64,000 bases of DNA from a virus. Every line of letters starts with the position of its first letter. The first letter of the stretch is position 1. This document shows, one piece after another, positions 1 to 64,000 of the stretch. A program made the translations under genes and the position numbers. Where the stretch lies: IMG/VR virus record IMGVR_UViG_3300045988_151747; one strand, given 5' to 3'. The notes beneath the pieces were generated by a model. That model was not told the origin of the DNA, did no database searches, and saw only the letters and a program-made list of their open reading frames with translations.

Positions 1-79
1 AACTACCTACTCCCAGTACGGGAGCTATATCAGCATCTATACCGACAGGTGCGGTAATCACTCCGTTAGAATGAGCCAT
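1..79 (-). CDS. 5' end (26 codons) of a fibre-like gene that runs off the window; N-terminus paralogous to ORF 300..1391
   Basis: ATG at 79-77 translates to MAHSNGVITAPVGIDADIAPVLGVGS. This is 25/26 identical to the N-terminus of ORF 300..1391, although the DNA differs at many synonymous sites. Confidence 0.6.
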   Translation of the reverse strand, partial: MAHSNGVITAPVGIDADIAPVLGVGS

Positions 80-288
80 TGTTACCTCCTTTCTCCAAAG
101 CGGTTATATGACCCAGAACTAGGACAGTCTTGTCCTTTACATCAATAGAAGTAAAACGGGTGTCACCTTCAATAGTGACAGCCCCGCTTACATCATAGTC
201 AGAGGGAATTTGCCGGCAAGCAATCAGCCCCCCCCCCTGCTGCCGAGCAGCAGAGATTACCTTTGATTAATACATCCACTTTTTTCAT
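66..288 (-). pseudogene. Small beta-helix-like ORF interrupted by a G10 homopolymer (frameshifted, phase-variable or slippage-dependent)
   Basis: ATG at 288 gives MKKVDVLIKGNLCCSAAGGGADCLPANSL, then a stop at 201-199. With one G fewer the frame stays open to the TAA at 68-66 (...LIACRQIPSDYDVSGAVTIEGDTRFTSIDVKDKTVLVLGHITALEKGGNNGSF). The N-terminus VDVLIKGN resembles GDVLIKGN in ORF 3103..3417. Confidence 0.5.
228..237 (-). repeat. Homopolymer tract: C10 on the + strand, G10 on the coding strand
   Basis: Counted directly: ...caatcag cccccccccc tgctg... Confidence 0.95.
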
Positions 289-299
289 AACTTATTATT

Positions 300-1391
300 T
301 TATTGGTCGGGAGCCACCATGAATATGGAGCTGCCTATGTAACTTGCACTATTAAGACTTACCCACAATTTGGCGTTCTTAGCCTGAACCAATTGTGACG
401 AAACCGATACTGTTATCTTCATTTCCTTGGTAGTGCCAGCAGGAACATCAAAATCGGATATACTGCCATATTGTTCTCCCATTACCAATGGGTCTTTGAA
501 ATCCTTATTTATAAAACGTGTCCGCCAAGCATTGTTCCTGAAAGTGATTGTACCTGACGAACTGTTTCTTACTCTTATAGTAACCGTAGTATTTCCAGCT
601 ATTGATGGAAGTAGTCCGGCAAGCACGGTAATGCTTACATAAGAAGAAATAATCTCTATTGACTTACTTGATAACAAAGGTATTGAATAGCAGTCATTGG
701 CTACATCAGAAGCGTCCTGCTCAAGAATTGCCGTACAGAGAAAAGGGTAAACATCCCAAGTTCCCGTAGGCATACCATAAGTTATCATTTCCGCCATAGC
801 ATACCCACTTCCTATTTTATTTTTTGCCGTAACTCTTCTACCCTGATTTCCACTACGTTGTTTCGCATATATTCCGAAATAGCAATCCTTTACGGTTGAA
901 ATATCCCCTATGTTAAGCTCATCCAGCAATTGGGAACCTTCTGAGGGCATCATAATGGTACATGAAGCAGTGAAAGAGCTACTTGTGAATTGGTTTGTAG
1001 CCTGAGAGGGAACAAGAAAATTGCCAATTGGTGCTCTGGCTTTATGATTATACCCATCAAAATCTAAGGCACGAAATGGAAACTTACCACCTGTCGGTGG
1101 GGTGTATTCCCATCCGTTCATACTTCCATTTGCCCAATTAACGGAATCCTGATAACTTGAAATTCTTTTAGGCATTATACCACAGTTACCATCCCACCCT
1201 TGCCACCATTTTTCATTTGGTCCAGGTGCAAGGCTTTCGTAACGTACAGGCTTGTACCGTGCCCACGGGTTTATTTTTCCATGAGCATTGGAGCATAAAT
1301 ACCCCAAATCATAACTTCCCACACCCAAAACAGGTGCTATGTCGGCATCAATGCCTACGGGTGCGGTTATTTTTCCATTAGAATGTGCCAT
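300..1391 (-). CDS. Tail-fibre / receptor-binding-like structural protein (function inferred from position only)
   Basis: 363-aa ORF at the distal end of the tail module. Its N-terminal 26 aa are duplicated in the next gene downstream (1..79). Trp/Gly/Asn-rich. Confidence 0.55.
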   Translation of the reverse strand: MAHSNGKITAPVGIDADIAPVLGVGSYDLGYLCSNAHGKINPWARYKPVRYESLAPGPNEKWWQGWDGNCGIMPKRISSYQDSVNWANGSMNGWEYTPPTGGKFPFRALDFDGYNHKARAPIGNFLVPSQATNQFTSSSFTASCTIMMPSEGSQLLDELNIGDISTVKDCYFGIYAKQRSGNQGRRVTAKNKIGSGYAMAEMITYGMPTGTWDVYPFLCTAILEQDASDVANDCYSIPLLSSKSIEIISSYVSITVLAGLLPSIAGNTTVTIRVRNSSSGTITFRNNAWRTRFINKDFKDPLVMGEQYGSISDFDVPAGTTKEMKITVSVSSQLVQAKNAKLWVSLNSASYIGSSIFMVAPDQ

Positions 1392-1393
1392 AT

Positions 1394-1639
1394 TTATTCA
1401 TTATTACTGTTCCAGTTACTAGATTCCAGAAGATTTTCAAACTCCTTTGAGCCGCTTTCATACACAGGGTATGGAAATTCCGTTTCAGAATCCGCGGAAA
1501 GGAGCATGGGAATCCTCTCCATGACTTTCTCATAATGCAGCATTATTGTTTTTCCGTCAACGGAGTGCCGCATCTCACTTATTTCTTCGGGAGAAAATAT
1601 TTCACCCAAATCACTTTTCGGTATAACTGTAAATTCCAT
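1394..1639 (-). CDS. Hypothetical small acidic protein (possible fibre assembly factor)
   Basis: 81-aa ORF tightly packed between two fibre-like genes. No motif recognised. Confidence 0.5.
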   Translation of the reverse strand: MEFTVIPKSDLGEIFSPEEISEMRHSVDGKTIMLHYEKVMERIPMLLSADSETEFPYPVYESGSKEFENLLESSNWNSNNE

Positions 1640-1640
1640 G

Positions 1641-3128
1641 TCAATTTACTTTTAGAGGAAAAACATAGGGAAACACCCCGCTTTGAGGGGTTCCATTTAT
1701 CATATTATCAGTAACCCAAGTTATCAAATCCTGCTCGGTGAATCCGTCAGTTTCCTTGGTGGGAACTGAATCGAATCCTATGGAGTTGTAGAAAGCCATG
1801 CTCATATAAGATGAACCATAGCTATTAAAAAATATTATGCTGTTATTACCACCATCAGTAGGATTTACGATTGTTACTGTTTTCTTTTTATTTAGCAGAT
1901 TATTTGAAACCTCAGCTTCATTTAATATACCATCCAAATAAGTTACACCACCTGTATTTCTAAAATTGTAGGCTGTAATGCCAGGTTGTCCATATATAGA
2001 AAAGCTGTCTTGAGCATACCAAGTCTTATATAACCCTAATGGAATTGCTGTCATAAACAACACCTTCACGCCCTGCTGCAAGTTCTCCACAACACCGTAA
2101 TCATCCACTCCATCAGTTACTAGGGCGTTGGGGTAAACTGGAATTTGCTCAATTGTGATATTACAGGTATGAGGATAGGAAGCTGTGAAGATTCTCCACC
2201 CCATATTAAAATTGGCTTCTACAACATTGTTTGAGGGCAATTCGTACTCTCCATCCTCCCTTATGTCAAATCTCTGTTGTACCCCCTTTGTGTCTTTATA
2301 TATATAAGCTACTATTTCATCAATCACACCACTTACCTTGACTTTAAACTTTTTGGCATACGAAGGTACTATGGTTTCTATGATAGTAGCAGAATTTAAC
2401 ACAGAAGTAACAGTCAGCTTATGCGGTTCTATGGTTCCATTAAATCTACTTCCTAAAGGTCTACTCCATATACTTTGGTCAGTCCAATTTAATTCATACC
2501 CACCCACACCGCTCATTGCCGCGAACAGGAAATTGTTAAGTTTCAGCGGTCTGTTGTTTCCACTGAAATCCTGCAAGTATGGATTGACTTTTAGTATCTC
2601 GTTTGTGGGAACAGATTGCCTTGTAGGAATTTCTTCTACCACAATATTACAATCTACATCAGCCACATTATCACCTGCTAAATAAAATCCGGGATACATT
2701 GTTGATGTAGTTTTATTAGTATATGAATCAATATCATATTCCCCATCAGCGGTTATTTTATTACTATAATAACCGCTCTGTATATAAAATCCTTTAGGTA
2801 ATCCTGTTACTCTTATCCTATAAGAATCAATAGTAGATGATGGGGCACATGGAGTTTGCCAAAAATTTCTGTTTTTCGAAGTAGGCGTATGAGTTATGGT
2901 ACACTTATTTATAGCTTTGTCATAAGTTATCTTACCCCCTTCATTTACAAATTGGTTTGCATAAGTAACGCCGGGAACATAAACATCTACAGGCTTTGAC
3001 ATATCATACCAAAACACCATGTGTTCTTTCACCCATTTGTCTATGGATGGCTTAGGTGGCATCACACCTCCAAAAACTCTTCTTATACCAAGAAGCCCGA
3101 AATTAAACATTCCCTTCATAAAGCGCAA
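1641..3128 (-). CDS. Hypothetical tail-associated structural protein
   Basis: 495-aa ORF downstream of the giant fibre. Asn/Thr/Tyr-rich, beta-rich composition. Confidence 0.55.
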   Translation of the reverse strand: MRFMKGMFNFGLLGIRRVFGGVMPPKPSIDKWVKEHMVFWYDMSKPVDVYVPGVTYANQFVNEGGKITYDKAINKCTITHTPTSKNRNFWQTPCAPSSTIDSYRIRVTGLPKGFYIQSGYYSNKITADGEYDIDSYTNKTTSTMYPGFYLAGDNVADVDCNIVVEEIPTRQSVPTNEILKVNPYLQDFSGNNRPLKLNNFLFAAMSGVGGYELNWTDQSIWSRPLGSRFNGTIEPHKLTVTSVLNSATIIETIVPSYAKKFKVKVSGVIDEIVAYIYKDTKGVQQRFDIREDGEYELPSNNVVEANFNMGWRIFTASYPHTCNITIEQIPVYPNALVTDGVDDYGVVENLQQGVKVLFMTAIPLGLYKTWYAQDSFSIYGQPGITAYNFRNTGGVTYLDGILNEAEVSNNLLNKKKTVTIVNPTDGGNNSIIFFNSYGSSYMSMAFYNSIGFDSVPTKETDGFTEQDLITWVTDNMINGTPQSGVFPYVFPLKVN

Positions 3129-3417
3129 TTATTTCAGAATCCGAACCCCTTGCGGTAATATATCCGGTAGCGGTAAGATTACCCGTAACCTCTACATTTC
3201 CCTTAATCAATACATCTCCCTCAATGACAACATTCCCAGTAATTTTACCATCCAGGGGAATCCATTTATATTCCTTAATTACTTCCGCTTTGGGAAGTTC
3301 CACATGGAATACTTTTGCCAGCCAAATAATTATCTTTTTCATATAATGGTTTTTATTTGTTCCAAATATAACAATATTATCCAAAAAGCGCAAAAAGCAA
3401 TCCCTGTTTATGCACAC
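3103..3417 (-). CDS. Small protein with bactofilin-like beta-helix repeats
   Basis: The motif GKITGNVVIEGDVLIKGNVEVTGNLTATGYITARG resembles bactofilin/polymer-forming repeats. Overlaps both neighbours by a few codons. Confidence 0.5.
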   Translation of the reverse strand: MCINRDCFLRFLDNIVIFGTNKNHYMKKIIIWLAKVFHVELPKAEVIKEYKWIPLDGKITGNVVIEGDVLIKGNVEVTGNLTATGYITARGSDSEIIALYEGNV

Positions 3418-6400
3418 AGGGATTTTTCAAGCTCCTTAACTCTCTTATTGAGTCGAGCTACTTCTCTTTTCAGTTTTGTGACTTCATCATCAACTTCCTG
3501 CAAACCTTTCCATACAACAGGGATAAGCCTTTCATAGTCTATGGTGTAATAGTCATTGAATATATCCTTTACCCACTGACTATAACCGCCGGAAAGCAAA
3601 TCCTGTGCGATAAGACCGTAATTCCAGTTATCATGGTTGAACACTTCGGAATTTTCCTTGGCAATAGCGTTCCAGTGATACTTCACACTACGGAATTTTC
3701 GGATAATACCCATAGCGTCATAACCCTGTATATCGGTTTTCAGTCTTATATCCGAAGAGGACGCTTTGGCTGTAATTGCTCCAGTGGCTATGATATTTCC
3801 TGCTACGTGCAATTTTTGTGATGGTGAACTAGTTCCTATTCCAACTCCCGTAGTATTCATTACCGCACAAAGAGAACCTCCTGCGTAAAATGCAACTCCT
3901 GATGAACCTTTTAAATCCAGCCATATTCCGCCCTTAGAAGTTATTACTGCCGCATTGTCTATATTTCCGTCAATGTTCGATGAGCCATTGAACGGTCTGC
4001 CCCACAAAGTTCTAGAAGTAGTAAGCACATCCGCACTAGAAGCCCTACTGTCAGCCAGCGTGGAAGCACCTCCAGCCGATACAGCCACAGACGTGTTGGA
4101 TGTGGATTGCAATCCTCTCCATGCGGAAACGTTAGCACCGTTAGCCCAATATTGGTATTGTATGTACCCATTGTTGTATGAACCAATCTGGCGCACCTGC
4201 AATTCAAAATTGTTTGTTCCTACACGTACAAGACGGATATTATCCATTCCTTTTGCGAATGTAGGAAGATAAAGACGTGCTGAATTTTCAACATTTCCCA
4301 CACTGCTATCAGAAGAACTAGGGCCACTTCTCATATAAAATATGGCACAGAAGTGATAATTCCATACTTCTGACTGTGCATGATTTCCATAGGCGTACCA
4401 TATCCTTCCCCAAACCGTTACTGACCTATATGGTCCGGCTCCCGATTCAGAACAAGCGAATATCTTTTTCCAATTATTATCAGTACCACCTAGAGCGAAC
4501 TGTAATGAATAAGTAGCGGTGGAATTATAATTTCTAGGTATATCCATTATATGCCAATTATCCAACAAGTCCGCATTTAAATTGGTATTCAATGTAGTAG
4601 AAGAACATTGGTAAGGTGCGGTTCCTGTACCTACAGTGGATACAAATCTACTTGACTCAGCATAATTACCTATAAAAACCTTGTTATCTTCCAGTACGAT
4701 ATTGCATAATACATTATTGCTTGAATTTCTTGAATCAATATAAGCATAGGAACTTCCACCGCCCAATACCAACCGTCTAGCCGAATCCCAGTTTGCAGCT
4801 AGATAATTAGTATGGGCAGTAATAGCACCACGAGTATCCAAATTTCCATTTCTAACATTCAACCACATGGCATTGTTTCCTTGCGCTACACTTCCTCCAC
4901 TGAATGTGGGATACCAACCTATACCATACCAAGAACCGAAACGCAAATTTGCATCTGCTGAGGAAGCTGCGTCCGCGCCACCATGAATCCAAACGCCCGA
5001 ATCTTTAACCACTCTTGTTGACCAACCTATATTAAATCCTTTGGTATTATTCATTGTCAAATCCCCTGTCATGGTGTCCCCCGACTTCTTTACGTAGCGT
5101 CCGTCAGCAATAGACGCATAGTTTTCAGTATGTAATAATCTATGCCATGCAGACGTTATCTTATTAGTACCATCATGTTTTCCTCTAAAAAACAAGTCTG
5201 TACTAGTTCCTCCTATCTGTAATGCAGCAAATTTATTGGAATCCCATAAGTTAGCTAATAATCCATATCCAGCAAAAGGGGCGTTATTTGTAGTTTGTTC
5301 TGTTGTTCTTATTTCCTTAATTGCTCTTTCAGAATAAGTATTTAAGTCAAAAGTACCATCACTTCTACCTACACTTAACAAGAACCTTTCAGCGTGAAAT
5401 CCATCAACCATGTCTGCATTAAGATTACCCACAACAGTGTTACTTACCACAATAAATGGAGCCGTGCCACTTGCTACGGTAGACATAAACGGAACATAAC
5501 TTGTAACCCTGTTCGCTGCTATACCAAATAAACTTTTCAAGGCAGAACTTGTACATACGTCCTCCACTGAACCCGCTAAAGGTGATGTGTATGTTTGGAA
5601 CAGGTGGGCAGCGGCTATATGGCGTATTCTATCCGGACCCGAATTACTTACATTTACAGCTTCATTATCGTTACCTATGTCATTCCCTTTAAATAATACC
5701 AGTTCACTACTTTCTGTACCACCCCAGAATCTTTCGGCAATGAACGTATGGTTATAACCTCCTGGTCCATCTCCCGTAGTTCCGTAGAAATATATGGTAT
5801 TGGGAGAAGTGGCGTTTCCTATCTTCAAGTCACCGCTCATGGTGATACTTCCCACACCTGTCATATCACCGCTTACATTAGCCGAACCGTCAAATGACTG
5901 CCCCCATAAAGTCCTTGGGGTTTGCAGTTTTTTAGCCATCTCAGAAGAGTTCTGCAAGTTTACAAAACCCGGATTAACATAAGTGCTCCATGATGGTGCT
6001 TTTGTATCCGCCCTGTATAGTGTTATATTCGTATTAATTCCTCCGTTTCGGTCATGGCTGTATAACAGATTGGCTTGTATTATGGAATAGTTGCTTCCAC
6101 CATAGCAGTATAGTTCTATATTTTTCTTTTCCGCATCATGATAGATACGTATGTTTGACCTATTGATATTGTATGACGCTATCAATAGACCTTCCACTAC
6201 AGCCGTACCCCTAGTTTTAACAACCAACAGACCAAACAAATCACTAAAGGATGAGTGCAGCACAAAGCAAACGTCTGTCATTGTTTCCGTATTACGTATG
6301 GAGTATGTAGCTATTCTACACCATGCAGGTTCAGTGCCTCCTACCGTATATCCGTATTTTATAAGGGCGTTTGATGTGCCGAACGCATGGTATCCGTCCA

Positions 6401-9400
6401 ACAAATCCGCACTTAGATTATCTACGGTTGTATTGCTTGAAACTATCAAAGGTGATAACCCTGTGGCAACAGTTGACATGAATCTAGGTGCTCTTACATC
6501 ATTTGGAGTGACACGTAAAACCAGCTTGTTGTTATGGTCTACGACACCAAATCCTGCACTATCCGTACTACTTCCTCTAAGGTTTCCTATATACCAATAT
6601 GTATCATACCAGTTGAACCTTAATCCGTTTCTTATAGAAGTAAGCCCGCCATCATCGTTCCTGATAACTTCGTTATCTTTATAGATATTGGTAATATCAC
6701 AATTTTCCAATCCCTTGAATACGATTGAGCCGGAAGTGGAAGCGGACGTAAGGGTTCCAGTCATAGTATCGCCAGTCTTTTTCACCCATCTACCGTCCAA
6801 TACGGAAGTAGGGATATGACTTGCGTCTATGACTTTACTTGAATCAGCCTTTTTCAATTCAGCCCACATCTGATTTACGTTGAAAGAATCAATGGTTCCG
6901 TTAACCCATTTTTTTGACGCAGCGTCGTATTTCAATGCCTGTCCGTTTACAGGGTCCGTTATTTCCACGTCATTAAGGTCAGCAAGTGTTCCGGTCTGTG
7001 CTCCGGACATGGACACTCCTTTAGCGGACAACCAATCAGTAGAATAAAATCCCACAGGAGTTGTGCCGTCTTTTTTAATCACGTACACGGCATTGTTCGC
7101 TGCATCCCATTTCAGATAGGCATCTCCAATCTGCAATGATTCGGAAGCCGAAAGGAGTTTAGCCGTAACATTTTGTGAAAACACACCATTTACAGAATAC
7201 ACATTACTCCATCTGTTAGCGGTTCCTCCCAAAGCAGAATTTGCGTCTGTACTTGGAAGAACGCTTGAAGTTTTCATGGTTGCGGAAAAAGTTTTCGCCC
7301 CACTTACAGTTTGAGCTGTAGCAATAGTTACATATTTCCCGTCAGCTTCGGTTTTAGTATATGCATCCGTAATACCATAGCCGGCAAGAGTAGTAGGTTT
7401 CCCAGTGGTTATCTTAGACCAGTCAAGGTTAGGTATATCCGTAGCGGAAAGGTTTGTTCCCGAAGTAACTCTTCCGTAAGCATCTACCATAACCTTGGTG
7501 TACGTACCTGCAACAACTCCCGAAGTACCCAGTGATAAGGTTACATCGGAAGTAAGAGCACCGCCGCCGGACAAACCAGTTCCGGCAATGACTTTCCGTG
7601 AGGATGTTACGTATCTGCTATCAGCAGCACTTTGTGTAAGATACTTATTAGCTGTAAGGTATGAATAGAGCTGGCTCTCATTAAGACCAGCATCTCCCGC
7701 TCTCCAATGAGTTCCGTCAAATACCAGTGCCTTTCCGGCAGCAGCACCTTCAACACCGTCCTCAGTGTCATTAGTCAAAACGTCAACCAGTTGGTATAAT
7801 GTGGAAGCCCCTCCTGTACCACCGCTTCCCTTTGACACTCCTTTAGCAGATATGTAATCGACACCCCAAAAACCGAAATTAGCCCGTATGGACGCAATTG
7901 TCTTTGTATCGTCAGACGGGTCAACCTCATTACCCGAAGCATCCAGTGCAGTGAAAAGTTTGCTGAACGCTGTTTTGTCCATTTTACTCTGCAATATGAC
8001 CGCAAGATTATCACTTTCCTTCATGCCTTGCAGGAAAACTTCAAGCTCAGACCACTTGTTTATAATATCATCCGCATCACTTCCGGTAAGAAAGTCGTTA
8101 AACTTGGTATTCAGTGCATCAAATTCCGATTTAGTGGCAAATGTGCTCCCTTTGGTGAATGTAAGAGAACGTCCATCAGAACCTTTTATGACATCCGTTA
8201 CCGCATTACCCGAACCTGTAACCGTTACATTGGTAAGCCCCGAACTTGCAAGTTTCCAAATCTCATTTATGGTGAAAGCGTTGAAAGTAGCCGAATTGTC
8301 GTTGTTGTCAAACGTTCCTCCCAGTGATTCAAATCCGTAGACGAGGTTGATAAGACCACCACCTCCGCCACTTCCGCCGGAAGATTTTCCCTTTGCGGAA
8401 ATCCAGTCCACAGACCATAACGCATAATTGGCACGTATATTTGTTATAGTGCCTAGCTTTGATTCATCATTTAAGTCAACCTCATTTCCATCATTATCCA
8501 GTGCGGTGAACAGATTGCTTATTCCGGCAGCGGTTTTAGGTTTGTCCGCATACCATTTGTCACCGTTAAATGTGAGTACGCTGCCTTTTGTAGCACCTGC
8601 CACACCTGTTATATCAGCATTTTTCTCCACGTCAAGCAACTGGTACAGGGCTACTGCACCTCCACCACCGCCTCCTGTTCCTCCATCAGATATACCTTTG
8701 GCAGACAGGAATCCCACAGACCACAGGGAATAATTGGCACGTATGGCATATATTTCCGCATTTTCATCATCCGGATTCACTTCGTTCCCCTCTTTGTCAA
8801 GGGCAGTAAAAAGTTTGCTGGAAAGACCTCCCTTATTGGGCATACCTCTCCAGAAACTCCCGTCAAATGTAAGTACATAATCCTTTTCCGCACCGAGTAC
8901 GGCATCCTTGGTATCATTAGGGCTTACATCTATCAATTGGTACATGGCAGCAGCACCCCCACTTCCTGCACCTCCACCACCCGGTGACACTCCTTTAGCG
9001 GACAACCATCGGGTAGTATATGCAGCACCTTCAATTACAAGTGCGTCATTACCTTCATCCCAGTATAATCTTCTTCCTGCAATACGTATTCCCTTACGGA
9101 AGTCCTTTTCACCGAAAACTTCTTGGTCGCCCTTTATTGTGACGTAGTTATCCGAAAGGTATTTTTTCAACAAATCATCAAGAGTTACGGTAACATCACC
9201 ACCGCCACCACCTTCACCGCCGGAAGAGAATCCCCATCGCTGGAGAAGTTTTTCCGTATATACGGCTATGTTGGTTGACAGCATATCTGTAACTTCGTCA
9301 ATGACCGTATCATTAGACCTGCTTGAATCGGTATCGGAAGCACGCTTTAAAAAGGTGTTCTTGAAATCCTCTGCAAGTTCCTTCTGGTAATCTTCATATA

Positions 9401-9419
9401 ACAGTGCAACAGTTTCCAT
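3408..9419 (-). CDS. Giant tail fibre (2003 aa) with a C-terminal peptidase-S74 intramolecular chaperone domain
   Basis: The C-terminus (...SSSDIRLKTDIQGYD...YGLIAQDL...IDYERLIPVVWKGLQEV, then a coiled coil) matches the S74 autoproteolytic chaperone signature. Internal modules repeat (FTALDxxGNEV...IRANYxLWSV.(F/W)(L/I)SAKG plus poly-Gly plus LYQL(L/I/V)DV), and three copies of (F)(M/V)STVxxGxxP...NLxADLxDGxH are present. Confidence 0.85.
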   Translation of the reverse strand: METVALLYEDYQKELAEDFKNTFLKRASDTDSSRSNDTVIDEVTDMLSTNIAVYTEKLLQRWGFSSGGEGGGGGDVTVTLDDLLKKYLSDNYVTIKGDQEVFGEKDFRKGIRIAGRRLYWDEGNDALVIEGAAYTTRWLSAKGVSPGGGGAGSGGAAAMYQLIDVSPNDTKDAVLGAEKDYVLTFDGSFWRGMPNKGGLSSKLFTALDKEGNEVNPDDENAEIYAIRANYSLWSVGFLSAKGISDGGTGGGGGGAVALYQLLDVEKNADITGVAGATKGSVLTFNGDKWYADKPKTAAGISNLFTALDNDGNEVDLNDESKLGTITNIRANYALWSVDWISAKGKSSGGSGGGGGLINLVYGFESLGGTFDNNDNSATFNAFTINEIWKLASSGLTNVTVTGSGNAVTDVIKGSDGRSLTFTKGSTFATKSEFDALNTKFNDFLTGSDADDIINKWSELEVFLQGMKESDNLAVILQSKMDKTAFSKLFTALDASGNEVDPSDDTKTIASIRANFGFWGVDYISAKGVSKGSGGTGGASTLYQLVDVLTNDTEDGVEGAAAGKALVFDGTHWRAGDAGLNESQLYSYLTANKYLTQSAADSRYVTSSRKVIAGTGLSGGGALTSDVTLSLGTSGVVAGTYTKVMVDAYGRVTSGTNLSATDIPNLDWSKITTGKPTTLAGYGITDAYTKTEADGKYVTIATAQTVSGAKTFSATMKTSSVLPSTDANSALGGTANRWSNVYSVNGVFSQNVTAKLLSASESLQIGDAYLKWDAANNAVYVIKKDGTTPVGFYSTDWLSAKGVSMSGAQTGTLADLNDVEITDPVNGQALKYDAASKKWVNGTIDSFNVNQMWAELKKADSSKVIDASHIPTSVLDGRWVKKTGDTMTGTLTSASTSGSIVFKGLENCDITNIYKDNEVIRNDDGGLTSIRNGLRFNWYDTYWYIGNLRGSSTDSAGFGVVDHNNKLVLRVTPNDVRAPRFMSTVATGLSPLIVSSNTTVDNLSADLLDGYHAFGTSNALIKYGYTVGGTEPAWCRIATYSIRNTETMTDVCFVLHSSFSDLFGLLVVKTRGTAVVEGLLIASYNINRSNIRIYHDAEKKNIELYCYGGSNYSIIQANLLYSHDRNGGINTNITLYRADTKAPSWSTYVNPGFVNLQNSSEMAKKLQTPRTLWGQSFDGSANVSGDMTGVGSITMSGDLKIGNATSPNTIYFYGTTGDGPGGYNHTFIAERFWGGTESSELVLFKGNDIGNDNEAVNVSNSGPDRIRHIAAAHLFQTYTSPLAGSVEDVCTSSALKSLFGIAANRVTSYVPFMSTVASGTAPFIVVSNTVVGNLNADMVDGFHAERFLLSVGRSDGTFDLNTYSERAIKEIRTTEQTTNNAPFAGYGLLANLWDSNKFAALQIGGTSTDLFFRGKHDGTNKITSAWHRLLHTENYASIADGRYVKKSGDTMTGDLTMNNTKGFNIGWSTRVVKDSGVWIHGGADAASSADANLRFGSWYGIGWYPTFSGGSVAQGNNAMWLNVRNGNLDTRGAITAHTNYLAANWDSARRLVLGGGSSYAYIDSRNSSNNVLCNIVLEDNKVFIGNYAESSRFVSTVGTGTAPYQCSSTTLNTNLNADLLDNWHIMDIPRNYNSTATYSLQFALGGTDNNWKKIFACSESGAGPYRSVTVWGRIWYAYGNHAQSEVWNYHFCAIFYMRSGPSSSDSSVGNVENSARLYLPTFAKGMDNIRLVRVGTNNFELQVRQIGSYNNGYIQYQYWANGANVSAWRGLQSTSNTSVAVSAGGASTLADSRASSADVLTTSRTLWGRPFNGSSNIDGNIDNAAVITSKGGIWLDLKGSSGVAFYAGGSLCAVMNTTGVGIGTSSPSQKLHVAGNIIATGAITAKASSSDIRLKTDIQGYDAMGIIRKFRSVKYHWNAIAKENSEVFNHDNWNYGLIAQDLLSGGYSQWVKDIFNDYYTIDYERLIPVVWKGLQEVDDEVTKLKREVARLNKRVKELEKSLCA

Positions 9420-9841
9420 TATTTGTTTATCTCTAAGCGTTCTTGTTTAAGTTCCTCCAGCTTCACTTTCGTTTCCTGTATTTTCTGTATGGTATCCGGG
9501 AAGAACATCTGCGGACCCATCATCGTATTGGTCTTTGCCTGTAACAGATGCTCAAGGAGATTATCAAACAGGTTCATAACCTTGAGCATCAAATCGAAAT
9601 CGGAAGATTTTGCACCTTTGACGGGATAGAATCCTATAATAAGAGGACGGGAAAACGAATCCCGCTCATAAGAAACTAGGGCAATGAAATTGTCCTTGTT
9701 CTCCAACAGCCATTTCTGTGTAGGTACGGAAGTGGACGTACCCACATTAATCATGGGTGCGTACATTTCCTCACCTGTACGGGCTTTTACCTGTATTCTA
9801 TCCCCGTCACTTTTTCCTGTAAGTCTGTAAAATTCAATCAT
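9419..9841 (-). CDS. Baseplate spike / gpV-like OB-fold protein (tentative)
   Basis: Position is directly after the gpD-like hub. The motif ...ALVSYERDSFSRPLIIGFYP resembles the gpV/gp5 OB-fold end. Start moved to the ATG at 9841 (MIEFYRL), which forms an ATGA overlap with the upstream stop. Confidence 0.45.
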   Translation of the reverse strand: MIEFYRLTGKSDGDRIQVKARTGEEMYAPMINVGTSTSVPTQKWLLENKDNFIALVSYERDSFSRPLIIGFYPVKGAKSSDFDLMLKVMNLFDNLLEHLLQAKTNTMMGPQMFFPDTIQKIQETKVKLEELKQERLEINK

Positions 9842-11205
9842 CGTATAAATTCTAATTCGGTACTGGTTCCATTGGAATCCCACACATGGCGCAAGGCTCT
9901 TAAAAAATAACGGCTGGTATGGTTTGTTGTGTCATACCGTAGTATTCCGCGTATCGGATAAGACCTTTGGGAGCGTATATCCAAATCCTGATTAACCGTA
10001 GCTTCCACGGTTATTCCGAAAAACGCACGGTCAAAAACAGCGGTTTCCGCATCCACAATCTTGGTCTGCTTGTAATAGTAACGTGCATATTCGGGTGATT
10101 CCTGTTTAATGGGAACGCCACTGCTCCACTTCATATCGGTTATTCCCGAATTACGTATCTTGTCAGCCAGTTCGGGATTGGTACGGTTTATGTATTCAAC
10201 CTTGGCTTCATCAAGTTCATACATATAGATAACTTTTCTGCCGTTTTCCTCACCGATTTCACTTACCTGCATTTTAACGTCACCCGTTTCCATATCCACG
10301 TCATAGGATGAACGAACCACAGCATTGGCTTGGTCTATATCCTCGGTAACGGAAACGCTTCTCATTATACGTGGACGGTTCCACCTTGTGTCGGAAAATC
10401 TCTGTACTTCGGAAGCGTTGACATTTTCCACTTTCAATTTGTCACCCTGCAAAGGATATACAAATGAAATCTCATCATTAATCGTATTCGCAGCCCTGTT
10501 TATATCCACGAAATAGAAGTATTCCGTACCGTCACGAACCTCCGTCCATATTGTGCATCCATAGGACTTTGCCAAAGATAACAAGAATTTCCAATCGGAG
10601 ATATTTTTTTGATACCTAATATGTGTGGAAGTGAATGTTTCCCCTGCTTTTGCAGAGGGCAGCGATATTTCGCCCACTACCATACCACACTCTTCCACTA
10701 TTCCGCGTATAAGGTTTTCCAACGTTATGGTTGTTCTTCCTTTGGCAAAAGGACGTTTGCTATTAGGGTCGGGATAAGTGAAATTATTGTAGGTGTCCTT
10801 TCCCATCTGGTTAAACGAGTACCCCATACATTCTACCCGGAAACGTATTTTACCGTTATCCGGACAGTCAAGGTATATACGTGTGACAGTGCCGGAGAAA
10901 ACTTTCCGCACTCCTTTACCGTCACCATCGTAGTAACCACCGAAAAGGACAATCCACATTCCTAGGAACATACGGTAAATAAGGACATCCGCGTGCTTGT
11001 CAACTGTAAAGGTCAGCTTGTTAATCAAATCCGCGGTTTCCTCATATACCACAGGATATGCGACACATTCCTCTATGTCCATATAGGAAGCGAATTTATC
11101 GGCATTGTATCTCAATCCCTTGGAAGAGAACTTGTCATTACCTTGCGGACGGCTGTCACGTGGGTAAAGACGAATCTTAAACTGAGGTTGTATCGGTTGG
11201 AACAT
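9838..11205 (-). CDS. Baseplate hub / late-control gpD-like tail protein
   Basis: 455 aa, placed after the tape measure and LysM protein as in P2/Mu-type tails. The assignment rests on size and gene order. Confidence 0.55.
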   Translation of the reverse strand: MFQPIQPQFKIRLYPRDSRPQGNDKFSSKGLRYNADKFASYMDIEECVAYPVVYEETADLINKLTFTVDKHADVLIYRMFLGMWIVLFGGYYDGDGKGVRKVFSGTVTRIYLDCPDNGKIRFRVECMGYSFNQMGKDTYNNFTYPDPNSKRPFAKGRTTITLENLIRGIVEECGMVVGEISLPSAKAGETFTSTHIRYQKNISDWKFLLSLAKSYGCTIWTEVRDGTEYFYFVDINRAANTINDEISFVYPLQGDKLKVENVNASEVQRFSDTRWNRPRIMRSVSVTEDIDQANAVVRSSYDVDMETGDVKMQVSEIGEENGRKVIYMYELDEAKVEYINRTNPELADKIRNSGITDMKWSSGVPIKQESPEYARYYYKQTKIVDAETAVFDRAFFGITVEATVNQDLDIRSQRSYPIRGILRYDTTNHTSRYFLRALRHVWDSNGTSTELEFIR

Positions 11206-11509
11206 TGCTGTATTTTGTTGTTAGAATATCACTATCTCTTATTATCACTCTGGGAAGCCGGATAATATCACCCGTTTTCCAATCATCGGGCATACGTGGT
11301 GGGTTGTTATCCGCAATGTACGTCCACATATATTCAAGACCGTCACCGAAAATCCTTGCGGCTATCGTGTACAGATTTTCGTGAGCCTTTATAACGTAGT
11401 TGTACCACTCATAAGTTATGCTTTTATCCTTTACGGGATAATGCAAAACCTTGCCCCCCAAAAACTGGGAAACAAGGTTCTTAGTATTATAAAAATTAGG
11501 GCTTATCAT
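11177..11509 (-). CDS. LysM-domain tail protein (gpX-like)
   Basis: YVIKAHENLYTIAARIFGDG...YIADNNP...GDIIRLP fits the LysM pattern. The position between tape measure and hub also fits. Confidence 0.6.
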   Translation of the reverse strand: MISPNFYNTKNLVSQFLGGKVLHYPVKDKSITYEWYNYVIKAHENLYTIAARIFGDGLEYMWTYIADNNPPRMPDDWKTGDIIRLPRVIIRDSDILTTKYSNVPTDTTSV

Positions 11510-12249
11510 TTTTCGGGTATCATTATATGGGTTAAACTCTGGTACTCAAACACTCCTATTTCCACATCCACCGTTGCCCTTATGGGCGTAAGGTCCGAAT
11601 CGAACAATGTGTAATTTACAGGAGCGCTTTTCAAAACACCTTCCAAGTATATCGGACCCAGTGCGAACACAAGCGTAGCCGGTGGTCTGAACTGGTTCAT
11701 TGAAACAACTCCTCCCTGTGCGAATTTGGGGGTTTCCTCATTATCCACTGGTGCTGGATAGAGGAAAGACTGTAACAGTTCCACTTTGTCAAGCACCCCT
11801 CTCTCATGTGCACGTGTACGGGAATACGCTCCCGAACTGGTCCACTGGAAAGCGTTCTTGTTGGTACTGGTTCCGTCAATCTGGTCGGCAAGAACATCCG
11901 GACGGAAAGTGGCAATATGGCTTTGGGGAGTATCATCCAAGAATAACTGGAAACTTACTATCCGTTCACCCCCATTGCTCCAATTATAATCGTTGTACGG
12001 TAATCCGGCATAAGGACGCACCTCGTATTCGGTGGTCTTATTGTCAGATATGGTCTGTGGGTTAAACTGGAAGAAATAACCTTTTTCCCACAGGCTTTTT
12101 TTCAAATCCTCGGAACTGATTATTATCCCACGTGTAAGCGTGTAACCTCTGTGGTTTCTTCCGGAGTCACCCGAAAAAGCATTTGACGTTCCACTCCGGA
12201 AAAGGGAGTAGAACGGTCTGAACATTGTAGATGAAAATATTTCCGGCAT
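11506..12249 (-). CDS. Tube-initiator / tail tube-like baseplate protein (tentative)
   Basis: FQFNPQTISDNKTTEYEV...GGERIVSFQLFLDD resembles the N-terminal tube-fold motif of contractile-injection-system tube/initiator proteins. Lies directly after the tape measure. Confidence 0.4.
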   Translation of the reverse strand: MPEIFSSTMFRPFYSLFRSGTSNAFSGDSGRNHRGYTLTRGIIISSEDLKKSLWEKGYFFQFNPQTISDNKTTEYEVRPYAGLPYNDYNWSNGGERIVSFQLFLDDTPQSHIATFRPDVLADQIDGTSTNKNAFQWTSSGAYSRTRAHERGVLDKVELLQSFLYPAPVDNEETPKFAQGGVVSMNQFRPPATLVFALGPIYLEGVLKSAPVNYTLFDSDLTPIRATVDVEIGVFEYQSLTHIMIPEK

Positions 12250-14294
12250 TATACACCTCCTCTTATTCTGTTATCACGTTGAATATCACTAAGAACACGC
12301 CTTATCTCCTGTGCAAGGCGTCTTTCATCAATATTCTCCCCTTTTTGGACAATAATCTGTACCGCCCCATTTCCCAATACTACACTCTGGTTTTCAGTAG
12401 TGTTCTGACTTACAGGTGGAGTTCCTGAAATAATCGGGTTAGGTGTAGGTACTGAATCCGTAGGAGTTACAGAATTTCCACCCCAAGTATAGTCACCAAA
12501 ACCATGCTTGTTTGCCAAATCACGGGCAGCATCAGCAATATCCCTGTTAGTGTTCCGTAGAAAATCAGTGTTTCTGAAAAAATCCACCGCACCGATAGCA
12601 GGGTTAAGAGTTCCTGCCGCCCATTTTACCATAGGCATGATAAACTTGTTTATCTTACCGATAGGGTTTATGATGTTTTCCCTCATCCACTTTACAACAG
12701 AGTTGTTCTTAAATGCATCCCACATGGCGTTTATATTGGGGATAAGACCTTTCACCGCTTCGGAAACAGGGTCTATGACATAATTGATAAAACCGTCTTT
12801 CAATCCTTGCCACCCGATTCTTACTTGGGTAAACAACCATACAAAGGAGTTCCAAACAATCTGTATGGATTCCTTTATTCCGGAGAAAATACGGTTTATG
12901 AAATTCCTGAATTTCTCACATTTTGCGTACAGAACCGTAAATGCGGTTGTAGCCAGTATTATCCAGCCTACGGGATTGGTTGCATTTAGGGCAGTCCATA
13001 CGGCTGTTATTATAGCCGGGAGATTTCTCAATATCGAAACGACAAAGAGAAGCGAACGTCCTATACCGCCTACGAATTTTCCTGTGGCGGTTATTTTCAT
13101 TATGCTGAGTAACGTGTCAAGGGCTGCTTTGAATCCTGTCTGTGTAACAATACGGGAGATAAGTTTCAATCTGCTCCAAAATGTTGTAAGGTATTTACCC
13201 AAGGTAAGAGTAACCCCACGTTTTCCACCAAATAACGGAATCGCCATCAGTGCGGCACGGAAAGCCTTTACGGAAGCAATGGCAGCATTGCTTATGACAA
13301 ACACACTCTTCAAAGCCTGATATGCGATAAGCAATTTAAGAACTGTCTTTATTTCCTCCTTGTATGTTTTGAAAAATGAAACAACCCGTAGTTTCCAAAA
13401 CTCCAATACGACTACAAGTGTCCTCATTCTTTCGACAAAGGTTTCACTTGTACCGAAAATAAAGTTAACCGCCTGTTTAGCCTGTCTGCCCAACCATACC
13501 ATTATATGACCGATTTGCCGGACAACCCAGCCGAGAACTATGCCCACACCTTTTCCGTACTGTACGATACTTTGGTAATTTCGTGCGAAAGCATCAGCCA
13601 CGGATTTAAGAGCGCCCACAGTTTGCCCGTAAAGACTGTTAGGGTCATTCGGTTTTCCCACAATACCCGTGAGGAATCCCTTCATATTGGCATTTAACCT
13701 TTTCATCTGGTCTTGTATTGTGAGAAAGTCGTTTTTGATTAGTTCCTGCAATCCCTTATGTTGCTTTACGAAATTAAGCACTGCCTGTTGGCGCTGTATA
13801 GTGTTGGCACGATATTTTTCAAAGTACCTTGTTGACCTCTGTGTCATTAGACCCATATCAACTAGAGCCTGCATATTTCCCTGTATTCCCTGTGATATGG
13901 CGTTTGCGAACTGTGCATAGGATTTTCCCGTAGCATGAGCCGCCTTGTTTATAAACTCGAAGTTCTCCCCTACTTTCACTCCCACAGCCATAAGAGAGTT
14001 CATGCCTCGTAGCTGGTCGTCAACGGAGAAGAACGACTGTCCTTTTATAAGTCTGTTCTGAGCCGCCTCCATAGCTTTCATGGTGGAGAGGATGCCACCG
14101 AAGCGGAGGGAATTTTCCCGTAATGTGTCAACGTACTTCTCGGCATTAGTCCTTAAAGCATAATAGGCTGATGCCAGCGTAAGCGTAGCACCAGTCAATC
14201 TCACCAATTTGTTTACTGTACTTTGGGCTATGGTAATTCCGAAATCATACGTGAATTGGGAATTGTTGCCCGATGTTGCTCTAGGTATTGCCAT
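12249..14294 (-). CDS. Tail tape measure protein
   Basis: 681 aa, helical and Ala/Leu/Lys-rich with central hydrophobic segments. Canonical position downstream of sheath, tube and chaperone genes. Confidence 0.75.
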   Translation of the reverse strand: MAIPRATSGNNSQFTYDFGITIAQSTVNKLVRLTGATLTLASAYYALRTNAEKYVDTLRENSLRFGGILSTMKAMEAAQNRLIKGQSFFSVDDQLRGMNSLMAVGVKVGENFEFINKAAHATGKSYAQFANAISQGIQGNMQALVDMGLMTQRSTRYFEKYRANTIQRQQAVLNFVKQHKGLQELIKNDFLTIQDQMKRLNANMKGFLTGIVGKPNDPNSLYGQTVGALKSVADAFARNYQSIVQYGKGVGIVLGWVVRQIGHIMVWLGRQAKQAVNFIFGTSETFVERMRTLVVVLEFWKLRVVSFFKTYKEEIKTVLKLLIAYQALKSVFVISNAAIASVKAFRAALMAIPLFGGKRGVTLTLGKYLTTFWSRLKLISRIVTQTGFKAALDTLLSIMKITATGKFVGGIGRSLLFVVSILRNLPAIITAVWTALNATNPVGWIILATTAFTVLYAKCEKFRNFINRIFSGIKESIQIVWNSFVWLFTQVRIGWQGLKDGFINYVIDPVSEAVKGLIPNINAMWDAFKNNSVVKWMRENIINPIGKINKFIMPMVKWAAGTLNPAIGAVDFFRNTDFLRNTNRDIADAARDLANKHGFGDYTWGGNSVTPTDSVPTPNPIISGTPPVSQNTTENQSVVLGNGAVQIIVQKGENIDERRLAQEIRRVLSDIQRDNRIRGGV

Positions 14295-14296
14295 AA

Positions 14297-14572
14297 CTAT
14301 TTTTCTTCATTTTGTTTTTGTTCCTTTCTGATAAGGTCCATTTCCATGCGGAATATTTTATCCCTTTCCTCAGAATCCATACACATTATACGGGAATAGT
14401 CCTGACCCAGACGTTTCATAAGAATATATGCCTTTGACGTTAAATCGTACTGATTATCCTGTTCCTCCGCAGTTTCTCTAGGTAAAAAAAGAGCACCCTT
14501 TTGCATAGCCCATTGGGTAAACTGGGGGTACTCTTTATGCCAAAAGTGATAATCAGACGGAGAAAACGTCAT
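14297..14572 (-). CDS. Hypothetical protein in the tail-assembly-chaperone position
   Basis: 91-aa ORF with an ATGA overlap to the upstream ORF. Lies between tube and tape measure. Confidence 0.5.
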   Translation of the reverse strand: MTFSPSDYHFWHKEYPQFTQWAMQKGALFLPRETAEEQDNQYDLTSKAYILMKRLGQDYSRIMCMDSEERDKIFRMEMDLIRKEQKQNEEK

Positions 14573-15453
14573 TCCGAGAAAAAATTGCTCACGTCCATTA
14601 CCATAGGAATCTCACGGGCTTCCGAGCAACCGCAAGGCTCGTAATAGGCAAAAGGTAGAGTAGGAAGATATTCCATCAATTCATTTCGGATAGTTCTCAA
14701 GTCAATACCATCCAGATACTCGTTGAACATCTTGAGTCCGTAGTAGGTATGAAATTCAGAGGGGAGCACGTCAGTTACTTTTCCCTTTTTGTCCACACAC
14801 TCGATTCTTTCAAGACAACTCATTGCTATACGCCGCCAAAAACCTATGCTATCAGTAAAATATTTCTCGTGGTTTATGGCATCTTCAAGCAATGGAGGTC
14901 TGAACACGAAGCGGTTGTATGTACGCTCGGTTATGCCTGCATACTCTTCTCTTGTTGTAATCTTCGGCAGTACGGGAGGACGGAAACCCCGTTTCAATTT
15001 AACTGGAATCTCATCGTAGTTGGGCATGGTTTCCATTCTTTCCTTCACTTCCGGCAGATAATCAATTTTGTCCAAATCAATATCCGCAAGCAGACGTTTT
15101 CCGCAATACTTGCAGATTATTTCCTGTTTTGGAAAGAAAGATACCCACACCCTTCTGTGAATCTCAACCATAAGGGTATTGATTTCGGACATGGGTAACT
15201 TTCTAACGGCACTCGGAATAGTAACAGAGCCTTCTTCAAGATACTTCTTGCGTACTTCGGCTCCAATCTGAATGTTCCCTATACTTTTTACGGCTGCGGA
15301 AACGACATTTCCCTGCCAAGTATAGGGTTTTTCAGATAATCTTTTCAAAAATATCTTTTCAGCAACACCATTAGTCGATAACAGTTCTACGTTTGTATGA
15401 ATCTCACCGTTGATTCTTAATCCTACGGGCAGTTCAAAGAATAAATTTTCCAT
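14569..15453 (-). CDS. Hypothetical protein in the tail-assembly-chaperone position, with a Cys pair (CKYCG) and a CGC motif
   Basis: 294-aa ORF directly after the tube gene. Contains ICKYCGKR and YEPCGCSE. No slippery frameshift site was seen at its end. Confidence 0.5.
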   Translation of the reverse strand: MENLFFELPVGLRINGEIHTNVELLSTNGVAEKIFLKRLSEKPYTWQGNVVSAAVKSIGNIQIGAEVRKKYLEEGSVTIPSAVRKLPMSEINTLMVEIHRRVWVSFFPKQEIICKYCGKRLLADIDLDKIDYLPEVKERMETMPNYDEIPVKLKRGFRPPVLPKITTREEYAGITERTYNRFVFRPPLLEDAINHEKYFTDSIGFWRRIAMSCLERIECVDKKGKVTDVLPSEFHTYYGLKMFNEYLDGIDLRTIRNELMEYLPTLPFAYYEPCGCSEAREIPMVMDVSNFFSE

Positions 15454-15485
15454 ATTACGATTAGTGTTTTTAAGTTAGTTACTAT

Positions 15486-15944
15486 TTACGCACCTACTGG
15501 AATAATATCCCAGCCATCACAGGTAGCTCCGTAGGAAACTGTGAATTTCTCTTCGCTGGAAATATCGAATGTAGGATAGTTTGCGGACAGGAATCTGAAC
15601 CCCTCGAATACGATAGTGAACACTTCCTTTCCGTTGTGCATCTTGACAGCCTGAACAGGCAATTTAAGTCCGTTTTCAATCATCTGGTTTACCAGTATTT
15701 CCAAAGCACGGTCAGTAACGTTACCTTGGTATGAACGGGTAAGCGTCATTTCTCCGTAATCTGTCAACTGTGTGGAGAACTTGTATTTACGGTTTGTTCC
15801 TGCATCCACGGTTTCTACCGTACCCGACTGTTTCTGCATACCTTCCAAAGTTTCAAAGATAGCATCACTCATAATGCCGGGAACAGGAATGTTCAAGTAC
15901 CACCCGTTGGCTACATATACATCTTGTGGTTTCTGTGGTTTCAT
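15486..15944 (-). CDS. Tail tube protein
   Basis: 152 aa immediately downstream of the sheath gene. Size and beta-rich composition are typical of contractile-tail tube proteins. Confidence 0.7.
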   Translation of the reverse strand: MKPQKPQDVYVANGWYLNIPVPGIMSDAIFETLEGMQKQSGTVETVDAGTNRKYKFSTQLTDYGEMTLTRSYQGNVTDRALEILVNQMIENGLKLPVQAVKMHNGKEVFTIVFEGFRFLSANYPTFDISSEEKFTVSYGATCDGWDIIPVGA

Positions 15945-15945
15945 A

Positions 15946-17667
15946 TTATTCCTCCGTTTCCGTTGTTGTTAATACACTGTCATTTCTTAACAATGAGATA
16001 TGGACACTTTCCGTACATTCGGTAGGAATCCACAAAATATCAATGTTAAGCAATTTTCTGTCCTGAGTATTGGGATTGTTGCTCTTGTCACAGATACCTT
16101 GGTATGCAGTGTCAAAATCAACGCTTCTTTCCAAAGCACCGTTATCATATTCGGTCTTGAAGAAGTTTCTGGCTTCCACAAGAGCCTCACGTTTAAGTTC
16201 GGGAGTATTCGGTTTCTGTTCCAAGAAACGCATCTTGGAATTAAGTGAACGTACATAGTAGGAAGTCTGCAATCTCACATGAATACTCTTGTACAAATCA
16301 TTGGTAGAATAAGTACGGGAACTTCCAATGTAATACCCTGTATTCTCAACGTACTGGATAATGTTACATGAGAACTGTTGAACCAGCTTATTAATAACCG
16401 TCTGTGACAGTCTTTGCGGAATCATCTCCATAACATTGTTGAACAGGGAGTCAATTCCTGCCGGTGGAATATGGATAAAGTCACCCTGCAAATAAGGAGT
16501 ACGGATAAATCCTGCACCCAATACAGGACCCATTACAGGAATCATAACAGGGTTTCCGCTATCATCCGGAACCGTACACCATTCCATATAGCTACACAAG
16601 TAACTGATGCCCGAAGTCTGGAACTCCATAGCGTACAATTCGGCAGTACCTTCATCGGCATTTAACGGCAAATTACAGATACCTATGGCGTTTTTCTGCT
16701 CCTTACAATAAGCATGAAGAACTTTAGCCATAGAAAGTGAGTGGTATTCAGTTACTCCGATAATCTGAACATCGAATCCGTCAAACGCAGCAAGACCCGT
16801 AGGACTGTCCGTAGTACCTCCCGGCTTGTAATCGTTCTCCGTGATTTCACCGTCAACACCGTTTGCAAGTTTGGCAACAAATGTCTTATCCTCACGCACC
16901 TTTACAGCAGCACCTTCCACAGCGGTAATGGCACGGCTGGTAAGTGTTAGTTTTGTTGCGGAAGCTATCGCCGCGATAGTACCTACAAGTTTTCCATTAG
17001 AATCATACAGAACATTTCCGACTTTCAATGAAGTGAATGTGGTTCCCGAACCTGTAACTTCATTGCTTGAAGTATTGGCGGTTACAGTGCCGGTTACATC
17101 CTTGAACTTCATTTTTTCAATTTCACCGTTGAAAGTAACAGTAACATATTTGCTCACTTTGTTTACTGCATCCTGAATTTCAGCCAGTGTTCCGTAATTG
17201 TACTGTTCGGGAGTATTGGTCTTGTATTGTACGATAAGAGAGAACATATCTCTTACCAGTGACCCGTAGGAATACAGGGTAACAGTGATTCCGTTAGCCC
17301 ATGCTCCGGGGTCTGGAGTACCTTTATAGGCAGCATTAACCACCATAGTTACCGAAGAACCCGAATCCAAATTCACAGTAGCCGTAGCAGCCTTTGCGGT
17401 CACAGCCACCATTCTGGCAAGGTAAAGGGTAACAGGTGCATCCCCTGCTTCATCAAAGATACTCTTAACAATACGAGGTCCATAAAAAGCATCATTCTGT
17501 CCTCCGAAAATCACATTGAAATCTTCCATAGATGTAATCTTGGTAGCCTTGAAAGCACCACCACGATTAAATTGTCCGGCAAGACCAATGTTTCTCTTGG
17601 AAGCATCTCTAAAAGGGGAAACACCATTGTTTACACCCTCGGTAATTGTTAAACCTACGTTTGCCAT
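15946..17667 (-). CDS. Contractile tail sheath protein
   Basis: 573 aa. The N-terminus (GVxxxE...IGLAGQFNRG...ITSMEDFNVIFGG) and the conserved C-terminal block resemble phage sheath proteins. Followed by tube and tape measure genes. Confidence 0.8.
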   Translation of the reverse strand: MANVGLTITEGVNNGVSPFRDASKRNIGLAGQFNRGGAFKATKITSMEDFNVIFGGQNDAFYGPRIVKSIFDEAGDAPVTLYLARMVAVTAKAATATVNLDSGSSVTMVVNAAYKGTPDPGAWANGITVTLYSYGSLVRDMFSLIVQYKTNTPEQYNYGTLAEIQDAVNKVSKYVTVTFNGEIEKMKFKDVTGTVTANTSSNEVTGSGTTFTSLKVGNVLYDSNGKLVGTIAAIASATKLTLTSRAITAVEGAAVKVREDKTFVAKLANGVDGEITENDYKPGGTTDSPTGLAAFDGFDVQIIGVTEYHSLSMAKVLHAYCKEQKNAIGICNLPLNADEGTAELYAMEFQTSGISYLCSYMEWCTVPDDSGNPVMIPVMGPVLGAGFIRTPYLQGDFIHIPPAGIDSLFNNVMEMIPQRLSQTVINKLVQQFSCNIIQYVENTGYYIGSSRTYSTNDLYKSIHVRLQTSYYVRSLNSKMRFLEQKPNTPELKREALVEARNFFKTEYDNGALERSVDFDTAYQGICDKSNNPNTQDRKLLNIDILWIPTECTESVHISLLRNDSVLTTTETEE

Positions 17668-17692
17668 TTTTCTTGTTTTTAAAATTAATTAT

Positions 17693-18112
17693 CTATTTAA
17701 AAATCACTCCTAGGACAACTCCCAAAAGTGTTGCACCAACTCCCACTTTATACAGGTTTCTCCTGTACCGTTTTTTGTTATTAGTGATTTGTTTCTGTAA
17801 ATCATCCGATAAAGCGGTGGTTTCCATGTACTTTTTATCAGTAATGGCTATAATAGAATCCTGTTTTTCAATAATACTGTTCTGAAAATAAGAGAGGGAA
17901 TCAGAAATAGCTAAATCCATCTGGAGAATTTTGTTAGTTTCCTCCAAATGGATAGCCTTATTTATTGTACGATTAATATCAATGAGTTGCTGTCGGGTTA
18001 TTGCCAGTAGTGTGTCGGGTCCGAGATGAATCAATCTCGGATAAGTAGTCTGAGAGAAACCTAATATTGTACTCCCAATCACCATTAGCAATAGCAGAAT
18101 CCTTTTTCTCAT
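17693..18112 (-). CDS. Lysis-cassette membrane protein with an N-terminal signal-like segment and a C-terminal TMD (spanin-like topology, no lipobox Cys)
   Basis: MRKRILLLLMVIGSTILGFSQ..., then a coiled-coil-like middle and ...VGVGATLLGVVLGVIFK. Starts inside the 3' end of ORF 17979..18374 in another frame. Confidence 0.5.
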   Translation of the reverse strand: MRKRILLLLMVIGSTILGFSQTTYPRLIHLGPDTLLAITRQQLIDINRTINKAIHLEETNKILQMDLAISDSLSYFQNSIIEKQDSIIAITDKKYMETTALSDDLQKQITNNKKRYRRNLYKVGVGATLLGVVLGVIFK

Positions 18113-18374
18113 ATTCCTTCAAGATTATTTCGATTTGTTGCTCCAAGACTTCACGTTGCCCTTTCAAGAGAACCATTTCAGCCTCGAATTTAGCTACATC
18201 ACCTTTAAGCTCTTGAATAGTATCATTCAAAACCTTTATTTTCTCCAAGTATTCCTCATAGGTTATCTGTGGAGAACTGGAGGTAACGCTACTCTTTGGC
18301 ACAAATATAATAAATATAAATGCACAAACAGCCAATGCAGCCAAAAATAATATCACAACTTTCTTATTTTTCAT
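17979..18374 (-). CDS. i-spanin-like protein (N-terminal TMD plus coiled coil)
   Basis: MKNKKVVILFLAALAVCAFIFIIF, then a helical Glu/Lys-rich region. Lies immediately after the amidase gene. Confidence 0.5.
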   Translation of the reverse strand: MKNKKVVILFLAALAVCAFIFIIFVPKSSVTSSSPQITYEEYLEKIKVLNDTIQELKGDVAKFEAEMVLLKGQREVLEQQIEIILKEYEKKDSAIANGDWEYNIRFLSDYLSEIDSSRTRHTTGNNPTATH

Positions 18375-18984
18375 CTTTTCCGAAATAGTCGTTTATTGAT
18401 TCGATAGCTTCTACGAGTGAATCTTCAAACCTTTTGTTAGTACGGTGGGATTGAAGTTCCTTAACATCCTCTTTATTGTCCTGAAACAACCATTCAATTA
18501 ATACACCCATATAGCCGTTCCCCATAAGAACGGTAAAATTTTCCTCGAAATCCTTTTCAAGATTGGTAGGCTTGTACATTCTGACTTTAAATTCGGGGAA
18601 GTCTTTTTTGAACTTCTCGATAATAAAGTCAGCGCATACGTCAGATTTGGTAACACCCTTGCTTGTATATACAGCGATTCCACGTGCGTTCATCCATTGA
18701 GAACCATTTCCAGCCGCATTATTATGCAAGGATAACAACAGTTTGGGCTTGTCAGATTTCAGACTGGAAGCGAAATTTTTCCGCTTGGAAAGACCCGGTT
18801 CATTTTCAGAATCGGTAGTCTTGTAAACTTCATATCCCATTGCCTCCAATATTACTTTCAGTTCCCTAACTCTGTCACGGCTCCATCGGTATTCCCTATG
18901 CACACCATCGGGAGAGCGCTTACCTGGAACATCCTCACCATGAGCAGGGTCTAAAATAATCGTAATGTTCTTTTTCATTATCAT
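18364..18984 (-). CDS. N-acetylmuramoyl-L-alanine amidase (endolysin, Amidase_3-like)
   Basis: ITIILDPAHGEDVPGKRSP..., ...LLLSLHNNAAGNG... and ...ARGIAVYTS match zinc amidase motifs. Confidence 0.85.
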   Translation of the reverse strand: MIMKKNITIILDPAHGEDVPGKRSPDGVHREYRWSRDRVRELKVILEAMGYEVYKTTDSENEPGLSKRKNFASSLKSDKPKLLLSLHNNAAGNGSQWMNARGIAVYTSKGVTKSDVCADFIIEKFKKDFPEFKVRMYKPTNLEKDFEENFTVLMGNGYMGVLIEWLFQDNKEDVKELQSHRTNKRFEDSLVEAIESINDYFGKDEK

Positions 18985-19349
18985 ACTCCAAACACTAGTT
19001 TTAATATGCTGATAACACTTGAACCGAATAATCCCGACAGTAAGGAAATAATGCCTAAGAAAAGAAACAGTGATAATCTTGGATTCTTGATAAGGAATTT
19101 AACCCTATCAAATAGTTCCCTGTTACCATACACAGGACAATTGTCCATATCTTTTTTATACTTGGTTATAGCCTCAAGCACACTGTCAAGTTTCCTGTTT
19201 GTTTCAGAAAGACTTCCCTGTAACTCCTGCTGACGCTCGGCAAGACCCTTTACGGAATCCTGTACCAAATGGGCGAGTAAGAGAAGTTTTCTATCCTGCG
19301 GATTATCTTTCTCACACATTACTTCCAAACTGTCGATAATCTTATTCAT
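18981..19349 (-). CDS. Hypothetical protein with a C-terminal transmembrane anchor (possible holin/antiholin partner)
   Basis: 122 aa with C-terminal LSLFLFLGIISLLSGLFGSSVISILKLVFGV. Lies directly upstream of the amidase. Confidence 0.45.
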   Translation of the reverse strand: MNKIIDSLEVMCEKDNPQDRKLLLLAHLVQDSVKGLAERQQELQGSLSETNRKLDSVLEAITKYKKDMDNCPVYGNRELFDRVKFLIKNPRLSLFLFLGIISLLSGLFGSSVISILKLVFGV

Positions 19350-19540
19350 TGTTCTATATGGAGATTATTAAAGTCCGTGGGAATTACCATATCTTTGGGC
19401 ACAATCGTGGTTTTACCCGGAAGAAACACATAGATTTTTCCATTATGTGATAGTTCAATACGGAAATTTCCTCGGTTATGAACCGTTTTGTTCTTTTTCT
19501 CCTGTACCGACTGAACCTCGTTAGTATCCTTTTTTCCCAT
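19346..19540 (-). CDS. Hypothetical protein
   Basis: 64-aa ORF preceded by a consensus Bacteroidetes promoter. Confidence 0.45.
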   Translation of the reverse strand: MGKKDTNEVQSVQEKKNKTVHNRGNFRIELSHNGKIYVFLPGKTTIVPKDMVIPTDFNNLHIEQ

Positions 19541-19559
19541 AATAGTTACTTTTTATTTC

Positions 19560-19590
19560 CAAATATACTATATTATTTCTATAAGACAAA
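19560..19590 (-). promoter_or_regulatory. Bacteroidetes sigma-A-type promoter (TTTG-N19-TATATTTG)
   Basis: Minus strand reads ggaaTTTGtcttatagaaataatatagTATATTTGgaaat, about 20 nt upstream of the ATG at 19540. Confidence 0.6.
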
Positions 19591-19593
19591 TTC

Positions 19594-19953
19594 CTAAAAG
19601 ATAAAAATATCCGGATTGTTTAAAACAAATTCATTATATTCATTTTTGATATTTTCTATCTCTTCATCACTAAGTCCTCCCAACCTCAGATACGGAACAA
19701 AAGAGTACCAGTTAGGAGCTTCACCAATGGAAGCCTCAACACCTCTTGTGTTGTCCGATGGTACGAAACAGCACTGCCATTGTTCCGTCAGAGTTGAATC
19801 CGGCATTTCCGAAGAAAGGGATTTTGTAGGTTCTGCAATCTTTTGCTGATTGAAGTTCAATCTCCATTTTCCTGTGCTTCCGTTTGTACGCAGCAGCACT
19901 AGCATGGGCTGTTTTTGCCCACTGTAATCTGTAAAAAAAGTCTGGATAGACAT
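19594..19953 (-). CDS. Hypothetical ORF overlapping the 3' end of the RT gene (candidate DGR accessory gene)
   Basis: 119-aa ORF. It shares 218 nt with the RT frame (19736-19953) in a different frame and ends just before the promoter at 19560-19590. Confidence 0.4.
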   Translation of the reverse strand: MSIQTFFTDYSGQKQPMLVLLRTNGSTGKWRLNFNQQKIAEPTKSLSSEMPDSTLTEQWQCCFVPSDNTRGVEASIGEAPNWYSFVPYLRLGGLSDEEIENIKNEYNEFVLNNPDIFIF

Positions 19954-20932
19954 CTTTCCAATAATTTATTAAGTTAGACATATTGATGTTCTTGAAACTA
20001 CCGTTCATTCCTGCCCAAGAACGTTCACATTCAAAGTAGTCGGAAGAGTGCCTCAACTCAGAAAGCCTGCTTTCGATTTCTTTCCTGTTCCGTTTCCGAA
20101 GTTTTCTATGTGTAACACCTATTCGGACACCTAAGAAGTCCACCATATTCTTATCAGAAACTTTGTGAATACTCCAGTTAGGTTTTACAGTCTGTCCACC
20201 TTCTGTAACTTTCTGCATATAGTAGGTAACAGCACTCCTAACAGCCTGTTTATTGTTACTAATAAATATTGTATCATCACAGAACCTCAAATAGTCGCAC
20301 TTGAAATTCCTTACAATAGAGTAATCAATATCCAGCAAATTAATATGACCCAAAATATTAGACGAGATATTTCCCAGTACGACATAATCCAATGACAGGA
20401 ACTCCTTGGATAAGGAGATAACCCATTTGTCTTTTATGTACTTGCACAGGATTCTGATTATCGTATCCGGATTACAGGTAGGATAATATTGTCTTATATC
20501 GGCAGAGCCTACAAACACATCATCTTTCTGTCTGCGGATTTTATTTATAGCACGCAGTCTACATTTATGTTGCCCCAGTCCTTTTATAGAACCGTAAACA
20601 TGCCCTCGTTGTAACTTGGGCATGAATACAAATTCTAATATATCGGCTAGGAGTTGGTCAACTATCCTATCTCTAGGAGTAGCGGAATGGATAACCCTGA
20701 TTTTACCGCTGTCCATTTTCTTAAATACATAATAGTCACCATGCTTGTACGTACCGTATTTCAAGTCATTGTACAAGTCTTGGAGATTCTTTGATATATC
20801 AGCGTCAAAGTCTTTCCATTCCTTACGGAGATATTTGTTCCAATGGGAAGATTTAGAGTGCATATCCTCAACAATAGCAATCAATCTTTCCATAGACAGG
20901 AACTTCTTTTTCAACAGACCAACTTTTTTCAT
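19736..20932 (-). CDS. DGR reverse transcriptase
   Basis: KIRVIHSATPRDRIVDQLL (RT motif 2-like), VLGNISSNILGHINL (DGR-type motif 4-like) and RFCDDTIFI (catalytic xxDD). Lies next to a TR/VR pair with adenine-specific mismatches. Confidence 0.85.
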   Translation of the reverse strand: MKKVGLLKKKFLSMERLIAIVEDMHSKSSHWNKYLRKEWKDFDADISKNLQDLYNDLKYGTYKHGDYYVFKKMDSGKIRVIHSATPRDRIVDQLLADILEFVFMPKLQRGHVYGSIKGLGQHKCRLRAINKIRRQKDDVFVGSADIRQYYPTCNPDTIIRILCKYIKDKWVISLSKEFLSLDYVVLGNISSNILGHINLLDIDYSIVRNFKCDYLRFCDDTIFISNNKQAVRSAVTYYMQKVTEGGQTVKPNWSIHKVSDKNMVDFLGVRIGVTHRKLRKRNRKEIESRLSELRHSSDYFECERSWAGMNGSFKNINMSNLINYWKDVYPDFFYRLQWAKTAHASAAAYKRKHRKMEIELQSAKDCRTYKIPFFGNAGFNSDGTMAVLFRTIGQHKRC

Positions 20933-21106
20933 AAATTCTACGTAGTTACCACCCCAAGGGCTTTTCGGACTTACTCCAACTACTAAAGTTGATGCCTACT
21001 AAACGGTTAAAGGCAGCGAAAAGTTTCATTTGGCACTTGCCAAGATGAACAGCCATTCTAATTTTTATTCTAAAACAAATGTTTATCTTAACTTTCATAT
21101 TCTATG

Positions 21107-21213
21107 TGTCCGAACCCGATTGTTAACGTTCCGATTAGAAACCGCATTGTTCAAGTTCAGAGCGAACAAGCCGCAAATAGCGGCGTTGTTCGCATTAGCA
21201 CCCACAATCGGGA
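21107..21213 (-). repeat. DGR template repeat (TR)
   Basis: Aligns without gaps to 21314-21420. All differences sit at TR adenines on the coding strand. In the VR frame, TR reads PIVGANANNAAICGLFALNLNNAVSNRNVNNRVR, rich in AAY codons. Confidence 0.9.
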
Positions 21214-21283
21214 AGGCCATTCACCTCGTGTTCGCTCATATCTTGCGTATTTATATTGTTATTACTCCAAACCCTACTGATTT

Positions 21284-21298
21284 GTTCTCAAGGAGAAC
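21284..21298 (-). promoter_or_regulatory. Hairpin (6-bp stem, 3-nt loop) immediately 3' of the VR and target stop codon; possible DGR target-recognition element or terminator
   Basis: GTTCTC aag GAGAAC starts 1 nt after the TAG stop (21299-21301). Confidence 0.4.
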
Positions 21299-23542
21299 CT
21301 ATTTTTTCAACGTAGCCCGAACCCGATAGTGAACGTACCGACCAGAAACCGCATGGGCCAAGGCCAGAGCGAACAAGCCGCAAAGAGCGGCGTGGTGCGC
21401 AGAAGCACCCACAACCGGGATATTGTTGTCACCTTGAGTATTGCACCCCCATTGTCCATCGCAGAAACAGGTAGTGCTACTTCCATTGTTTACTAAGGGA
21501 ACAGGGTACATTCCGTTTATTTTCTTGATATAGCTACCTTCTGTAAGATTACGAGCCAATTCAACCTTATCTTCAAACTTGGTAGCATCATTTGCGTCCA
21601 CAGTAGCTTTTACAGAAGCAACTTCTGGGTCACGGGTAAAATGGAGATACCGTTTTCCGTCAGTCATCTTAGTTATACCACCGAAACAGCGTATCCAAGC
21701 ATCACCATGCAAAAGGTTCTCACACCACCATAGCTTATAAGGTTTAAACTCGAAACTTTCCGCAGCCACTTCACCAGCAACAGTATTACTGTACTCTGTG
21801 GCTGTAACAGTCCATTGCCCGGTAGCCTGATGTTTGGAATCCAAAAGACCATTCTTGAACCGTCCGTAAGTATCCTGACCAGTAGTCATACCCGGAAGAT
21901 TGGCCTGTATATCTCTTGTCTGGTACTTAGCAACTGCCAACCATGCAAGACAAACGTTCTGCCACCAAGTATATCCTAGCATATCCGAAGAAGTGGCTGA
22001 AAGAGCATTGCAGAAATCCTGAACAGACTGGTTATTTATAACCTGATAATTGCTGCAAGTCTTTATTTTACCACCCTCTACATATTGGTTGTATCTGGGC
22101 ATGAGAATACTTTCATAGGGAATAAATCTGTGATAGCCACATGGTGCTTCCTTATCCAGATTGAAGAATACTCTTGATTTCTTATTGATGGCATCATAGA
22201 AATAAGAGATATTGAAATTAATCATTTCCGCGCCTTGAAAATAATTGGCATCCTCCAAATGACTTGGAGAACCGTCCGCACGTAACGTTACATCATCTTG
22301 TAAATATGCAAAATCAGTACCGTCCAGTTTTTTCTCACAAGGTTTATTAGCAGCTTCCCATTTAGCCATAAAGTAATCATAGTACGGCTGGTTTATGATT
22401 GTGACAGCAGGGTCAGCCTGTGACGAACTCTCTTCATCCCCATATTCAATGGCAAAATAACCTACATCGGCAAGGGCTACTTTGGAAAGTTCATCAAGTT
22501 TGCCGGACAATGCTGATTCGGCAGCTTTTGAACGGGTAATCTCGTCATTGATACTTTTAGTAATTGCAGTATCATCATAGTTTGCCAGTCCTGCAAGTTT
22601 TTCTTTCTCTGAGGTTGTGAAGTTATTGTCCGTATGCACATAGTTTTTATCCGATACGAAATTTCCGTCATTATTAAGCTGGGAAAGTTTTGTAGGTATC
22701 TTTGCAGTGATTTTGGATTCCAATGCAGCAAGCATGGCAGCAAGGTTTTCCGTATCAGTAACACCCTCCAGAAATTTCTTAACTTCATTGAATGAATCAA
22801 TAACCTCATTAGGATTCTCATTAACCAGTGTATTGATGGTTGACTGCAAGGACGCCAGACTTTTCTTTACCTCAGTGTCATTATAGTTAGACAGACCTTC
22901 CAGTTTGTTCTTAAGCGCAGTGGTAAAATCTTCCGTGGAAAGTTGTTTTCCCCCAACTTTATCTACTTTAGAACTGAGATTCTGGGTAAGCTGTGTTCCT
23001 GTGGGAAGTCCTGCAAGTTTTTCTTTTTCAGCAGTCGTATAGTCATTTGTAGACAACCCTTTTCCTGATTCCTTAGGTTGGTAGTTCTGGGAAATGAACA
23101 GTTTTATCTTAACATCAAAATCAGATATTGCCGTAGTTATTGATTGACTTACAGAAGAGGACATTTCAGAAAACATACCTTCAAGAGTGTCCGTTTCGGC
23201 AATTCCACTAAGAAAAGCAACAATCTCATGGAAACGGTTAATGACATTATCCGCATCGGCTGTGTCTGAAATGAAATCGGTGAAGTCCTTGGAAAGTCTG
23301 CTTATAGAACTTGACAGTGTACCTTCCGCTTCTGTGGCACGAGTTATTTCATCAGTAATCATCTTGACAATATCCTTAGCTGCCAAGGTAGCAAGAAACT
23401 GCTTTTCCTCCGCAGTAAAGTTTTCATCAGAGAGTGCCTTTCCAGCCTCCTGTTCCACTTTTGCATTAATGGCGGATATTATCTGGTTAAATTCGTCCGC
23501 TGTGAACTTGTCACCTGTCTTTTTACGTAAATCTAAGTGCAT
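21299..23542 (-). CDS. DGR target protein: tail-fibre-like, with a C-terminal variable ligand-binding domain
   Basis: 747 aa. N-terminal repeats (LSTNDYTTAEKEKLAGL / LSTEDFTTALKNKLEGL / HTDNNFTTSEKEKLAGL) are typical of phage fibres. The C-terminal ...GASAHHAALCGLFALALAHAVSGRYVHYRVR carries the VR. Confidence 0.85.
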   Translation of the reverse strand: MHLDLRKKTGDKFTADEFNQIISAINAKVEQEAGKALSDENFTAEEKQFLATLAAKDIVKMITDEITRATEAEGTLSSSISRLSKDFTDFISDTADADNVINRFHEIVAFLSGIAETDTLEGMFSEMSSSVSQSITTAISDFDVKIKLFISQNYQPKESGKGLSTNDYTTAEKEKLAGLPTGTQLTQNLSSKVDKVGGKQLSTEDFTTALKNKLEGLSNYNDTEVKKSLASLQSTINTLVNENPNEVIDSFNEVKKFLEGVTDTENLAAMLAALESKITAKIPTKLSQLNNDGNFVSDKNYVHTDNNFTTSEKEKLAGLANYDDTAITKSINDEITRSKAAESALSGKLDELSKVALADVGYFAIEYGDEESSSQADPAVTIINQPYYDYFMAKWEAANKPCEKKLDGTDFAYLQDDVTLRADGSPSHLEDANYFQGAEMINFNISYFYDAINKKSRVFFNLDKEAPCGYHRFIPYESILMPRYNQYVEGGKIKTCSNYQVINNQSVQDFCNALSATSSDMLGYTWWQNVCLAWLAVAKYQTRDIQANLPGMTTGQDTYGRFKNGLLDSKHQATGQWTVTATEYSNTVAGEVAAESFEFKPYKLWWCENLLHGDAWIRCFGGITKMTDGKRYLHFTRDPEVASVKATVDANDATKFEDKVELARNLTEGSYIKKINGMYPVPLVNNGSSTTCFCDGQWGCNTQGDNNIPVVGASAHHAALCGLFALALAHAVSGRYVHYRVRATLKK
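21314..21420 (-). repeat. DGR variable repeat (VR) inside the last 40 codons of ORF 21299..23542
   Basis: Shows 16 substitutions against TR over the 104-nt core (18 over 107 nt). Every substitution is at a TR adenine, and no other mismatch is present. Confidence 0.9.
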
Positions 23543-23544
23543 GG

Positions 23545-24186
23545 TTATTCTAAATTTAAGGGCAGGGTGTACGGGAAACCCTCACCCGGATTAATGATAA
23601 TTTCCTCCTCAAACATCTTACTCCGCAGGATAATAGCTTGTACAAGTTCCACCTCTTTAGGTTTGACAGCATAAATCCACGGTTTCAATGTAAACTCATA
23701 GTTCATCTCATACACTCCGTCAGTACGTGGAATATCAGTAGGTCTTACGGTATAGAGAACCACATCACCCACTTCATCACCATCCACCACTTTTTTATTG
23801 AACAGAAATCCTGTCTGACTAACAAATGTAGAGTTGAAATAATCCTGCATGGCTAGAAACTCGTTATAACTCTTTGATACAATGCTGACATCATAACGAA
23901 ATTCCATGCGTACTGGTCTGCGGTACAGGTATCCTGTCAATTCAGAGAAACCCTTTCCGCCAAAATAAGTTTTCATATCCACAAACCAATCTCTGCTAGG
24001 CACAGGCGTATAGTCCATTATGGCGATACACGGATAAATCTGATTCTCCTGTTCCTCCACGTAGTCAAAGCTGGACTTTCTAGCATACCTAGACAACAGG
24101 GTGATACTTTTGTCGCCTACCATAATTTTCAGATTATGGAATTGCCGGAAAAATTCGCTGTGGGTCTGTCGGATAGATGTAAGCAT
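23545..24186 (-). CDS. Hypothetical structural protein (possible tail terminator/neck protein)
   Basis: 213-aa ORF between the head module and the fibre/tail genes. The functional guess is weak. Confidence 0.5.
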   Translation of the reverse strand: MLTSIRQTHSEFFRQFHNLKIMVGDKSITLLSRYARKSSFDYVEEQENQIYPCIAIMDYTPVPSRDWFVDMKTYFGGKGFSELTGYLYRRPVRMEFRYDVSIVSKSYNEFLAMQDYFNSTFVSQTGFLFNKKVVDGDEVGDVVLYTVRPTDIPRTDGVYEMNYEFTLKPWIYAVKPKEVELVQAIILRSKMFEEEIIINPGEGFPYTLPLNLE

Positions 24187-24188
24187 AA

Positions 24189-24488
24189 CTATTTTTTATA
24201 ACCTATGTTGAACTTCTTGATTAAAAACTTAATCGCTGTATCATAAACAAAAACAGCCGCAAAATAACTTGCAGCCAAAGTCTGTACTGGTATATCAGTG
24301 TACATTCTGAATATCAAAAACATAACAGCACCGTTTCCGAAAGTAATTACTCTTTTCAACCACGTGGGAACCTTGGCAGCACCATTAAGGTAATCCACCA
24401 GCTTAATCAGAAAGTACGTACCTATGATAACGGAAAATATGTACTCCAGATTGAACACTTTAAATATTCCTTCAAAAAGTAAATCCAT
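24189..24488 (-). CDS. Holin-like small membrane protein
   Basis: 99 aa with about three hydrophobic helices and a basic C-terminus (KKFNIGYKK). Confidence 0.5.
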   Translation of the reverse strand: MDLLFEGIFKVFNLEYIFSVIIGTYFLIKLVDYLNGAAKVPTWLKRVITFGNGAVMFLIFRMYTDIPVQTLAASYFAAVFVYDTAIKFLIKKFNIGYKK

Positions 24489-24943
24489 TATAGTTTCTTT
24501 TTATATTTACCACCATGTTTCACTACAAATCGGGCTATGGCATTTTCTGCACGGGAGAAAGCGTCATTTTTCTTTGCTCTCCTGTCATTCTCCAGCACTT
24601 GTTTTCTTTCAGCAGCAGACAACCCCTCAGATTTGGGTCTTTTATTCTTATTTCTGCCCGATTCCCCGTAGTCGGCAAAACGTTTATACCCGCGTTTCGC
24701 TTCCATATCAAGTATCCTGGCACGTTCTTCCTTGGAGATGAACTTGTCGGTAACAATAGGTCCGGTGGTTTTACCCAACTTGTCATTAAGCACCTGTACA
24801 AATTCATCACCCGGCTTGCTGGAAGATTTCTTGGGAGAACGGACACCCTTTTTTCCTACACGACGGGTATATCCTTTTACGGTAATCCACTCACCTTTCT
24901 TATTCTTCCTCCGATGTTCCTTTATTATTACTTCTGCTGCCAT
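24488..24943 (-). CDS. Highly basic protein with an HxRK...V+x(H/Y)xR motif
   Basis: Start placed at the ATG at 24943 (MAAEVIIKEHRRKNKKGEWITVKGYTRRVGKKG...). The track's longer ORF (to 25066) would overlap the upstream gene by 167 nt. Confidence 0.5.
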   Translation of the reverse strand: MAAEVIIKEHRRKNKKGEWITVKGYTRRVGKKGVRSPKKSSSKPGDEFVQVLNDKLGKTTGPIVTDKFISKEERARILDMEAKRGYKRFADYGESGRNKNKRPKSEGLSAAERKQVLENDRRAKKNDAFSRAENAIARFVVKHGGKYKKKL

Positions 24944-25400
24944 GTTTACTGTCAAATTTACCAGTTTTAAAAAAAGATAGCATCTTGTCTTTGGCGTCAC
25001 TTTCAAAATCACGAAAAGTATTCCGGAAAATTGGTCTTGGGGGTATGTGTCTATCCTTAGTACCATATTCCTGCACTATGGCAAGCTGCAAATTGGTTAA
25101 CTTACTGTCCTCACGTGGAGTGTCCTCCACAGAAACAACAGTTCCTTCACGATAGATTGAATCCACCAGTTCGTGAGAGTTAATCCACGGAACGTCACTT
25201 CCTTTTCTCTCAATGGTAGATTGGGCAAGCTCAAAACCGTAATAGTTGGTTTCAATATTTTCAATGACCTGTTCCTTGAACTGTTCGGCAATTTCCTCAC
25301 CTACACGTTGCATATCAGAACGAAAGTCCTCTACTTTAGGTTTCTTAAAACCCGGTGGAGGACGAAACATTGATTTCGGTAATCTGGGAAGTCTTGCCAT
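24900..25400 (-). CDS. Hypothetical head-tail joining region protein
   Basis: 166-aa ORF in the connector region. No firm motif recognised. Confidence 0.5.
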   Translation of the reverse strand: MARLPRLPKSMFRPPPGFKKPKVEDFRSDMQRVGEEIAEQFKEQVIENIETNYYGFELAQSTIERKGSDVPWINSHELVDSIYREGTVVSVEDTPREDSKLTNLQLAIVQEYGTKDRHIPPRPIFRNTFRDFESDAKDKMLSFFKTGKFDSKHGSRSNNKGTSEEE

Positions 25401-25402
25401 AA

Positions 25403-25618
25403 TCAGTATTCATTATCTTGGTAATATTCATAAATATCACGATACCAGCTCTTGGTTTTTCCACGTGGTCCACCCACTTGGTTAAGGGCATCCTGTATCT
25501 CGTTACGTTCACGATAAGCCGGTGGCGGAGTGGATTCCTCACGGGCTATCTTCTGAATATCCGGATAGCGTGGAACTTTAGGCCAAGGATGATTCAAGTC
25601 CTTATTTGTTTCTGCCAT
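25403..25618 (-). CDS. Hypothetical protein
   Basis: 71-aa ORF tiling with its neighbours. Confidence 0.45.
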   Translation of the reverse strand: MAETNKDLNHPWPKVPRYPDIQKIAREESTPPPAYRERNEIQDALNQVGGPRGKTKSWYRDIYEYYQDNEY

Positions 25619-25931
25619 CTTTCATTTTCCATTTAGCCGGAAGCATATCGGTAGCACCTAATGCTCTGGCACGTTTCATAATATGATGTTTTACCAACTC
25701 CGGACTTTTAGCCCTGCCATAAGAAGAAATAGCGTTAGCCAAATCCCTTTTACTTGCAATAGGATAGGAACCATCCGGAAGCGCATCTCCTTTTGAAGCC
25801 AGTTTATCACGTTGTTTCGTACTGAAATCCTTTGCACCACGAAAAGCGGACACCTTATCCTTACGGGAGTGCCGCCTTACGACAGAAACTTTGTTCCGTC
25901 CTTTTCTCTTATGAGTTTTTACCTGTACCAT
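25602..25931 (-). CDS. Basic protein with an HxRK...V+xHxR motif
   Basis: The N-terminus MVQVKTHKRKGRNKVSVVRRHSRKDK shares its motif with ORFs 24488..24943 and 33893..34864. Confidence 0.5.
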   Translation of the reverse strand: MVQVKTHKRKGRNKVSVVRRHSRKDKVSAFRGAKDFSTKQRDKLASKGDALPDGSYPIASKRDLANAISSYGRAKSPELVKHHIMKRARALGATDMLPAKWKMKDGRNK

Positions 25932-25932
25932 T

Positions 25933-26376
25933 TTATCCTCCTTTCAAGTCGTCCTTAACGAATATCTGCAAACCAATGCAGCTACCGTAAAGTTCCTCCA
26001 AATAAATAATCTTATCAATGACTTGAACATGACCTTCAAAGTGAATCTTGGTTTTATTCCAATTGAGATGGTAGTCACCCAATTTAGGAACAAGCTGTTT
26101 AGGCGATAAGTAAACAATTCCGTTCACTTCTTTGGGCAGACCATATTTCTCACGGGTGCGGTTTGGAATCTCCTTTTCATATAGTGCTCTGAATGTATAG
26201 CTTTCAGAAGTTATTCTATCACTGTCACCTACAAAAGAATCAAAATCGAAAACATCATCCTCAGTTGTTTTCTTAGTAACAGAGATAATGTCCAATCTTA
26301 CCTCATAAGGAGTCTGTCGTAATTTCTTGTAGAACTCCTGCTGGTATTTAAAAAATCTGGCTCTGGATATAAGCAT
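25933..26376 (-). CDS. Hypothetical head-completion/connector protein
   Basis: 147-aa ORF in the head module. Confidence 0.5.
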   Translation of the reverse strand: MLISRARFFKYQQEFYKKLRQTPYEVRLDIISVTKKTTEDDVFDFDSFVGDSDRITSESYTFRALYEKEIPNRTREKYGLPKEVNGIVYLSPKQLVPKLGDYHLNWNKTKIHFEGHVQVIDKIIYLEELYGSCIGLQIFVKDDLKGG

Positions 26377-26387
26377 AAGAATACCTT

Positions 26388-27356
26388 TTATGGTGTCTTT
26401 GATAAAATTCCTCTTGATAAAGGAGATAAAGTAAAGGGATAGCTATCAAAGTATTCACGGAAATCAAGCTCTCTCTGCAATTGTATGTAACCCGGAATCA
26501 CATTGTCCTTGCGTAGAGAATAATCTCTGAAAGTTTCCTCAAGCAATCCTCTCAAATAGAGCATGAGTTTATACCAAAACGAATACCTATCACCCCACGT
26601 ATTATCAGAACCCACACGGTTGAAGTCCTCATAGAAATACCCTTGGGAAGTATCTTCCGTAACAGTAAATACAGAACCTATCTGAACTGTGGTGGAAGTA
26701 GGAGATGAGTTGCTATCGGAACCTGTATAATCAGAGCCATCAGTAAAAGTTTGCCCGATAGCGTTTGCAGCGTTTTCATACAAACGTCTTTTATCAACCA
26801 AATAATAGGAAACCCATATAGCCAAGTGTTTCTCGCTAGGGCGTTTCAGTTTTCCTATAAGTTCGTCATTTATTTCCTTGTCACAGATGTCAAGTACCTT
26901 AGCATAGTACCATCTTATCATTTCCACAATCTCCGAGTCAGAAAAGAAGTATCTTCTGAAAGCGGTAAAGTCCTCTGTAAGTTCCTTATTTACCTTGATT
27001 AGTGAATTAGCCGGTTCCTGTCCTCTGAAATACGGAGTATAAGCTACGATTATTCCTTCTTCGATAAGTTTGTCCATTACATCTTCCATAGTAGGGTACT
27101 CATGGAAAATGATTTCTACGATGATTTTCTTTGATGATTCTTCTGTTTCTCCCTCTGCTACTTTATACAAGGTTAGCTTTCCCTTGACTGGTTCTACGTT
27201 CGGGTCAGAAATTTCCGGTTCAAAACTAGGGTCAATTTCAATAAAGTTCCCGCTCCCTATCTGTTTGATAGCGAAAGCAGGAATAATGAAGCGGTCAAAG
27301 GTAAGCTCCCTAACCGCTTTCATTATTTCATTCAAAGTAACTTTAGACTGGGCCAT
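26388..27356 (-). CDS. Hypothetical head-module protein
   Basis: 322-aa ORF, two genes downstream of the major capsid gene (after ORF 27366..27590). Confidence 0.55.
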   Translation of the reverse strand: MAQSKVTLNEIMKAVRELTFDRFIIPAFAIKQIGSGNFIEIDPSFEPEISDPNVEPVKGKLTLYKVAEGETEESSKKIIVEIIFHEYPTMEDVMDKLIEEGIIVAYTPYFRGQEPANSLIKVNKELTEDFTAFRRYFFSDSEIVEMIRWYYAKVLDICDKEINDELIGKLKRPSEKHLAIWVSYYLVDKRRLYENAANAIGQTFTDGSDYTGSDSNSSPTSTTVQIGSVFTVTEDTSQGYFYEDFNRVGSDNTWGDRYSFWYKLMLYLRGLLEETFRDYSLRKDNVIPGYIQLQRELDFREYFDSYPFTLSPLSRGILSKTP

Positions 27357-27365
27357 GATTATTTA

Positions 27366-27590
27366 TTAGCGTCTGTAACCTTTGCGACTGTTAGTTAATA
27401 TAGCAGCCACATCTTCGGGAACCTTATGTTCCTTGTCTTTTCTCAACTGGTAGTGAGTACCGCCAACCCAAGCATCAATATCTTCAAGGGCATAAAATGC
27501 AACACTCTTTGCAGATTTCTTGATTACGGTAACTTCCTGTTCAGTGTCTACTATTGCTGATGTGATTTCTTCTGGATTATTTTTTGCCAT
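27366..27590 (-). CDS. Hypothetical small head-module protein
   Basis: 74-aa ORF directly after the major capsid gene. Confidence 0.5.
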   Translation of the reverse strand: MAKNNPEEITSAIVDTEQEVTVIKKSAKSVAFYALEDIDAWVGGTHYQLRKDKEHKVPEDVAAILTNSRKGYRR

Positions 27591-27636
27591 GATTGATAAA
27601 ATATTTAACTGTTACTAAATGGGCAAAGCCCCTCTG

Positions 27637-28632
27637 TTATACAGAGAGAGCTTTGACAATATTCTTTTCTTCAATGATTCCGGTTCCCCAAATACCATAC
27701 CAGCCAAGAGTATGTTTACGCCCCATATCGACAACGCCATCGTCACGTAATTCAACATCAAGAGCCACACCCCATGCGTATGCGTTTTCTCCAAAGAATA
27801 CGGCTTCATAGGCTTCTTGAATAGAACCTCCACTACCGTATTTGGTCTTGATTTGCTCAGCGTTCAAGTGGGGCATCTGAGTTGTTTCAATAAAGATAAC
27901 ACCCTCATACATACCAACCTCACCGATATACAACTGTCTACGCCCCATATAGGTATTGGCATTAATCCAATCTGGGTCGTCACGCAATTGTCTTAACTGA
28001 TGCGGAGATGCAATACAAACGTAATAGTCGCCATTGATTCTGGGAGAATCATTTGAAGCCAAAATTTCTACGGCATCTTTTACGGTCTTTGTAGTAAAGG
28101 CACTAGTAGTGGTCATTTCTGATAATGCTTTGGCTGTACCTCCATAAACCACGTTTGAAGTCTTTAATACGGTATCACGGAATTGAGTATCCAATACTTT
28201 AGCCATGTTATTTGCCAACAGCTTGGAAGCGTCACCCAGTACGTCGAGCATAGAAGTACGCAATAGGAATTCTGTAACCTGTACCGCATTACCTTGCTCT
28301 TTAACGGGAACAACAATTTCCGATGTACTCATTCCTTCCGGTGTCAGAACATCATTTTCCTCAAGTTCTCCACCACCTTCAAGATTATCATATTTAACGA
28401 ATACAATGGCTTTTCCTCTTACCGCCTGTAAGTCACGTTTGATTTTGGCGAATTGCAAGAAACGCAAACGAGGCTGTGCCTTGTACAAAACCTCACGAGA
28501 ATAGAAATCACGGACTGCCTGTGGAATAGCCACATAACCGCCTTCATTTACTCCAGCCGATGTAGTATCACCAAAGAACAGGAATCCTAATGTTGCCAAT
28601 AACATTGGCAATAATACAAATAGAATTGACAT
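27637..28632 (-). CDS. Major capsid protein (HK97 fold)
   Basis: 331 aa. ...LYKAQPRLRFLQFAKIKRDL...GKAIVFVKYDNL...VKEQGNAVQVTEFLLRTSMLDVLGDASKLLANNMAKVLD fits the HK97/N4-gp56-type MCP pattern. Follows the scaffold and portal genes. Confidence 0.8.
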   Translation of the reverse strand: MSILFVLLPMLLATLGFLFFGDTTSAGVNEGGYVAIPQAVRDFYSREVLYKAQPRLRFLQFAKIKRDLQAVRGKAIVFVKYDNLEGGGELEENDVLTPEGMSTSEIVVPVKEQGNAVQVTEFLLRTSMLDVLGDASKLLANNMAKVLDTQFRDTVLKTSNVVYGGTAKALSEMTTTSAFTTKTVKDAVEILASNDSPRINGDYYVCIASPHQLRQLRDDPDWINANTYMGRRQLYIGEVGMYEGVIFIETTQMPHLNAEQIKTKYGSGGSIQEAYEAVFFGENAYAWGVALDVELRDDGVVDMGRKHTLGWYGIWGTGIIEEKNIVKALSV

Positions 28633-28661
28633 AATCTTTACTTGTTAATTTAAACTGTTTA

Positions 28662-29441
28662 TTATAACTGAGTAGGACCTACACCTCCATAAGTGGCACG
28701 AAGTTCTGCCTCAAGCTGTTCTCTGCGAGCAGCAAATTCAGACATTGGCATATTCTTTACGCTTGTAGGACCTGAAACTTCTGGCGCTTCTCTGCGTGGA
28801 ACTGTCGGTGCAGGAGCAGCAGCCGGTACAGGGCTTGGAGTTGGTGATGCAGCCTGTGCACGGGCTTCATTCTCTTTCCGCATCTGTTCTGCAATAAGTG
28901 GGTCAACAACAGGTTTCTCACTGTGCAATACTGCTGCGGAACTAGGACTTGGATATTTGCTGCGTAACTGGATAGATTTCTCTAAGGAAGCATCCAATTC
29001 CTGCTTGGAATTACCCTCTACAAGTTCTGGAATACACTCATTGATATGCGCCTGAATAATTGAGTTCCGATATGCTTCCAATTCTTGCTTTCTCTGTTCC
29101 TCGGAGTTTTGAATAACAGGGCTGATTACCTCAGATACAGTATTTTTCAAGGAGGTTTCCAAATCTTCACGTGTAACGAATGTACCACGCAACGCTTCTA
29201 CGATTTCCTTGACATTGACTCCAGCACCACTACCTTGTGAATCCGGAACCACTTGTACCTTGCGTAAATCTTCCAGTTGATTCTTTAAAGACTCAAACTG
29301 GGAGTACAACTTGTTTTTCTCAACTTTAGATACAGCCTGCATGAACTTCTGCAATTCGGGGGTATCTCTCACTACATAAGTAATACCATTAATTGTAACA
29401 CTTTCTGGGATGCTTACGTTTCTTCTTTCTTCTTCGTTCAT
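28662..29441 (-). CDS. Scaffolding protein
   Basis: 259 aa, coiled-coil and Glu/Gln-rich with an Ala/Pro-rich C-terminal part. Lies between the portal and MCP genes. Confidence 0.6.
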   Translation of the reverse strand: MNEEERRNVSIPESVTINGITYVVRDTPELQKFMQAVSKVEKNKLYSQFESLKNQLEDLRKVQVVPDSQGSGAGVNVKEIVEALRGTFVTREDLETSLKNTVSEVISPVIQNSEEQRKQELEAYRNSIIQAHINECIPELVEGNSKQELDASLEKSIQLRSKYPSPSSAAVLHSEKPVVDPLIAEQMRKENEARAQAASPTPSPVPAAAPAPTVPRREAPEVSGPTSVKNMPMSEFAARREQLEAELRATYGGVGPTQL

Positions 29442-29477
29442 TTTTTCTACGATTAAAAAGTAACAATTAGATTTCTA

Positions 29478-29675
29478 CTACTTAATAAGGTTGTCTTTCA
29501 GAACATTATTACCGTTGCCCTTTACTGTGGCTTGGGTCATTTGTTCTCTACTAACCAACGGTGCGCTAGGCGTACCCGGATTGACGAATTTTTCGCCAAC
29601 CTGCATACCCTTATTTTGCCCGATGTCATGTAATGCTTCGGGGTTTTTAGGGTCTAATGTTTGCAATCCTGCCAT
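29478..29675 (-). CDS. Hypothetical small protein
   Basis: 65-aa ORF that is the first gene after a consensus promoter. Confidence 0.45.
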   Translation of the reverse strand: MAGLQTLDPKNPEALHDIGQNKGMQVGEKFVNPGTPSAPLVSREQMTQATVKGNGNNVLKDNLIK

Positions 29676-29727
29676 AACATTTGATTTTTAAAATGAAACA
29701 ATTTGTTATTTTATTACTGATAGCGTT

Positions 29728-29758
29728 CAAAAGTAGGAATTATTTCTAAATTGACAAA
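29728..29758 (-). promoter_or_regulatory. Bacteroidetes sigma-A-type promoter (TTTG-N19-TACTTTTG) ahead of the scaffold/capsid operon
   Basis: Minus strand reads attTTGtcaatttagaaataattccTACTTTTGaacgc. Confidence 0.6.
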
Positions 29759-29781
29759 ATAAAACCTACTTAAATTAATTC

Positions 29782-31374
29782 CTAGAACTCTTCACTGCCT
29801 TGTTCTTCACCAAATTCATCCGGAGTTTCATCAACGTTTTCCTCATTACCCGTACTGGGGGCTTCTTCACCACCTGCGGAACTTAGTGCAGCTATGCGTG
29901 CCTGTAAAACTGCCTCCGCCACAGTATCATCATCAATCTCATTAAGCAAATCCGGTATGTTTTGTTTTCCCATACGTTCCATGATTTCCCTACGTGAACC
30001 AAGTTTCATCTGTAACTCCATCTGTGCACGTTGCAGCTCATCCATCTTATCTTTGGGGAAACCGAAAGCAAACACAGGTTCAACCTGCACTTCGGAAAGG
30101 AAATCCGGACTTAATTTCTTTATCCGTTTAAACCGTTTGTTATCCGGGTCCTCTACCTCAAGAATACGGAAAATAATATTGTTCATCTGTGAAATACCCT
30201 CACCATAAGTCATTGCCTTTATGTTAGCCTGTTGTATAAGCGGATGGTAGGTAATCTGCAATGCCGCAGCAGAAGTATTGCTTATAGCCTGAATCTTACC
30301 AAGCGCATTTTCCGGAACATCTGACAATTCGTGCATTGCGGTTTTCAAGTCTTTTGCAAAATTAACGGCAGCGGACAAATCAACATCCAATCCTAAATTA
30401 AATACGTTGGCTTCGGCAGGAAGTCCTGACCATATCTGACCTAAGCCTTTTTTCAATGACTTGGCGGAAGCACCTGTAATTACCGTGGTCGGAGTAACAT
30501 GGTAGTCAATCACGGCTTTCAATTGTTGCATCACCTCATTATAAATCTTGTTTATCTTGAGAATATCATTGGCATCAGACTTTCCATAGTATCCGGAAGA
30601 ATTGGGCTTGTTCTTTATATGCACTACTGGAATGAACCCGTATTTGTTTTGAACCTCGGTATGTTTGTATTTGGCTACGTTACTTTCCTCAAGGTTAACG
30701 TCCACTTGATACCAAGTTTCAATAGTTTCCGCACTCATTTTAATAACATATAGTTTATAAGGCTGGTCGGGTCCGGATTGTAAAGGCTGACGTACCAAGA
30801 AAGATTTCACCTTATTATAATCGCCGTTATCAAATTCCACAAAACATTGTCGGCTGTCAAGAACGGAAACCTTGCAATATCTGTCCTGAACTTCCGGCAT
30901 CCATTCACACATAAGCCAACAGTCGCCTGTGATACCACCCATTTGCAGCATCTCATAGGATAACTGTAACTTGTTTGACTTGCCCCAATGATACATCATA
31001 AGTTCCTCGGCAATCTTTTCCAGTTCACGGTCAATCTGGTCGGAGTAGAAACTCTTCACATGGAAAGTAAAAGCCTCATTACCCAGCAAGAACATATTGA
31101 CCTTATCAATAAACGCCTTTATATAATTAAAGGAAAGCATCCCGTCATTGAAGTCCTTATAATGCATCCCGTCATAGAACTTCCAGTACAGGTAATATTT
31201 GGTGATTCTGTCAAGTTCCCATTTATTGTCCTGCACTATGTTCTGCAATACAAAACTACGTAAAACGTTAGTTGCCTCACTAAGTGGACGACTGTCCACA
31301 TTCCAATATTTTGAACCCGGATAACCGCTGTAGCTACCACCAGTAGGGTCCATACCTCCTACATTTATTCCCAT
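29782..31374 (-). CDS. Portal protein
   Basis: 530 aa immediately downstream of TerL, sharing 1 nt with its stop. The acidic C-terminal tail fits, and the call rests mainly on size and position. Confidence 0.75.
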   Translation of the reverse strand: MGINVGGMDPTGGSYSGYPGSKYWNVDSRPLSEATNVLRSFVLQNIVQDNKWELDRITKYYLYWKFYDGMHYKDFNDGMLSFNYIKAFIDKVNMFLLGNEAFTFHVKSFYSDQIDRELEKIAEELMMYHWGKSNKLQLSYEMLQMGGITGDCWLMCEWMPEVQDRYCKVSVLDSRQCFVEFDNGDYNKVKSFLVRQPLQSGPDQPYKLYVIKMSAETIETWYQVDVNLEESNVAKYKHTEVQNKYGFIPVVHIKNKPNSSGYYGKSDANDILKINKIYNEVMQQLKAVIDYHVTPTTVITGASAKSLKKGLGQIWSGLPAEANVFNLGLDVDLSAAVNFAKDLKTAMHELSDVPENALGKIQAISNTSAAALQITYHPLIQQANIKAMTYGEGISQMNNIIFRILEVEDPDNKRFKRIKKLSPDFLSEVQVEPVFAFGFPKDKMDELQRAQMELQMKLGSRREIMERMGKQNIPDLLNEIDDDTVAEAVLQARIAALSSAGGEEAPSTGNEENVDETPDEFGEEQGSEEF

Positions 31375-33035
31375 TAGTACGAATGTCTTTTTATTGCGTT
31401 AATTGTTTCAGTTATTCCGCCATACAGGGGGTTATCGGAAACTTCCATTTCTTCCTTAACCTCCACTTCCTCATTTGCAGCAAGACACATAAGTGCCGCA
31501 CTGTCCACCATATCGTCAAAATACCCTTCCGTTTTTTCGCATACCATAAAGGAGCCGTTGAAATACTTCTGGCAGTTTTTCATCTGTTCCTCGAATTTGG
31601 AATACTCGGAAGTTCCTCTCACCACTTTATTAGCCGGAACTATAAGTCTGCGTGTCTTAATGTCAGAGATGAAATTATACCACATGTCTGATTTGCTCTG
31701 TGCGGTGAAAGTATATGGAGTTATATCCACGTATTCGCCACAAGCATACATAAGCCGGTCAACAACGGGTTTTCCCACACCAGTATAATCCGCGTATATT
31801 TTGGCGATATTAAATTCGGCTATATAATCAAGAAGTATATGATGCTGTTCCTCATAATCAGCACCACCAAGACACGCCCAGCATAATACCTGCTTATATG
31901 GATTCTTAAACGGTTCATCCAAGTCTTTCCACGACTTACCTATGGTAAGCACTGTTTCAGCAGGAGATTTACCGATATCCAAACCAGCCACAACAAAATC
32001 GGTAACATTGGGAACCTGAAATCCCAACTTGCGGTTTATGATTCCATTAAATTCCTTATCCGTAAGAAGCATACCGCTTTCAATATCCCAAATAAGGGCG
32101 TAGGCAAGTTTGAACGCTTGTGATTCCTCACCCCAACGTTCACGCTTGCGATAAATATCAGCTTCGTAATTCAAATGGAATCTCTTTCCGTCCTTTTCAT
32201 ACTGTTCCCGTCTGCTGGCGATAATCTTCTTATAATCATATTCGTAATGATGCCGTACCCGTGGGTCAAGGCACTTCCTGTCCAGTTCACGGTTATGCTT
32301 TATTTCATAGTAGAAATGGTTCTTGGTCATACCTGTTGTACCTACCTTTATAAGAGTACCTGCGGTTGAGGAAAGCATAGGTTCGATAGACTTGCTGACA
32401 ATAAGGTCGTCAACATCCTGCGCTTCTTCGACAATAACCAAATCATACGTCTTTGATTCAATCTTGGATTGCTTACTGGCAACCTGTCCGGCAAGAAAAG
32501 AACCGTTTGACAATTCAAGGCGTGCCACACTTTCTAGCCATACGTCAATATCCGGGTCTGTAAGAACCATATCCGCATTTGCAGACCTCAGTCGGGTCAT
32601 TGAACGTGAATAGGTAGTGACAACCTGGTCTGACTGGGGGGCGAAAAGCCCTACACGGAATCCGGTTTTGAACTGTTCCAAGTCGGGAATGATTGAAGCC
32701 AGTGCCGGAAGAATAACACATAACGTATCAATGACAAAAGCCATAACCTCGGATTTACCCGACTGACGGGAAAGAAGCACTGTCTTTACGTCACCCGAAA
32801 AAGTTATCACGGAGTATATGATTCCGTATGCTATATCTTCCTGATAGGAATACAGGGAAATACCAGTAAGAACTTTGCCGAACTCCATAATCTTGGCGGT
32901 TACATCGTGGGCATCAAACTCCACGGTTTTACCTACCAGTTCCTCGGTATGTATTTCGGAAACGCTCTTACCAGTAGCCTCGAACACGTATCCCTGTTCC
33001 TTTAGTTCTTTTTTCTTCTTACTACGTACAGGCAT
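31374..33035 (-). CDS. terL: Terminase large subunit
   Basis: Walker A-like LLSRQSGKSEV and Walker B-like YDLVIVEEAQDV are present. The C-terminal nuclease region contains VAGLDIGKS. Confidence 0.9.
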   Translation of the reverse strand: MPVRSKKKKELKEQGYVFEATGKSVSEIHTEELVGKTVEFDAHDVTAKIMEFGKVLTGISLYSYQEDIAYGIIYSVITFSGDVKTVLLSRQSGKSEVMAFVIDTLCVILPALASIIPDLEQFKTGFRVGLFAPQSDQVVTTYSRSMTRLRSANADMVLTDPDIDVWLESVARLELSNGSFLAGQVASKQSKIESKTYDLVIVEEAQDVDDLIVSKSIEPMLSSTAGTLIKVGTTGMTKNHFYYEIKHNRELDRKCLDPRVRHHYEYDYKKIIASRREQYEKDGKRFHLNYEADIYRKRERWGEESQAFKLAYALIWDIESGMLLTDKEFNGIINRKLGFQVPNVTDFVVAGLDIGKSPAETVLTIGKSWKDLDEPFKNPYKQVLCWACLGGADYEEQHHILLDYIAEFNIAKIYADYTGVGKPVVDRLMYACGEYVDITPYTFTAQSKSDMWYNFISDIKTRRLIVPANKVVRGTSEYSKFEEQMKNCQKYFNGSFMVCEKTEGYFDDMVDSAALMCLAANEEVEVKEEMEVSDNPLYGGITETINAIKRHSY

Positions 33036-33036
33036 A

Positions 33037-33564
33037 TTATTCCTCTCTTATATCATAAGACATATTACCTTTCATATTCCGCCATGTTTGGAGAAAAACG
33101 TTACACTCTTTAGAATAGGGCATGAAGCTGTCACTCTCCACCCAACAATTGGGAGTTTCATAAAGGCGTATCTTTTCAATCTGAATACCATGTTCCGAGG
33201 GAGTGAAGAACTTCCGGAATACGGTAAACAGTTCTCCGGCTATGTTTTCGGCAGACGGGTTTATGTCCGTTTTGATACCAAGCCCCATTTCATATACTTT
33301 CCAATTATTGGAACGGCACAATTTAAGAAGTTCCGTATCCATAGGATTAAGAATACAGGCATGGTCTAAAAACTCGTCAATGAAATCACCGCATACACGC
33401 TTCAATTCCTTGAAATCTATGGCATAGCCTATTTCCTTTACGTCCATATAGGAAAAAGTGGCTTCCACTTTAAAACGGTGTCCGTGAAGATTGAAACATT
33501 TCACCTTCTCGTTCATAACCCGATGTGCACTGTCAAACTCAAATACTCTAGTTACTGTTGCCAT
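33037..33564 (-). CDS. queD: 6-carboxy-5,6,7,8-tetrahydropterin synthase (QueD)
   Basis: FEFDSAHRV...KCFNLHGHRFKVE matches PTPS/QueD zinc- and substrate-binding motifs. Confidence 0.85.
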   Translation of the reverse strand: MATVTRVFEFDSAHRVMNEKVKCFNLHGHRFKVEATFSYMDVKEIGYAIDFKELKRVCGDFIDEFLDHACILNPMDTELLKLCRSNNWKVYEMGLGIKTDINPSAENIAGELFTVFRKFFTPSEHGIQIEKIRLYETPNCWVESDSFMPYSKECNVFLQTWRNMKGNMSYDIREE

Positions 33565-33583
33565 AATGATTCGATTTTTAATT

Positions 33584-33796
33584 CTACTTTATAATTCTTC
33601 TGTAACGATATACATCTCTGATTACTGCGGAAAAGTATTCTCCCTTGCTTTCAGACTTTACAAATCTAGTCCATATAGGAAGAGGAACATTGTAATATTG
33701 GTATTCCCATCTCGGACGGTTTACAAATACCATTGTAAGTGTCCGCGACTTCCTATCATAGTCTGCTGTCATTATATTAGAAGATACAATCTGCAT
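33584..33796 (-). CDS. KTSC-domain protein
   Basis: ...ADYDRKSRTLTMVF...YQYYNVPLPIWTRFVKSESKGEYFSAVIR... fits the KTSC domain pattern. Confidence 0.65.
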   Translation of the reverse strand: MQIVSSNIMTADYDRKSRTLTMVFVNRPRWEYQYYNVPLPIWTRFVKSESKGEYFSAVIRDVYRYRRIIK

Positions 33797-33847
33797 TTCA
33801 TTCCGATTGGGTACAAAAATAGGTGAACACCATTAGATGCTCACCTG

Positions 33848-33879
33848 CAAATATAGGTAATTTCCACTATACTGACAAA
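33848..33879 (-). promoter_or_regulatory. Bacteroidetes sigma-A-type promoter (TTTG-N20-TATATTTG)
   Basis: Minus strand reads tagTTTGtcagtatagtggaaattaccTATATTTGcagg. Confidence 0.55.
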
Positions 33880-33892
33880 CTAAGAACAACTA

Positions 33893-34864
33893 TTATCTTC
33901 GCTTAGAAGATGTTCCTTTCTTAGAAATTTCTCTCGCTAAATTAAGATAACCCGGAGTGGATAGGTTATCTACAAATGACTGAGCCTGTTTGTTGTTATA
34001 CCCCATAGCTTGTCTAATATGGGAAATCATTTCTTCTCTTGAAACATCACTTAATGACCTTCCAGAATTATCCATATAAGCTACCGAAGTAACGACATCT
34101 TTACTCCTTTTCTTAAAAGAGTTCATTGCGGCTTTAGTCTTAAAATACTTAGTGACATATTTACCGTTTTTACCTACATAAGAAAAACCATAAGGTTTAT
34201 CGTCGCTTTTTGCCATACCTACTCCTTTAGTTTTTGCACCAGTAGAGGATGTCTTTGGTGCAGGGGCATCATCCATACTTTTAGAAGCCTTAGAAACTGC
34301 GGTACTACCACCACCTACACGCTTGAACATTGACAAATGTCCACGGGAAGAATAGTTGTCATTGGCTTCCTTGTTAAGTTCCTTATACTTTTCAGCACCT
34401 ACCTGTTCCTTTAGCTTTTTGGCAGCGGCTCTCCCCTCTTTAGATTTAGGGTCGTGATACCATGCCTTAAATTCAGTGGATGATAATCCGGAGGATTTAG
34501 GAGCCGGCTTTGTTTGCTTCTTGGCAGGAGCTTTCTTGGTTTCTCTAGGTTCAAGTCCGGTTATTCCTCCACCGACAGGTTTCTTCAATTTCTTTTTCGG
34601 AGCAGGTTTCGTAGTCTTGGCAGTATCCGAAGAAGCTCCGGAACGGCTCTTTTTCAGTTCGTCCAGATATTGCTGGAGTTCAAGTTTAGGGTCTGGCATC
34701 TTGGTAATCTTAGCCTGTAATTCACCACCAGCCCCTTTCTTGCGTGCAGCCTTTTTGGCTACTTCCGCAGCAGCGTCATACTTAGCCGTGTGAGATTTTA
34801 CAGTAGTAATCTTACCCGACTTAGTTTTACGCTGATAAGTTCTAATTGTTTTTTCTTTTTTCAT
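33893..34864 (-). CDS. Lys/Ala/Pro-rich, histone-H1-like, highly basic protein
   Basis: 323 aa. The N-terminus IRTYQRKTKSGKITTVKSHTAKY carries the shared HxRK motif. Long AKKxA/KPAPKK low-complexity tracts follow. Confidence 0.6.
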   Translation of the reverse strand: MKKEKTIRTYQRKTKSGKITTVKSHTAKYDAAAEVAKKAARKKGAGGELQAKITKMPDPKLELQQYLDELKKSRSGASSDTAKTTKPAPKKKLKKPVGGGITGLEPRETKKAPAKKQTKPAPKSSGLSSTEFKAWYHDPKSKEGRAAAKKLKEQVGAEKYKELNKEANDNYSSRGHLSMFKRVGGGSTAVSKASKSMDDAPAPKTSSTGAKTKGVGMAKSDDKPYGFSYVGKNGKYVTKYFKTKAAMNSFKKRSKDVVTSVAYMDNSGRSLSDVSREEMISHIRQAMGYNNKQAQSFVDNLSTPGYLNLAREISKKGTSSKRR

Positions 34865-34899
34865 ACATTACAAAATTTTTGTTGCAACTTCTACGCCTA

Positions 34900-34907
34900 C
34901 AAATATA
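34900..34907 (-). promoter_or_regulatory. Promoter -7 box TATATTTG (no clear -33 TTTG)
   Basis: Minus strand reads tcctatatttgtaggc, about 35 nt upstream of the ATG at 34864. Confidence 0.35.
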
Positions 34908-34910
34908 GGA

Positions 34911-34949
34911 ATAAAAAATAATACTCACTATATTAAAGTAGTGAGTATT
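34911..34949 (-). terminator. Rho-independent terminator after ORF 35004..35288
   Basis: An 11-bp perfect stem (AATACTCACTA / TAGTGAGTATT) with an 8-nt loop, followed on the minus strand by TTTTTTAT. Confidence 0.7.
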
Positions 34950-35003
34950 ACGAAATTTAGGGGGAAATAAATACAGTGTTTTTAAGCGATTACAGACCGT
35001 TTT

Positions 35004-35288
35004 TTAGGGTTTACTAATATAATAGTACGTTTTACGTATTACTTTTACTTTACGGGTCAAAGAACCGATACCAAAATGAGTACAAAGTTTAGCGATTATA
35101 GTGTAGTTTACCGAACCTGTACCATACAGGTATGGACGAATTTTCATACCACCAAGACTTTTCCCGAAATCGGTTTCCAGAAATGCAGGTACACTTCCAT
35201 ACTCCTTGTTAATCTTATTGCGCAACGCAAGTTTCACATCTTCCAGTTGAACTTCTTCGAGTTCCTCAGTTACTTTTTTCTTTGGCAT
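35004..35288 (-). CDS. Hypothetical protein (possible HTH DNA-binding protein)
   Basis: 94-aa ORF. ...NYTIIAKLCTHFGIGSLT... is weakly HTH-like. Confidence 0.45.
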   Translation of the reverse strand: MPKKKVTEELEEVQLEDVKLALRNKINKEYGSVPAFLETDFGKSLGGMKIRPYLYGTGSVNYTIIAKLCTHFGIGSLTRKVKVIRKTYYYISKP

Positions 35289-35643
35289 AATCTATATGAA
35301 TTATTGTTTCTGAATATAAGTTACCTTCCCATGACACACAACCAATCTTTCTTCCAAGACGGATTAGCATCTCAACTATTTGCAAATAAGGTGTCCACAA
35401 CTCACCATCCTTTCGGTGATTGCAAAACATGAACGGAACGTTCCCGTCCTTGTCGGTTTCTATCTGGGAAACCATCTCCCGTATGGCAGGAGCATTTTTC
35501 TCCAGTATCTCTTTATGTACACCAACCTCATTACCTATGGTACAGATGGCAGTTTCATGCCATATACGTTCTACATTATAACTTCTCAGTTCAATCATAA
35601 TATAATTGATAAAACGGCAAGCATCCAAAAGATGAACCTCCAA
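35266..35643 (-). CDS. Hypothetical protein
   Basis: 125-aa ORF tiling on the minus strand. Confidence 0.5.
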   Translation of the reverse strand: MEVHLLDACRFINYIMIELRSYNVERIWHETAICTIGNEVGVHKEILEKNAPAIREMVSQIETDKDGNVPFMFCNHRKDGELWTPYLQIVEMLIRLGRKIGCVSWEGNLYSETIIHIDYAKEKSN

Positions 35644-35819
35644 AAAGGTTTCTTACGGGTAGCAGCCAAGATTACTAATATAACAGTAAGCGCTATCATT
35701 GTTTTTTCTTTAATTGACTTACCTTGAAATTGACAAACAGTTTCTTTGCTTCTTCAACTGTAAGTTCCTTACCCTTGACAGGACGGTTTCCCGTAACGTA
35801 ATTATTCAGTGCCATAGTA

Positions 35820-36179
35820 TTACTTCTTTAATTCTTGTTTCCAATATTCAAACCAAAATGCCTCACGTAGACTAGCGGTCTTATAGCCTTTGCTCTTTAC
35901 AGGGGATGGAAATTCCACAGACCATACACGGGTAACGGAATCACGTCCTTCTCCGCATCTGAAAATCACAGGAACATTTTTCTTATCCCTACGTGAATAG
36001 ATGTAGTACACATCATCCTTAAATTGGTTCACCTCATGGTAAGCACCTTTAAGGCACATACGGACAGAATCCATAGGAGCCTGAATGAGTTTTCCCATGT
36101 CCTCGGCAGCCCATTTAGTTTGGGCAAACATACTGCCCGTTAATATTAGCAGGGCAGCAACAGCAAAAATCTTTTTCAT
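35820..36179 (-). CDS. Secreted hypothetical protein (signal peptide)
   Basis: The N-terminus MKKIFAVAALLILTGSMFAQ is a typical Sec signal peptide, with no lipobox Cys. Confidence 0.55.
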   Translation of the reverse strand: MKKIFAVAALLILTGSMFAQTKWAAEDMGKLIQAPMDSVRMCLKGAYHEVNQFKDDVYYIYSRRDKKNVPVIFRCGEGRDSVTRVWSVEFPSPVKSKGYKTASLREAFWFEYWKQELKK

Positions 36180-36492
36180 AACCTAGCTTTATTAAATTGA
36201 TTGTTATTAATCTGTCAGAATACAACATATACACGGAGCGAAACAAGTCCAGTCTTATACATCCCGATTCCGTGAACAAAGAACTTAAAGACTTTCTGAC
36301 TACTTCCTCAAGTTCGTCCAAATCAAATTGAAAGAAGAGTTCCCAGTATGCGTTGGTTCCTATGCCGTATCTCTGCATGAAATCAAACTTGGGCAGAACC
36401 GCCATATCCACTAGGAACTCTTTGAACAGGGGATTACCCGACAGGCTTACTGTGGGAATCCCCTCATTGTTTAATCTTCGAGTTTTATCCAT
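36115..36492 (-). CDS. Hypothetical protein
   Basis: 125-aa ORF. The 3' end overlaps the next gene by 65 nt. Confidence 0.45.
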   Translation of the reverse strand: MDKTRRLNNEGIPTVSLSGNPLFKEFLVDMAVLPKFDFMQRYGIGTNAYWELFFQFDLDELEEVVRKSLSSLFTESGCIRLDLFRSVYMLYSDRLITINLIKLGYEKDFCCCCPANINGQYVCPN

Positions 36493-37904
36493 TTATCACT
36501 TTTCAATAATACCTCACGTCCGAAGAATATACCTTCCTCATCAATAGCGGTAATCTCTTTCTTAGACCATTTGTCAAGCAGGATAAGAATCTTGTCACCC
36601 ACTTCAACACCTTCCCAAAGAATATCTTGGGGAGCATACAAATCCACAGCCGAGAACAGACAGTTTATGATATTCACGTTCTCCACGGTATTCGCAATGA
36701 GTTTCTTGTTGAACTCGATTTTCTTATCCACGTCAATGGGATTCTTCAACAACTGGGTAGCGGTTATATCACCTTTGACAAACCGCATAAGCTGATACAT
36801 TGCTTCCGGACAATAGTGTAACAGGTAGTCAACCAAGAAAGGAACAGCCGGAATGGCTTTACCGTCAACGATTATCTTGTCACCGTCAATTCGCTCAACA
36901 TTATGGAACTCCGGAAGCAGAGTGCCCACGAATTTATATGTAGGTTCCTTGCTGGGAGTTTCAAACGTTTCCTCACGTGTAAGTTCCTCCAGTTTGTTAA
37001 GGAATGACTTGTATCTTATCTTGCGATTTGAAAGGTCGGTCAAAAGAGCCTTCACGTTTTTCTGCCAGCGTCTAAAGGGAATCATATCCGCAAACAGCAT
37101 AGGGTCGAAATCAGCCAGCTTACCGTTACGTATCCATGTGATTTTGCTCAGAACTTTCTTACGTAAAAGGTCAAAGTCCGGTTCTTCTTCCTCTTCAACC
37201 ACGATTTCCTTTTCAGCTTTCTTCTTGGATTTCTTGGCTTCCTTACCACGCTCAACGGCAGCAGCAAGTTCCTCAGATGTATGTTCAACTCTTGAAGTTT
37301 CAAAAAAATCTCCCAATTCAGCCGGAGTAGGGATGCCCTCGAACGGTGTGTCTACAACCTTATATTTTTTGGTCGTATCTTCAACCATAAATCCGTTTTC
37401 CTTGGTACATGAAATACGGTATCCACGGAAATGGAGTTTCCCTTTCTTGATTGTCACATCCTCACCGAAATAACGGTCTTTCAGATAACGCTGGTAAGTG
37501 GTAAGGCTCATTTCGTCCGTATCGACAATATCAGCCAATTGGGAGAAATCACCTATGACCTTATGGCAGGTTTTCTTTATCGTGTCAATCTCATACAGTT
37601 TACCGTTAACGGATGGAGCCACTTCAATGGATTCCGACTTTTTGGTTTTCTTGGGTTTTGCTTCCGATACAGGAGCAGACGGTTTAGGTTCTTCCGCCGG
37701 TTTCACCTTGACAATACCAAGAACACCTTTGACGTAATCAAGAAGTTCGGGATTCTCTGCCTTGAGAAGCTGGAACACTTCAATCTTTCCACCCATTTTT
37801 TCAACGATGCCTTCAACCTGTTTTCTTTCAAGTTCCACATTGGGAGTTTTACCGAATCTTGTTCTGAATCCTTTTACTGTGCTGATGAATTTTTTTGTTT
37901 CCAT
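36471..37904 (-). CDS. Hypothetical protein (477 aa)
   Basis: Long ORF with Lys/Glu/Pro-rich linkers. No catalytic motif recognised. Confidence 0.6.
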   Translation of the reverse strand: METKKFISTVKGFRTRFGKTPNVELERKQVEGIVEKMGGKIEVFQLLKAENPELLDYVKGVLGIVKVKPAEEPKPSAPVSEAKPKKTKKSESIEVAPSVNGKLYEIDTIKKTCHKVIGDFSQLADIVDTDEMSLTTYQRYLKDRYFGEDVTIKKGKLHFRGYRISCTKENGFMVEDTTKKYKVVDTPFEGIPTPAELGDFFETSRVEHTSEELAAAVERGKEAKKSKKKAEKEIVVEEEEEPDFDLLRKKVLSKITWIRNGKLADFDPMLFADMIPFRRWQKNVKALLTDLSNRKIRYKSFLNKLEELTREETFETPSKEPTYKFVGTLLPEFHNVERIDGDKIIVDGKAIPAVPFLVDYLLHYCPEAMYQLMRFVKGDITATQLLKNPIDVDKKIEFNKKLIANTVENVNIINCLFSAVDLYAPQDILWEGVEVGDKILILLDKWSKKEITAIDEEGIFFGREVLLKSDKWIKLED

Positions 37905-37916
37905 AATTTTGTGAGA

Positions 37917-38279
37917 TTAAATGTTTGATACTTTTTTAATTGTTGCCGGAGCGTTATTCTTATACAGGTACGCCCACTTTGTAACCTGTTCCATTGTTCT
38001 TGGTACGATACTGTCGTACTTCTGTTTGCCATTGCCGAAATCATGTCTGAAAACGGCTCCATCGGTGTTGTCACATAGGAACTCCAATATCCTTACAGCC
38101 TTGTTCCATACGGAACGTTTATAAAACTGGGGCTTGCAGAATCCTATGAAAATCAAATCTACGGTTTCTTGTATTCCCATTTGGTAAATTGTAAGCAGGG
38201 AATCAAAGTTCCCTACTATAAAGTTTAATGAATGACTGCCAGTTGATATGCCGTGTATCGCAAAAGGTAACGGCTCCAC
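37917..38279 (-). CDS. Hypothetical protein (start uncertain)
   Basis: 120-aa ORF. Overlaps the upstream ORF by 77 nt, and an internal Met at 38180 is an alternative start. Confidence 0.45.
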   Translation of the reverse strand: MEPLPFAIHGISTGSHSLNFIVGNFDSLLTIYQMGIQETVDLIFIGFCKPQFYKRSVWNKAVRILEFLCDNTDGAVFRHDFGNGKQKYDSIVPRTMEQVTKWAYLYKNNAPATIKKVSNI

Positions 38280-38511
38280 AATTTTTTCGCTTCAATAAAT
38301 CATTGAGCATCTTACGTTCCTCAGATGTTATTCCGTCAGTTTCAAACCCGTCAACATAATAGGCTTGTTCAAAAGCGGCTTTAGATACACCGAGTTTTTT
38401 GCTCCACCTGTTTATGAAAGCGGCTTCGTTCTTTGCGCTGGTGTTCATTTCACTTTCCTTACACATGGTATTCCTGTCAACCATGCTGATGCTAATTCTA
38501 ACTTTCTTCAT
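38203..38511 (-). CDS. Hypothetical protein, first gene after repeat/promoter copy A
   Basis: 102-aa ORF with its ATG about 26 nt downstream of the -7 box. Confidence 0.5.
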   Translation of the reverse strand: MKKVRISISMVDRNTMCKESEMNTSAKNEAAFINRWSKKLGVSKAAFEQAYYVDGFETDGITSEERKMLNDLLKRKNCGAVTFCDTRHINWQSFIKLYSREL

Positions 38512-38524
38512 AGACCGTTCGTTT

Positions 38525-38612
38525 TATTTCGATACACAAAAGTAGTTATTTTTTTCGGAATAACAAAATAGTAAGATACTTTTTTCAGGGTAACTATATT
38601 AATATTTGTTAA
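38525..38612 (-). repeat. 88-bp intergenic repeat, copy A (contains a promoter)
   Basis: 84/88 identical to 41211-41298. Includes the 10-bp palindrome ATATTAATAT. Confidence 0.9.
38537..38567 (-). promoter_or_regulatory. Bacteroidetes sigma-A-type promoter (TTTG-N19-TACTTTTG) inside repeat A
   Basis: Minus strand reads tatTTTGttattccgaaaaaaataacTACTTTTGtgtatcg. Confidence 0.6.
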
Positions 38613-38856
38613 TCGATAGTGCAGCGTTAAACAGGTGCACAAACTGGTATATAGTAATAATGAGTTCGGAAAATTGGTTTATATCAGTTAGTTCATGAAA
38701 CGTACTTAAATCAATCGGCTCGTTACCAACGTAACGGTACATTTTGGGAGGCTCGTTTTCGGTTACTGTAAACTTATACATATAGCTTTCCACTTTATCG
38801 GATATAAGCACAAACCAAAAATTGTCCTTGTCAGAACGCAAGAAATATCTTTCCAT
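38599..38856 (-). CDS. Hypothetical protein
   Basis: Start placed at the ATG at 38856 (MERYFLRSDKD...), 2 nt after the TopIB stop. The track ORF extends to 38967 inside TopIB. Confidence 0.45.
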   Translation of the reverse strand: MERYFLRSDKDNFWFVLISDKVESYMYKFTVTENEPPKMYRYVGNEPIDLSTFHELTDINQFSELIITIYQFVHLFNAALSINKY

Positions 38857-38857
38857 G

Positions 38858-39631
38858 TCATTTTTGTTTTTCCGGAAATGCAACATCATACATATAATCC
38901 CAAAGGTACGGGTCGATATAGCTGGTCTTGCATACCGATGCCGTATTGTTAAGTTTCTCGGAAACATCGGTACACACCTGTTTCACTAAAGCATTGAAAG
39001 CCGATTTGGTTTTAACCTCCATCAGTTCATCCTTATGCCGGCTGAATGATTTCCACGCTTCGATGTTGGCTCTCATGGTACGCAAATCCTTAGGAGTGAA
39101 ATTTGCTCCTATATGACGCTTGACAAACTTGGTAAACTCATAGGCGGTTATCTCGAACAGCGTTTCCGGAGGCTGTGCGGTAAGTTTGATTTTCTCCACA
39201 TGGGTCGCAAGGTCGCCGGTTACAACAAAGCTGTTCTTTACGGAACGTTTCCCCAAGAAGTTCAGATAGACCTTACCACCTCTTAGTGTAACGTGTTCCG
39301 GAAGCAAGGTGGTAAGACCATAGGTCTGAACGAACTCCGGTTCACGTGTCTTGTCATAGGGGCTTACGGTTGTCATATATCCTTCCGCCGAAGATTCGTT
39401 CCCTATGCGGATGCCCGTATGGAGCATCAGCCGGCACGCACACGCCAGCCGGGCGTTCAGTGTTACAAGTTCTCCCCTTTTTGCAATACGCCCCATCATG
39501 GAGTCAAGTCCGGTAAACAGTTTAGCCAGTTTCACCATCCTGTTGAACTTTCCCGAATAGCTTCCTTTCGGGGAGCGGAAAAACGTTATCATTTCACCGT
39601 CCACTTCAAACGTATATGTACCTATCCCCAT
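38858..39631 (-). CDS. Type IB DNA topoisomerase (poxvirus/bacterial TopIB family)
   Basis: Matches the vaccinia TopIB catalytic blocks: GIRIGNE (Arg), YGLTTLLPEHVTL...LNFLGKRSVKNSFVV (Lys), TPKDLRTMRAN (Arg) and NNTASVCKTSYIDP (Asn in the His position, then the active-site Tyr). Start chosen at the Met at 39631; the ORF is open up to 39739. Confidence 0.75.
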   Translation of the reverse strand: MGIGTYTFEVDGEMITFFRSPKGSYSGKFNRMVKLAKLFTGLDSMMGRIAKRGELVTLNARLACACRLMLHTGIRIGNESSAEGYMTTVSPYDKTREPEFVQTYGLTTLLPEHVTLRGGKVYLNFLGKRSVKNSFVVTGDLATHVEKIKLTAQPPETLFEITAYEFTKFVKRHIGANFTPKDLRTMRANIEAWKSFSRHKDELMEVKTKSAFNALVKQVCTDVSEKLNNTASVCKTSYIDPYLWDYMYDVAFPEKQK

Positions 39632-39807
39632 ACCACATAGTTTATAAAGTCGCTCAATGCAGTCATAAATTGCAGGAACATTCCCAGCAGCATAGCACCT
39701 ATAACGAACAATACTGCATACCAAAATCTCATCCACCATTTTCTGATAGGGGAAATAAGAACCTTGTTCCCGAATCTTCCGCTTATAAAGTCACAAATTG
39801 TATTCAT
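39622..39807 (-). CDS. Small membrane protein
   Basis: 61 aa with one strong TMD (WYAVLFVIGAMLLGMFLQF). Confidence 0.45.
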   Translation of the reverse strand: MNTICDFISGRFGNKVLISPIRKWWMRFWYAVLFVIGAMLLGMFLQFMTALSDFINYVVWG

Positions 39808-39812
39808 AATAA

Positions 39813-40124
39813 TTATCCGATTAAGTTTAAAATCATTTTCATTCCTTTCTCACCATAGTGTTCCGTAACAATGTCACGCATGGACTTTCCCTCTTCCTCG
39901 TAGTTACCGTACTTTTCATGCAGCCAGTCGTCAAAGGCGAATATGTCTATTATCACCAGTCTGAACACAACGCTCATAAGTTTGTCGTGAACCTTGGAAA
40001 ACTTGATACCGAATATACCCTCGAACTCATCAGCCACCTTCTGAATCTGGTAAAGCGGATATGGAGTGGGGGCTTCGCCCACCGCTCCGAACAATACTGC
40101 ATACAATGAAGCATCCATAGTCAA
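39813..40124 (-). CDS. Hypothetical protein
   Basis: 103-aa ORF. Confidence 0.5.
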   Translation of the reverse strand: MTMDASLYAVLFGAVGEAPTPYPLYQIQKVADEFEGIFGIKFSKVHDKLMSVVFRLVIIDIFAFDDWLHEKYGNYEEEGKSMRDIVTEHYGEKGMKMILNLIG

Positions 40125-40381
40125 TAAACGTTTTCGTCCAACAAGTCCTTTCCTATGAGTTCGTTCACCTGTGGGGCTGTCATTGTGTAGAACCTGCCCC
40201 TGCGTGACAAACCTTTTTCACTGTAAACCTTCTGACCGTGGTAACGGTCCTGCGCCTGACTGAACAATATCTGATACACGCCTGTGTACGCCACGATGTA
40301 AAGTTTCTGGGAGTACATCATCTCCACCTCTTCACGTAGCAGCTCCACACCACCTATCGTGCAATGAATATCCTTTCTCAT
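40121..40381 (-). CDS. Hypothetical protein
   Basis: 86-aa ORF with 4-nt overlaps on both sides. Confidence 0.5.
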   Translation of the reverse strand: MRKDIHCTIGGVELLREEVEMMYSQKLYIVAYTGVYQILFSQAQDRYHGQKVYSEKGLSRRGRFYTMTAPQVNELIGKDLLDENVY

Positions 40382-41001
40382 TTTCTTGTCTTTTTATTGG
40401 TTTTTACTCTTTTCTGTTTCAACACCATTTCCGATGTCTGCCATTTGTATGCGGCTTCCACCACGGCTTTAACATCACGTCCGTATTCGATGTCCTCGTC
40501 TTCCGTACCGTAAAAGAAATCCTTGTTGTCAACATCATACCCTACGTAACGGTAAGTGGGAAATTCCGAATCGGAAACGTACCTGTATATGCGGAAGCAC
40601 TGCCATCTTCCATACCACTCGAACTTCACCTTCTGACGTTTCAACTCATCTTCCAGCTTTCTGACGCACGCCATGAAATGTTCCTCGGTGCGTGACAGCT
40701 TGAAACCGCTTTCGGACTTGTCTTTCAGATACTCCATATCGTAGGGTTCAAGAACATCCGGTTCCTCATCCACGGTTTCTTCCGGAACCACATTGCCCTT
40801 ATTGTCGTACATTCTTTCGTCACGGACAATCTTTACCGAATGGTCGGGCGTACATGCCCACTGGTAGATTTTCAAAAGTGTTTCCTCATTCAGTGTCCGG
40901 AGTGTGTAAACGGAAATGGTAGGGCTTGCCTTATGAATCTCGAATATCAAATCGTCTACTGTCAATGCTTTTGTTCTCATAGTCGTAATCAATTGGTTCA
41001 T
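40378..41001 (-). CDS. Hypothetical protein
   Basis: 207-aa ORF. Confidence 0.55.
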   Translation of the reverse strand: MNQLITTMRTKALTVDDLIFEIHKASPTISVYTLRTLNEETLLKIYQWACTPDHSVKIVRDERMYDNKGNVVPEETVDEEPDVLEPYDMEYLKDKSESGFKLSRTEEHFMACVRKLEDELKRQKVKFEWYGRWQCFRIYRYVSDSEFPTYRYVGYDVDNKDFFYGTEDEDIEYGRDVKAVVEAAYKWQTSEMVLKQKRVKTNKKTRK

Positions 41002-41013
41002 TTAAAATAGTTC

Positions 41014-41175
41014 TTAGCGACAAACATCTTCAACTTTAACGTGTAATATTTTCCAAGTACCTATTGCCAAATCAAGTGTTCCATTGGGATTGATTTTCTC
41101 GATAACGAATTTTTTTACTGAGTAAAAGTTATAAGTTACCATACGTCCTAATTTTGCATTAAACTTCTTTTTCAT
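41014..41175 (-). CDS. Small hypothetical ORF (53 aa, below the ORF-track cutoff), first gene after repeat/promoter copy B
   Basis: Translated by hand as MKKKFNAKLGRMVTYNFYSVKKFVIEKINPNGTLDLAIGTWKILHVKVEDVCR*. The ATG lies about 48 nt downstream of the -7 box. Confidence 0.4.
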   Translation of the reverse strand: MKKKFNAKLGRMVTYNFYSVKKFVIEKINPNGTLDLAIGTWKILHVKVEDVCR

Positions 41176-41210
41176 CTTTCTTGTCTTTTAGTGGTGAATA
41201 CTACGTTTAT

Positions 41211-41298
41211 TATTTCGATACACAAAAGTAGTTATTTTTTTCGGAATAACAAAATAATAAGATATTTTTTTCAAAGTAACTATATTAATATTTGTTAA
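41211..41298 (-). repeat. 88-bp intergenic repeat, copy B (contains a promoter)
   Basis: 84/88 identical to 38525-38612. Confidence 0.9.
41223..41253 (-). promoter_or_regulatory. Bacteroidetes sigma-A-type promoter (TTTG-N19-TACTTTTG) inside repeat B
   Basis: Same sequence as the promoter in copy A. Confidence 0.6.
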
Positions 41299-41328
41299 GT
41301 ACGTACGGTTACGTTGGTAGGCACCGTT

Positions 41329-41625
41329 TTACAGGTTAACAAGCAAATCATAATCCTCACGTGACAATATCCGGATATGCTCGGTAACGAAAGTTTCAAA
41401 CAGTTTGACTCTTGCAAGGTTAGAACAATCGTATTTCATTACCCATCTCATAAACGGAACCATCTCGTCCGTACTATCCTTATACATGACTTTGGTATTT
41501 TGCCATGCTTCCGGACCTATCGTTTCCAGTAATGTTATGACAAACATCTTTTCGTTTGCAGCCTCGCACTCGTTTTTCATATACAATCCGCTGACACGGT
41601 TGTAAATCGTATATCTGAAATTCAT
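41329..41625 (-). CDS. Hypothetical protein (98 aa), distant paralogue of the upstream gene
   Basis: The C-terminus ...LSREDYDLLVNL resembles ...LSDESFNIIRNL in ORF 41622..41918. The two ORFs have identical length. Confidence 0.5.
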   Translation of the reverse strand: MNFRYTIYNRVSGLYMKNECEAANEKMFVITLLETIGPEAWQNTKVMYKDSTDEMVPFMRWVMKYDCSNLARVKLFETFVTEHIRILSREDYDLLVNL

Positions 41626-41918
41626 AGGTTTCTTATGATATTAAATGATTCGTCTGAAAGCAGATGCAGCTCCCCCTTAACGAACATGGTAAACAATCGG
41701 TCCTTTAACTGATCCCTCAAAGGAGTTGAAGCTGCATAGCCTTTGAAAGATATGCCGTTTATCTCTAATGTTTCCAGACATTCAATGGGAACATTGTCAA
41801 TGACAAGGGCAAACGCCTCTGTTATTGACGGCGCAAGGACTTCATTACACGTTCCGAATGCCGTAATATCATCCGGATATTCATAAGGGTTGTAATAGCT
41901 AAAAGTAAACTTTTTCAT
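41622..41918 (-). CDS. Hypothetical protein (98 aa)
   Basis: First ORF downstream of the 1.4-kb non-coding region. Confidence 0.5.
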   Translation of the reverse strand: MKKFTFSYYNPYEYPDDITAFGTCNEVLAPSITEAFALVIDNVPIECLETLEINGISFKGYAASTPLRDQLKDRLFTMFVKGELHLLSDESFNIIRNL

Positions 41919-43337
41919 AAGCAGTATGTTTCTAATTTAAATTCATTCCGTTTTCCAGTGACAGGAACGTCCGGACAATAATATTAAATATCATATTATA
42001 TATTCCTTATAGTTATAGTAGTTATTAATATTAATTGCCACGAAGTTCCCTGCACCTTTATCGTATTGTCAATATTTAGTTCTTTTCATCAAAGTAAATA
42101 TACGAAATATTTCACACCCGTCAAAACTCCGCACACTCACCCGTTCGCACACGAAGTATTTATTTTCAAATATGCAAATGCCACACAAAACCCGCAATTT
42201 TCACACAAGCCACACCACTCACACCGTTCCACACACAATCCATACATCATCCACACGCCACACAGTTACTTTTATTTTTATCAAAGTAAAAAATACAGGT
42301 TCCAAAATCTACTGTCTAACCTACGTCAACCACCCGACCCGTTTCCCGTACCCGATTCCATTTAAGGGTGGGGGCTGTCTATTCGAGCTATCATAGGTGA
42401 AATGCCACACATCCCTCTGGTTATTTCCATCCAAATATCTGCCACACACATTGCTTTCAAAGTAACAACCCTATCTATGTTCTATCCGTGATAAAAGTAA
42501 CTGTTCTTTTCTGAAAAATAACCGCCGGAAAAGTTAGTCTATATAATTAGAAAAACAAAAACGCCGGAAAGTTATTCTGTATAATATATAGTAGCCAATT
42601 AAAAACGCCCGTAATTAAATTAATCTAGTTACCTATATCAAAGTAAGCCTCGTTTTTCCCTATGCTGGAGTAATAAAAACGCCTATATGGACAATCTTCC
42701 TGTATAAAATAAGTAGTTTCCTAGGAAATTCCGGTATAACATGGATAATCTTATTATCTATATACGTAAAATAACACGCCAATTAGCCAAATTACAGCGA
42801 TTTTCTACCCTGCTGCCGCTAATTACACAGCAAAAAGCTGTCTTTTACCTTTCCCGCTTAGATATAGCTGTGGTTGAATAATGTCTAAGGTACTTATAAG
42901 TAGTATATCTATTGTTATTATTAGTATTATATAGATATATTAATAGTAAAACATTAACCCGCGAATGGGTTTCCGGAGATTCCGCGCATTTTCTCCCATG
43001 TAGTTACATATAAAACCGCAGTTTTACCCCCTTATTTGCTTGGTTAGATAATCTACCCTACTATAATTACTCCTTATTACCACTACCTAATTACCTGACA
43101 GCCAAAATAAAAACCCGTTTATGCGGAAATTTTTATTTTCACGCACAAAACGGGCTAATCAATTCGAGTCTTTTAAATACAAATTTGTGGTTGAGTAAGG
43201 TTTTTACTCAAAGTAAAATGAAAGGAGCCACTTTCACAAGCAACTCCTTTCTGTGTATAAACTAAATAAACTAATCTTCCCAACGCTTTGGGAAAGGCAA
43301 ATGTAAATAAAGCTAATTATAAACACCGACTAAAAGA
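41919..43337. other. 1.4-kb ORF-free, AT-rich, repeat-dense region (candidate origin, regulatory hub or genome terminus)
   Basis: No credible ORF on either strand. Contains GCCACACA boxes (42180, 42257, 42404 and 42441, plus a variant at 42209). TCAAAGTAA boxes sit at 42089, 42281, 42457, 42638 and 43208, with a variant at 42492. AAAAACGCC-type boxes sit at 42557, 42601 and 42675, with variants at 42515 and 42767. Very AT-rich stretches occur at about 41980-42050 and 42880-42960. Confidence 0.7.
43277..43294 (-). terminator. Possible terminator hairpin after the Dps-like gene
   Basis: TTCCCAA cgct TTGGGAA forms a 7-bp stem. The minus-strand sequence after it is only moderately T-rich. Confidence 0.3.
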
Positions 43338-43793
43338 CTATATTTTATCTTGAGTCCATGCGGTAAGGAACCAGCTTTTCAATTCATTCCACTTACTTAG
43401 CTGTGTCATTAAATCCGCAGTGACATAATCGTTCTGTTCATTTGCGTCCGAATAAATTTCGTTCTGCAAGTTTGTAAGTTGTATAAGACTTATCAAAGTA
43501 GCCTCAATCATAGCACGTGGTTCAGTAGCATCTTGTGAGCCTTCAACTTCTGAAAGTGAAGCGGCTTCGGGCAGCGTAAGATGGATGGGATAGCCTAACT
43601 GCCTGATTCGTTCCGCAACACTATCAGAATTTGATACGGCTTCATTATACAACTCCTCTAACAATTTATGCAATTCATTAAAACTTGGTCCGACAATATT
43701 CCAGTGGAATACATGGGTCTGTTGGTAGAACACTGTCCATGATGCAAGAAGTGCCCTCATACGTTCTACGGTATCTCTATTAATATTAGCCAT
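43338..43793 (-). CDS. Dps-like ferritin-fold DNA-protection protein
   Basis: ...FYQQTHVFHWNIVGPSFNELHKLLEELYNEAVSNSDSVAERIRQLG... matches the Dps ferroxidase-site pattern (HW.V.G..F..LH...E......D..AER). Confidence 0.8.
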   Translation of the reverse strand: MANINRDTVERMRALLASWTVFYQQTHVFHWNIVGPSFNELHKLLEELYNEAVSNSDSVAERIRQLGYPIHLTLPEAASLSEVEGSQDATEPRAMIEATLISLIQLTNLQNEIYSDANEQNDYVTADLMTQLSKWNELKSWFLTAWTQDKI

Positions 43794-43849
43794 AATATTT
43801 ACTGTTTAAATATGGAGCAAATATACAATATTAATTCAAATAAACAAAC

Positions 43850-44326
43850 CTAAGGAGTCTTATTATTGACAGATTTCCCACAGATTTTCAGTATTCTAGC
43901 CTTACGGGCATATTCATCACACCATCTGTTAACAGCATACCTCGGATGTTTTATATCCATGTGCCCCCGTATGTTCTTCGCATAATAAGAGGGAAAATTC
44001 CTATCAAGAATACTCTGCATTTCAATACGCAATCTTTCAATTGCTTCATTTTTATACGTATGTTTTTTCCTGTTTACTATATCCCTGCAACATTTGTTAT
44101 CCACATTGATAACAAGAATCTCAACGGGGATTTTGTTTTTCATCACCCAGTGTATCCCGTTCATTACAGACCATATCTCGGCAATATTGGAATCCCACGT
44201 GCGATTCTTGAACGGCGCCCATATTTTTACAGTGACTAAATCACAATTAATCCAGAGCGCATAACCGGCTTCTCCAGTAGCAGGATTAACAGAAGCGTCC
44301 GAATTGATTGTGCAATAACCTTTCAT
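43850..44326 (-). CDS. RNase H (RNase HI-like)
   Basis: The DEDD pattern is present: INSDAS, NIAEIW, INVDNK and IRGHMD...NRWCDEYARKA (compare E. coli [20 protein letters not shown]). Confidence 0.8.
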   Translation of the reverse strand: MKGYCTINSDASVNPATGEAGYALWINCDLVTVKIWAPFKNRTWDSNIAEIWSVMNGIHWVMKNKIPVEILVINVDNKCCRDIVNRKKHTYKNEAIERLRIEMQSILDRNFPSYYAKNIRGHMDIKHPRYAVNRWCDEYARKARILKICGKSVNNKTP

Positions 44327-44520
44327 TGTGACGCTCGTATATAAGATGCTACTCTGTTTATTTCTCCAACGGAGGGCTGATACTTCACTCCTTTTTCAGC
44401 CTGTATGTGCAGTATAGCCTTATACACATAAGGAATGTTTTCCTTGTCATACTGTACTGAATCTTCTTTCATAACAGTCCAGTCAGTTACGTAATTTGTG
44501 GTCAAAGCAGTTTCCATCAT
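44323..44520 (-). CDS. Hypothetical protein
   Basis: 65-aa ORF with 4-nt overlaps. Confidence 0.45.
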   Translation of the reverse strand: MMETALTTNYVTDWTVMKEDSVQYDKENIPYVYKAILHIQAEKGVKYQPSVGEINRVASYIRASQ

Positions 44521-44852
44521 ACGATAAAGTATTTTATAGTAAAATGAGTTTTGGGATAATCTTTTTCAAGGTTCTCGGAACCGAATACGGACACATGGAA
44601 TCCTTCAAGCGTTTTTTCTATTTTCGCCCCTATAAGTATTTTGTCCGGTTCGGTGCAGTTTACAACTCCGATGTAACGGTCCTCGGTACAACTTACAATA
44701 CCCAACCGTCCTCTCAGTTCGGATTCCGGTATGTTGTTTTTCTCACAATACTCAAACAGATACGTTTCAATTACTGAACGCTGGTCAGCCAATGCCTTTT
44801 GCACCAACTTTGAAGAAGCGTCCGATGGTTTTTCAATCAATCCTTTTGTCAT
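44517..44852 (-). CDS. Hypothetical protein
   Basis: 111-aa ORF. Confidence 0.5.
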   Translation of the reverse strand: MTKGLIEKPSDASSKLVQKALADQRSVIETYLFEYCEKNNIPESELRGRLGIVSCTEDRYIGVVNCTEPDKILIGAKIEKTLEGFHVSVFGSENLEKDYPKTHFTIKYFIV

Positions 44853-45135
44853 TATAATCTAATTTACGCATTATTATTCTTTCTACATTGTCATTTCTAC
44901 GGTGTAACTCCGTAAGGCATACAATGAGTATATCAACCAGTTCTTCCTGAACTTCGGAATACTCCGAAATATGTTCGGAAGAAACATCCTCATTAGCTTT
45001 AAGGAGTTCACAAAATTCATCTTTAAGACTATTTGTACACTCTGCATACCGTTTCATAGGAGCAGACACCTCGGTAATTTTCCCACGTTCAAGCGCACGT
45101 TTGTAAGCGTGCTCGGCAATTTCGTTTATATTCAT
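44833..45135 (-). CDS. MazG-like nucleotide pyrophosphohydrolase (tentative)
   Basis: All-helical, 100 aa. ...EFCELLKA... and ...VQEELVDILIVCLTEL... resemble the MazG EExxE/D metal-binding helices. Confidence 0.5.
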   Translation of the reverse strand: MNINEIAEHAYKRALERGKITEVSAPMKRYAECTNSLKDEFCELLKANEDVSSEHISEYSEVQEELVDILIVCLTELHRRNDNVERIIMRKLDYNDKRID

Positions 45136-45392
45136 CTTTCAAATAATATCCATAAATAATACATATTGAGATTCCCCCTGTCAAGTATCTTGGTAACTCT
45201 CAGGGGAGATACAGCCTGAAATTCAAATTCAGCCTTGAAAACTCTTAGGACTAAATTATTATGTAGATAGTCCGTATAGTATTCATTTTCCTTTTGCTTT
45301 TTCAACTTCACGTACTTACATAAGAATATGACAATAAGCAAATCTGTCAGCAGCAAAAGGGCTATTATTCCTATGAGTAACTCAGTAATCAT
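45132..45392 (-). CDS. Small membrane protein
   Basis: N-terminal TMD ITELLIGIIALLLLTDLLIVIFL. Confidence 0.45.
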   Translation of the reverse strand: MITELLIGIIALLLLTDLLIVIFLCKYVKLKKQKENEYYTDYLHNNLVLRVFKAEFEFQAVSPLRVTKILDRGNLNMYYLWILFER

Positions 45393-45721
45393 AATGTAGG
45401 GGCGCTTTTATATATTTCCAATTCTTCCTTAGTCGGAAACCTGCACTTATCCACAGGGAAACTAGGAATTTCAACAATCTCCAGAGGGTCGGTTTCATCC
45501 GGCATCGCTATTGCACTCCCATAGTAGACGAACATCATCTTTGCTCCGGATTTACTTACATCAACAGGGTCAGCCAGTTCAAACATATATTTGCTTGAAC
45601 CCAATTGAGCCACTATGTATGTTCCTTGGTTTACTATGAAACTTTTAGTGACATCATAAAAAGCACCCACTCCGAAAACGGTGGGATTTATAGTTGTTAT
45701 GTGTTCTTTATCTTCACTCAT
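45389..45721 (-). CDS. Hypothetical protein
   Basis: 110-aa ORF. The C-terminal motif KCRFPTKEELEIYK is shared with the next gene upstream. Confidence 0.5.
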   Translation of the reverse strand: MSEDKEHITTINPTVFGVGAFYDVTKSFIVNQGTYIVAQLGSSKYMFELADPVDVSKSGAKMMFVYYGSAIAMPDETDPLEIVEIPSFPVDKCRFPTKEELEIYKSAPTL

Positions 45722-46044
45722 ACTAATGGTAAACGTCTATATTGTTTATACTCATCTGCTGTAAGCAGCCGACATTCGGAAAGCAAGAACTTTCTGTAAC
45801 CATACTGTGTAACATCAAATTTCGGGCAAAACAATGTTCCCGGCTCAATATACACAGGAGTTGAACTTGGAGAGTTTCTTACGTGCACAGGTTTGGAAAC
45901 CTCAAAAAAGAAATATGTGTCATTTCTATATGCGTTTACGGCTACTCCGGCAGGAAGCACTGTTTCACCAGCAGGAAGCCACATAGCGCTTCCTCTCAAA
46001 CCCCTTTCTAATGGGCGTATAAAATCAGCTATTGAATGTGCCAT
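45718..46044 (-). CDS. Hypothetical protein
   Basis: 108-aa ORF with C-terminal ECRLLTADEYKQYRR. Confidence 0.5.
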   Translation of the reverse strand: MAHSIADFIRPLERGLRGSAMWLPAGETVLPAGVAVNAYRNDTYFFFEVSKPVHVRNSPSSTPVYIEPGTLFCPKFDVTQYGYRKFLLSECRLLTADEYKQYRRLPLV

Positions 46045-46078
46045 ATTTGTATTAATTGGTTTACTTGAATATACAAAA

Positions 46079-46405
46079 TTATTTTGATTTTACAAAACGC
46101 TTGCAACCTTTAAGAAGCATTACATGGTATTCCGGCAAACCAGCCTTAACCAAATCAAGAATGACTATGTTTATGCCCTCAACCAGTGCATTATAGGAGT
46201 TTCCTGTAAACTTGTGCCTGTTTACTCCCCATAACAGTCTACCCGGAATTTCACTACGGACGGACAAATACCAGTCGGAACCCTCTTGCACACCTTTGAT
46301 AATTACAGAGTGTGTTCCCAGTGTACCCTCGTCACTGTATTCAAAACAAAAATCCCCAGCCGGATTGCTGGGGAGTAACAACGTCAGAAGTTCTACTTCA
46401 ATCAT
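46079..46405 (-). CDS. Hypothetical protein
   Basis: 108-aa ORF. Confidence 0.5.
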   Translation of the reverse strand: MIEVELLTLLLPSNPAGDFCFEYSDEGTLGTHSVIIKGVQEGSDWYLSVRSEIPGRLLWGVNRHKFTGNSYNALVEGINIVILDLVKAGLPEYHVMLLKGCKRFVKSK

Positions 46406-46422
46406 TAACCTAAACCTAATAA

Positions 46423-47094
46423 TTATCCAATCGCTATCATTTGGTAAAATTCCTGTTTCAGTTCGCCTTCAAAGAAATCTCCCCCCAAACGACAGGTAAC
46501 AGTATCAGAATTTATATCCTCAATTCCTCTCAGTTTCACACAAGTGTGTTCCGCTTTTATGAGAACGGCTACATTGTCCGTATCAAGTATATAACTCAAA
46601 GCATAATAAATTTGTTCGCAAAGTCTTTCCTGAACTTGCGGTCTACGACAGAAAAATTCCACAATACGGTTGATTTTGGAAAGCCCGATAACAGTATTGT
46701 TAGGAATATAGGCAATAAAAGCCTCACCCATCATAGGAATGAAATGATGCTCGCAAGTCGAGTGAACCTTGATGTGTCGTTCAAGAAGCATACTACTGTA
46801 ATGCATCTTATTCTGTATAGTGGTTATCTTAGGGAAATTATGGTAATCAAGCCCCCAAAATATTTCATCCACATACATACGGGCAATTCTTTTCGGAGTA
46901 TCCGAAAGCGAATCATCATCCATATCCAAACCCAATGAGGTCATTATATTATGAACGGATTCCTCAATTACTTTTTTCTTGGAATCGGTATCAAGGGAAG
47001 CACTTATTTCCAAAGGGGTTTCAACACCATTATTCATAAGTTCCTTATGGACTTTAATCCCAAGTTCATAGTCAGTCTTATTTTTATCCAACAT
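46423..47094 (-). CDS. folE: GTP cyclohydrolase I (FolE)
   Basis: ...HSTCEHHFIPMMGEAFIAYIPNNTVIGLSKINRIVEFFCRRPQVQERL... is the GCH-I signature block. Confidence 0.9.
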   Translation of the reverse strand: MLDKNKTDYELGIKVHKELMNNGVETPLEISASLDTDSKKKVIEESVHNIMTSLGLDMDDDSLSDTPKRIARMYVDEIFWGLDYHNFPKITTIQNKMHYSSMLLERHIKVHSTCEHHFIPMMGEAFIAYIPNNTVIGLSKINRIVEFFCRRPQVQERLCEQIYYALSYILDTDNVAVLIKAEHTCVKLRGIEDINSDTVTCRLGGDFFEGELKQEFYQMIAIG

Positions 47095-47095
47095 A

Positions 47096-47398
47096 TTAAA
47101 GAGCGTCTAAGTCGTTCAACAAGTTTGCATATTTATCTGGGGAAAACTCATTGTAGTGTTTCTCCATGATTTTTTTCACATCTCTCAAGGAAACTTCCTT
47201 GTCGGTAATAACCCTACTAACAGAGAATAAATCCGGGCTGTCAAGACAGAAATCCCGTGCATATCCTACGGCAACGGTTCTTGTGGTGTCATAAAAGAAA
47301 ATGATTCTCTTTCGTTCAACTCCGACAGTTCCCTGTCGTACCACATATTCCTTACCATCCTGTGTTATGAACATAGGTTCTTTGTTACGTATATCCAT
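47096..47398 (-). CDS. Hypothetical protein
   Basis: 100-aa ORF. Confidence 0.5.
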   Translation of the reverse strand: MDIRNKEPMFITQDGKEYVVRQGTVGVERKRIIFFYDTTRTVAVGYARDFCLDSPDLFSVSRVITDKEVSLRDVKKIMEKHYNEFSPDKYANLLNDLDAL

Positions 47399-47676
47399 TA
47401 CACAGTTTTTACGTTAGTAATCTCGGCAGTACCTTCTACTTTAATAAAGTCACCTTGTAATGCCCCAAAATACTCAACCATGCCGGCAGGTATCGCAACT
47501 CCTGCACCCATAGCCTCGGAATCAGATTTTTCCAAACTCCAAAGACGCACATCAGTTTCGGCATATACTCTTAATATAGAATCAGTAGCCTGAACTACTG
47601 AATCTGAAACACTGGTGGCGATGTCAATGCTCATACATTGCATTACTCGCCCTCTGTTATCAACTCCTGCACCCAT
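47398..47676 (-). CDS. Hypothetical protein
   Basis: 92-aa ORF directly downstream of the sigma factor gene. Confidence 0.5.
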   Translation of the reverse strand: MGAGVDNRGRVMQCMSIDIATSVSDSVVQATDSILRVYAETDVRLWSLEKSDSEAMGAGVAIPAGMVEYFGALQGDFIKVEGTAEITNVKTV

Positions 47677-47712
47677 AGCATAATAATTTTTATTTTCACA
47701 AATATATAAAGA

Positions 47713-48195
47713 TTATACGTATTCACCTAGTTCAGAGGCCAATATTTTTCGTGCAGAGAATATCCGGCTCTTTACCGTACCCATAGGAATAGATAACTGG
47801 TCGGATATTTCTTGGTAGGAAAACCCATTCATGTACATGGTAATCGGTTCATTCAGAAAAGGCGGAAGTTTTCTTACCGTTTCGAGAATTTCCTCTTGTA
47901 CAAGATGGTCGCCACTATTGTCTATACGGGTAGATATAGGAGTGAGATTTTCAAAATGATACCGACTGTTCCATCTAACATCATTAATGAAAATATTTCT
48001 CATTACAGTAGCAGACCAAGCCCCGAAAAATGTACCGTCCTCATACTTATCATAGTTTTCCAGTACCTTTAAACAGGTGTCCTGAAATAATTCCTCGGCT
48101 ACATCCGGGTCTTTACATAGAAATTTTGCGTATGTGTGTAAACGGGTAAACTGGCTGACAAGTTGTTTACCCACTTCATCCCTCGTCATATTCAT
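47713..48195 (-). CDS. ECF-type sigma-70 family RNA polymerase sigma factor
   Basis: Region 2 (ELFQDTCLKVLENYDKYED...FGAWSATVMRNIFINDVR) and region 4 HTH (YMNGFSYQEISDQLSIPMGTVKSRIFSARKIL) are both present. Confidence 0.85.
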   Translation of the reverse strand: MNMTRDEVGKQLVSQFTRLHTYAKFLCKDPDVAEELFQDTCLKVLENYDKYEDGTFFGAWSATVMRNIFINDVRWNSRYHFENLTPISTRIDNSGDHLVQEEILETVRKLPPFLNEPITMYMNGFSYQEISDQLSIPMGTVKSRIFSARKILASELGEYV

Positions 48196-48388
48196 ACGGA
48201 TTATTATAGTCCACTACTGCATTTCCCTCCACATACTTCACGTAATAGTACGTATCATTGACTTTTATAAGGGGAATATACTGCCCGTTTGCAAAAGTTC
48301 CGGAACGTCTGGGAACATCACCTACACAACCCACAACATAGTGGTCTGAGTTATAAAGAACCCAAGATGCAATTTCTTCTACATTCAT
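48176..48388 (-). CDS. Hypothetical protein
   Basis: 70-aa ORF. Confidence 0.45.
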   Translation of the reverse strand: MNVEEIASWVLYNSDHYVVGCVGDVPRRSGTFANGQYIPLIKVNDTYYYVKYVEGNAVVDYNNPYEYDEG

Positions 48389-48690
48389 TGTATCAATAGC
48401 ATTATAAGATTAATAGATAATTCATTCTCAATAACTAAATGACTGCCACCCCATACATCTTGCAATGTATCGTCATAACCTATGAGCCGGTAGAAACCGT
48501 ATCTCTCACCGACTTTTCTACATAGCAAATGATAATGAGGCTTGGACTTTGGAGCATCGGAACCCAATTCGACAGCATCAGAAAAAGACGGTTCCGTATG
48601 ACTGTCACCCTGTACCTCTATAATACGGTACGGACCTGTAACCACTCCGCAATCATGGTGTACAGTAACAATCATTCCCTCTCTAAGCAT
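48385..48690 (-). CDS. Hypothetical protein
   Basis: 101-aa ORF. Confidence 0.5.
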   Translation of the reverse strand: MLREGMIVTVHHDCGVVTGPYRIIEVQGDSHTEPSFSDAVELGSDAPKSKPHYHLLCRKVGERYGFYRLIGYDDTLQDVWGGSHLVIENELSINLIMLLIQ

Positions 48691-49078
48691 ACGGAGTAAG
48701 TTTACAGATTAAAACATAGGCATCCTCGGTATTCTTCATCGGAATGGTTTTCTGAATACTGAACGAGCATCCCAAAGGAATTTTTTCTATATTGTAGAAT
48801 ATCACTTCACAAGAAGCAAAATCCTTAAAGGACAGACCATCTTCATAAGTATATTCACAGCCGGCAGCTTTAGTAAGAAACATAACAGCCTGTTCGGGAG
48901 ATATGAAACGGTCGGTTTTCATTTGAATCTCTCCACATAGTTTCTCCTTTGCAAACTGCTTTTCGATAACTTTTATTTCATCAAATATTCTCCTGCGCAC
49001 TACTATGGGAAATTCCTCAATAACCTCAGTAAAATTTAAACTTAGCTGTGTGACAGTCATAATTCCTAAACTTATCAT
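48683..49078 (-). CDS. Hypothetical protein
   Basis: 131-aa ORF. Confidence 0.5.
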   Translation of the reverse strand: MISLGIMTVTQLSLNFTEVIEEFPIVVRRRIFDEIKVIEKQFAKEKLCGEIQMKTDRFISPEQAVMFLTKAAGCEYTYEDGLSFKDFASCEVIFYNIEKIPLGCSFSIQKTIPMKNTEDAYVLICKLTPYA

Positions 49079-49193
49079 GGCATTTTGTTTTAGTTACGGT
49101 TGAATATACAAAAAATAAGGCATCTTACAAAACGCCATAAAATAGGGTGACTACTTCACAGTAACCACCCTAGCACCCGTTTAGAATAAATTT

Positions 49194-49742
49194 TTAGAAT
49201 TTACTTTCTACATGGAAATATTTTCTAATCCAGTAGGGACGGTCTTTGTCCTTCAAGTCAGTCAAAGCAAGGTCATAGCAAGCGATAATGTATTTGTCCT
49301 TATCATCGCCAATCCATTTCAAGATAACACTGTTCTGGTCGGAAGCAGCCTTGTTCATTGCAACATACAATGCCCATTTGTTGTAGTAAGGTTCACATTC
49401 AACCCTACCATCATGTTGCTCAACCTTTTCAAACAGCTCATCGGGGTCACGCCATTTGGGTCCTTTACTACCATCCTGATTCTGAAATGCGGCAACGATT
49501 TCCTCGGCTTCATTTTCAGTAAGGAAGTTATAGTATTTAAGAGTACCCTCATAACATTCAAGAACTTCTTTAGCCATTCTCGGATTTACATCAGCAAGAA
49601 CAGTGAAAGCCTTTTTAAACGCCAATAGGGATATTTTAATATCCTCGGCATCATTTGCTGTGGTAGCCTCATTAAAGACGGAACAGAATTTGTCCATCAA
49701 TTCATCTTTAGTCATAATCGTCCTAGTTTTTATTTTCCGCAA
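49194..49742 (-). CDS. Hypothetical protein
   Basis: 182-aa ORF. Confidence 0.55.
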   Translation of the reverse strand: MRKIKTRTIMTKDELMDKFCSVFNEATTANDAEDIKISLLAFKKAFTVLADVNPRMAKEVLECYEGTLKYYNFLTENEAEEIVAAFQNQDGSKGPKWRDPDELFEKVEQHDGRVECEPYYNKWALYVAMNKAASDQNSVILKWIGDDKDKYIIACYDLALTDLKDKDRPYWIRKYFHVESKF

Positions 49743-50069
49743 TTAGGGCAGTTTATCACTTTCGGAGGAACTTGTTGTATCGTCCTCGGCTTGATATATT
49801 TTCCCATAACTTTTGGTGTAATAGTAGTTAAAAACATTAAGAAGAAGCTCAACCCATAATGCCAGATACGCCAAAGTGAATGAGTAAAAGAGGCTGGGAA
49901 TAACCCCCTGCCCGGTAATGAACAGGGAGTATCCCAGTGTCGTCCAAAAGGTAAGGCACTTGGAACAATTCAAAACCACGTTCTTTTTACTATGAAAGGT
50001 TATGATTTCTGCAAGCCCCAAATGGTTGAATAGGACGGCTATTAGCATTATGTAGATTAAGTCAATCAT
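49743..50069 (-). CDS. Multi-pass small membrane protein
   Basis: 108 aa with about three hydrophobic helices and an acidic C-terminal tail. Confidence 0.5.
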   Translation of the reverse strand: MIDLIYIMLIAVLFNHLGLAEIITFHSKKNVVLNCSKCLTFWTTLGYSLFITGQGVIPSLFYSFTLAYLALWVELLLNVFNYYYTKSYGKIYQAEDDTTSSSESDKLP

Positions 50070-50071
50070 TC

Positions 50072-50515
50072 TTATTTCTTAGCTACGGCTACAGAAGCGG
50101 CTTCTGCTGCGGTAGCAAATGCAATAGTCACAGGTGTAAGCAAGTTATACCCATGTACGTTTCCGTTACATTTCACATTAGCGGCCGATTCAAGAGTTTC
50201 TCCTACTGTAAGAGTAGGTGCGGCTGTTTCGGCAGTTGCAAAAATAACATCGAAGCTCTCAGTGAACATTCTTGTAAGAGGCCGGCAGCAGCATCTAGGG
50301 TTGTTACCTCGTGGCATGTAGGTAATACTACCTTTAGCCAAAATAGTAAGATACGTCATTCCGTTAAGAACTTGCTGGCTGGCTACGGAAAATTTCACGT
50401 CAGCCTGTGGTTGAACCGTTGCGTTCAGACAATAGCATTGGCAAAGGTTCTCGGTTATACTCACCGCATATTGCTGGGAGTTAGCCGAAATTGCAATAGG
50501 TGTTACGTTAATCAT
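50072..50515 (-). CDS. Hypothetical protein with Cys clusters (CQCYC, RCCCR)
   Basis: 147-aa ORF, beta-rich and Ala/Thr-rich. Confidence 0.5.
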   Translation of the reverse strand: MINVTPIAISANSQQYAVSITENLCQCYCLNATVQPQADVKFSVASQQVLNGMTYLTILAKGSITYMPRGNNPRCCCRPLTRMFTESFDVIFATAETAAPTLTVGETLESAANVKCNGNVHGYNLLTPVTIAFATAAEAASVAVAKK

Positions 50516-50534
50516 AATCCTTATTCAATTAGGT

Positions 50535-50783
50535 TTATTTTTTATTTGGGGCTTCTTCCGCCTTGGGTTTTTCCTCGGCAGGTACGTCACCGCCCAAATT
50601 CGGTGACTGTATAGGGGCGCTACCCGGTGTTAGGATAGGGGTCAAAACCTGAATCAGTCCTGAAACAATAGTCTGCATATTCATAAGTAGCTCCTGATTT
50701 TTCAGACCTAACTGTACTGCGCAATACGCTCTATTACCTATATCACAGGTAGCGCAATTTTTATCACAACCTTCTTTAGCCAT
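50535..50783 (-). CDS. Small protein with an N-terminal CX3CX2CX7C motif
   Basis: MAKEGCDKNCATCDIGNRAYCAV..., then a Pro-rich C-terminal tail. Confidence 0.5.
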   Translation of the reverse strand: MAKEGCDKNCATCDIGNRAYCAVQLGLKNQELLMNMQTIVSGLIQVLTPILTPGSAPIQSPNLGGDVPAEEKPKAEEAPNKK

Positions 50784-50787
50784 AACT

Positions 50788-50991
50788 TTAACTGTTTAAG
50801 AAATTAATAATTCCTGCCTTTACAAACATATTGGACTTCCATCGTCCTAATGCGGTGGTAAGTTTGCTTGCAGTAACTGCACGCCCTTCTTTGCGATTTT
50901 CCTCAATAAATGCATGTACCGCTTTTCTACATTCTTCTACTTCCTGTTCTGTTTCAGCGTAGATAAACAATTTCATTTCAAATGCCTGCAT
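50788..50991 (-). CDS. Hypothetical protein
   Basis: 67-aa ORF. Confidence 0.45.
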   Translation of the reverse strand: MQAFEMKLFIYAETEQEVEECRKAVHAFIEENRKEGRAVTASKLTTALGRWKSNMFVKAGIINFLNS

Positions 50992-51004
50992 AATATTCTA
51001 AATT

Positions 51005-51358
51005 TTATTCAGTAGGTAACGGAGGAATATCCACGGGAGGTGTGGTCGGAGTATTGATAATCGGCTCACCTTTCCTTATGGATTGTATAAAGTTGAATGT
51101 TCTTGTAACATCATCCTGATGTTCGTTGAACCATCCGAGAATAGTTCCGGCAGTTTCCTTTATCTGTTGGAAAGTAGTAGGTACTACTGGGTCGGTATCT
51201 GGCAACTGCATATCTTTAGCAAAGAAATCATACATTTCCGTAGCCTTTTTCAAATCACCGTTTGCAATAGCCAGACAGGACATCTTCAATGACATCTTAC
51301 TACTTGTTCTCAGTCCTTTAAGCATTTCCAACTTCACTTTATTGTTACTCCAAATCAT
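51005..51358 (-). CDS. Hypothetical protein
   Basis: 117-aa ORF with a Pro/Thr-rich C-terminus. Confidence 0.5.
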   Translation of the reverse strand: MIWSNNKVKLEMLKGLRTSSKMSLKMSCLAIANGDLKKATEMYDFFAKDMQLPDTDPVVPTTFQQIKETAGTILGWFNEHQDDVTRTFNFIQSIRKGEPIINTPTTPPVDIPPLPTE

Positions 51359-51408
51359 GTTTAAACGGGTTAAAGGGAGTTCCCCTATTTAGAGAACTCC
51401 CGAAGTTT

Positions 51409-51915
51409 TTACTGATTGCATCCGCATCCAGTGTTGCAGCAACAAGGCATAGCCGGTTGATACAAAGCTACGGGTTGAGGATTAACCTGTCCGTTTCTTC
51501 CGGAACCACCGTTCAGTAACAAAGCCAAAGCCTCTGCCTGAGCCAAAGCACTTGCATTAGCACCTGCTCCTGCGCCTGCTCCACTTTGTGCATTAGTGAT
51601 GATACGGATAATATCCAGATTGTTAGGAGTCTGGTTATTCTGGTGGTTAACTCTCTCAGCACGTTCTGCCAAAGCAGTAGTAGCCAGAATATCAATAGCA
51701 CGTTGGTTGCCCTTGCTCTGTGAGTTGGCATAAACACCACCGAAAATCCATGCGCCTACGGCTGCAAGGAGTGCGGTACTACCAATTGCCAGACCTGCGA
51801 TACCAACACCTGATGGTCGTCTAGCTGATTTCTCAGCCATCATAAAATGTTCGTAAGAACTCATGTCAGTTCCTTTACCCATGTTAGCGATGGTCATTAA
51901 TTCTTCCGCTGTCAT
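51409..51915 (-). CDS. Membrane-anchored protein with a (GA)n tract and a C-terminal CCCNTGCGCNQ cluster
   Basis: 168 aa. Contains the TMD GVGIAGLAIGSTALLAAVGAWIFGGVYA, a SGAGAGAGANASALAQAEALALLL tract, and the terminal PAMPCCCNTGCGCNQ. Confidence 0.55.
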   Translation of the reverse strand: MTAEELMTIANMGKGTDMSSYEHFMMAEKSARRPSGVGIAGLAIGSTALLAAVGAWIFGGVYANSQSKGNQRAIDILATTALAERAERVNHQNNQTPNNLDIIRIITNAQSGAGAGAGANASALAQAEALALLLNGGSGRNGQVNPQPVALYQPAMPCCCNTGCGCNQ

Positions 51916-52013
51916 AATAGTAAGTTTTTAATGATAATTTTTAGAAATCTTCCTCTCATTAGGAATTGGTTCAAAGTTCGCTAAACATTCTCTCTTGGGA
52001 AAGGAATAAGTTA

Positions 52014-52322
52014 CTAGCCCTTTACTTTTTCTTTACTGTCGAACACTTTAGCGTAAACTCTCTCATAGTTCAGATTCACAAAATAACGCTTACGCCTGTA
52101 TTTAAAGTTATTACGTATAATACATACACCCGGACGTGTAAGTCCTGTAAGCTCCGCGATTTTATTATCTGAGAAACTACGGTTGCCCAGTATGTAGACT
52201 AGAATGTGTCGGGCATCCACACATTCCTCACAATTAGAGGTTAGAATCTTATCCTTGGAGATTCCTGTAACTTCTTCAACGACGCTCATTATGCGGTCGT
52301 ACATTTCAATCATGGTATTCAT
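52014..52322 (-). CDS. DnaA-C-terminal-domain-like HTH protein (tentative)
   Basis: ...CVDARHILVYILGNRSFSDNKIAELTGLTRPGVCIIRNNF... resembles the DnaA domain IV / Bac_DnaA_C helix-turn-helix. Confidence 0.5.
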   Translation of the reverse strand: MNTMIEMYDRIMSVVEEVTGISKDKILTSNCEECVDARHILVYILGNRSFSDNKIAELTGLTRPGVCIIRNNFKYRRKRYFVNLNYERVYAKVFDSKEKVKG

Positions 52323-52387
52323 TTTATATTCCAGTTAAACCTTTCTCTTAACTAATTTGTTACCTTTGTAATAACACCCCAAAAGTA

Positions 52388-52708
52388 ATGTATATAAAAA
52401 ACCCAGTCAATGACGTAAATACATCATATTTCAGTGAAGCTGAATTAAGAGTAGTGAAATTATTAGCCAGTGGCTCGTCTGAGAAGGAGATTGCTGACAG
52501 GCTATGTATCTCACGCCACACTGTTGACAACCATCTGAGGAATATTAGGGAGAGATTCGGCTTGCATAAGAATACGGAGATTATACTTCTGTATATTGCA
52601 CAATTGAACCACAAACCATTCTCATTAGCCAATATAAAACAATATGGTCTTGAAGTAATCCTTGTGCTGGTGAATATCTGTACTTATACCGATTTGAAAA
52701 GTCTGTAA
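52388..52708 (+). CDS. LuxR/GerE-family HTH transcriptional regulator (the only convincing + strand gene)
   Basis: SEAELRVVKLLASGSSEKEIADRLCISRHTVDNHLRNIRERFG is a canonical LuxR-type HTH. Confidence 0.8.
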   Translation: MYIKNPVNDVNTSYFSEAELRVVKLLASGSSEKEIADRLCISRHTVDNHLRNIRERFGLHKNTEIILLYIAQLNHKPFSLANIKQYGLEVILVLVNICTYTDLKSL

Positions 52709-53046
52709 GTAATAAGAGTGAGTAGAAAGAAAATTATTCCTATGCCGGACAGAAGCGTTACGGCATAGAAGTACACAACCTCGCTTATAGGTACGTATTT
52801 GTAGATGAACGAACAGGCACAGATTCCTAGCAGGCATCCCAAGTTCAGTTTGTACCAAATACACATACGTTTTGCCGTAGCCATAACATAAAGAATCATT
52901 ATCACAGAAAATCCTGCATTGATTGAACAATTATACACGAAGCTGTCTGTCAGCGAACCATTCAAGAATTTGTATCCGTGAATGTAGGCTGTTATAGTAC
53001 AGATAAACGGTGCATACAACCGAACTAATCTACGCAGGACATCCAT
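52684..53046 (-). CDS. Multi-pass membrane protein
   Basis: 120 aa with 3-4 hydrophobic helices. Converges on the LuxR gene, with a 25-nt 3' overlap. Confidence 0.5.
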   Translation of the reverse strand: MDVLRRLVRLYAPFICTITAYIHGYKFLNGSLTDSFVYNCSINAGFSVIMILYVMATAKRMCIWYKLNLGCLLGICACSFIYKYVPISEVVYFYAVTLLSGIGIIFFLLTLITYRLFKSV

Positions 53047-53080
53047 AGGCTTAAAAATGACTTTATTGCTTTGACCGATG

Positions 53081-53113
53081 CAAATATAATAGATTTATCC
53101 GAATAGGCACAAA
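53081..53113 (-). promoter_or_regulatory. Bacteroidetes sigma-A-type promoter (TTTG-N21-TATATTTG)
   Basis: Minus strand reads tttTTTGtgcctattcggataaatctatTATATTTGcatcgg. Confidence 0.55.
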
Positions 53114-53142
53114 AAAAGAGGAACTTTCTCAAGCTCCTCTTT
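53111..53142 (-). terminator. Rho-independent terminator after ORF 53190..53423
   Basis: An 8-bp stem (AAAGAGGA / TCCTCTTT) with a 12-nt loop; on the minus strand the 3' arm runs into a T run. Confidence 0.7.
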
Positions 53143-53189
53143 CAAAAACCAATTAAATTACAATCATTTATTGCACAAACAAACAAGTT

Positions 53190-53423
53190 TTAACCGCCAG
53201 CTCCACCGATTTCAGCCCAATCAGCCACAGCCTTTTTGGTATCCACACGGATATAGAGTTTCTTACCAGTCAAGTCAGTGTACTGTGAACCTACTTTAAA
53301 TACATGAGTGTCCGTAACCAATCTATCGTCAACATCAGCCGGAGCACCCTTACCAATCGCAACAGCATACAAATGTGTCTTATCTGCCGGATTGAGGATT
53401 GTTAAGTTTTCAATTTTAGCCAT
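53190..53423 (-). CDS. Hypothetical protein
   Basis: 77-aa ORF that looks like a monocistronic unit, with a terminator directly downstream. Confidence 0.5.
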   Translation of the reverse strand: MAKIENLTILNPADKTHLYAVAIGKGAPADVDDRLVTDTHVFKVGSQYTDLTGKKLYIRVDTKKAVADWAEIGGAGG

Positions 53424-53509
53424 TTTGTTAAACTTTTAAATATTACACATTTTTGAAACGTCAACTACGAAATTCTGTTCCGTTTCAAAGATACAAATAA
53501 TATTCTTAA

Positions 53510-54259
53510 TTACAAGTCTTTTGGAATATATACTTTATTAATTTGATTCTTGAACACATCATACATACATCCCATCTTGTGTGCCTGCATATTCAATATG
53601 ACAAAACTTGACAGGTTATCCTTGGATAGGTTTTCCATAAGTTCGGCATAAGTAAGTTTTGAACCCCACATAAGTCCGGCAGCTATTTTACCTTTAAATT
53701 TCGGGTGTGCACCTATCCATTCTTTCATTTGTTCATAGTCGGAAATATCATCTATGACAAATTTAAGATAATCGTGTTCATCCATAAGCACCCAGTTTTC
53801 CGAGCGCATTTTTGTAGTTTCTCCTGTACTGCCTAGTTTATAGTCAACCACAAAAGATATACGATTTACGTACTCTCCGCCCATGTCACCATAGTAATTT
53901 CTGAAAGGAACATAATTGGCTAGGGAAACAGACCCGTTAGTTTCTACCACGATAAGAAAGTTAGCTTGAATGAGGTCTGTAATCAACTTAGGAATATCTG
54001 GGCGCTTCAACAATGGTTCACCACCTGTAAGGCAAATGATGTTATGCCCTATATCATGGCACGTGGCTAGTATTTCGTCAAGTCCCATTTCGGTTCCACT
54101 ACTCATTTCCAATGCCTCCGGAGTATCACAAAGAACTCCTTTGGTTGATTTGTAACATCTCAAGTTACATCCTGATAAACGGATAAAAGTACATGGCATA
54201 CCGATTCCGAATCGGTTTACCTCACCCATATAGCCGGGATAGATGCTGTTTATTTTCAT
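53510..54259 (-). CDS. queE: 7-carboxy-7-deazaguanine synthase (QueE, radical SAM)
   Basis: ...GEVNRFGIGMPCTFIRLSGCNLRCYKSTKGVLCDTPEAL... and ...ICLTGGEPLL... match QueE cluster- and SAM-binding motifs. Confidence 0.85.
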   Translation of the reverse strand: MKINSIYPGYMGEVNRFGIGMPCTFIRLSGCNLRCYKSTKGVLCDTPEALEMSSGTEMGLDEILATCHDIGHNIICLTGGEPLLKRPDIPKLITDLIQANFLIVVETNGSVSLANYVPFRNYYGDMGGEYVNRISFVVDYKLGSTGETTKMRSENWVLMDEHDYLKFVIDDISDYEQMKEWIGAHPKFKGKIAAGLMWGSKLTYAELMENLSKDNLSSFVILNMQAHKMGCMYDVFKNQINKVYIPKDL

Positions 54260-54270
54260 ATTGGTTATAT

Positions 54271-54726
54271 TTAGAATGATAAGACAAATAATTTTTCCGA
54301 GCGGTTAAGATAAGGGGAAAACATTTCTCTCTTACTTTTGTAGATGCCGCAAAAGTACCCTATGGCATTTACAATCGTATCACGGAGTTTAGGTTTCTCA
54401 CTACGCAAAAGGTCTATAAGCCTTTCGGCACGTTCCTCGGTAGGAGTATCCAAGTAGTCGTTTATACGTTCATAGTATCTTCCCAGCGTGATATTACCCC
54501 TTACCATAGGGTAGTAAGTCTGATGTCGGTAATAGTTAGCCATTTCCCCTAATAGGGAAATACATATAACACCTCCGGCAAGTTCAGCCAGACGTGTGTT
54601 TTCTACAATCTTGTTTTTAGTTCCGGTCAAGGATTTCAAAGGCTTTTCACAACCTTTGGGAACTCTAAATTCAATAGAACTCCCCACTAAGTAGCGGAAG
54701 AGTTCTTGGGTACGTTTGTTCTCCAT
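54271..54726 (-). CDS. Hypothetical protein embedded in the deazaguanine cluster
   Basis: 151-aa ORF between queE and dpdA. Confidence 0.5.
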   Translation of the reverse strand: MENKRTQELFRYLVGSSIEFRVPKGCEKPLKSLTGTKNKIVENTRLAELAGGVICISLLGEMANYYRHQTYYPMVRGNITLGRYYERINDYLDTPTEERAERLIDLLRSEKPKLRDTIVNAIGYFCGIYKSKREMFSPYLNRSEKLFVLSF

Positions 54727-54781
54727 AACTGTCTAGGTTTCTTATGATATTTTGTAGAATGTAGTCTGCGTTTCGGTTTTC

Positions 54782-55540
54782 TCATTGCCGTTTTCTTTTA
54801 CGTGAAACTTTTTCGGTTTCCTTTTCCTCCACTATTTCCTCCACATCAACTATATCCTCACGTGAGGACGGTTTTGCCGGAATGGATATGGTGGACGGTT
54901 GTTCTATTTCCTTGGGAGCACCTCCGAATATTTTGGATAAGATACCACCGCCGGCAGAAGTGGCAGCACCCCCAGCAGCACCTTTAGCCTCGATATTTAC
55001 CGATATTCGTTCTCTTCCCAGTTCGGCTTTAGCAGCCATCAAATCATTAAGGCGGTCAATCTCTCCGGAAAGTCCGGCATCAGCGACACCACCGTCAACC
55101 TTTTCAATAACAGAACCTCTTCTTACTCTTTCATACTGGATGTCAATAAGGAAGTCCATCATATCGGCAGGTGTGGCAGGTTTCTTGTCACCCCAGTCTA
55201 TACCACAGGCAAAATCCTTTCTGTACATAGGACACTTGTCATAAATGTAGCAGGAATTGCAGTTCATTCCTACGCCTATAATCTCATTTACAGATACCTT
55301 GTCACGGGTATTGACAATAAACTTGTCAAAGTCCTCACACCATATATCCATAGGGAGAGTTTTTATCCGCTTAAGATAATACTCCCGGCAGTCAAGAAGA
55401 TTATCCTCGGTTTTTCTACAAGTCATGCAGTCGGGATAACCCCCTTTTTCAAAGAAAGGACACAAATGTCTTTTCAACAAATCAGCATCCTCCGTACCAC
55501 GAACAGCCTCGATTCTTTTTTCAATTGTATCAGTTGCCAT
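54782..55540 (-). CDS. Cys-rich hypothetical protein embedded in the deazaguanine cluster
   Basis: 252 aa. Contains CPFFEKGGYPDCMTCRKTEDNLLDC and CNSCYIYDKCPMYRKDFAC, then a Gly/Ala-rich linker and an acidic tail. Confidence 0.55.
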   Translation of the reverse strand: MATDTIEKRIEAVRGTEDADLLKRHLCPFFEKGGYPDCMTCRKTEDNLLDCREYYLKRIKTLPMDIWCEDFDKFIVNTRDKVSVNEIIGVGMNCNSCYIYDKCPMYRKDFACGIDWGDKKPATPADMMDFLIDIQYERVRRGSVIEKVDGGVADAGLSGEIDRLNDLMAAKAELGRERISVNIEAKGAAGGAATSAGGGILSKIFGGAPKEIEQPSTISIPAKPSSREDIVDVEEIVEEKETEKVSRKRKRQ

Positions 55541-55541
55541 A

Positions 55542-56471
55542 CTATCTTCTTGTTTTATCGTAATACAAAACAGGTTTATTCTTTAGCTTGCAGTGAGCGA
55601 TTTTAAGAAATTCCCTGCGGAATCCCAACCACCCTAGCAGGTTCATGTTATTTATAGGAATACGCTTTTCACCACGTATATCTTCCATACTCAGCCCGGC
55701 ATCCTCATATTTGATACGGTTAGCCTTTCTTCTGTACTTATGTTTGTAGTCAATGGTGCTGAAATTTTTCCCGTCATAGTTATAAGTAGTACCAAAACGA
55801 GTACCTCCTAACCATGTTACAGAATCCACGGAAAAGAAAGGGAATCTTTGCAACAGGTTCATTTCGGTCCAAGCAAACCCATGTACTTTTGTTCCATAGG
55901 CATTTGTAATGCGATATATCTCGGCAGCATTATCTTTCATAGTCTGGTTACATCCTACGTAGTTATGTTGCTGGCAATACTCTTTAAGCCGTAACAGACC
56001 AGTCTTGTCACCCTGTGCGTCCTGATGCACCACATATACTACGTTTATATCCTTTTCGAGCGGTTTGAAATATTTTTCATTCCATCGGTCAACAACTTCC
56101 CTACCTACAATCATGTCCAAGTCAAGGTTTGCAGCGACAAATATAAACTTTTTATTTTCATGCAACCAAGCCACGTATTCCTCCAAATAAGGAAGCCAGT
56201 ATTCTTCGGTAGTCATTTTATGCTCCACTTTTTTACCCATAAAGGAGAAAGCTCCGGAGTCCGTCATAAATATACCACCTTCCTTATGTTGTTTCTCCAA
56301 TTGCGGTGGGTAAAATTTGAGTGACTTTCTCAAGTAGAAGTAAGAAACCAACGTGTCCTTTATACCGAAATCCCGTAATGTGGTATAATCACCTACGGAT
56401 GATGCGGAAAAGAACAGAGTGGCTTTTCTTTTACTCAACTCATTACCTTCTTCAAGAACTCTGCGCTCCAT
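55542..56471 (-). CDS. dpdA: DpdA-like DNA-guanine transglycosylase (TGT superfamily)
   Basis: ...GIFMTDSGAFSFMGK... resembles the DSGAF active-site block of phage DpdA. Lies next to queC/queE. Confidence 0.65.
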   Translation of the reverse strand: MERRVLEEGNELSKRKATLFFSASSVGDYTTLRDFGIKDTLVSYFYLRKSLKFYPPQLEKQHKEGGIFMTDSGAFSFMGKKVEHKMTTEEYWLPYLEEYVAWLHENKKFIFVAANLDLDMIVGREVVDRWNEKYFKPLEKDINVVYVVHQDAQGDKTGLLRLKEYCQQHNYVGCNQTMKDNAAEIYRITNAYGTKVHGFAWTEMNLLQRFPFFSVDSVTWLGGTRFGTTYNYDGKNFSTIDYKHKYRRKANRIKYEDAGLSMEDIRGEKRIPINNMNLLGWLGFRREFLKIAHCKLKNKPVLYYDKTRR

Positions 56472-57061
56472 TTTTCCCTACGTAATGAAGTTATTACTTT
56501 CTGGCATTTGTCACATACTCCGCAATTGCGCTTTTCGTTTTCCCCATCGGGGCAAAAAGTAAGATGCGAGTAATCTAGCGTACTTAGTTTCTTAGCCAGC
56601 TTTACAAACGGCACATTCATTGCCGGAGCAAGAAGTTTAATCTTATAAGATTTGGCGAACAAATATCTTGCCTCTTCATAGAAAAGATAACCACCGTCAA
56701 ACCATGAACTTCCCAAATCCACAGCACCGTATGCCACTTTCTTTATTCCCATAGCAGTAGCATAATTACCTGCCATAGAAAGAAACAAAAGATTCCGGCA
56801 GGGAATATCCACATTATGCACGTTACCATCCTTATCACGAATAGGCTCAAACTGTAAGGGGTAAGTTACTTTGCGGAAACTCTTGACGGAATCTTTATAG
56901 ACTTCAATATAATAACCTATTGCGGACAGTTCTTTTTCAATATTGTCCTGCCCATAGTCAACATAGAACAAATGAATATCATACGATTTGGAGAGTTTAT
57001 CCAGATTATACAGGCTTTCAAAACCTCCAGTAAACAGCAAAACTACTTTTTCTCTTTTCAT
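56435..57061 (-). CDS. queC: QueC-like PP-loop ATPase (7-cyano-7-deazaguanine synthase family, divergent)
   Basis: The PP-loop-like VVLLFTGGFES replaces SGGxDS. A C-terminal Cys cluster is present (FCPDGENEKRNCGVCDKCQ). Confidence 0.6.
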   Translation of the reverse strand: MKREKVVLLFTGGFESLYNLDKLSKSYDIHLFYVDYGQDNIEKELSAIGYYIEVYKDSVKSFRKVTYPLQFEPIRDKDGNVHNVDIPCRNLLFLSMAGNYATAMGIKKVAYGAVDLGSSWFDGGYLFYEEARYLFAKSYKIKLLAPAMNVPFVKLAKKLSTLDYSHLTFCPDGENEKRNCGVCDKCQKVITSLRREKWSAEFLKKVMS

Positions 57062-57070
57062 AATCTTATT

Positions 57071-57104
57071 AAATAGAAAAAGCCCACTATGTAAATAGCA
57101 GGCT
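57071..57104 (-). terminator. Rho-independent terminator after the RGG micro-ORF
   Basis: The minus-strand RNA AGCCUGCUAU-UUAC-AUAGUGGGCU forms 10 bp (two G-U pairs), followed by UUUUUC. The pairing holds only on the minus strand. Confidence 0.6.
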
Positions 57105-57127
57105 TTTTGTGAATACTTTTGGAGGGC

Positions 57128-57265
57128 TTAACGTCTACGTCCACCACGAGTAGAAGTTCTACGTCCACCGCCACCACGGGTAGCAGTTCTACGAGTAGCA
57201 CCTCCACCGCCTCTACGAGCAGTACGGGCAGCGCCACCACCGCCTCCACCTCTAGTTGTTCCCAT
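57128..57265 (-). CDS. 45-aa Arg/Gly-rich (RGG-type) microprotein, not in the ORF track
   Basis: Hand translation gives MGTTRGGGGGGAARTARRGGGGATRRTATRGGGGRRTSTRGGRRR*. It has its own consensus promoter and terminator. Confidence 0.55.
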   Translation of the reverse strand: MGTTRGGGGGGAARTARRGGGGATRRTATRGGGGRRTSTRGGRRR

Positions 57266-57332
57266 AATAGTGAAAATTTAAAAGTCCAGCAGTATTCATT
57301 TATAAAGCGATTAGCTGTAAAAACCGCTTGTG

Positions 57333-57363
57333 CAAATGTACTAAAAACTTTTATTCTTCCAAA
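57333..57363 (-). promoter_or_regulatory. Bacteroidetes sigma-A-type promoter (TTTG-N19-TACATTTG) for the RGG micro-ORF
   Basis: Minus strand reads tatTTGgaagaataaaagtttttagTACATTTGcacaag. Confidence 0.6.
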
Positions 57364-57377
57364 TAAAACCTGCGAAA

Positions 57378-57671
57378 TTATATACTTAAAAAGAATATTT
57401 TAAGTCCAATAGCAGTAGTATTCAAGGACGCATCCTGAAAAAACGGCTGGACACCTATCAATATTCCCTTTTTAGCAAAAAATTTATTGCTTATAATCGC
57501 ACCCTTAATAGCTTGGTTAAGCGCACCCGCACCAATAACTCTTATTATAATATCATTATCGGGATTGCTTTGGTAGGTAGAATAAATACTACCAGCCAAT
57601 TTCTTGGCATCAGTAGATGAACTGCATCTTAGGGTAGTGACTTTTTCTTGTACTTCATTAATTGCTTCCAT
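57378..57671 (-). CDS. SpoVS-family protein
   Basis: ...IIIRVIGAGALNQAIKGAIISNKFFAKKGILIGVQPFF...TAIGLKIF parallels B. subtilis SpoVS (...IQAIGAGALNQAVKAVAIARGF...CIPAF...TAIKLIV). Confidence 0.7.
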   Translation of the reverse strand: MEAINEVQEKVTTLRCSSSTDAKKLAGSIYSTYQSNPDNDIIIRVIGAGALNQAIKGAIISNKFFAKKGILIGVQPFFQDASLNTTAIGLKIFFLSI

Positions 57672-57721
57672 AATTACTACGATTTTACCCAGCGTGACTT
57701 TGAATAGTGCAAATATAACAA

Positions 57722-58129
57722 TTATTCGTCTACTTCCACAGATTCAAGTTGTATTTTTGAAATCTTATGTAAATCTTCCGGACGTATAACAAGCAGGTAT
57801 CCTTTACCACCTTTTTGGCGCAAAGCGATAATGGGAATTTTTTTCTCCACTTTAGCCTTGTTCCTAATATCCTCGAACAAAGTCCATATAGCGGATTTTC
57901 CCCTAACCTTACATTCAATGTACAGTTTGGGATGAAGCGTGTCGCTGTTAGTATTATGACCGCTATTACTTCCGGACAATGGAACTCTCTTTGTACCGAA
58001 ATGTTTGGCAACTTCTCTTTCAAATGACTTCCAACAGCTCTTTGACGTTGGTTTCTTAACCACTACATTATTCTTACGGATAACTTCCTTCTTAGGTCGT
58101 AATCTCCTACCGATACTTCTTTTAGGCAT
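57722..58129 (-). CDS. Small PD-(D/E)xK nuclease (Holliday-junction-resolvase-like) with a basic N-terminal tail
   Basis: FEREVAKHFG...PLSGSNSG...SDTL...LYIECKVR gives the E...D...E-x-K pattern. Paralogous to ORF 63407..63772. Confidence 0.5.
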   Translation of the reverse strand: MPKRSIGRRLRPKKEVIRKNNVVVKKPTSKSCWKSFEREVAKHFGTKRVPLSGSNSGHNTNSDTLHPKLYIECKVRGKSAIWTLFEDIRNKAKVEKKIPIIALRQKGGKGYLLVIRPEDLHKISKIQLESVEVDE

Positions 58130-58359
58130 TACATTAAAACGGTTAATATTTCCACTGGAATATCTACTCTTACAAAATGTGGATTATTGCAGGCGTTCCA
58201 GTTTTCATTAGAATTTAGGTAAGGCTGATAAAGATTACACATTCCGTTTTTGTAGAACTGTGTAATCTGATATACCTTGCCTGAATATACACTTTTTATA
58301 TAGCTTCCCAAAGGGAAACAGCTAGGATTATGGGGCATAAGTCTACATATTTTCGACAC
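58129..58359 (-). CDS. Hypothetical protein
   Basis: 76-aa ORF. Confidence 0.45.
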   Translation of the reverse strand: MSKICRLMPHNPSCFPLGSYIKSVYSGKVYQITQFYKNGMCNLYQPYLNSNENWNACNNPHFVRVDIPVEILTVLM

Positions 58360-58792
58360 CTCTTCGTGTCAGTTCCCTACTAAGCATTGCCAGCACATTA
58401 CTGAATGATTCGAGTTTTCCCGCAAGTAGGTCACGGAATATTTCCGCTTCCAGAAGTTTCTTATTCAACTTCTCCACTTCGGGAGTTACTTTAGCGGAAG
58501 TTTTTCTTTCGGTTACAGTATCACCACCTGCGGACAGCATCGCCTTATCACACGCTAAGTCATATTCAGACTTACATTGGGCATAAACAGCACAAGCTTC
58601 CATGTGTCTATCCTCGGTAAATTCACGCCATGCGGAATATTTGGCAATCATGTTACCCAGTTCGGTAGAACTTGTTTCCGCTATGGTTACTGGCATTGTG
58701 GGTAAACCTCCTTTTGGAGCCTCTACCTCGGCAAATACTTTACGGAATCTTTCTAACGGAGAAGATTCCTCTTTAGGTTTTCTTACTGGCAT
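58343..58792 (-). CDS. Hypothetical protein
   Basis: 149-aa helical ORF downstream of the Cas4-like nuclease. Confidence 0.5.
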   Translation of the reverse strand: MPVRKPKEESSPLERFRKVFAEVEAPKGGLPTMPVTIAETSSTELGNMIAKYSAWREFTEDRHMEACAVYAQCKSEYDLACDKAMLSAGGDTVTERKTSAKVTPEVEKLNKKLLEAEIFRDLLAGKLESFSNVLAMLSRELTRRGVENM

Positions 58793-58804
58793 AATTTGTG
58801 AGAT

Positions 58805-59662
58805 TTAATGTTTAAAACAATAAGTTGTATAAGGACAGCTCAAAGCAGCCTTGCAATGGGCGTCCGGACAAATTCTTGCAGGAGGAGTTTTAGTTTCCAC
58901 ACAGTCAATAATAGTGTTCATCTTTTCATCGGCTTTTTCCAACTCCGTTTCATTTACGGGCATGAGGAAATCCTTTATTTCGGAAGTATCCTTGTTTATG
59001 TACAGGTACAGAACTTTAGTAGCACCTAGTTCTCTAGCGTACAGGGATGCCTGAAACTCATGTTTGGCAAATGGACGGAATATCGCTTTTCTGTAAAAGA
59101 AAGAGTTCATGGTCTTTATTTCCAAAACCACTTTCTCCCCGAATACCGATTTCTTGAATACACCATCAGCCTTACCATTTATGTAACGGTCTTTATTCAC
59201 TACTGGAACTTCCGCCTGTTCGAGAAGTCCTATTTTATAAAGTATAGCCTGCATATATACATGATACCATGTACCCACATCGAATGTTCTTTGAAGTTCC
59301 CCCGTGATGGTGGAAACCCTAACGTCACTGGGAGGAAGCCTACATAAGTCATAGTACATGAGCCTTGGGCATCCGTCCAATAATTGTGACGGGTGAAATA
59401 CACCTTCTGCACGTTTATCCGGAGCCATTACAGTCATATAGAAATCCATGAACTCCATAAAGAAAATATCACGGTTAAAATCTTCTGTTATACCAAGAAG
59501 TTTCTTAATCTTTCTGCGGATTCCCAAAACGGAAAATATACTGGCAGAAGTAACCCCGTTTACACAGGCAGAATTTATCTTATCAGAAATTGATAAAGGT
59601 TTCTCATCGGAAGAACCTTTTATAGTTTTACGGAGTAACCTCCCTATACCACCTCTAGTCAT
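58805..59662 (-). CDS. Cas4/RecB-family PD-(D/E)xK exonuclease with a 4-Cys cluster
   Basis: GKADGVF...VVLEIKT (D...ExK) and QASLYAREL (QxxxY) are present. The Cys residues sit at GCPRLMYY and CPDAHCKAALSCPYTTYC. Confidence 0.7.
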   Translation of the reverse strand: MTRGGIGRLLRKTIKGSSDEKPLSISDKINSACVNGVTSASIFSVLGIRRKIKKLLGITEDFNRDIFFMEFMDFYMTVMAPDKRAEGVFHPSQLLDGCPRLMYYDLCRLPPSDVRVSTITGELQRTFDVGTWYHVYMQAILYKIGLLEQAEVPVVNKDRYINGKADGVFKKSVFGEKVVLEIKTMNSFFYRKAIFRPFAKHEFQASLYARELGATKVLYLYINKDTSEIKDFLMPVNETELEKADEKMNTIIDCVETKTPPARICPDAHCKAALSCPYTTYCFKH

Positions 59663-59683
59663 TTTTATTTAAGTTAAAAGGAA

Positions 59684-59710
59684 AGGAGCAGCCATTTCTG
59701 AACTGCTCCT
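59684..59710 (-). terminator. Terminator hairpin downstream of tRNA-Lys
   Basis: AGGAGCAG-N11-CTGCTCCT forms an 8-bp stem, followed on the minus strand by TTTCCTTTT. Confidence 0.6.
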
Positions 59711-59745
59711 AACACGGAATGGAAAATTACAAATATCAGAGAGTC

Positions 59746-59822
59746 TGGTGATTCCAAAGTGGCTCGAACACTTGACCCACGCCTTAAAAGGGCGTTGCTC
59801 TATCCAACTGAGCTATGGAACC
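59746..59822 (-). tRNA. tRNA-Lys (anticodon UUU), CCA encoded
   Basis: The reverse complement GGTTCCATAGCTCAGTTGGATAGAGCAACGCCCTTTTAAGGCGTGGGTCAAGTGTTCGAGCCACTTTGGAATCACCA folds into a canonical cloverleaf. It has 7/4/5/5-bp stems, the anticodon loop CTTTTAA and a GTTCGAG T-loop. Confidence 0.9.
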
Positions 59823-59897
59823 AAGTGGAACAGCATCGGCAATCTCACAAATCCAACGCTGTTCCTAGAACATCATTTAACCTCCGATTTGATGTTT

Positions 59898-59928
59898 CAA
59901 AGATAACAAATATTTTTTAGTTTCCAAA
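59898..59928 (-). promoter_or_regulatory. Bacteroidetes sigma-A-type promoter (TTTG-N19-TATCTTTG) upstream of tRNA-Lys
   Basis: Minus strand reads attTTGgaaactaaaaaatatttgtTATCTTTGaaaca. Confidence 0.55.
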
Positions 59929-59935
59929 ATGCTGT

Positions 59936-61759
59936 TTATAAAACATGAACTTTTGCTGCACTTAGAGTAGCTTTCTTGATTACTTTCCCTAAGCTGAAAG
60001 CGAGATTACTCATGTCCTCAAGCACAACCCAATGTTTGAACATTGTCTTTGGGTCATAACACATATTAATACAGACCTGAATTACAGTAAAGTCCATTTT
60101 CTCTACTTTATCCACACATTCCTTTGTATGTTCTATCGCCTTACTGCCCCTGTAACGGGAAGCACTCGGTTCACCGTCTGATAGAACAAACAGCAAAACA
60201 TGATTCTGTGTCTGTTTGCGAATACGCTGGGCGGTTTCAAGTATGGCAATACCATCCCTGTTTTCACATCTTGCCTCAACAGAACCCAGGGAATACCTTG
60301 GCTTGAAAGTTTTTTCACGATAAATCATTAGTTCGGTAGCACCGTCAAAACGACTGTCACCCGAATGACCGTAAATGAACAGTTCCACTTTTGGAGAATC
60401 CCCCAAAGCCTCATTGATAAGTATGGCAGTATCACGGGCAGCTTCTATTCTACCACCGCACATGGAACCACTCTCGTCAATAAGCACGCCCACACTTACA
60501 CCGTCAGTCCTTACTTCACCTTGTCGGATATATACGGTAGGAACACCCTGTACGGCTTCGGCAAGTTTGGAAGTATCCAGCATACCGCTTCTCATAGAGC
60601 GGTGTATGTACTGGTATTCCTTACAATGGCAACGTATAACTTTGGATATTGCCGGAGCATAACGTTTAACTCTGGCAAGTGATTCCTTGTACCGTTCCTC
60701 ATTAGTAGGAGGAAATTTGAAAAAGGCATCCTTGGTTCCTCCCATATCTACTGTGCCCTCACATACATCTCCAAGCAAACCTCTGTCCTTTTTCACGGCA
60801 TCAGCAATTTTGGAGTCATCCATACGGTCCGGCATTGAACGGTCAAGTTTGTCAAGTATATCTGAACTGTCGGATGCCATTCGTTTCTCAACCTCCACAC
60901 CCGATAGTCCTCCTCCGGAAGCGGAATCCTCTTTCATTTCCTCTTCAAGTTTGTCCTTATAGAACTCTTTAAGAATATCAAAAACCTTATAGGCAGCGAG
61001 AACCGTTTCCTTAGTAGTTACTGGATAGGGTAAAAGCACTTTCTTTATTTCAACGAGATATGGAGCATACTTTACTATCTCGGCTTCATCTATGTATTTA
61101 GGGTATCGGACAATCTCCAGTATAAGATTGAGAAGAACCTCAAAATCATTAAGTTCCGATTTTTCTTTTTTGGGAGCGACATAATCCAAGTAGTAACTGT
61201 CAAACCAGTAATATTTGCTTCGTTCCAAGAATCGTGCGAAACCCGGTTTCAAATCACCGCAAAGTTTCTCAATACGTTCATCTTCCAGTATATTGAATAA
61301 TCGGGATATGATTCTGTTACCGATAGAAGTCAGACGTTCCTTGTTTGTGTACAACAAGTGGCATCCCTCATGTACAGTGGTCCCCAAAAATACGTCCAAC
61401 CGTTCACCAACAGTAAGAGCCTTGTCAGTAAGCATTATGGTGGAAACCTGTACTTTCTGAAAGTCAGTGAAACTGTCCTCCCCGTTATGAATTACAACTT
61501 TTACCTTGTAGGGAATATCCATAGAAGTTATCATATCACGTGCCAGAGGATATGCACGCTTTATCAGTTCTGCTTCATCAGCACATTCCAGATAGTAGGA
61601 AGAATAGGCACTTCCCTCTTCCAAGGTACTTTCCCAATCAAGTTTCCCCTCTTTTCGTATATGTGTGAACGCCTTACCGTCACGTTCCAACCAATCTTCC
61701 AAAAGTTCGTCCACGATTTCATCGGTGACAACCATATCTTTATCCACAGCCATAGTCAA
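59936..61759 (-). CDS. VWA-domain protein with an N-terminal HExxH metallopeptidase-like motif (CobT/NorD-like partner of the AAA+ ATPase)
   Basis: TTVHEGCHLLY (HExxH) is present. MIDAS-like VGVLIDESGSMCGGRIEAARDTA... is followed by VLLFVLSDGEP. Confidence 0.7.
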   Translation of the reverse strand: MTMAVDKDMVVTDEIVDELLEDWLERDGKAFTHIRKEGKLDWESTLEEGSAYSSYYLECADEAELIKRAYPLARDMITSMDIPYKVKVVIHNGEDSFTDFQKVQVSTIMLTDKALTVGERLDVFLGTTVHEGCHLLYTNKERLTSIGNRIISRLFNILEDERIEKLCGDLKPGFARFLERSKYYWFDSYYLDYVAPKKEKSELNDFEVLLNLILEIVRYPKYIDEAEIVKYAPYLVEIKKVLLPYPVTTKETVLAAYKVFDILKEFYKDKLEEEMKEDSASGGGLSGVEVEKRMASDSSDILDKLDRSMPDRMDDSKIADAVKKDRGLLGDVCEGTVDMGGTKDAFFKFPPTNEERYKESLARVKRYAPAISKVIRCHCKEYQYIHRSMRSGMLDTSKLAEAVQGVPTVYIRQGEVRTDGVSVGVLIDESGSMCGGRIEAARDTAILINEALGDSPKVELFIYGHSGDSRFDGATELMIYREKTFKPRYSLGSVEARCENRDGIAILETAQRIRKQTQNHVLLFVLSDGEPSASRYRGSKAIEHTKECVDKVEKMDFTVIQVCINMCYDPKTMFKHWVVLEDMSNLAFSLGKVIKKATLSAAKVHVL

Positions 61760-61938
61760 TATGTTATTTTAAATAGTTCCTTTTTATAATACCCGGTTTT
61801 AAGCAACTCGGATTTCTTGGCATTAAGTATAGGAAACGCCCTATCTTTCAAGATGCGTTTCCCGTTATACCACAAGCTACCGTAGGTCTTTTTCTTAGGT
61901 TTGTCTACGGGAAATTGATTACTTGTTGCCATAGGCAA
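61756..61938 (-). CDS. Hypothetical small basic protein between the AAA+ and VWA genes
   Basis: 60-aa ORF with a 4-nt overlap onto the VWA gene. Confidence 0.45.
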   Translation of the reverse strand: MPMATSNQFPVDKPKKKTYGSLWYNGKRILKDRAFPILNAKKSELLKTGYYKKELFKITY

Positions 61939-61945
61939 GAAATTT

Positions 61946-63163
61946 TTATCTACTACTAATCACCCTGCATACGATACCACGTTCTCCATCGGAGCGAGTA
62001 CCTTCAAAAAGAGGAAGAAGAACCAGTTCCATAGCACGTACCAAATCCCATCCGTCAGCAACCAAGTCACCCACCATAAGAGTTTCACGGGTGGAAATGG
62101 AACTGCTTATCTCCTGTTTGTTATACATATTACGCAAACTGTTTGCAACCTTTGTAATAATTGTAGCGTCCGAAAGGGAAATTCCACAGCGTTTTACCAA
62201 AACCTTGTTTTCCTGTTCCGGTGGCATATATGATAATTCGATAGGGAAGAAACGTCCTACAAGTGCACGGTCCATACTCATTGTACCCGTATATTCCACA
62301 CCAACATTGGCAGTTGCTACAAAACAACATTCCGGATGCACTTCTATTTCACGTAAGTCCTCACCGCCGGCAATTTCCACAGGAAGTTTTCTACGGCTGT
62401 CAAGACAGGGAAACAGAATGTTATTAGTAGTAACGGGTGCACGGGATAACTCGTCCAAAAGCACTACACCCGGTTTGGATATATCCCTTGTAAATTTGGC
62501 ATAGTCAAATACTGATACACCTCCCTTTTGCAATCGGTGTACACCTAAAAGTCCGGCTACTGGGTCATACATGGAACCCATATCATAGACAGAACAGGAT
62601 ATGCCAAGTTTCTTACAGGCAAGTAACACAAGTTCGGTCTTACCACCACCCGTAGCACCGATAAGCATCGTGTTCACCTGATTCTGAATATTACGCATAA
62701 GCAGATACCATACATCTGAATCTACATAGAAACCCTCTGAACCGATAGAGGGGATTTTAAATTCCGGATTTGTTTTCATCTTCCCCAATAAAGTTTTGGA
62801 GGAAGTCTTGGTGTCCTTTTTTTCATCTGAACTGCCAGAATCATAAGAAGAGGTGGAAGTACCTATAAATATTTCATAGGCTCTAACCATTTCTTCGGTA
62901 GGCTTATGTTTCGGGTCCCGATAATCAGCATCAAGAATACCGATAGGAAAGATGTTTCCTGCCTGATAATACTTACTGGCAGGCTTGAGCATATCGGTCA
63001 CAAAGGTTGTACCCGTGGGGTACGCATCCCTTAAAGACCTGTCGGCACTTACATTTACCGTGCTGTCGATTGTAGTACCATCTTCAAAAGTCTGACCGTT
63101 AAGTGCCTTACAACGTTGTCTACCCTCTTCTACGAGAGTTCTCAAAAAGTAATATTTTTCCAT
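61946..63163 (-). CDS. MoxR/CbbQ/CobS-like AAA+ ATPase
   Basis: Walker A MLIGATGGGKTELV and Walker B GVVLLDELSRAP are present, and the size fits the MoxR-type fold. Confidence 0.8.
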   Translation of the reverse strand: MEKYYFLRTLVEEGRQRCKALNGQTFEDGTTIDSTVNVSADRSLRDAYPTGTTFVTDMLKPASKYYQAGNIFPIGILDADYRDPKHKPTEEMVRAYEIFIGTSTSSYDSGSSDEKKDTKTSSKTLLGKMKTNPEFKIPSIGSEGFYVDSDVWYLLMRNIQNQVNTMLIGATGGGKTELVLLACKKLGISCSVYDMGSMYDPVAGLLGVHRLQKGGVSVFDYAKFTRDISKPGVVLLDELSRAPVTTNNILFPCLDSRRKLPVEIAGGEDLREIEVHPECCFVATANVGVEYTGTMSMDRALVGRFFPIELSYMPPEQENKVLVKRCGISLSDATIITKVANSLRNMYNKQEISSSISTRETLMVGDLVADGWDLVRAMELVLLPLFEGTRSDGERGIVCRVISSR

Positions 63164-63172
63164 TTTGTGAGA

Positions 63173-63367
63173 TTAAAAAAGTTTATGTGATTTTTCTAAG
63201 TTATAAATTATACTCTCTGCGGTGCTCAAATCCAGATTTTTTCGGAGTGTTCTTTTCCGGAATCCTGTACCATCAGTCATTTGTGAATATTCCACCACTT
63301 TAAACAACCCGTGTTGTTGTTTCTTATATTCAAAGCGGAATATACGGTATAAGTTTATTTTCGGCAT
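63173..63367 (-). CDS. Hypothetical protein
   Basis: 64-aa ORF. Confidence 0.4.
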   Translation of the reverse strand: MPKINLYRIFRFEYKKQQHGLFKVVEYSQMTDGTGFRKRTLRKNLDLSTAESIIYNLEKSHKLF

Positions 63368-63406
63368 AGTTAAATATACAAATTTTTATGGAAATAACAA
63401 AACCCC

Positions 63407-63772
63407 CTAACTGTTATCCTTATACGCAAGTTCAATCAAAAATTGTAAGTCCTCATAAGTAAGAATAGCAAGGCTGTCACGGGATTTCTCAAAATCCACC
63501 ACAAAGATAGGAATTTTTTTAGCCGAACATTTCTTTTTCAGTTTAACCCACTCGGATAATTTAAGGCTATATGATTCATGGGCTGTGGTTTTTGCCTCAA
63601 TTTCACAAAAATCAGTAATCACATCATTTTGCCCGAATGTGGCTCCTGAATTGATAGTCGTATAGCCACGGAGTTTTTTAGCTATACGACTTTCCTGTTT
63701 TTTGGAACGCTCCCGTGTAGTAGTGGAACCGTCCATAAGTTTGTTCAGATACCCGAATTTACTCTTTACCAT
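63407..63772 (-). CDS. Small PD-(D/E)xK nuclease (resolvase-like), paralogue of ORF 57722..58129
   Basis: ESRIAKKLRG...INSGATFGQNDVITDFCEIEAKTT... shows the same E...SG...D...E-x-K layout. Confidence 0.5.
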   Translation of the reverse strand: MVKSKFGYLNKLMDGSTTTRERSKKQESRIAKKLRGYTTINSGATFGQNDVITDFCEIEAKTTAHESYSLKLSEWVKLKKKCSAKKIPIFVVDFEKSRDSLAILTYEDLQFLIELAYKDNS

Positions 63773-63999
63773 TGTATAGAATATATCCGGTGAATCTTCA
63801 TTACGCTATCCCTGTAACTGGTGGTAAGAGTTACAGAGTAACCAACACTTTTAAGTATCTCTACCAACTCGGACACATCCGTACAGAATCCTATCGTCAA
63901 TGAACACTTGCCGCTTTCAGCAGCCATTTTTATTTTGGTAAATACCTCCCTGTAAGGAGTGGTGGCGATTTCCCTCGCCTGTTGTGCAGTAAGATACTG
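63766..63999 (-). CDS. 3' part of a gene entering from beyond the window end (hypothetical)
   Basis: Open frame from the window edge (...QYLTAQQAREIATTPYREVFTKIKMAAESGKCSLTIGF...IHRIYSIQW*). Its stop overlaps the next gene's start (CAATGGTAA). Confidence 0.45.
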   Translation of the reverse strand, partial: QYLTAQQAREIATTPYREVFTKIKMAAESGKCSLTIGFCTDVSELVEILKSVGYSVTLTTSYRDSVMKIHRIYSIQW

Positions 64000-64000
64000 C

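Follow-up and report, generated by a model that had tools for sequence, protein, structure and literature searches.

Evidence for an active, accessory-less diversity-generating retroelement that rewrites 12 residues in the tip of one fibre-like phage protein

The stretch of viral DNA analysed here (the window, 64,000 nucleotides of IMG/VR record IMGVR_UViG_3300045988_151747) very probably carries a functional and currently active diversity-generating retroelement (DGR) of the accessory-less form 'target-VR / TR / RT'. With it, the phage would continually change 12 residues in the tip of a fibre-like protein of 747 aa. The phage itself is a ~90-kb, contractile-tailed virus, common in the human gut, with Bacteroides-type hosts. 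A preliminary description had proposed a DGR at this locus. That reading is strongly supported, and every element of it that could be tested held. The features are collected in Table 1.

Table 1. Elements of the DGR cassette and their positions in the window.
Feature	Position	Strand	Remarks
DGR reverse transcriptase (RT), 398 aa	19736..20932	-	basic C-terminal tail; Pfam RVT_1 E 1.9e-9; PHROG 1423 E 8.8e-45
RT catalytic motif FCDD	20273-20284		
RT motif 4 LGNISSN	20357-20377		
TR-RT spacer	20933..21109	-	presumed 3' part of the DGR RNA
Spacer invariant A.UCCGAA	20972-20964		
Spacer variable hairpin CAACU/AGUUG	20991-20977		
Spacer invariant AGUAGG	21000-20995		
Spacer hairpin TTGGC-AAGT-GCCAA	21043-21030		
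Template repeat (TR)	21110..21213	-	22 adenines in 10 AAY and 2 ATT codons
Perfect hairpin GTTCTC-CTT-GAGAAC	21284..21298	-	directly after the stop codon; predicted fold; conserved in relatives
VR-specific 18 nt GCTACGTTGAAAAAATAG	21299..21316	-	includes the stop codon; unlike the post-TR sequence ACACATAG...
GC-rich 3' end common to VR and TR, ATCGGGTTCGG	21317..21327	-	first part of the IMH-like element; 3' mutagenesis limit
Variable repeat (VR)	21317..21420	-	encodes aa 709-743; 12 diversified codons
Target gene, 747-aa fibre-like protein	21299..23542	-	ORF; PHROG tail/tail-fibre matches

A repeat finder returned one 104-nt direct repeat pair, TR and VR, with 85 % identity, a spacing of 207 nt and no gaps. 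On the minus (coding) strand the two copies differ at 16 sites, each of which is an A in TR that becomes C (8), G (5) or T (3) in VR. Six of the 22 adenines in the 104-nt TR are kept. The hypergeometric probability of finding every one of the 16 mismatches at the 22 TR adenines is 2.8e-14, which bears out the earlier claim of a gapless alignment with all differences at TR adenines. After masking of the adenines, the TR pattern has two copies only within the window, where none is expected by chance.

All 16 substitutions locate at codon position 1 or 2 of the target ORF, altering 12 codons (aa 710, 714, 716, 717, 720, 727, 729, 730, 734, 736, 738 and 739). The translations agree with the TR and VR peptides quoted in the preliminary description, and the ORF frame confirms its AAY/ATT variable codons, 12 of them diversified. 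Because the TR adenines sit at positions 1-2 of these codons, up to ~9e12 stop-free variants of 12 residues in the C-terminal domain are accessible (theoretical TR repertoire, 1.76e13 DNA and 9.2e12 protein variants, no stop codons). On the other hand, the proposed extension of the repeats to 107 nt (21107-21109 and 21314-21316) finds no support, since these positions barely vary in 12 related genomes, unlike true diversified sites. The first is G in 11 of the 12 and the third is T in all 12, and aa 744 lies outside the set of variable columns.

Comparison with the 12 related IMG/VR genomes revealed that TR is nearly invariant, whereas each VR and the TR of the same cassette show 10-18 differences, almost always at adenines. 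Among 106 distinct natural 747-aa proteins, the 12 columns of highest entropy out of 747 coincide one for one with the 12 A-containing TR codons. Entropy averages 2.73 bits at these codons, as against 0.067 in the other columns, and VR codons that contain no adenine average 0.023. Hypervariability in natural populations is thus restricted to TR adenines, as the population test in the preliminary description had anticipated; the more than 100 natural copies are assemblies from many samples rather than reads within one population. In 19 distinct VRs, 68 % of the sites with an A in TR carry another base (G 115, C 100, T 69), and A is kept at 134. Information flows from TR to VR, and non-adenine TR polymorphisms (T88G; TAT to GGC in relatives L019 and L020) are mirrored in the cognate VRs. 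Eight distant cassettes, with RTs 33-46 % identical, also contain TR/VR pairs, with 10-22 mismatches. These are all at adenines in seven of the eight, and the remaining one (L034) adds two T mismatches at the 3' edge.

The cassette in the window could be a recently inactivated relic, in which the VR/TR pattern would be a trace of earlier activity and the genome-to-genome variation would be inherited and not ongoing. Decay does occur within the lineage: of 13 relatives, 12 have an intact RT ORF and one (L023) an RT truncated to 283 aa, and rare 445-aa frameshift variants of the RT exist, while TR alleles vary mainly at adenines and some have lost 3-7 of them. The window, however, has a full-length RT ORF with all residues that are invariant in its clade, and at TR it carries the consensus allele, in which none of the 22 adenines is lost. 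Moreover, a relative that differs by 0.63 % over 7.1 kb of flanks has a VR different at 18 of 104 positions. VR divergence is 13-19 % at a flank difference of 0.6 % or 10 % alike and is therefore saturated. We consider a relic very improbable and an active DGR by far the better reading.

All 12 close relatives carry ATCGGGTTCGG unchanged in both repeats, and no A-type variation was found beyond it. The preliminary description had recognized this shared GC-rich end as IMH-like. That part stands, but it is only the start of the element; what follows, 18 nt specific to VR and then the hairpin, had been missed. We regard the hairpin as a candidate DGR target-recognition hairpin/cruciform; no T-run follows it on the coding strand. 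Divergent cassettes have hairpins after VR too, differing in sequence and with 3-5-nt loops. Over nine cassettes, the post-VR hairpin has a mean score of 15.2, compared with 9.9 +/- 4.0 for shuffled and 11.8 for post-TR sequence, and some TR flanks also fold.

The RT ORF begins 177 nt after TR, close to the ~175 nt given before. The RT has DGR affinity. Its best PDB match is the Bordetella DGR RT, bRT (8ub7), with a single-sequence E of 2e-13. In a profile search of the PDB, 8ub7 again ranks first (E 3.4e-28, 101.7 bits), ahead of a group II intron RT (1.3e-11) and retron-type RTs (1.8e-8 or worse), so that the RT is nearer to bRT than to either of the latter two; the DGR grouping is a similarity ranking and not a formal phylogeny. 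A tblastn search matched phage DGR RTs (BPP-1, crAss-like, ANMV-1) at 24-30 % identity.

The RT motifs had been described as DGR-like, which holds for the core and not for its end. In domain 4, DGR RTs carry [I/V/L]GxxxS, compared with QGxxxSP in group II intron and retroviral RTs (PMC3521204, PMC7826257). Residues L186-G-N-I-S-S of the window RT agree with this core, whose G and S are invariant in 25 of 25 clade members. Asn192, however, replaces the Gln of the terminal SQ in the window and in all clade members. The clade shares an invariant LGxxSSN together with FCDD, in place of [I/V/L]GxxxSQ and Y[C/M/A]DD. The next-nearest proteins beyond it, in a search of 1.84 billion representatives, have the canonical GNxxSQ and Y[C/M/A]DD. 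The SQ dipeptide occurs in about 90 % of DGR RTs; SP, SH, NQ, PA, AQ and VQ are functional exceptions, natural variants with A-biased VRs (PMC3521204), and bRT Q187P retains normal A-misincorporation (PMC7826257). Since SQ is not required according to this literature, we treat the SN motif as a variant and not as grounds for exclusion.

We also considered an RT from another retroelement (group II intron, retron or defence type), with TR/VR as an unrelated duplication under diversifying selection. The best NCBIfam match is indeed to a model of group II intron RTs, at 67 bits where the cut-off is 300 bits, and PADLOC gave weak generic RT and UG matches. These searches, however, matched generic or non-DGR RT models only, with scores far below the family cut-offs, while in the PDB profile search bRT leads the group II RTs by 17 orders of magnitude. 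No Rfam family, intron RNAs included, matched 20800-21500. Furthermore, the adenine-only differences recur independently in nine cassettes and in more than 100 natural alleles, and ordinary selection cannot be their source. The bRT ranking, the adenine-only differences and the Rfam result effectively refute an origin from another retroelement, to which we give almost no weight.

Among the best 25 of the 35 families matched for the 76 window ORFs of at least 90 aa, we found no homologue of Avd (PF05635-type), and no ORF lies between VR and TR. Avd is present in 74 % of catalogued DGRs and missing in 26 % (PMC5758913). Its absence is not disqualifying, because avd-less architectures are known (PMC5758913). 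The system had been called complete; as no Avd gene was detected, the word applies in the sense of an accessory-less TR-RT architecture. The AGUAGG and A.UCCGAA motifs of the spacer are clade-specific and invariant across nine cassettes with RTs just 33-46 % identical, and a hairpin of varying sequence sits between them in seven of the nine. A sigma-70 scan stayed at chance level and identified no promoter for the TR RNA.

By analogy with BPP-1, an RNA containing TR and the ~177-nt spacer would be bound by the 398-aa RT. The RT would make a faithful cDNA copy of TR apart from the adenines, opposite which any nucleotide could be incorporated, and the cDNA would take the place of VR, at the 3' end of the target gene. 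The shared ATCGGGTTCGG, together with the 18 nt specific to VR and the hairpin downstream, would set the 3' boundary, and the end of TR/VR homology the 5' boundary. Mutagenic homing would proceed in the absence of Avd. The invariant spacer motifs and the hairpin may serve in priming and target recognition.

The target protein consists of an N-terminal repeat-containing shaft of ~370 aa and a conserved C-terminal variable-protein domain of ~376 aa that ends in VR. The C-terminal domain is common to the targets of distant cassettes, whereas the shaft is freely polymorphic in length, giving proteins of 747, 607, 540 and 478 aa. The protein matches phrog_5302 (aa 503-740, E 1.6e-12) and phrog_32680, which are tail and tail-fibre families. 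It has no sequence match in Pfam or the PDB, even with a 9-sequence profile, and two AlphaFold2 runs on the variable domain reached mean pLDDT values of 34.1 and 33.8. An hhalign comparison with Mtd was not significant (E 0.45), its sole aligned segment placing VR on VR. The family consensus is GGxSxxGSxCGxFA...RGR, which we presume to resemble VRs of the C-type-lectin (CLec) type. We take it as a lead only towards a CLec/FGE-like fold that would display the variable residues, as in variable proteins of the Mtd and TvpA class.

The gene position and the weak tail-fibre homology, which are the grounds for a host-range role, suggest that the 747-aa protein may be a fibre that binds a ligand or receptor, and that its diversification may change the specificity for hosts or in adsorption. 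The DGR may instead be real but act on an accessory fibre (neck, whisker or decoration type), not on the primary host-range receptor-binding protein. The variable tip would then bind mucus or changeable surface glycans (phase-variable capsules of Bacteroides, for instance) and so modulate how efficiently the phage adsorbs or is retained, without switching hosts. On one side of the gene lie head/neck-proximal genes (p213, 23545-24186), on the other the lysis cassette and the sheath gene, which places it outside the baseplate/fibre module downstream of a 2003-aa tape-measure-sized ORF. In the nearest cultured relative, the Bacteroides salyersiae phage BS162P1, the target, TR and RT module is absent and the flanking genes are kept, which indicates that virions of this lineage can assemble without the 747-aa protein. 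Both observations, together with the variable shaft length, favour an accessory fibre. Against it stand the PHROG matches, and the target of BPP-1, the sole experimentally studied phage DGR, is a tropism determinant (PMC5758913). On balance we consider the accessory fibre a rather unlikely but serious alternative to the receptor-binding role.

The experimental paradigm is the DGR of Bordetella phage BPP-1 (mtd-VR / avd / TR / brt), which has the same order of target-VR, TR and RT; there, too, a gene associated with the tail carries VR at its very 3' end. It shares the 22 TR adenines and the adenine-only mutagenesis (bRT count per PMC7826257), the GC-rich common 3' end followed by VR-specific sequence, its distal IMH differing from IMH* (PMC5758913), and a hairpin after VR. 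bRT is the closest solved structure to the window RT, and the equivalents of its Arg74 and Ile181 are kept as R79 and L186. In contrast, BPP-1, the sole DGR studied biochemically, depends on Avd, whereas no avd was detected in the window, between VR and TR or elsewhere. The two RTs are only ~24 % identical, with SQ and YMDD in BPP-1 and SN and FCDD here. The AGUAGG/UCCGAA motifs are absent from the BPP-1 spacer, which has no motifs in common with that of the window, and Mtd has no detectable sequence similarity to the target.

The crAss-like phage cr52_1 (NC_055888), also a human-gut Bacteroidota phage, has the same layout: a tail protein with the annotation 'similar to sulfatase, major tropism determinant' comes first, then a gap of ~265 nt and the RT, with no Avd between. 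Its RT is 28 % identical, its spacer lacks AGUAGG and UCCGAA, and its backbone is unrelated, being podovirus-like Crassvirales as opposed to contractile-tailed. Quimbyvirus and Hankyphage are likewise abundant gut Bacteroides phages, whose near-identical metagenomic genomes vary only at ~22 VR adenine sites (Benler et al., 2021, PMC8008677), similar to the window. Both are temperate, and in Quimbyvirus the RT is frameshifted and there are two targets (PMC8008677). Their RTs are not close relatives, all matches in the GenBank phage collection being below 30 % identity.

The cassette also resembles DGRs of the accessory-less Architecture A1 (TR-RT) and those of Lineage 3/3A from Bacteroides and relatives, which lack avd (Wu et al., 2018, PMC5758913). 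The main text of that study mentions neither the GxxxSQ motif nor hairpins, and does not describe the SN/FCDD combination or the spacer motifs. The cassette and these elements share a TR-RT core with the target upstream, no Avd, HRDC, MSL or CH1 gene, and, for Lineage 3/3A, a Bacteroides-type host range. Wu et al. suggest Avd-independent homing for such avd-less elements (PMC5758913). Judged by its sequence, the RT of the window belongs to a small, unusual, Avd-less sub-lineage of a known kind of system.

Comparison of the template repeat (TR) and the variable repeat (VR) on the minus strand, on which all genes of this region are encoded, revealed 16 mismatches, and at every one of them TR has an adenine where VR has C (8), G (5) or T (3). 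TR contains 22 adenines in 104 nt, of which VR retains 6, and the probability that all 16 mismatches land on the 22 TR adenines by chance is 2.8e-14. The gap-free repeat pair with adenine-only differences proposed in the preliminary description is therefore borne out, and the peptides quoted there agree with our translations. Every mismatch affects the first or second position of a codon in the target ORF, and 12 codons are changed. Scanning the 64 kb with an A-masked TR pattern (A to N) located TR and VR as the sole copies, with a chance expectation of 0. An optional extension of the repeats to 107 nt was dropped, since the three additional positions hardly vary in 12 related genomes and aa 744 does not belong to the variable columns. 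We conclude with high confidence that the element is an active diversity-generating retroelement (DGR).

The same phage was found on 13 IMG/VR contigs and 7 metagenome contigs, with one contig header reading human gut metagenome. Hundreds of human-gut datasets have yielded assemblies of it, in which more than 100 distinct VR alleles sit on a near-identical backbone. TR is near-constant among the relatives, and no two VRs are alike, with each departing from its cognate TR at 10-18 sites, almost always adenines. A further 105 distinct versions of the 747-aa target came from protein searches (94-98 % identity across the queried C-terminal 376 aa), so that the set comprises 106 sequences with the window's own protein. 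The 12 columns of highest entropy out of 747 are exactly the 12 A-containing TR codons in this set, with 2.6-3.2 bits and 10-13 residues at AAY codons, and 1.8-1.9 bits and 4-5 residues at ATT codons. These columns have a mean entropy of 2.73 bits, compared with 0.067 for the remaining columns and 0.023 for VR codons that lack adenine. Across 19 distinct VR DNA sequences, 68 % of the TR-A positions are substituted. In these assemblies, natural hypervariability is restricted to TR-adenine sites, which answers the population check requested in the preliminary description.

VR differs from that of the window by 13-19 % whether the 7-8 kb flanks differ by 0.63 % (the close relative L011) or by 10 %, so VR turnover is fast and decoupled from the backbone. 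Meanwhile, non-adenine TR polymorphisms (T88G; TAT to GGC in the relatives L019 and L020) recur in the cognate VRs, directly showing that information flows from TR to VR. In a set of 8 alleles, TR itself is polymorphic at 13 of 22 A sites versus 7 of 82 non-A sites; the alleles compared with that of the window come from the relatives L003, L005/L011, L007/L018, L019/L020, L027 and L031. Adenines have been lost from TR in L018 (7), L031 (4) and L027 (3). The adenine-biased TR variation suggests occasional homing of cDNA into TR, or VR-to-TR gene conversion, and so an imperfectly protected template. This apparent erosion is relevant to how, and how well, DGRs shield their template. We also notice signs of decay in some lineages: another relative, L023, carries a 3-nt insertion in VR and a truncated RT of 283 aa, and its locus is 50 nt shorter.

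Coordinates of the features of the cassette, its surroundings and related loci (window coordinates unless a handle is given; L024-L026 and L034-L039, distant cassettes)
Feature	Coordinates	Strand	Remarks
Direct repeat pair, 104 nt	TR 21110-21213, VR 21317-21420	- (coding)	Repeat finder: 1 pair, 85 % identity, 207 nt spacing
Target ORF	21299-23542	-	747 aa
41-nt internal repeats	22587-22627, 23007-23047		420 nt apart
Hairpin after VR	21284-21298	-	Perfect, GTTCTC-CTT-GAGAAC; sequence after TR unrelated
TR-RT spacer	20933-21109	-	Almost invariant among close relatives
AGUAGG	21000-20995	-	
A.UCCGAA	20972-20964	-	
RT	19736-20932	-	398 aa; Pfam RVT_1, E 1.9e-9; PHROG 1423 'reverse transcriptase', E 8.8e-45
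ORF overlapping RT 3' end	19594-19953		
Head/neck-proximal gene	23545-24186		
Endolysin (lysis cassette)	18364-18984		
Sheath gene	15946-17667		
QueC	56435-57061		
Radical SAM / 4Fe-4S (QueE-like)	53510-54259		
ECF-type sigma factor	47713-48195		
Ferritin-like protein	43338-43793		
RNase H-like (RVT_3) protein	43850-44326		Weak match
VR and RT with signs of decay	L023:~5512 (VR), 6001-6852 (RT)		
Cassette-free locus of BS162P1	L040:20291-23222		OP172706.1
Annotated DGR target of cr52_1	L042:3495-4736		NC_055888.1
RNase_H genes	L025:4671-5132, L026:971-1432, L035:1-282, L039:1-435		
Post-RT protein	L024:9154-9507, L025:9064-9480, L034:3839-4177, L035:4679-5104, L037:1893-2342, L038:4720-5013, L039:4765-5112		

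The reverse transcriptase (RT) could in principle belong to group II introns or retrons, and its matches in NCBIfam and PADLOC are sub-threshold group II, retron or UG models, with no DGR RT model matched. Its best solved-structure match, however, is the Bordetella phage DGR enzyme bRT (8ub7, E 2e-13). A profile of 25 family members again ranks bRT first (E 3.4e-28, 101.7 bits), ahead of the group II intron RT 7uim (1.3e-11) and retron-type RTs (1.8e-8 or worse), a similarity ranking in favor of the DGR affinity suspected in the preliminary description. Among GenBank phages, similarity is limited to RTs from phages already known to carry DGRs (crAss-like, BPP-1, BIP-1, BMP-1, ANMV-1), at 24-30 % identity. 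Rare 445-aa variants of the RT (proteins P0004 and P0005) are frameshifts at residue 332 into the frame of the ORF that overlaps the RT 3' end. This ORF was rejected as an accessory gene, having no family match, and the conserved frame there is the RT's own.

In the family alignment, LGxxSSNxxGH and RFCDD are invariant, and the equivalents in bRT are IGSLTSQ and YMDD. The DGR RT signature [I/V/L]GxxxSQ is conserved in ~90 % of elements, and SP, SH, NQ, PA, AQ and VQ are functional exceptions to the SQ dipeptide (PMC3521204). In bRT, Q187P leaves adenine misincorporation unchanged, while R74A and I181N lower it (PMC7826257); the equivalents of the latter two residues, R79 and L186, are conserved in the RT. 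The SN variant is therefore a peculiarity of the clade and does not exclude it from the DGR RTs. Among 1.84 billion representative proteins, ~5 clusters (50 % identity) score above 460 bits, followed by a sharp fall to ~130-220 bits. All clade members carry SN and FCDD, and the next neighbors carry GNxxSQ with Y[C/M/A]DD.

Eight distant members (RT identity 33-46 %) share a common genomic layout, in which a 415-510-aa target containing VR is followed by 54-271 nt, TR, 135-215 nt and RT. Their TR/VR pairs have 10-22 mismatches each, which are adenine-only in seven of the eight; the exception, L034, combines 17 adenine mismatches with 2 T mismatches at the 3' edge. On this comparative evidence the clade as a whole behaves as DGR RTs. 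The targets of these eight cassettes share a C-terminal ~376-aa domain with the window's protein. Four distant cassettes also have a Pfam RNase_H gene ~3 kb upstream of the target.

At the VR end, the GC-rich ATCGGGTTCGG, common to VR and TR, is followed by 18 VR-specific nt including the stop codon and then by a perfect hairpin. The divergent cassettes place hairpins of other sequence, with 3-5-nt loops, after VR. The mean hairpin score after VR is 15.2, compared with 9.9 ± 4.0 in shuffles and 11.8 after TR, an excess that is supportive, without being decisive, of a candidate role in target recognition. In the TR-RT spacer, AGUAGG and A.UCCGAA are invariant and keep their order across nine divergent cassettes (the window, L024, L025 and L034-L039), and a hairpin varying in sequence and length lies between them in seven of the nine. 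An upstream spacer hairpin followed by AAUNAAAC recurs with differing stem sequences, as judged by eye, and the conserved architecture finishes 7-44 nt ahead of the RT start. Both motifs are absent from the spacers of BPP-1 and the crAss-like phage cr52_1, and an Rfam search of the spacer region gave no family match. RNAalifold on a crude spacer alignment gave no consensus structure owing to large variable insertions, so the structural model is based on inspection by hand and on folds of the individual sequences; folded singly, the spacer did no better than shuffles (z = -0.37). Pairing of UCCGAA with the TR 3' end was dropped, as the TTCGGA present in the window is not conserved in other cassettes. 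A scan for sigma-70 promoters and terminators stayed at chance level.

Fibre-type repeats occur in the N-terminal half of the target, where PHROG tail-fibre families also match, and a PHROG 'tail protein' family aligns to aa 503-740. Searches of the target domain with Pfam, PDB and hhalign returned no significant match, and two AlphaFold2 runs on the variable domain with shallow alignments reached pLDDT ~34, too low for the models to be of use. Natural forms of 747, 607 (without 172-311), 540 and 478 aa (without 83-351) differ in shaft length and keep the same N-terminus and variable domain; the 41-nt repeats in the shaft gene may underlie these in-frame deletions. We consider that the variable tip would bind a ligand or receptor and that the target is probably a determinant of host range or adsorption. 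An accessory fibre binding variable glycans is the chief competing function. The system might also reveal which Bacteroides surface structures such a diversified fibre follows in vivo.

The target gene sits between the head/neck-proximal gene and RT, the lysis cassette and the sheath gene. Megablast of the cassette against GenBank phages gave no match. The large terminase shares 73 % identity with its counterpart in Bacteroides phage BS162P1, the nearest cultured relative, a B. salyersiae phage with a genome of 88.9 kb; long contigs of our phage are mostly ~88-91 kb. In BS162P1 the order of the flanking genes is preserved, but target, TR and RT are missing, and two small ORFs lie instead between the p213 homologue and the lysis genes. 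This makes the ~3.9-kb cassette an accessory module. The published text gave no support for placing the phage in Benler's 'Flandersviridae' or 'Quimbyviridae'. Elsewhere, the phage encodes QueC, a QueE-like protein and matches to GTP cyclohydrolase I and QueD-like PTPS, together a 7-deazaguanine/queuosine-precursor pathway whose gene content implies putative modified guanines in the phage DNA. An ECF-type sigma factor, a ferritin-like protein and a weak RNase H-like match were also observed.

We found no Avd (PF05635), the accessory protein essential in BPP-1, in the 76 minus-strand ORFs of 90 aa or longer (Pfam scan, best 25 of 35 matched families), and no ORF between VR and TR. A conserved 97-149-aa protein directly follows RT, often overlapping it, in eight of nine distant cassettes, with pairwise E values as low as 9e-30. 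Pfam, PDB and PHROG all leave it unassigned, and an HMM search of the window found no counterpart (best E 0.86). It is a candidate accessory gene in the distant cassettes that the DGR can do without, or else its conservation is simply one of synteny. Following the BPP-1 paradigm, the element would work via an RNA intermediate and adenine-mutagenic cDNA synthesis, with the IMH-like end and the hairpin directing homing; homing would proceed independently of Avd, with a presumed role for the spacer motifs.

Gut-phage DGRs, avd-less architectures and population-level VR variation have already been described (PMC5758913, PMC8008677), so the existence of this DGR is unsurprising, and its value is that of an unusually clean natural system. 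The discrete SN/FCDD sub-clade, the clade-specific spacer RNA motifs, the many natural alleles and the signs of adenine erosion in the template may be of specialist interest. With its minimal cassette (target, TR, RT), two deviating active-site motifs and conserved spacer RNA motifs, it is well suited to the study of adenine mutagenesis and cDNA priming without Avd. We speculate, while considering it doubtful, that the element represents a mechanistically distinct, Avd-independent lineage. Its RT clade would then have a remodelled dNTP/template pocket, with LGxxSSN and FCDD for [I/V/L]GxxxSQ and Y[C/M/A]DD; its own structured spacer RNA, with AGUAGG and A.UCCGAA on either side of a variable stem-loop, would serve for the positioning and priming of the RNA, for which BPP-1 requires Avd; and weak discrimination between donor and recipient would leave the template itself occasionally adenine-mutagenised.

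The annotated DGR target of cr52_1 contains 2 in-frame stops under translation table 11, consistent with stop-codon recoding in that phage. According to Wu et al., 26 % of DGRs are without avd, the accessory-less TR-RT 'Architecture A' accounts for 75/372 elements, and the avd-less Lineage 3 includes sub-lineage 3A, limited to Bacteroides and relatives (PMC5758913). The layout of cr52_1 is likewise avd-less and the same as that of the window. The resemblance to BPP-1 extends to the repeat boundaries, as its GC-rich and distal IMH parts, its IMH* and its downstream inverted repeat (PMC5758913) are mirrored at the VR and TR ends of the window.
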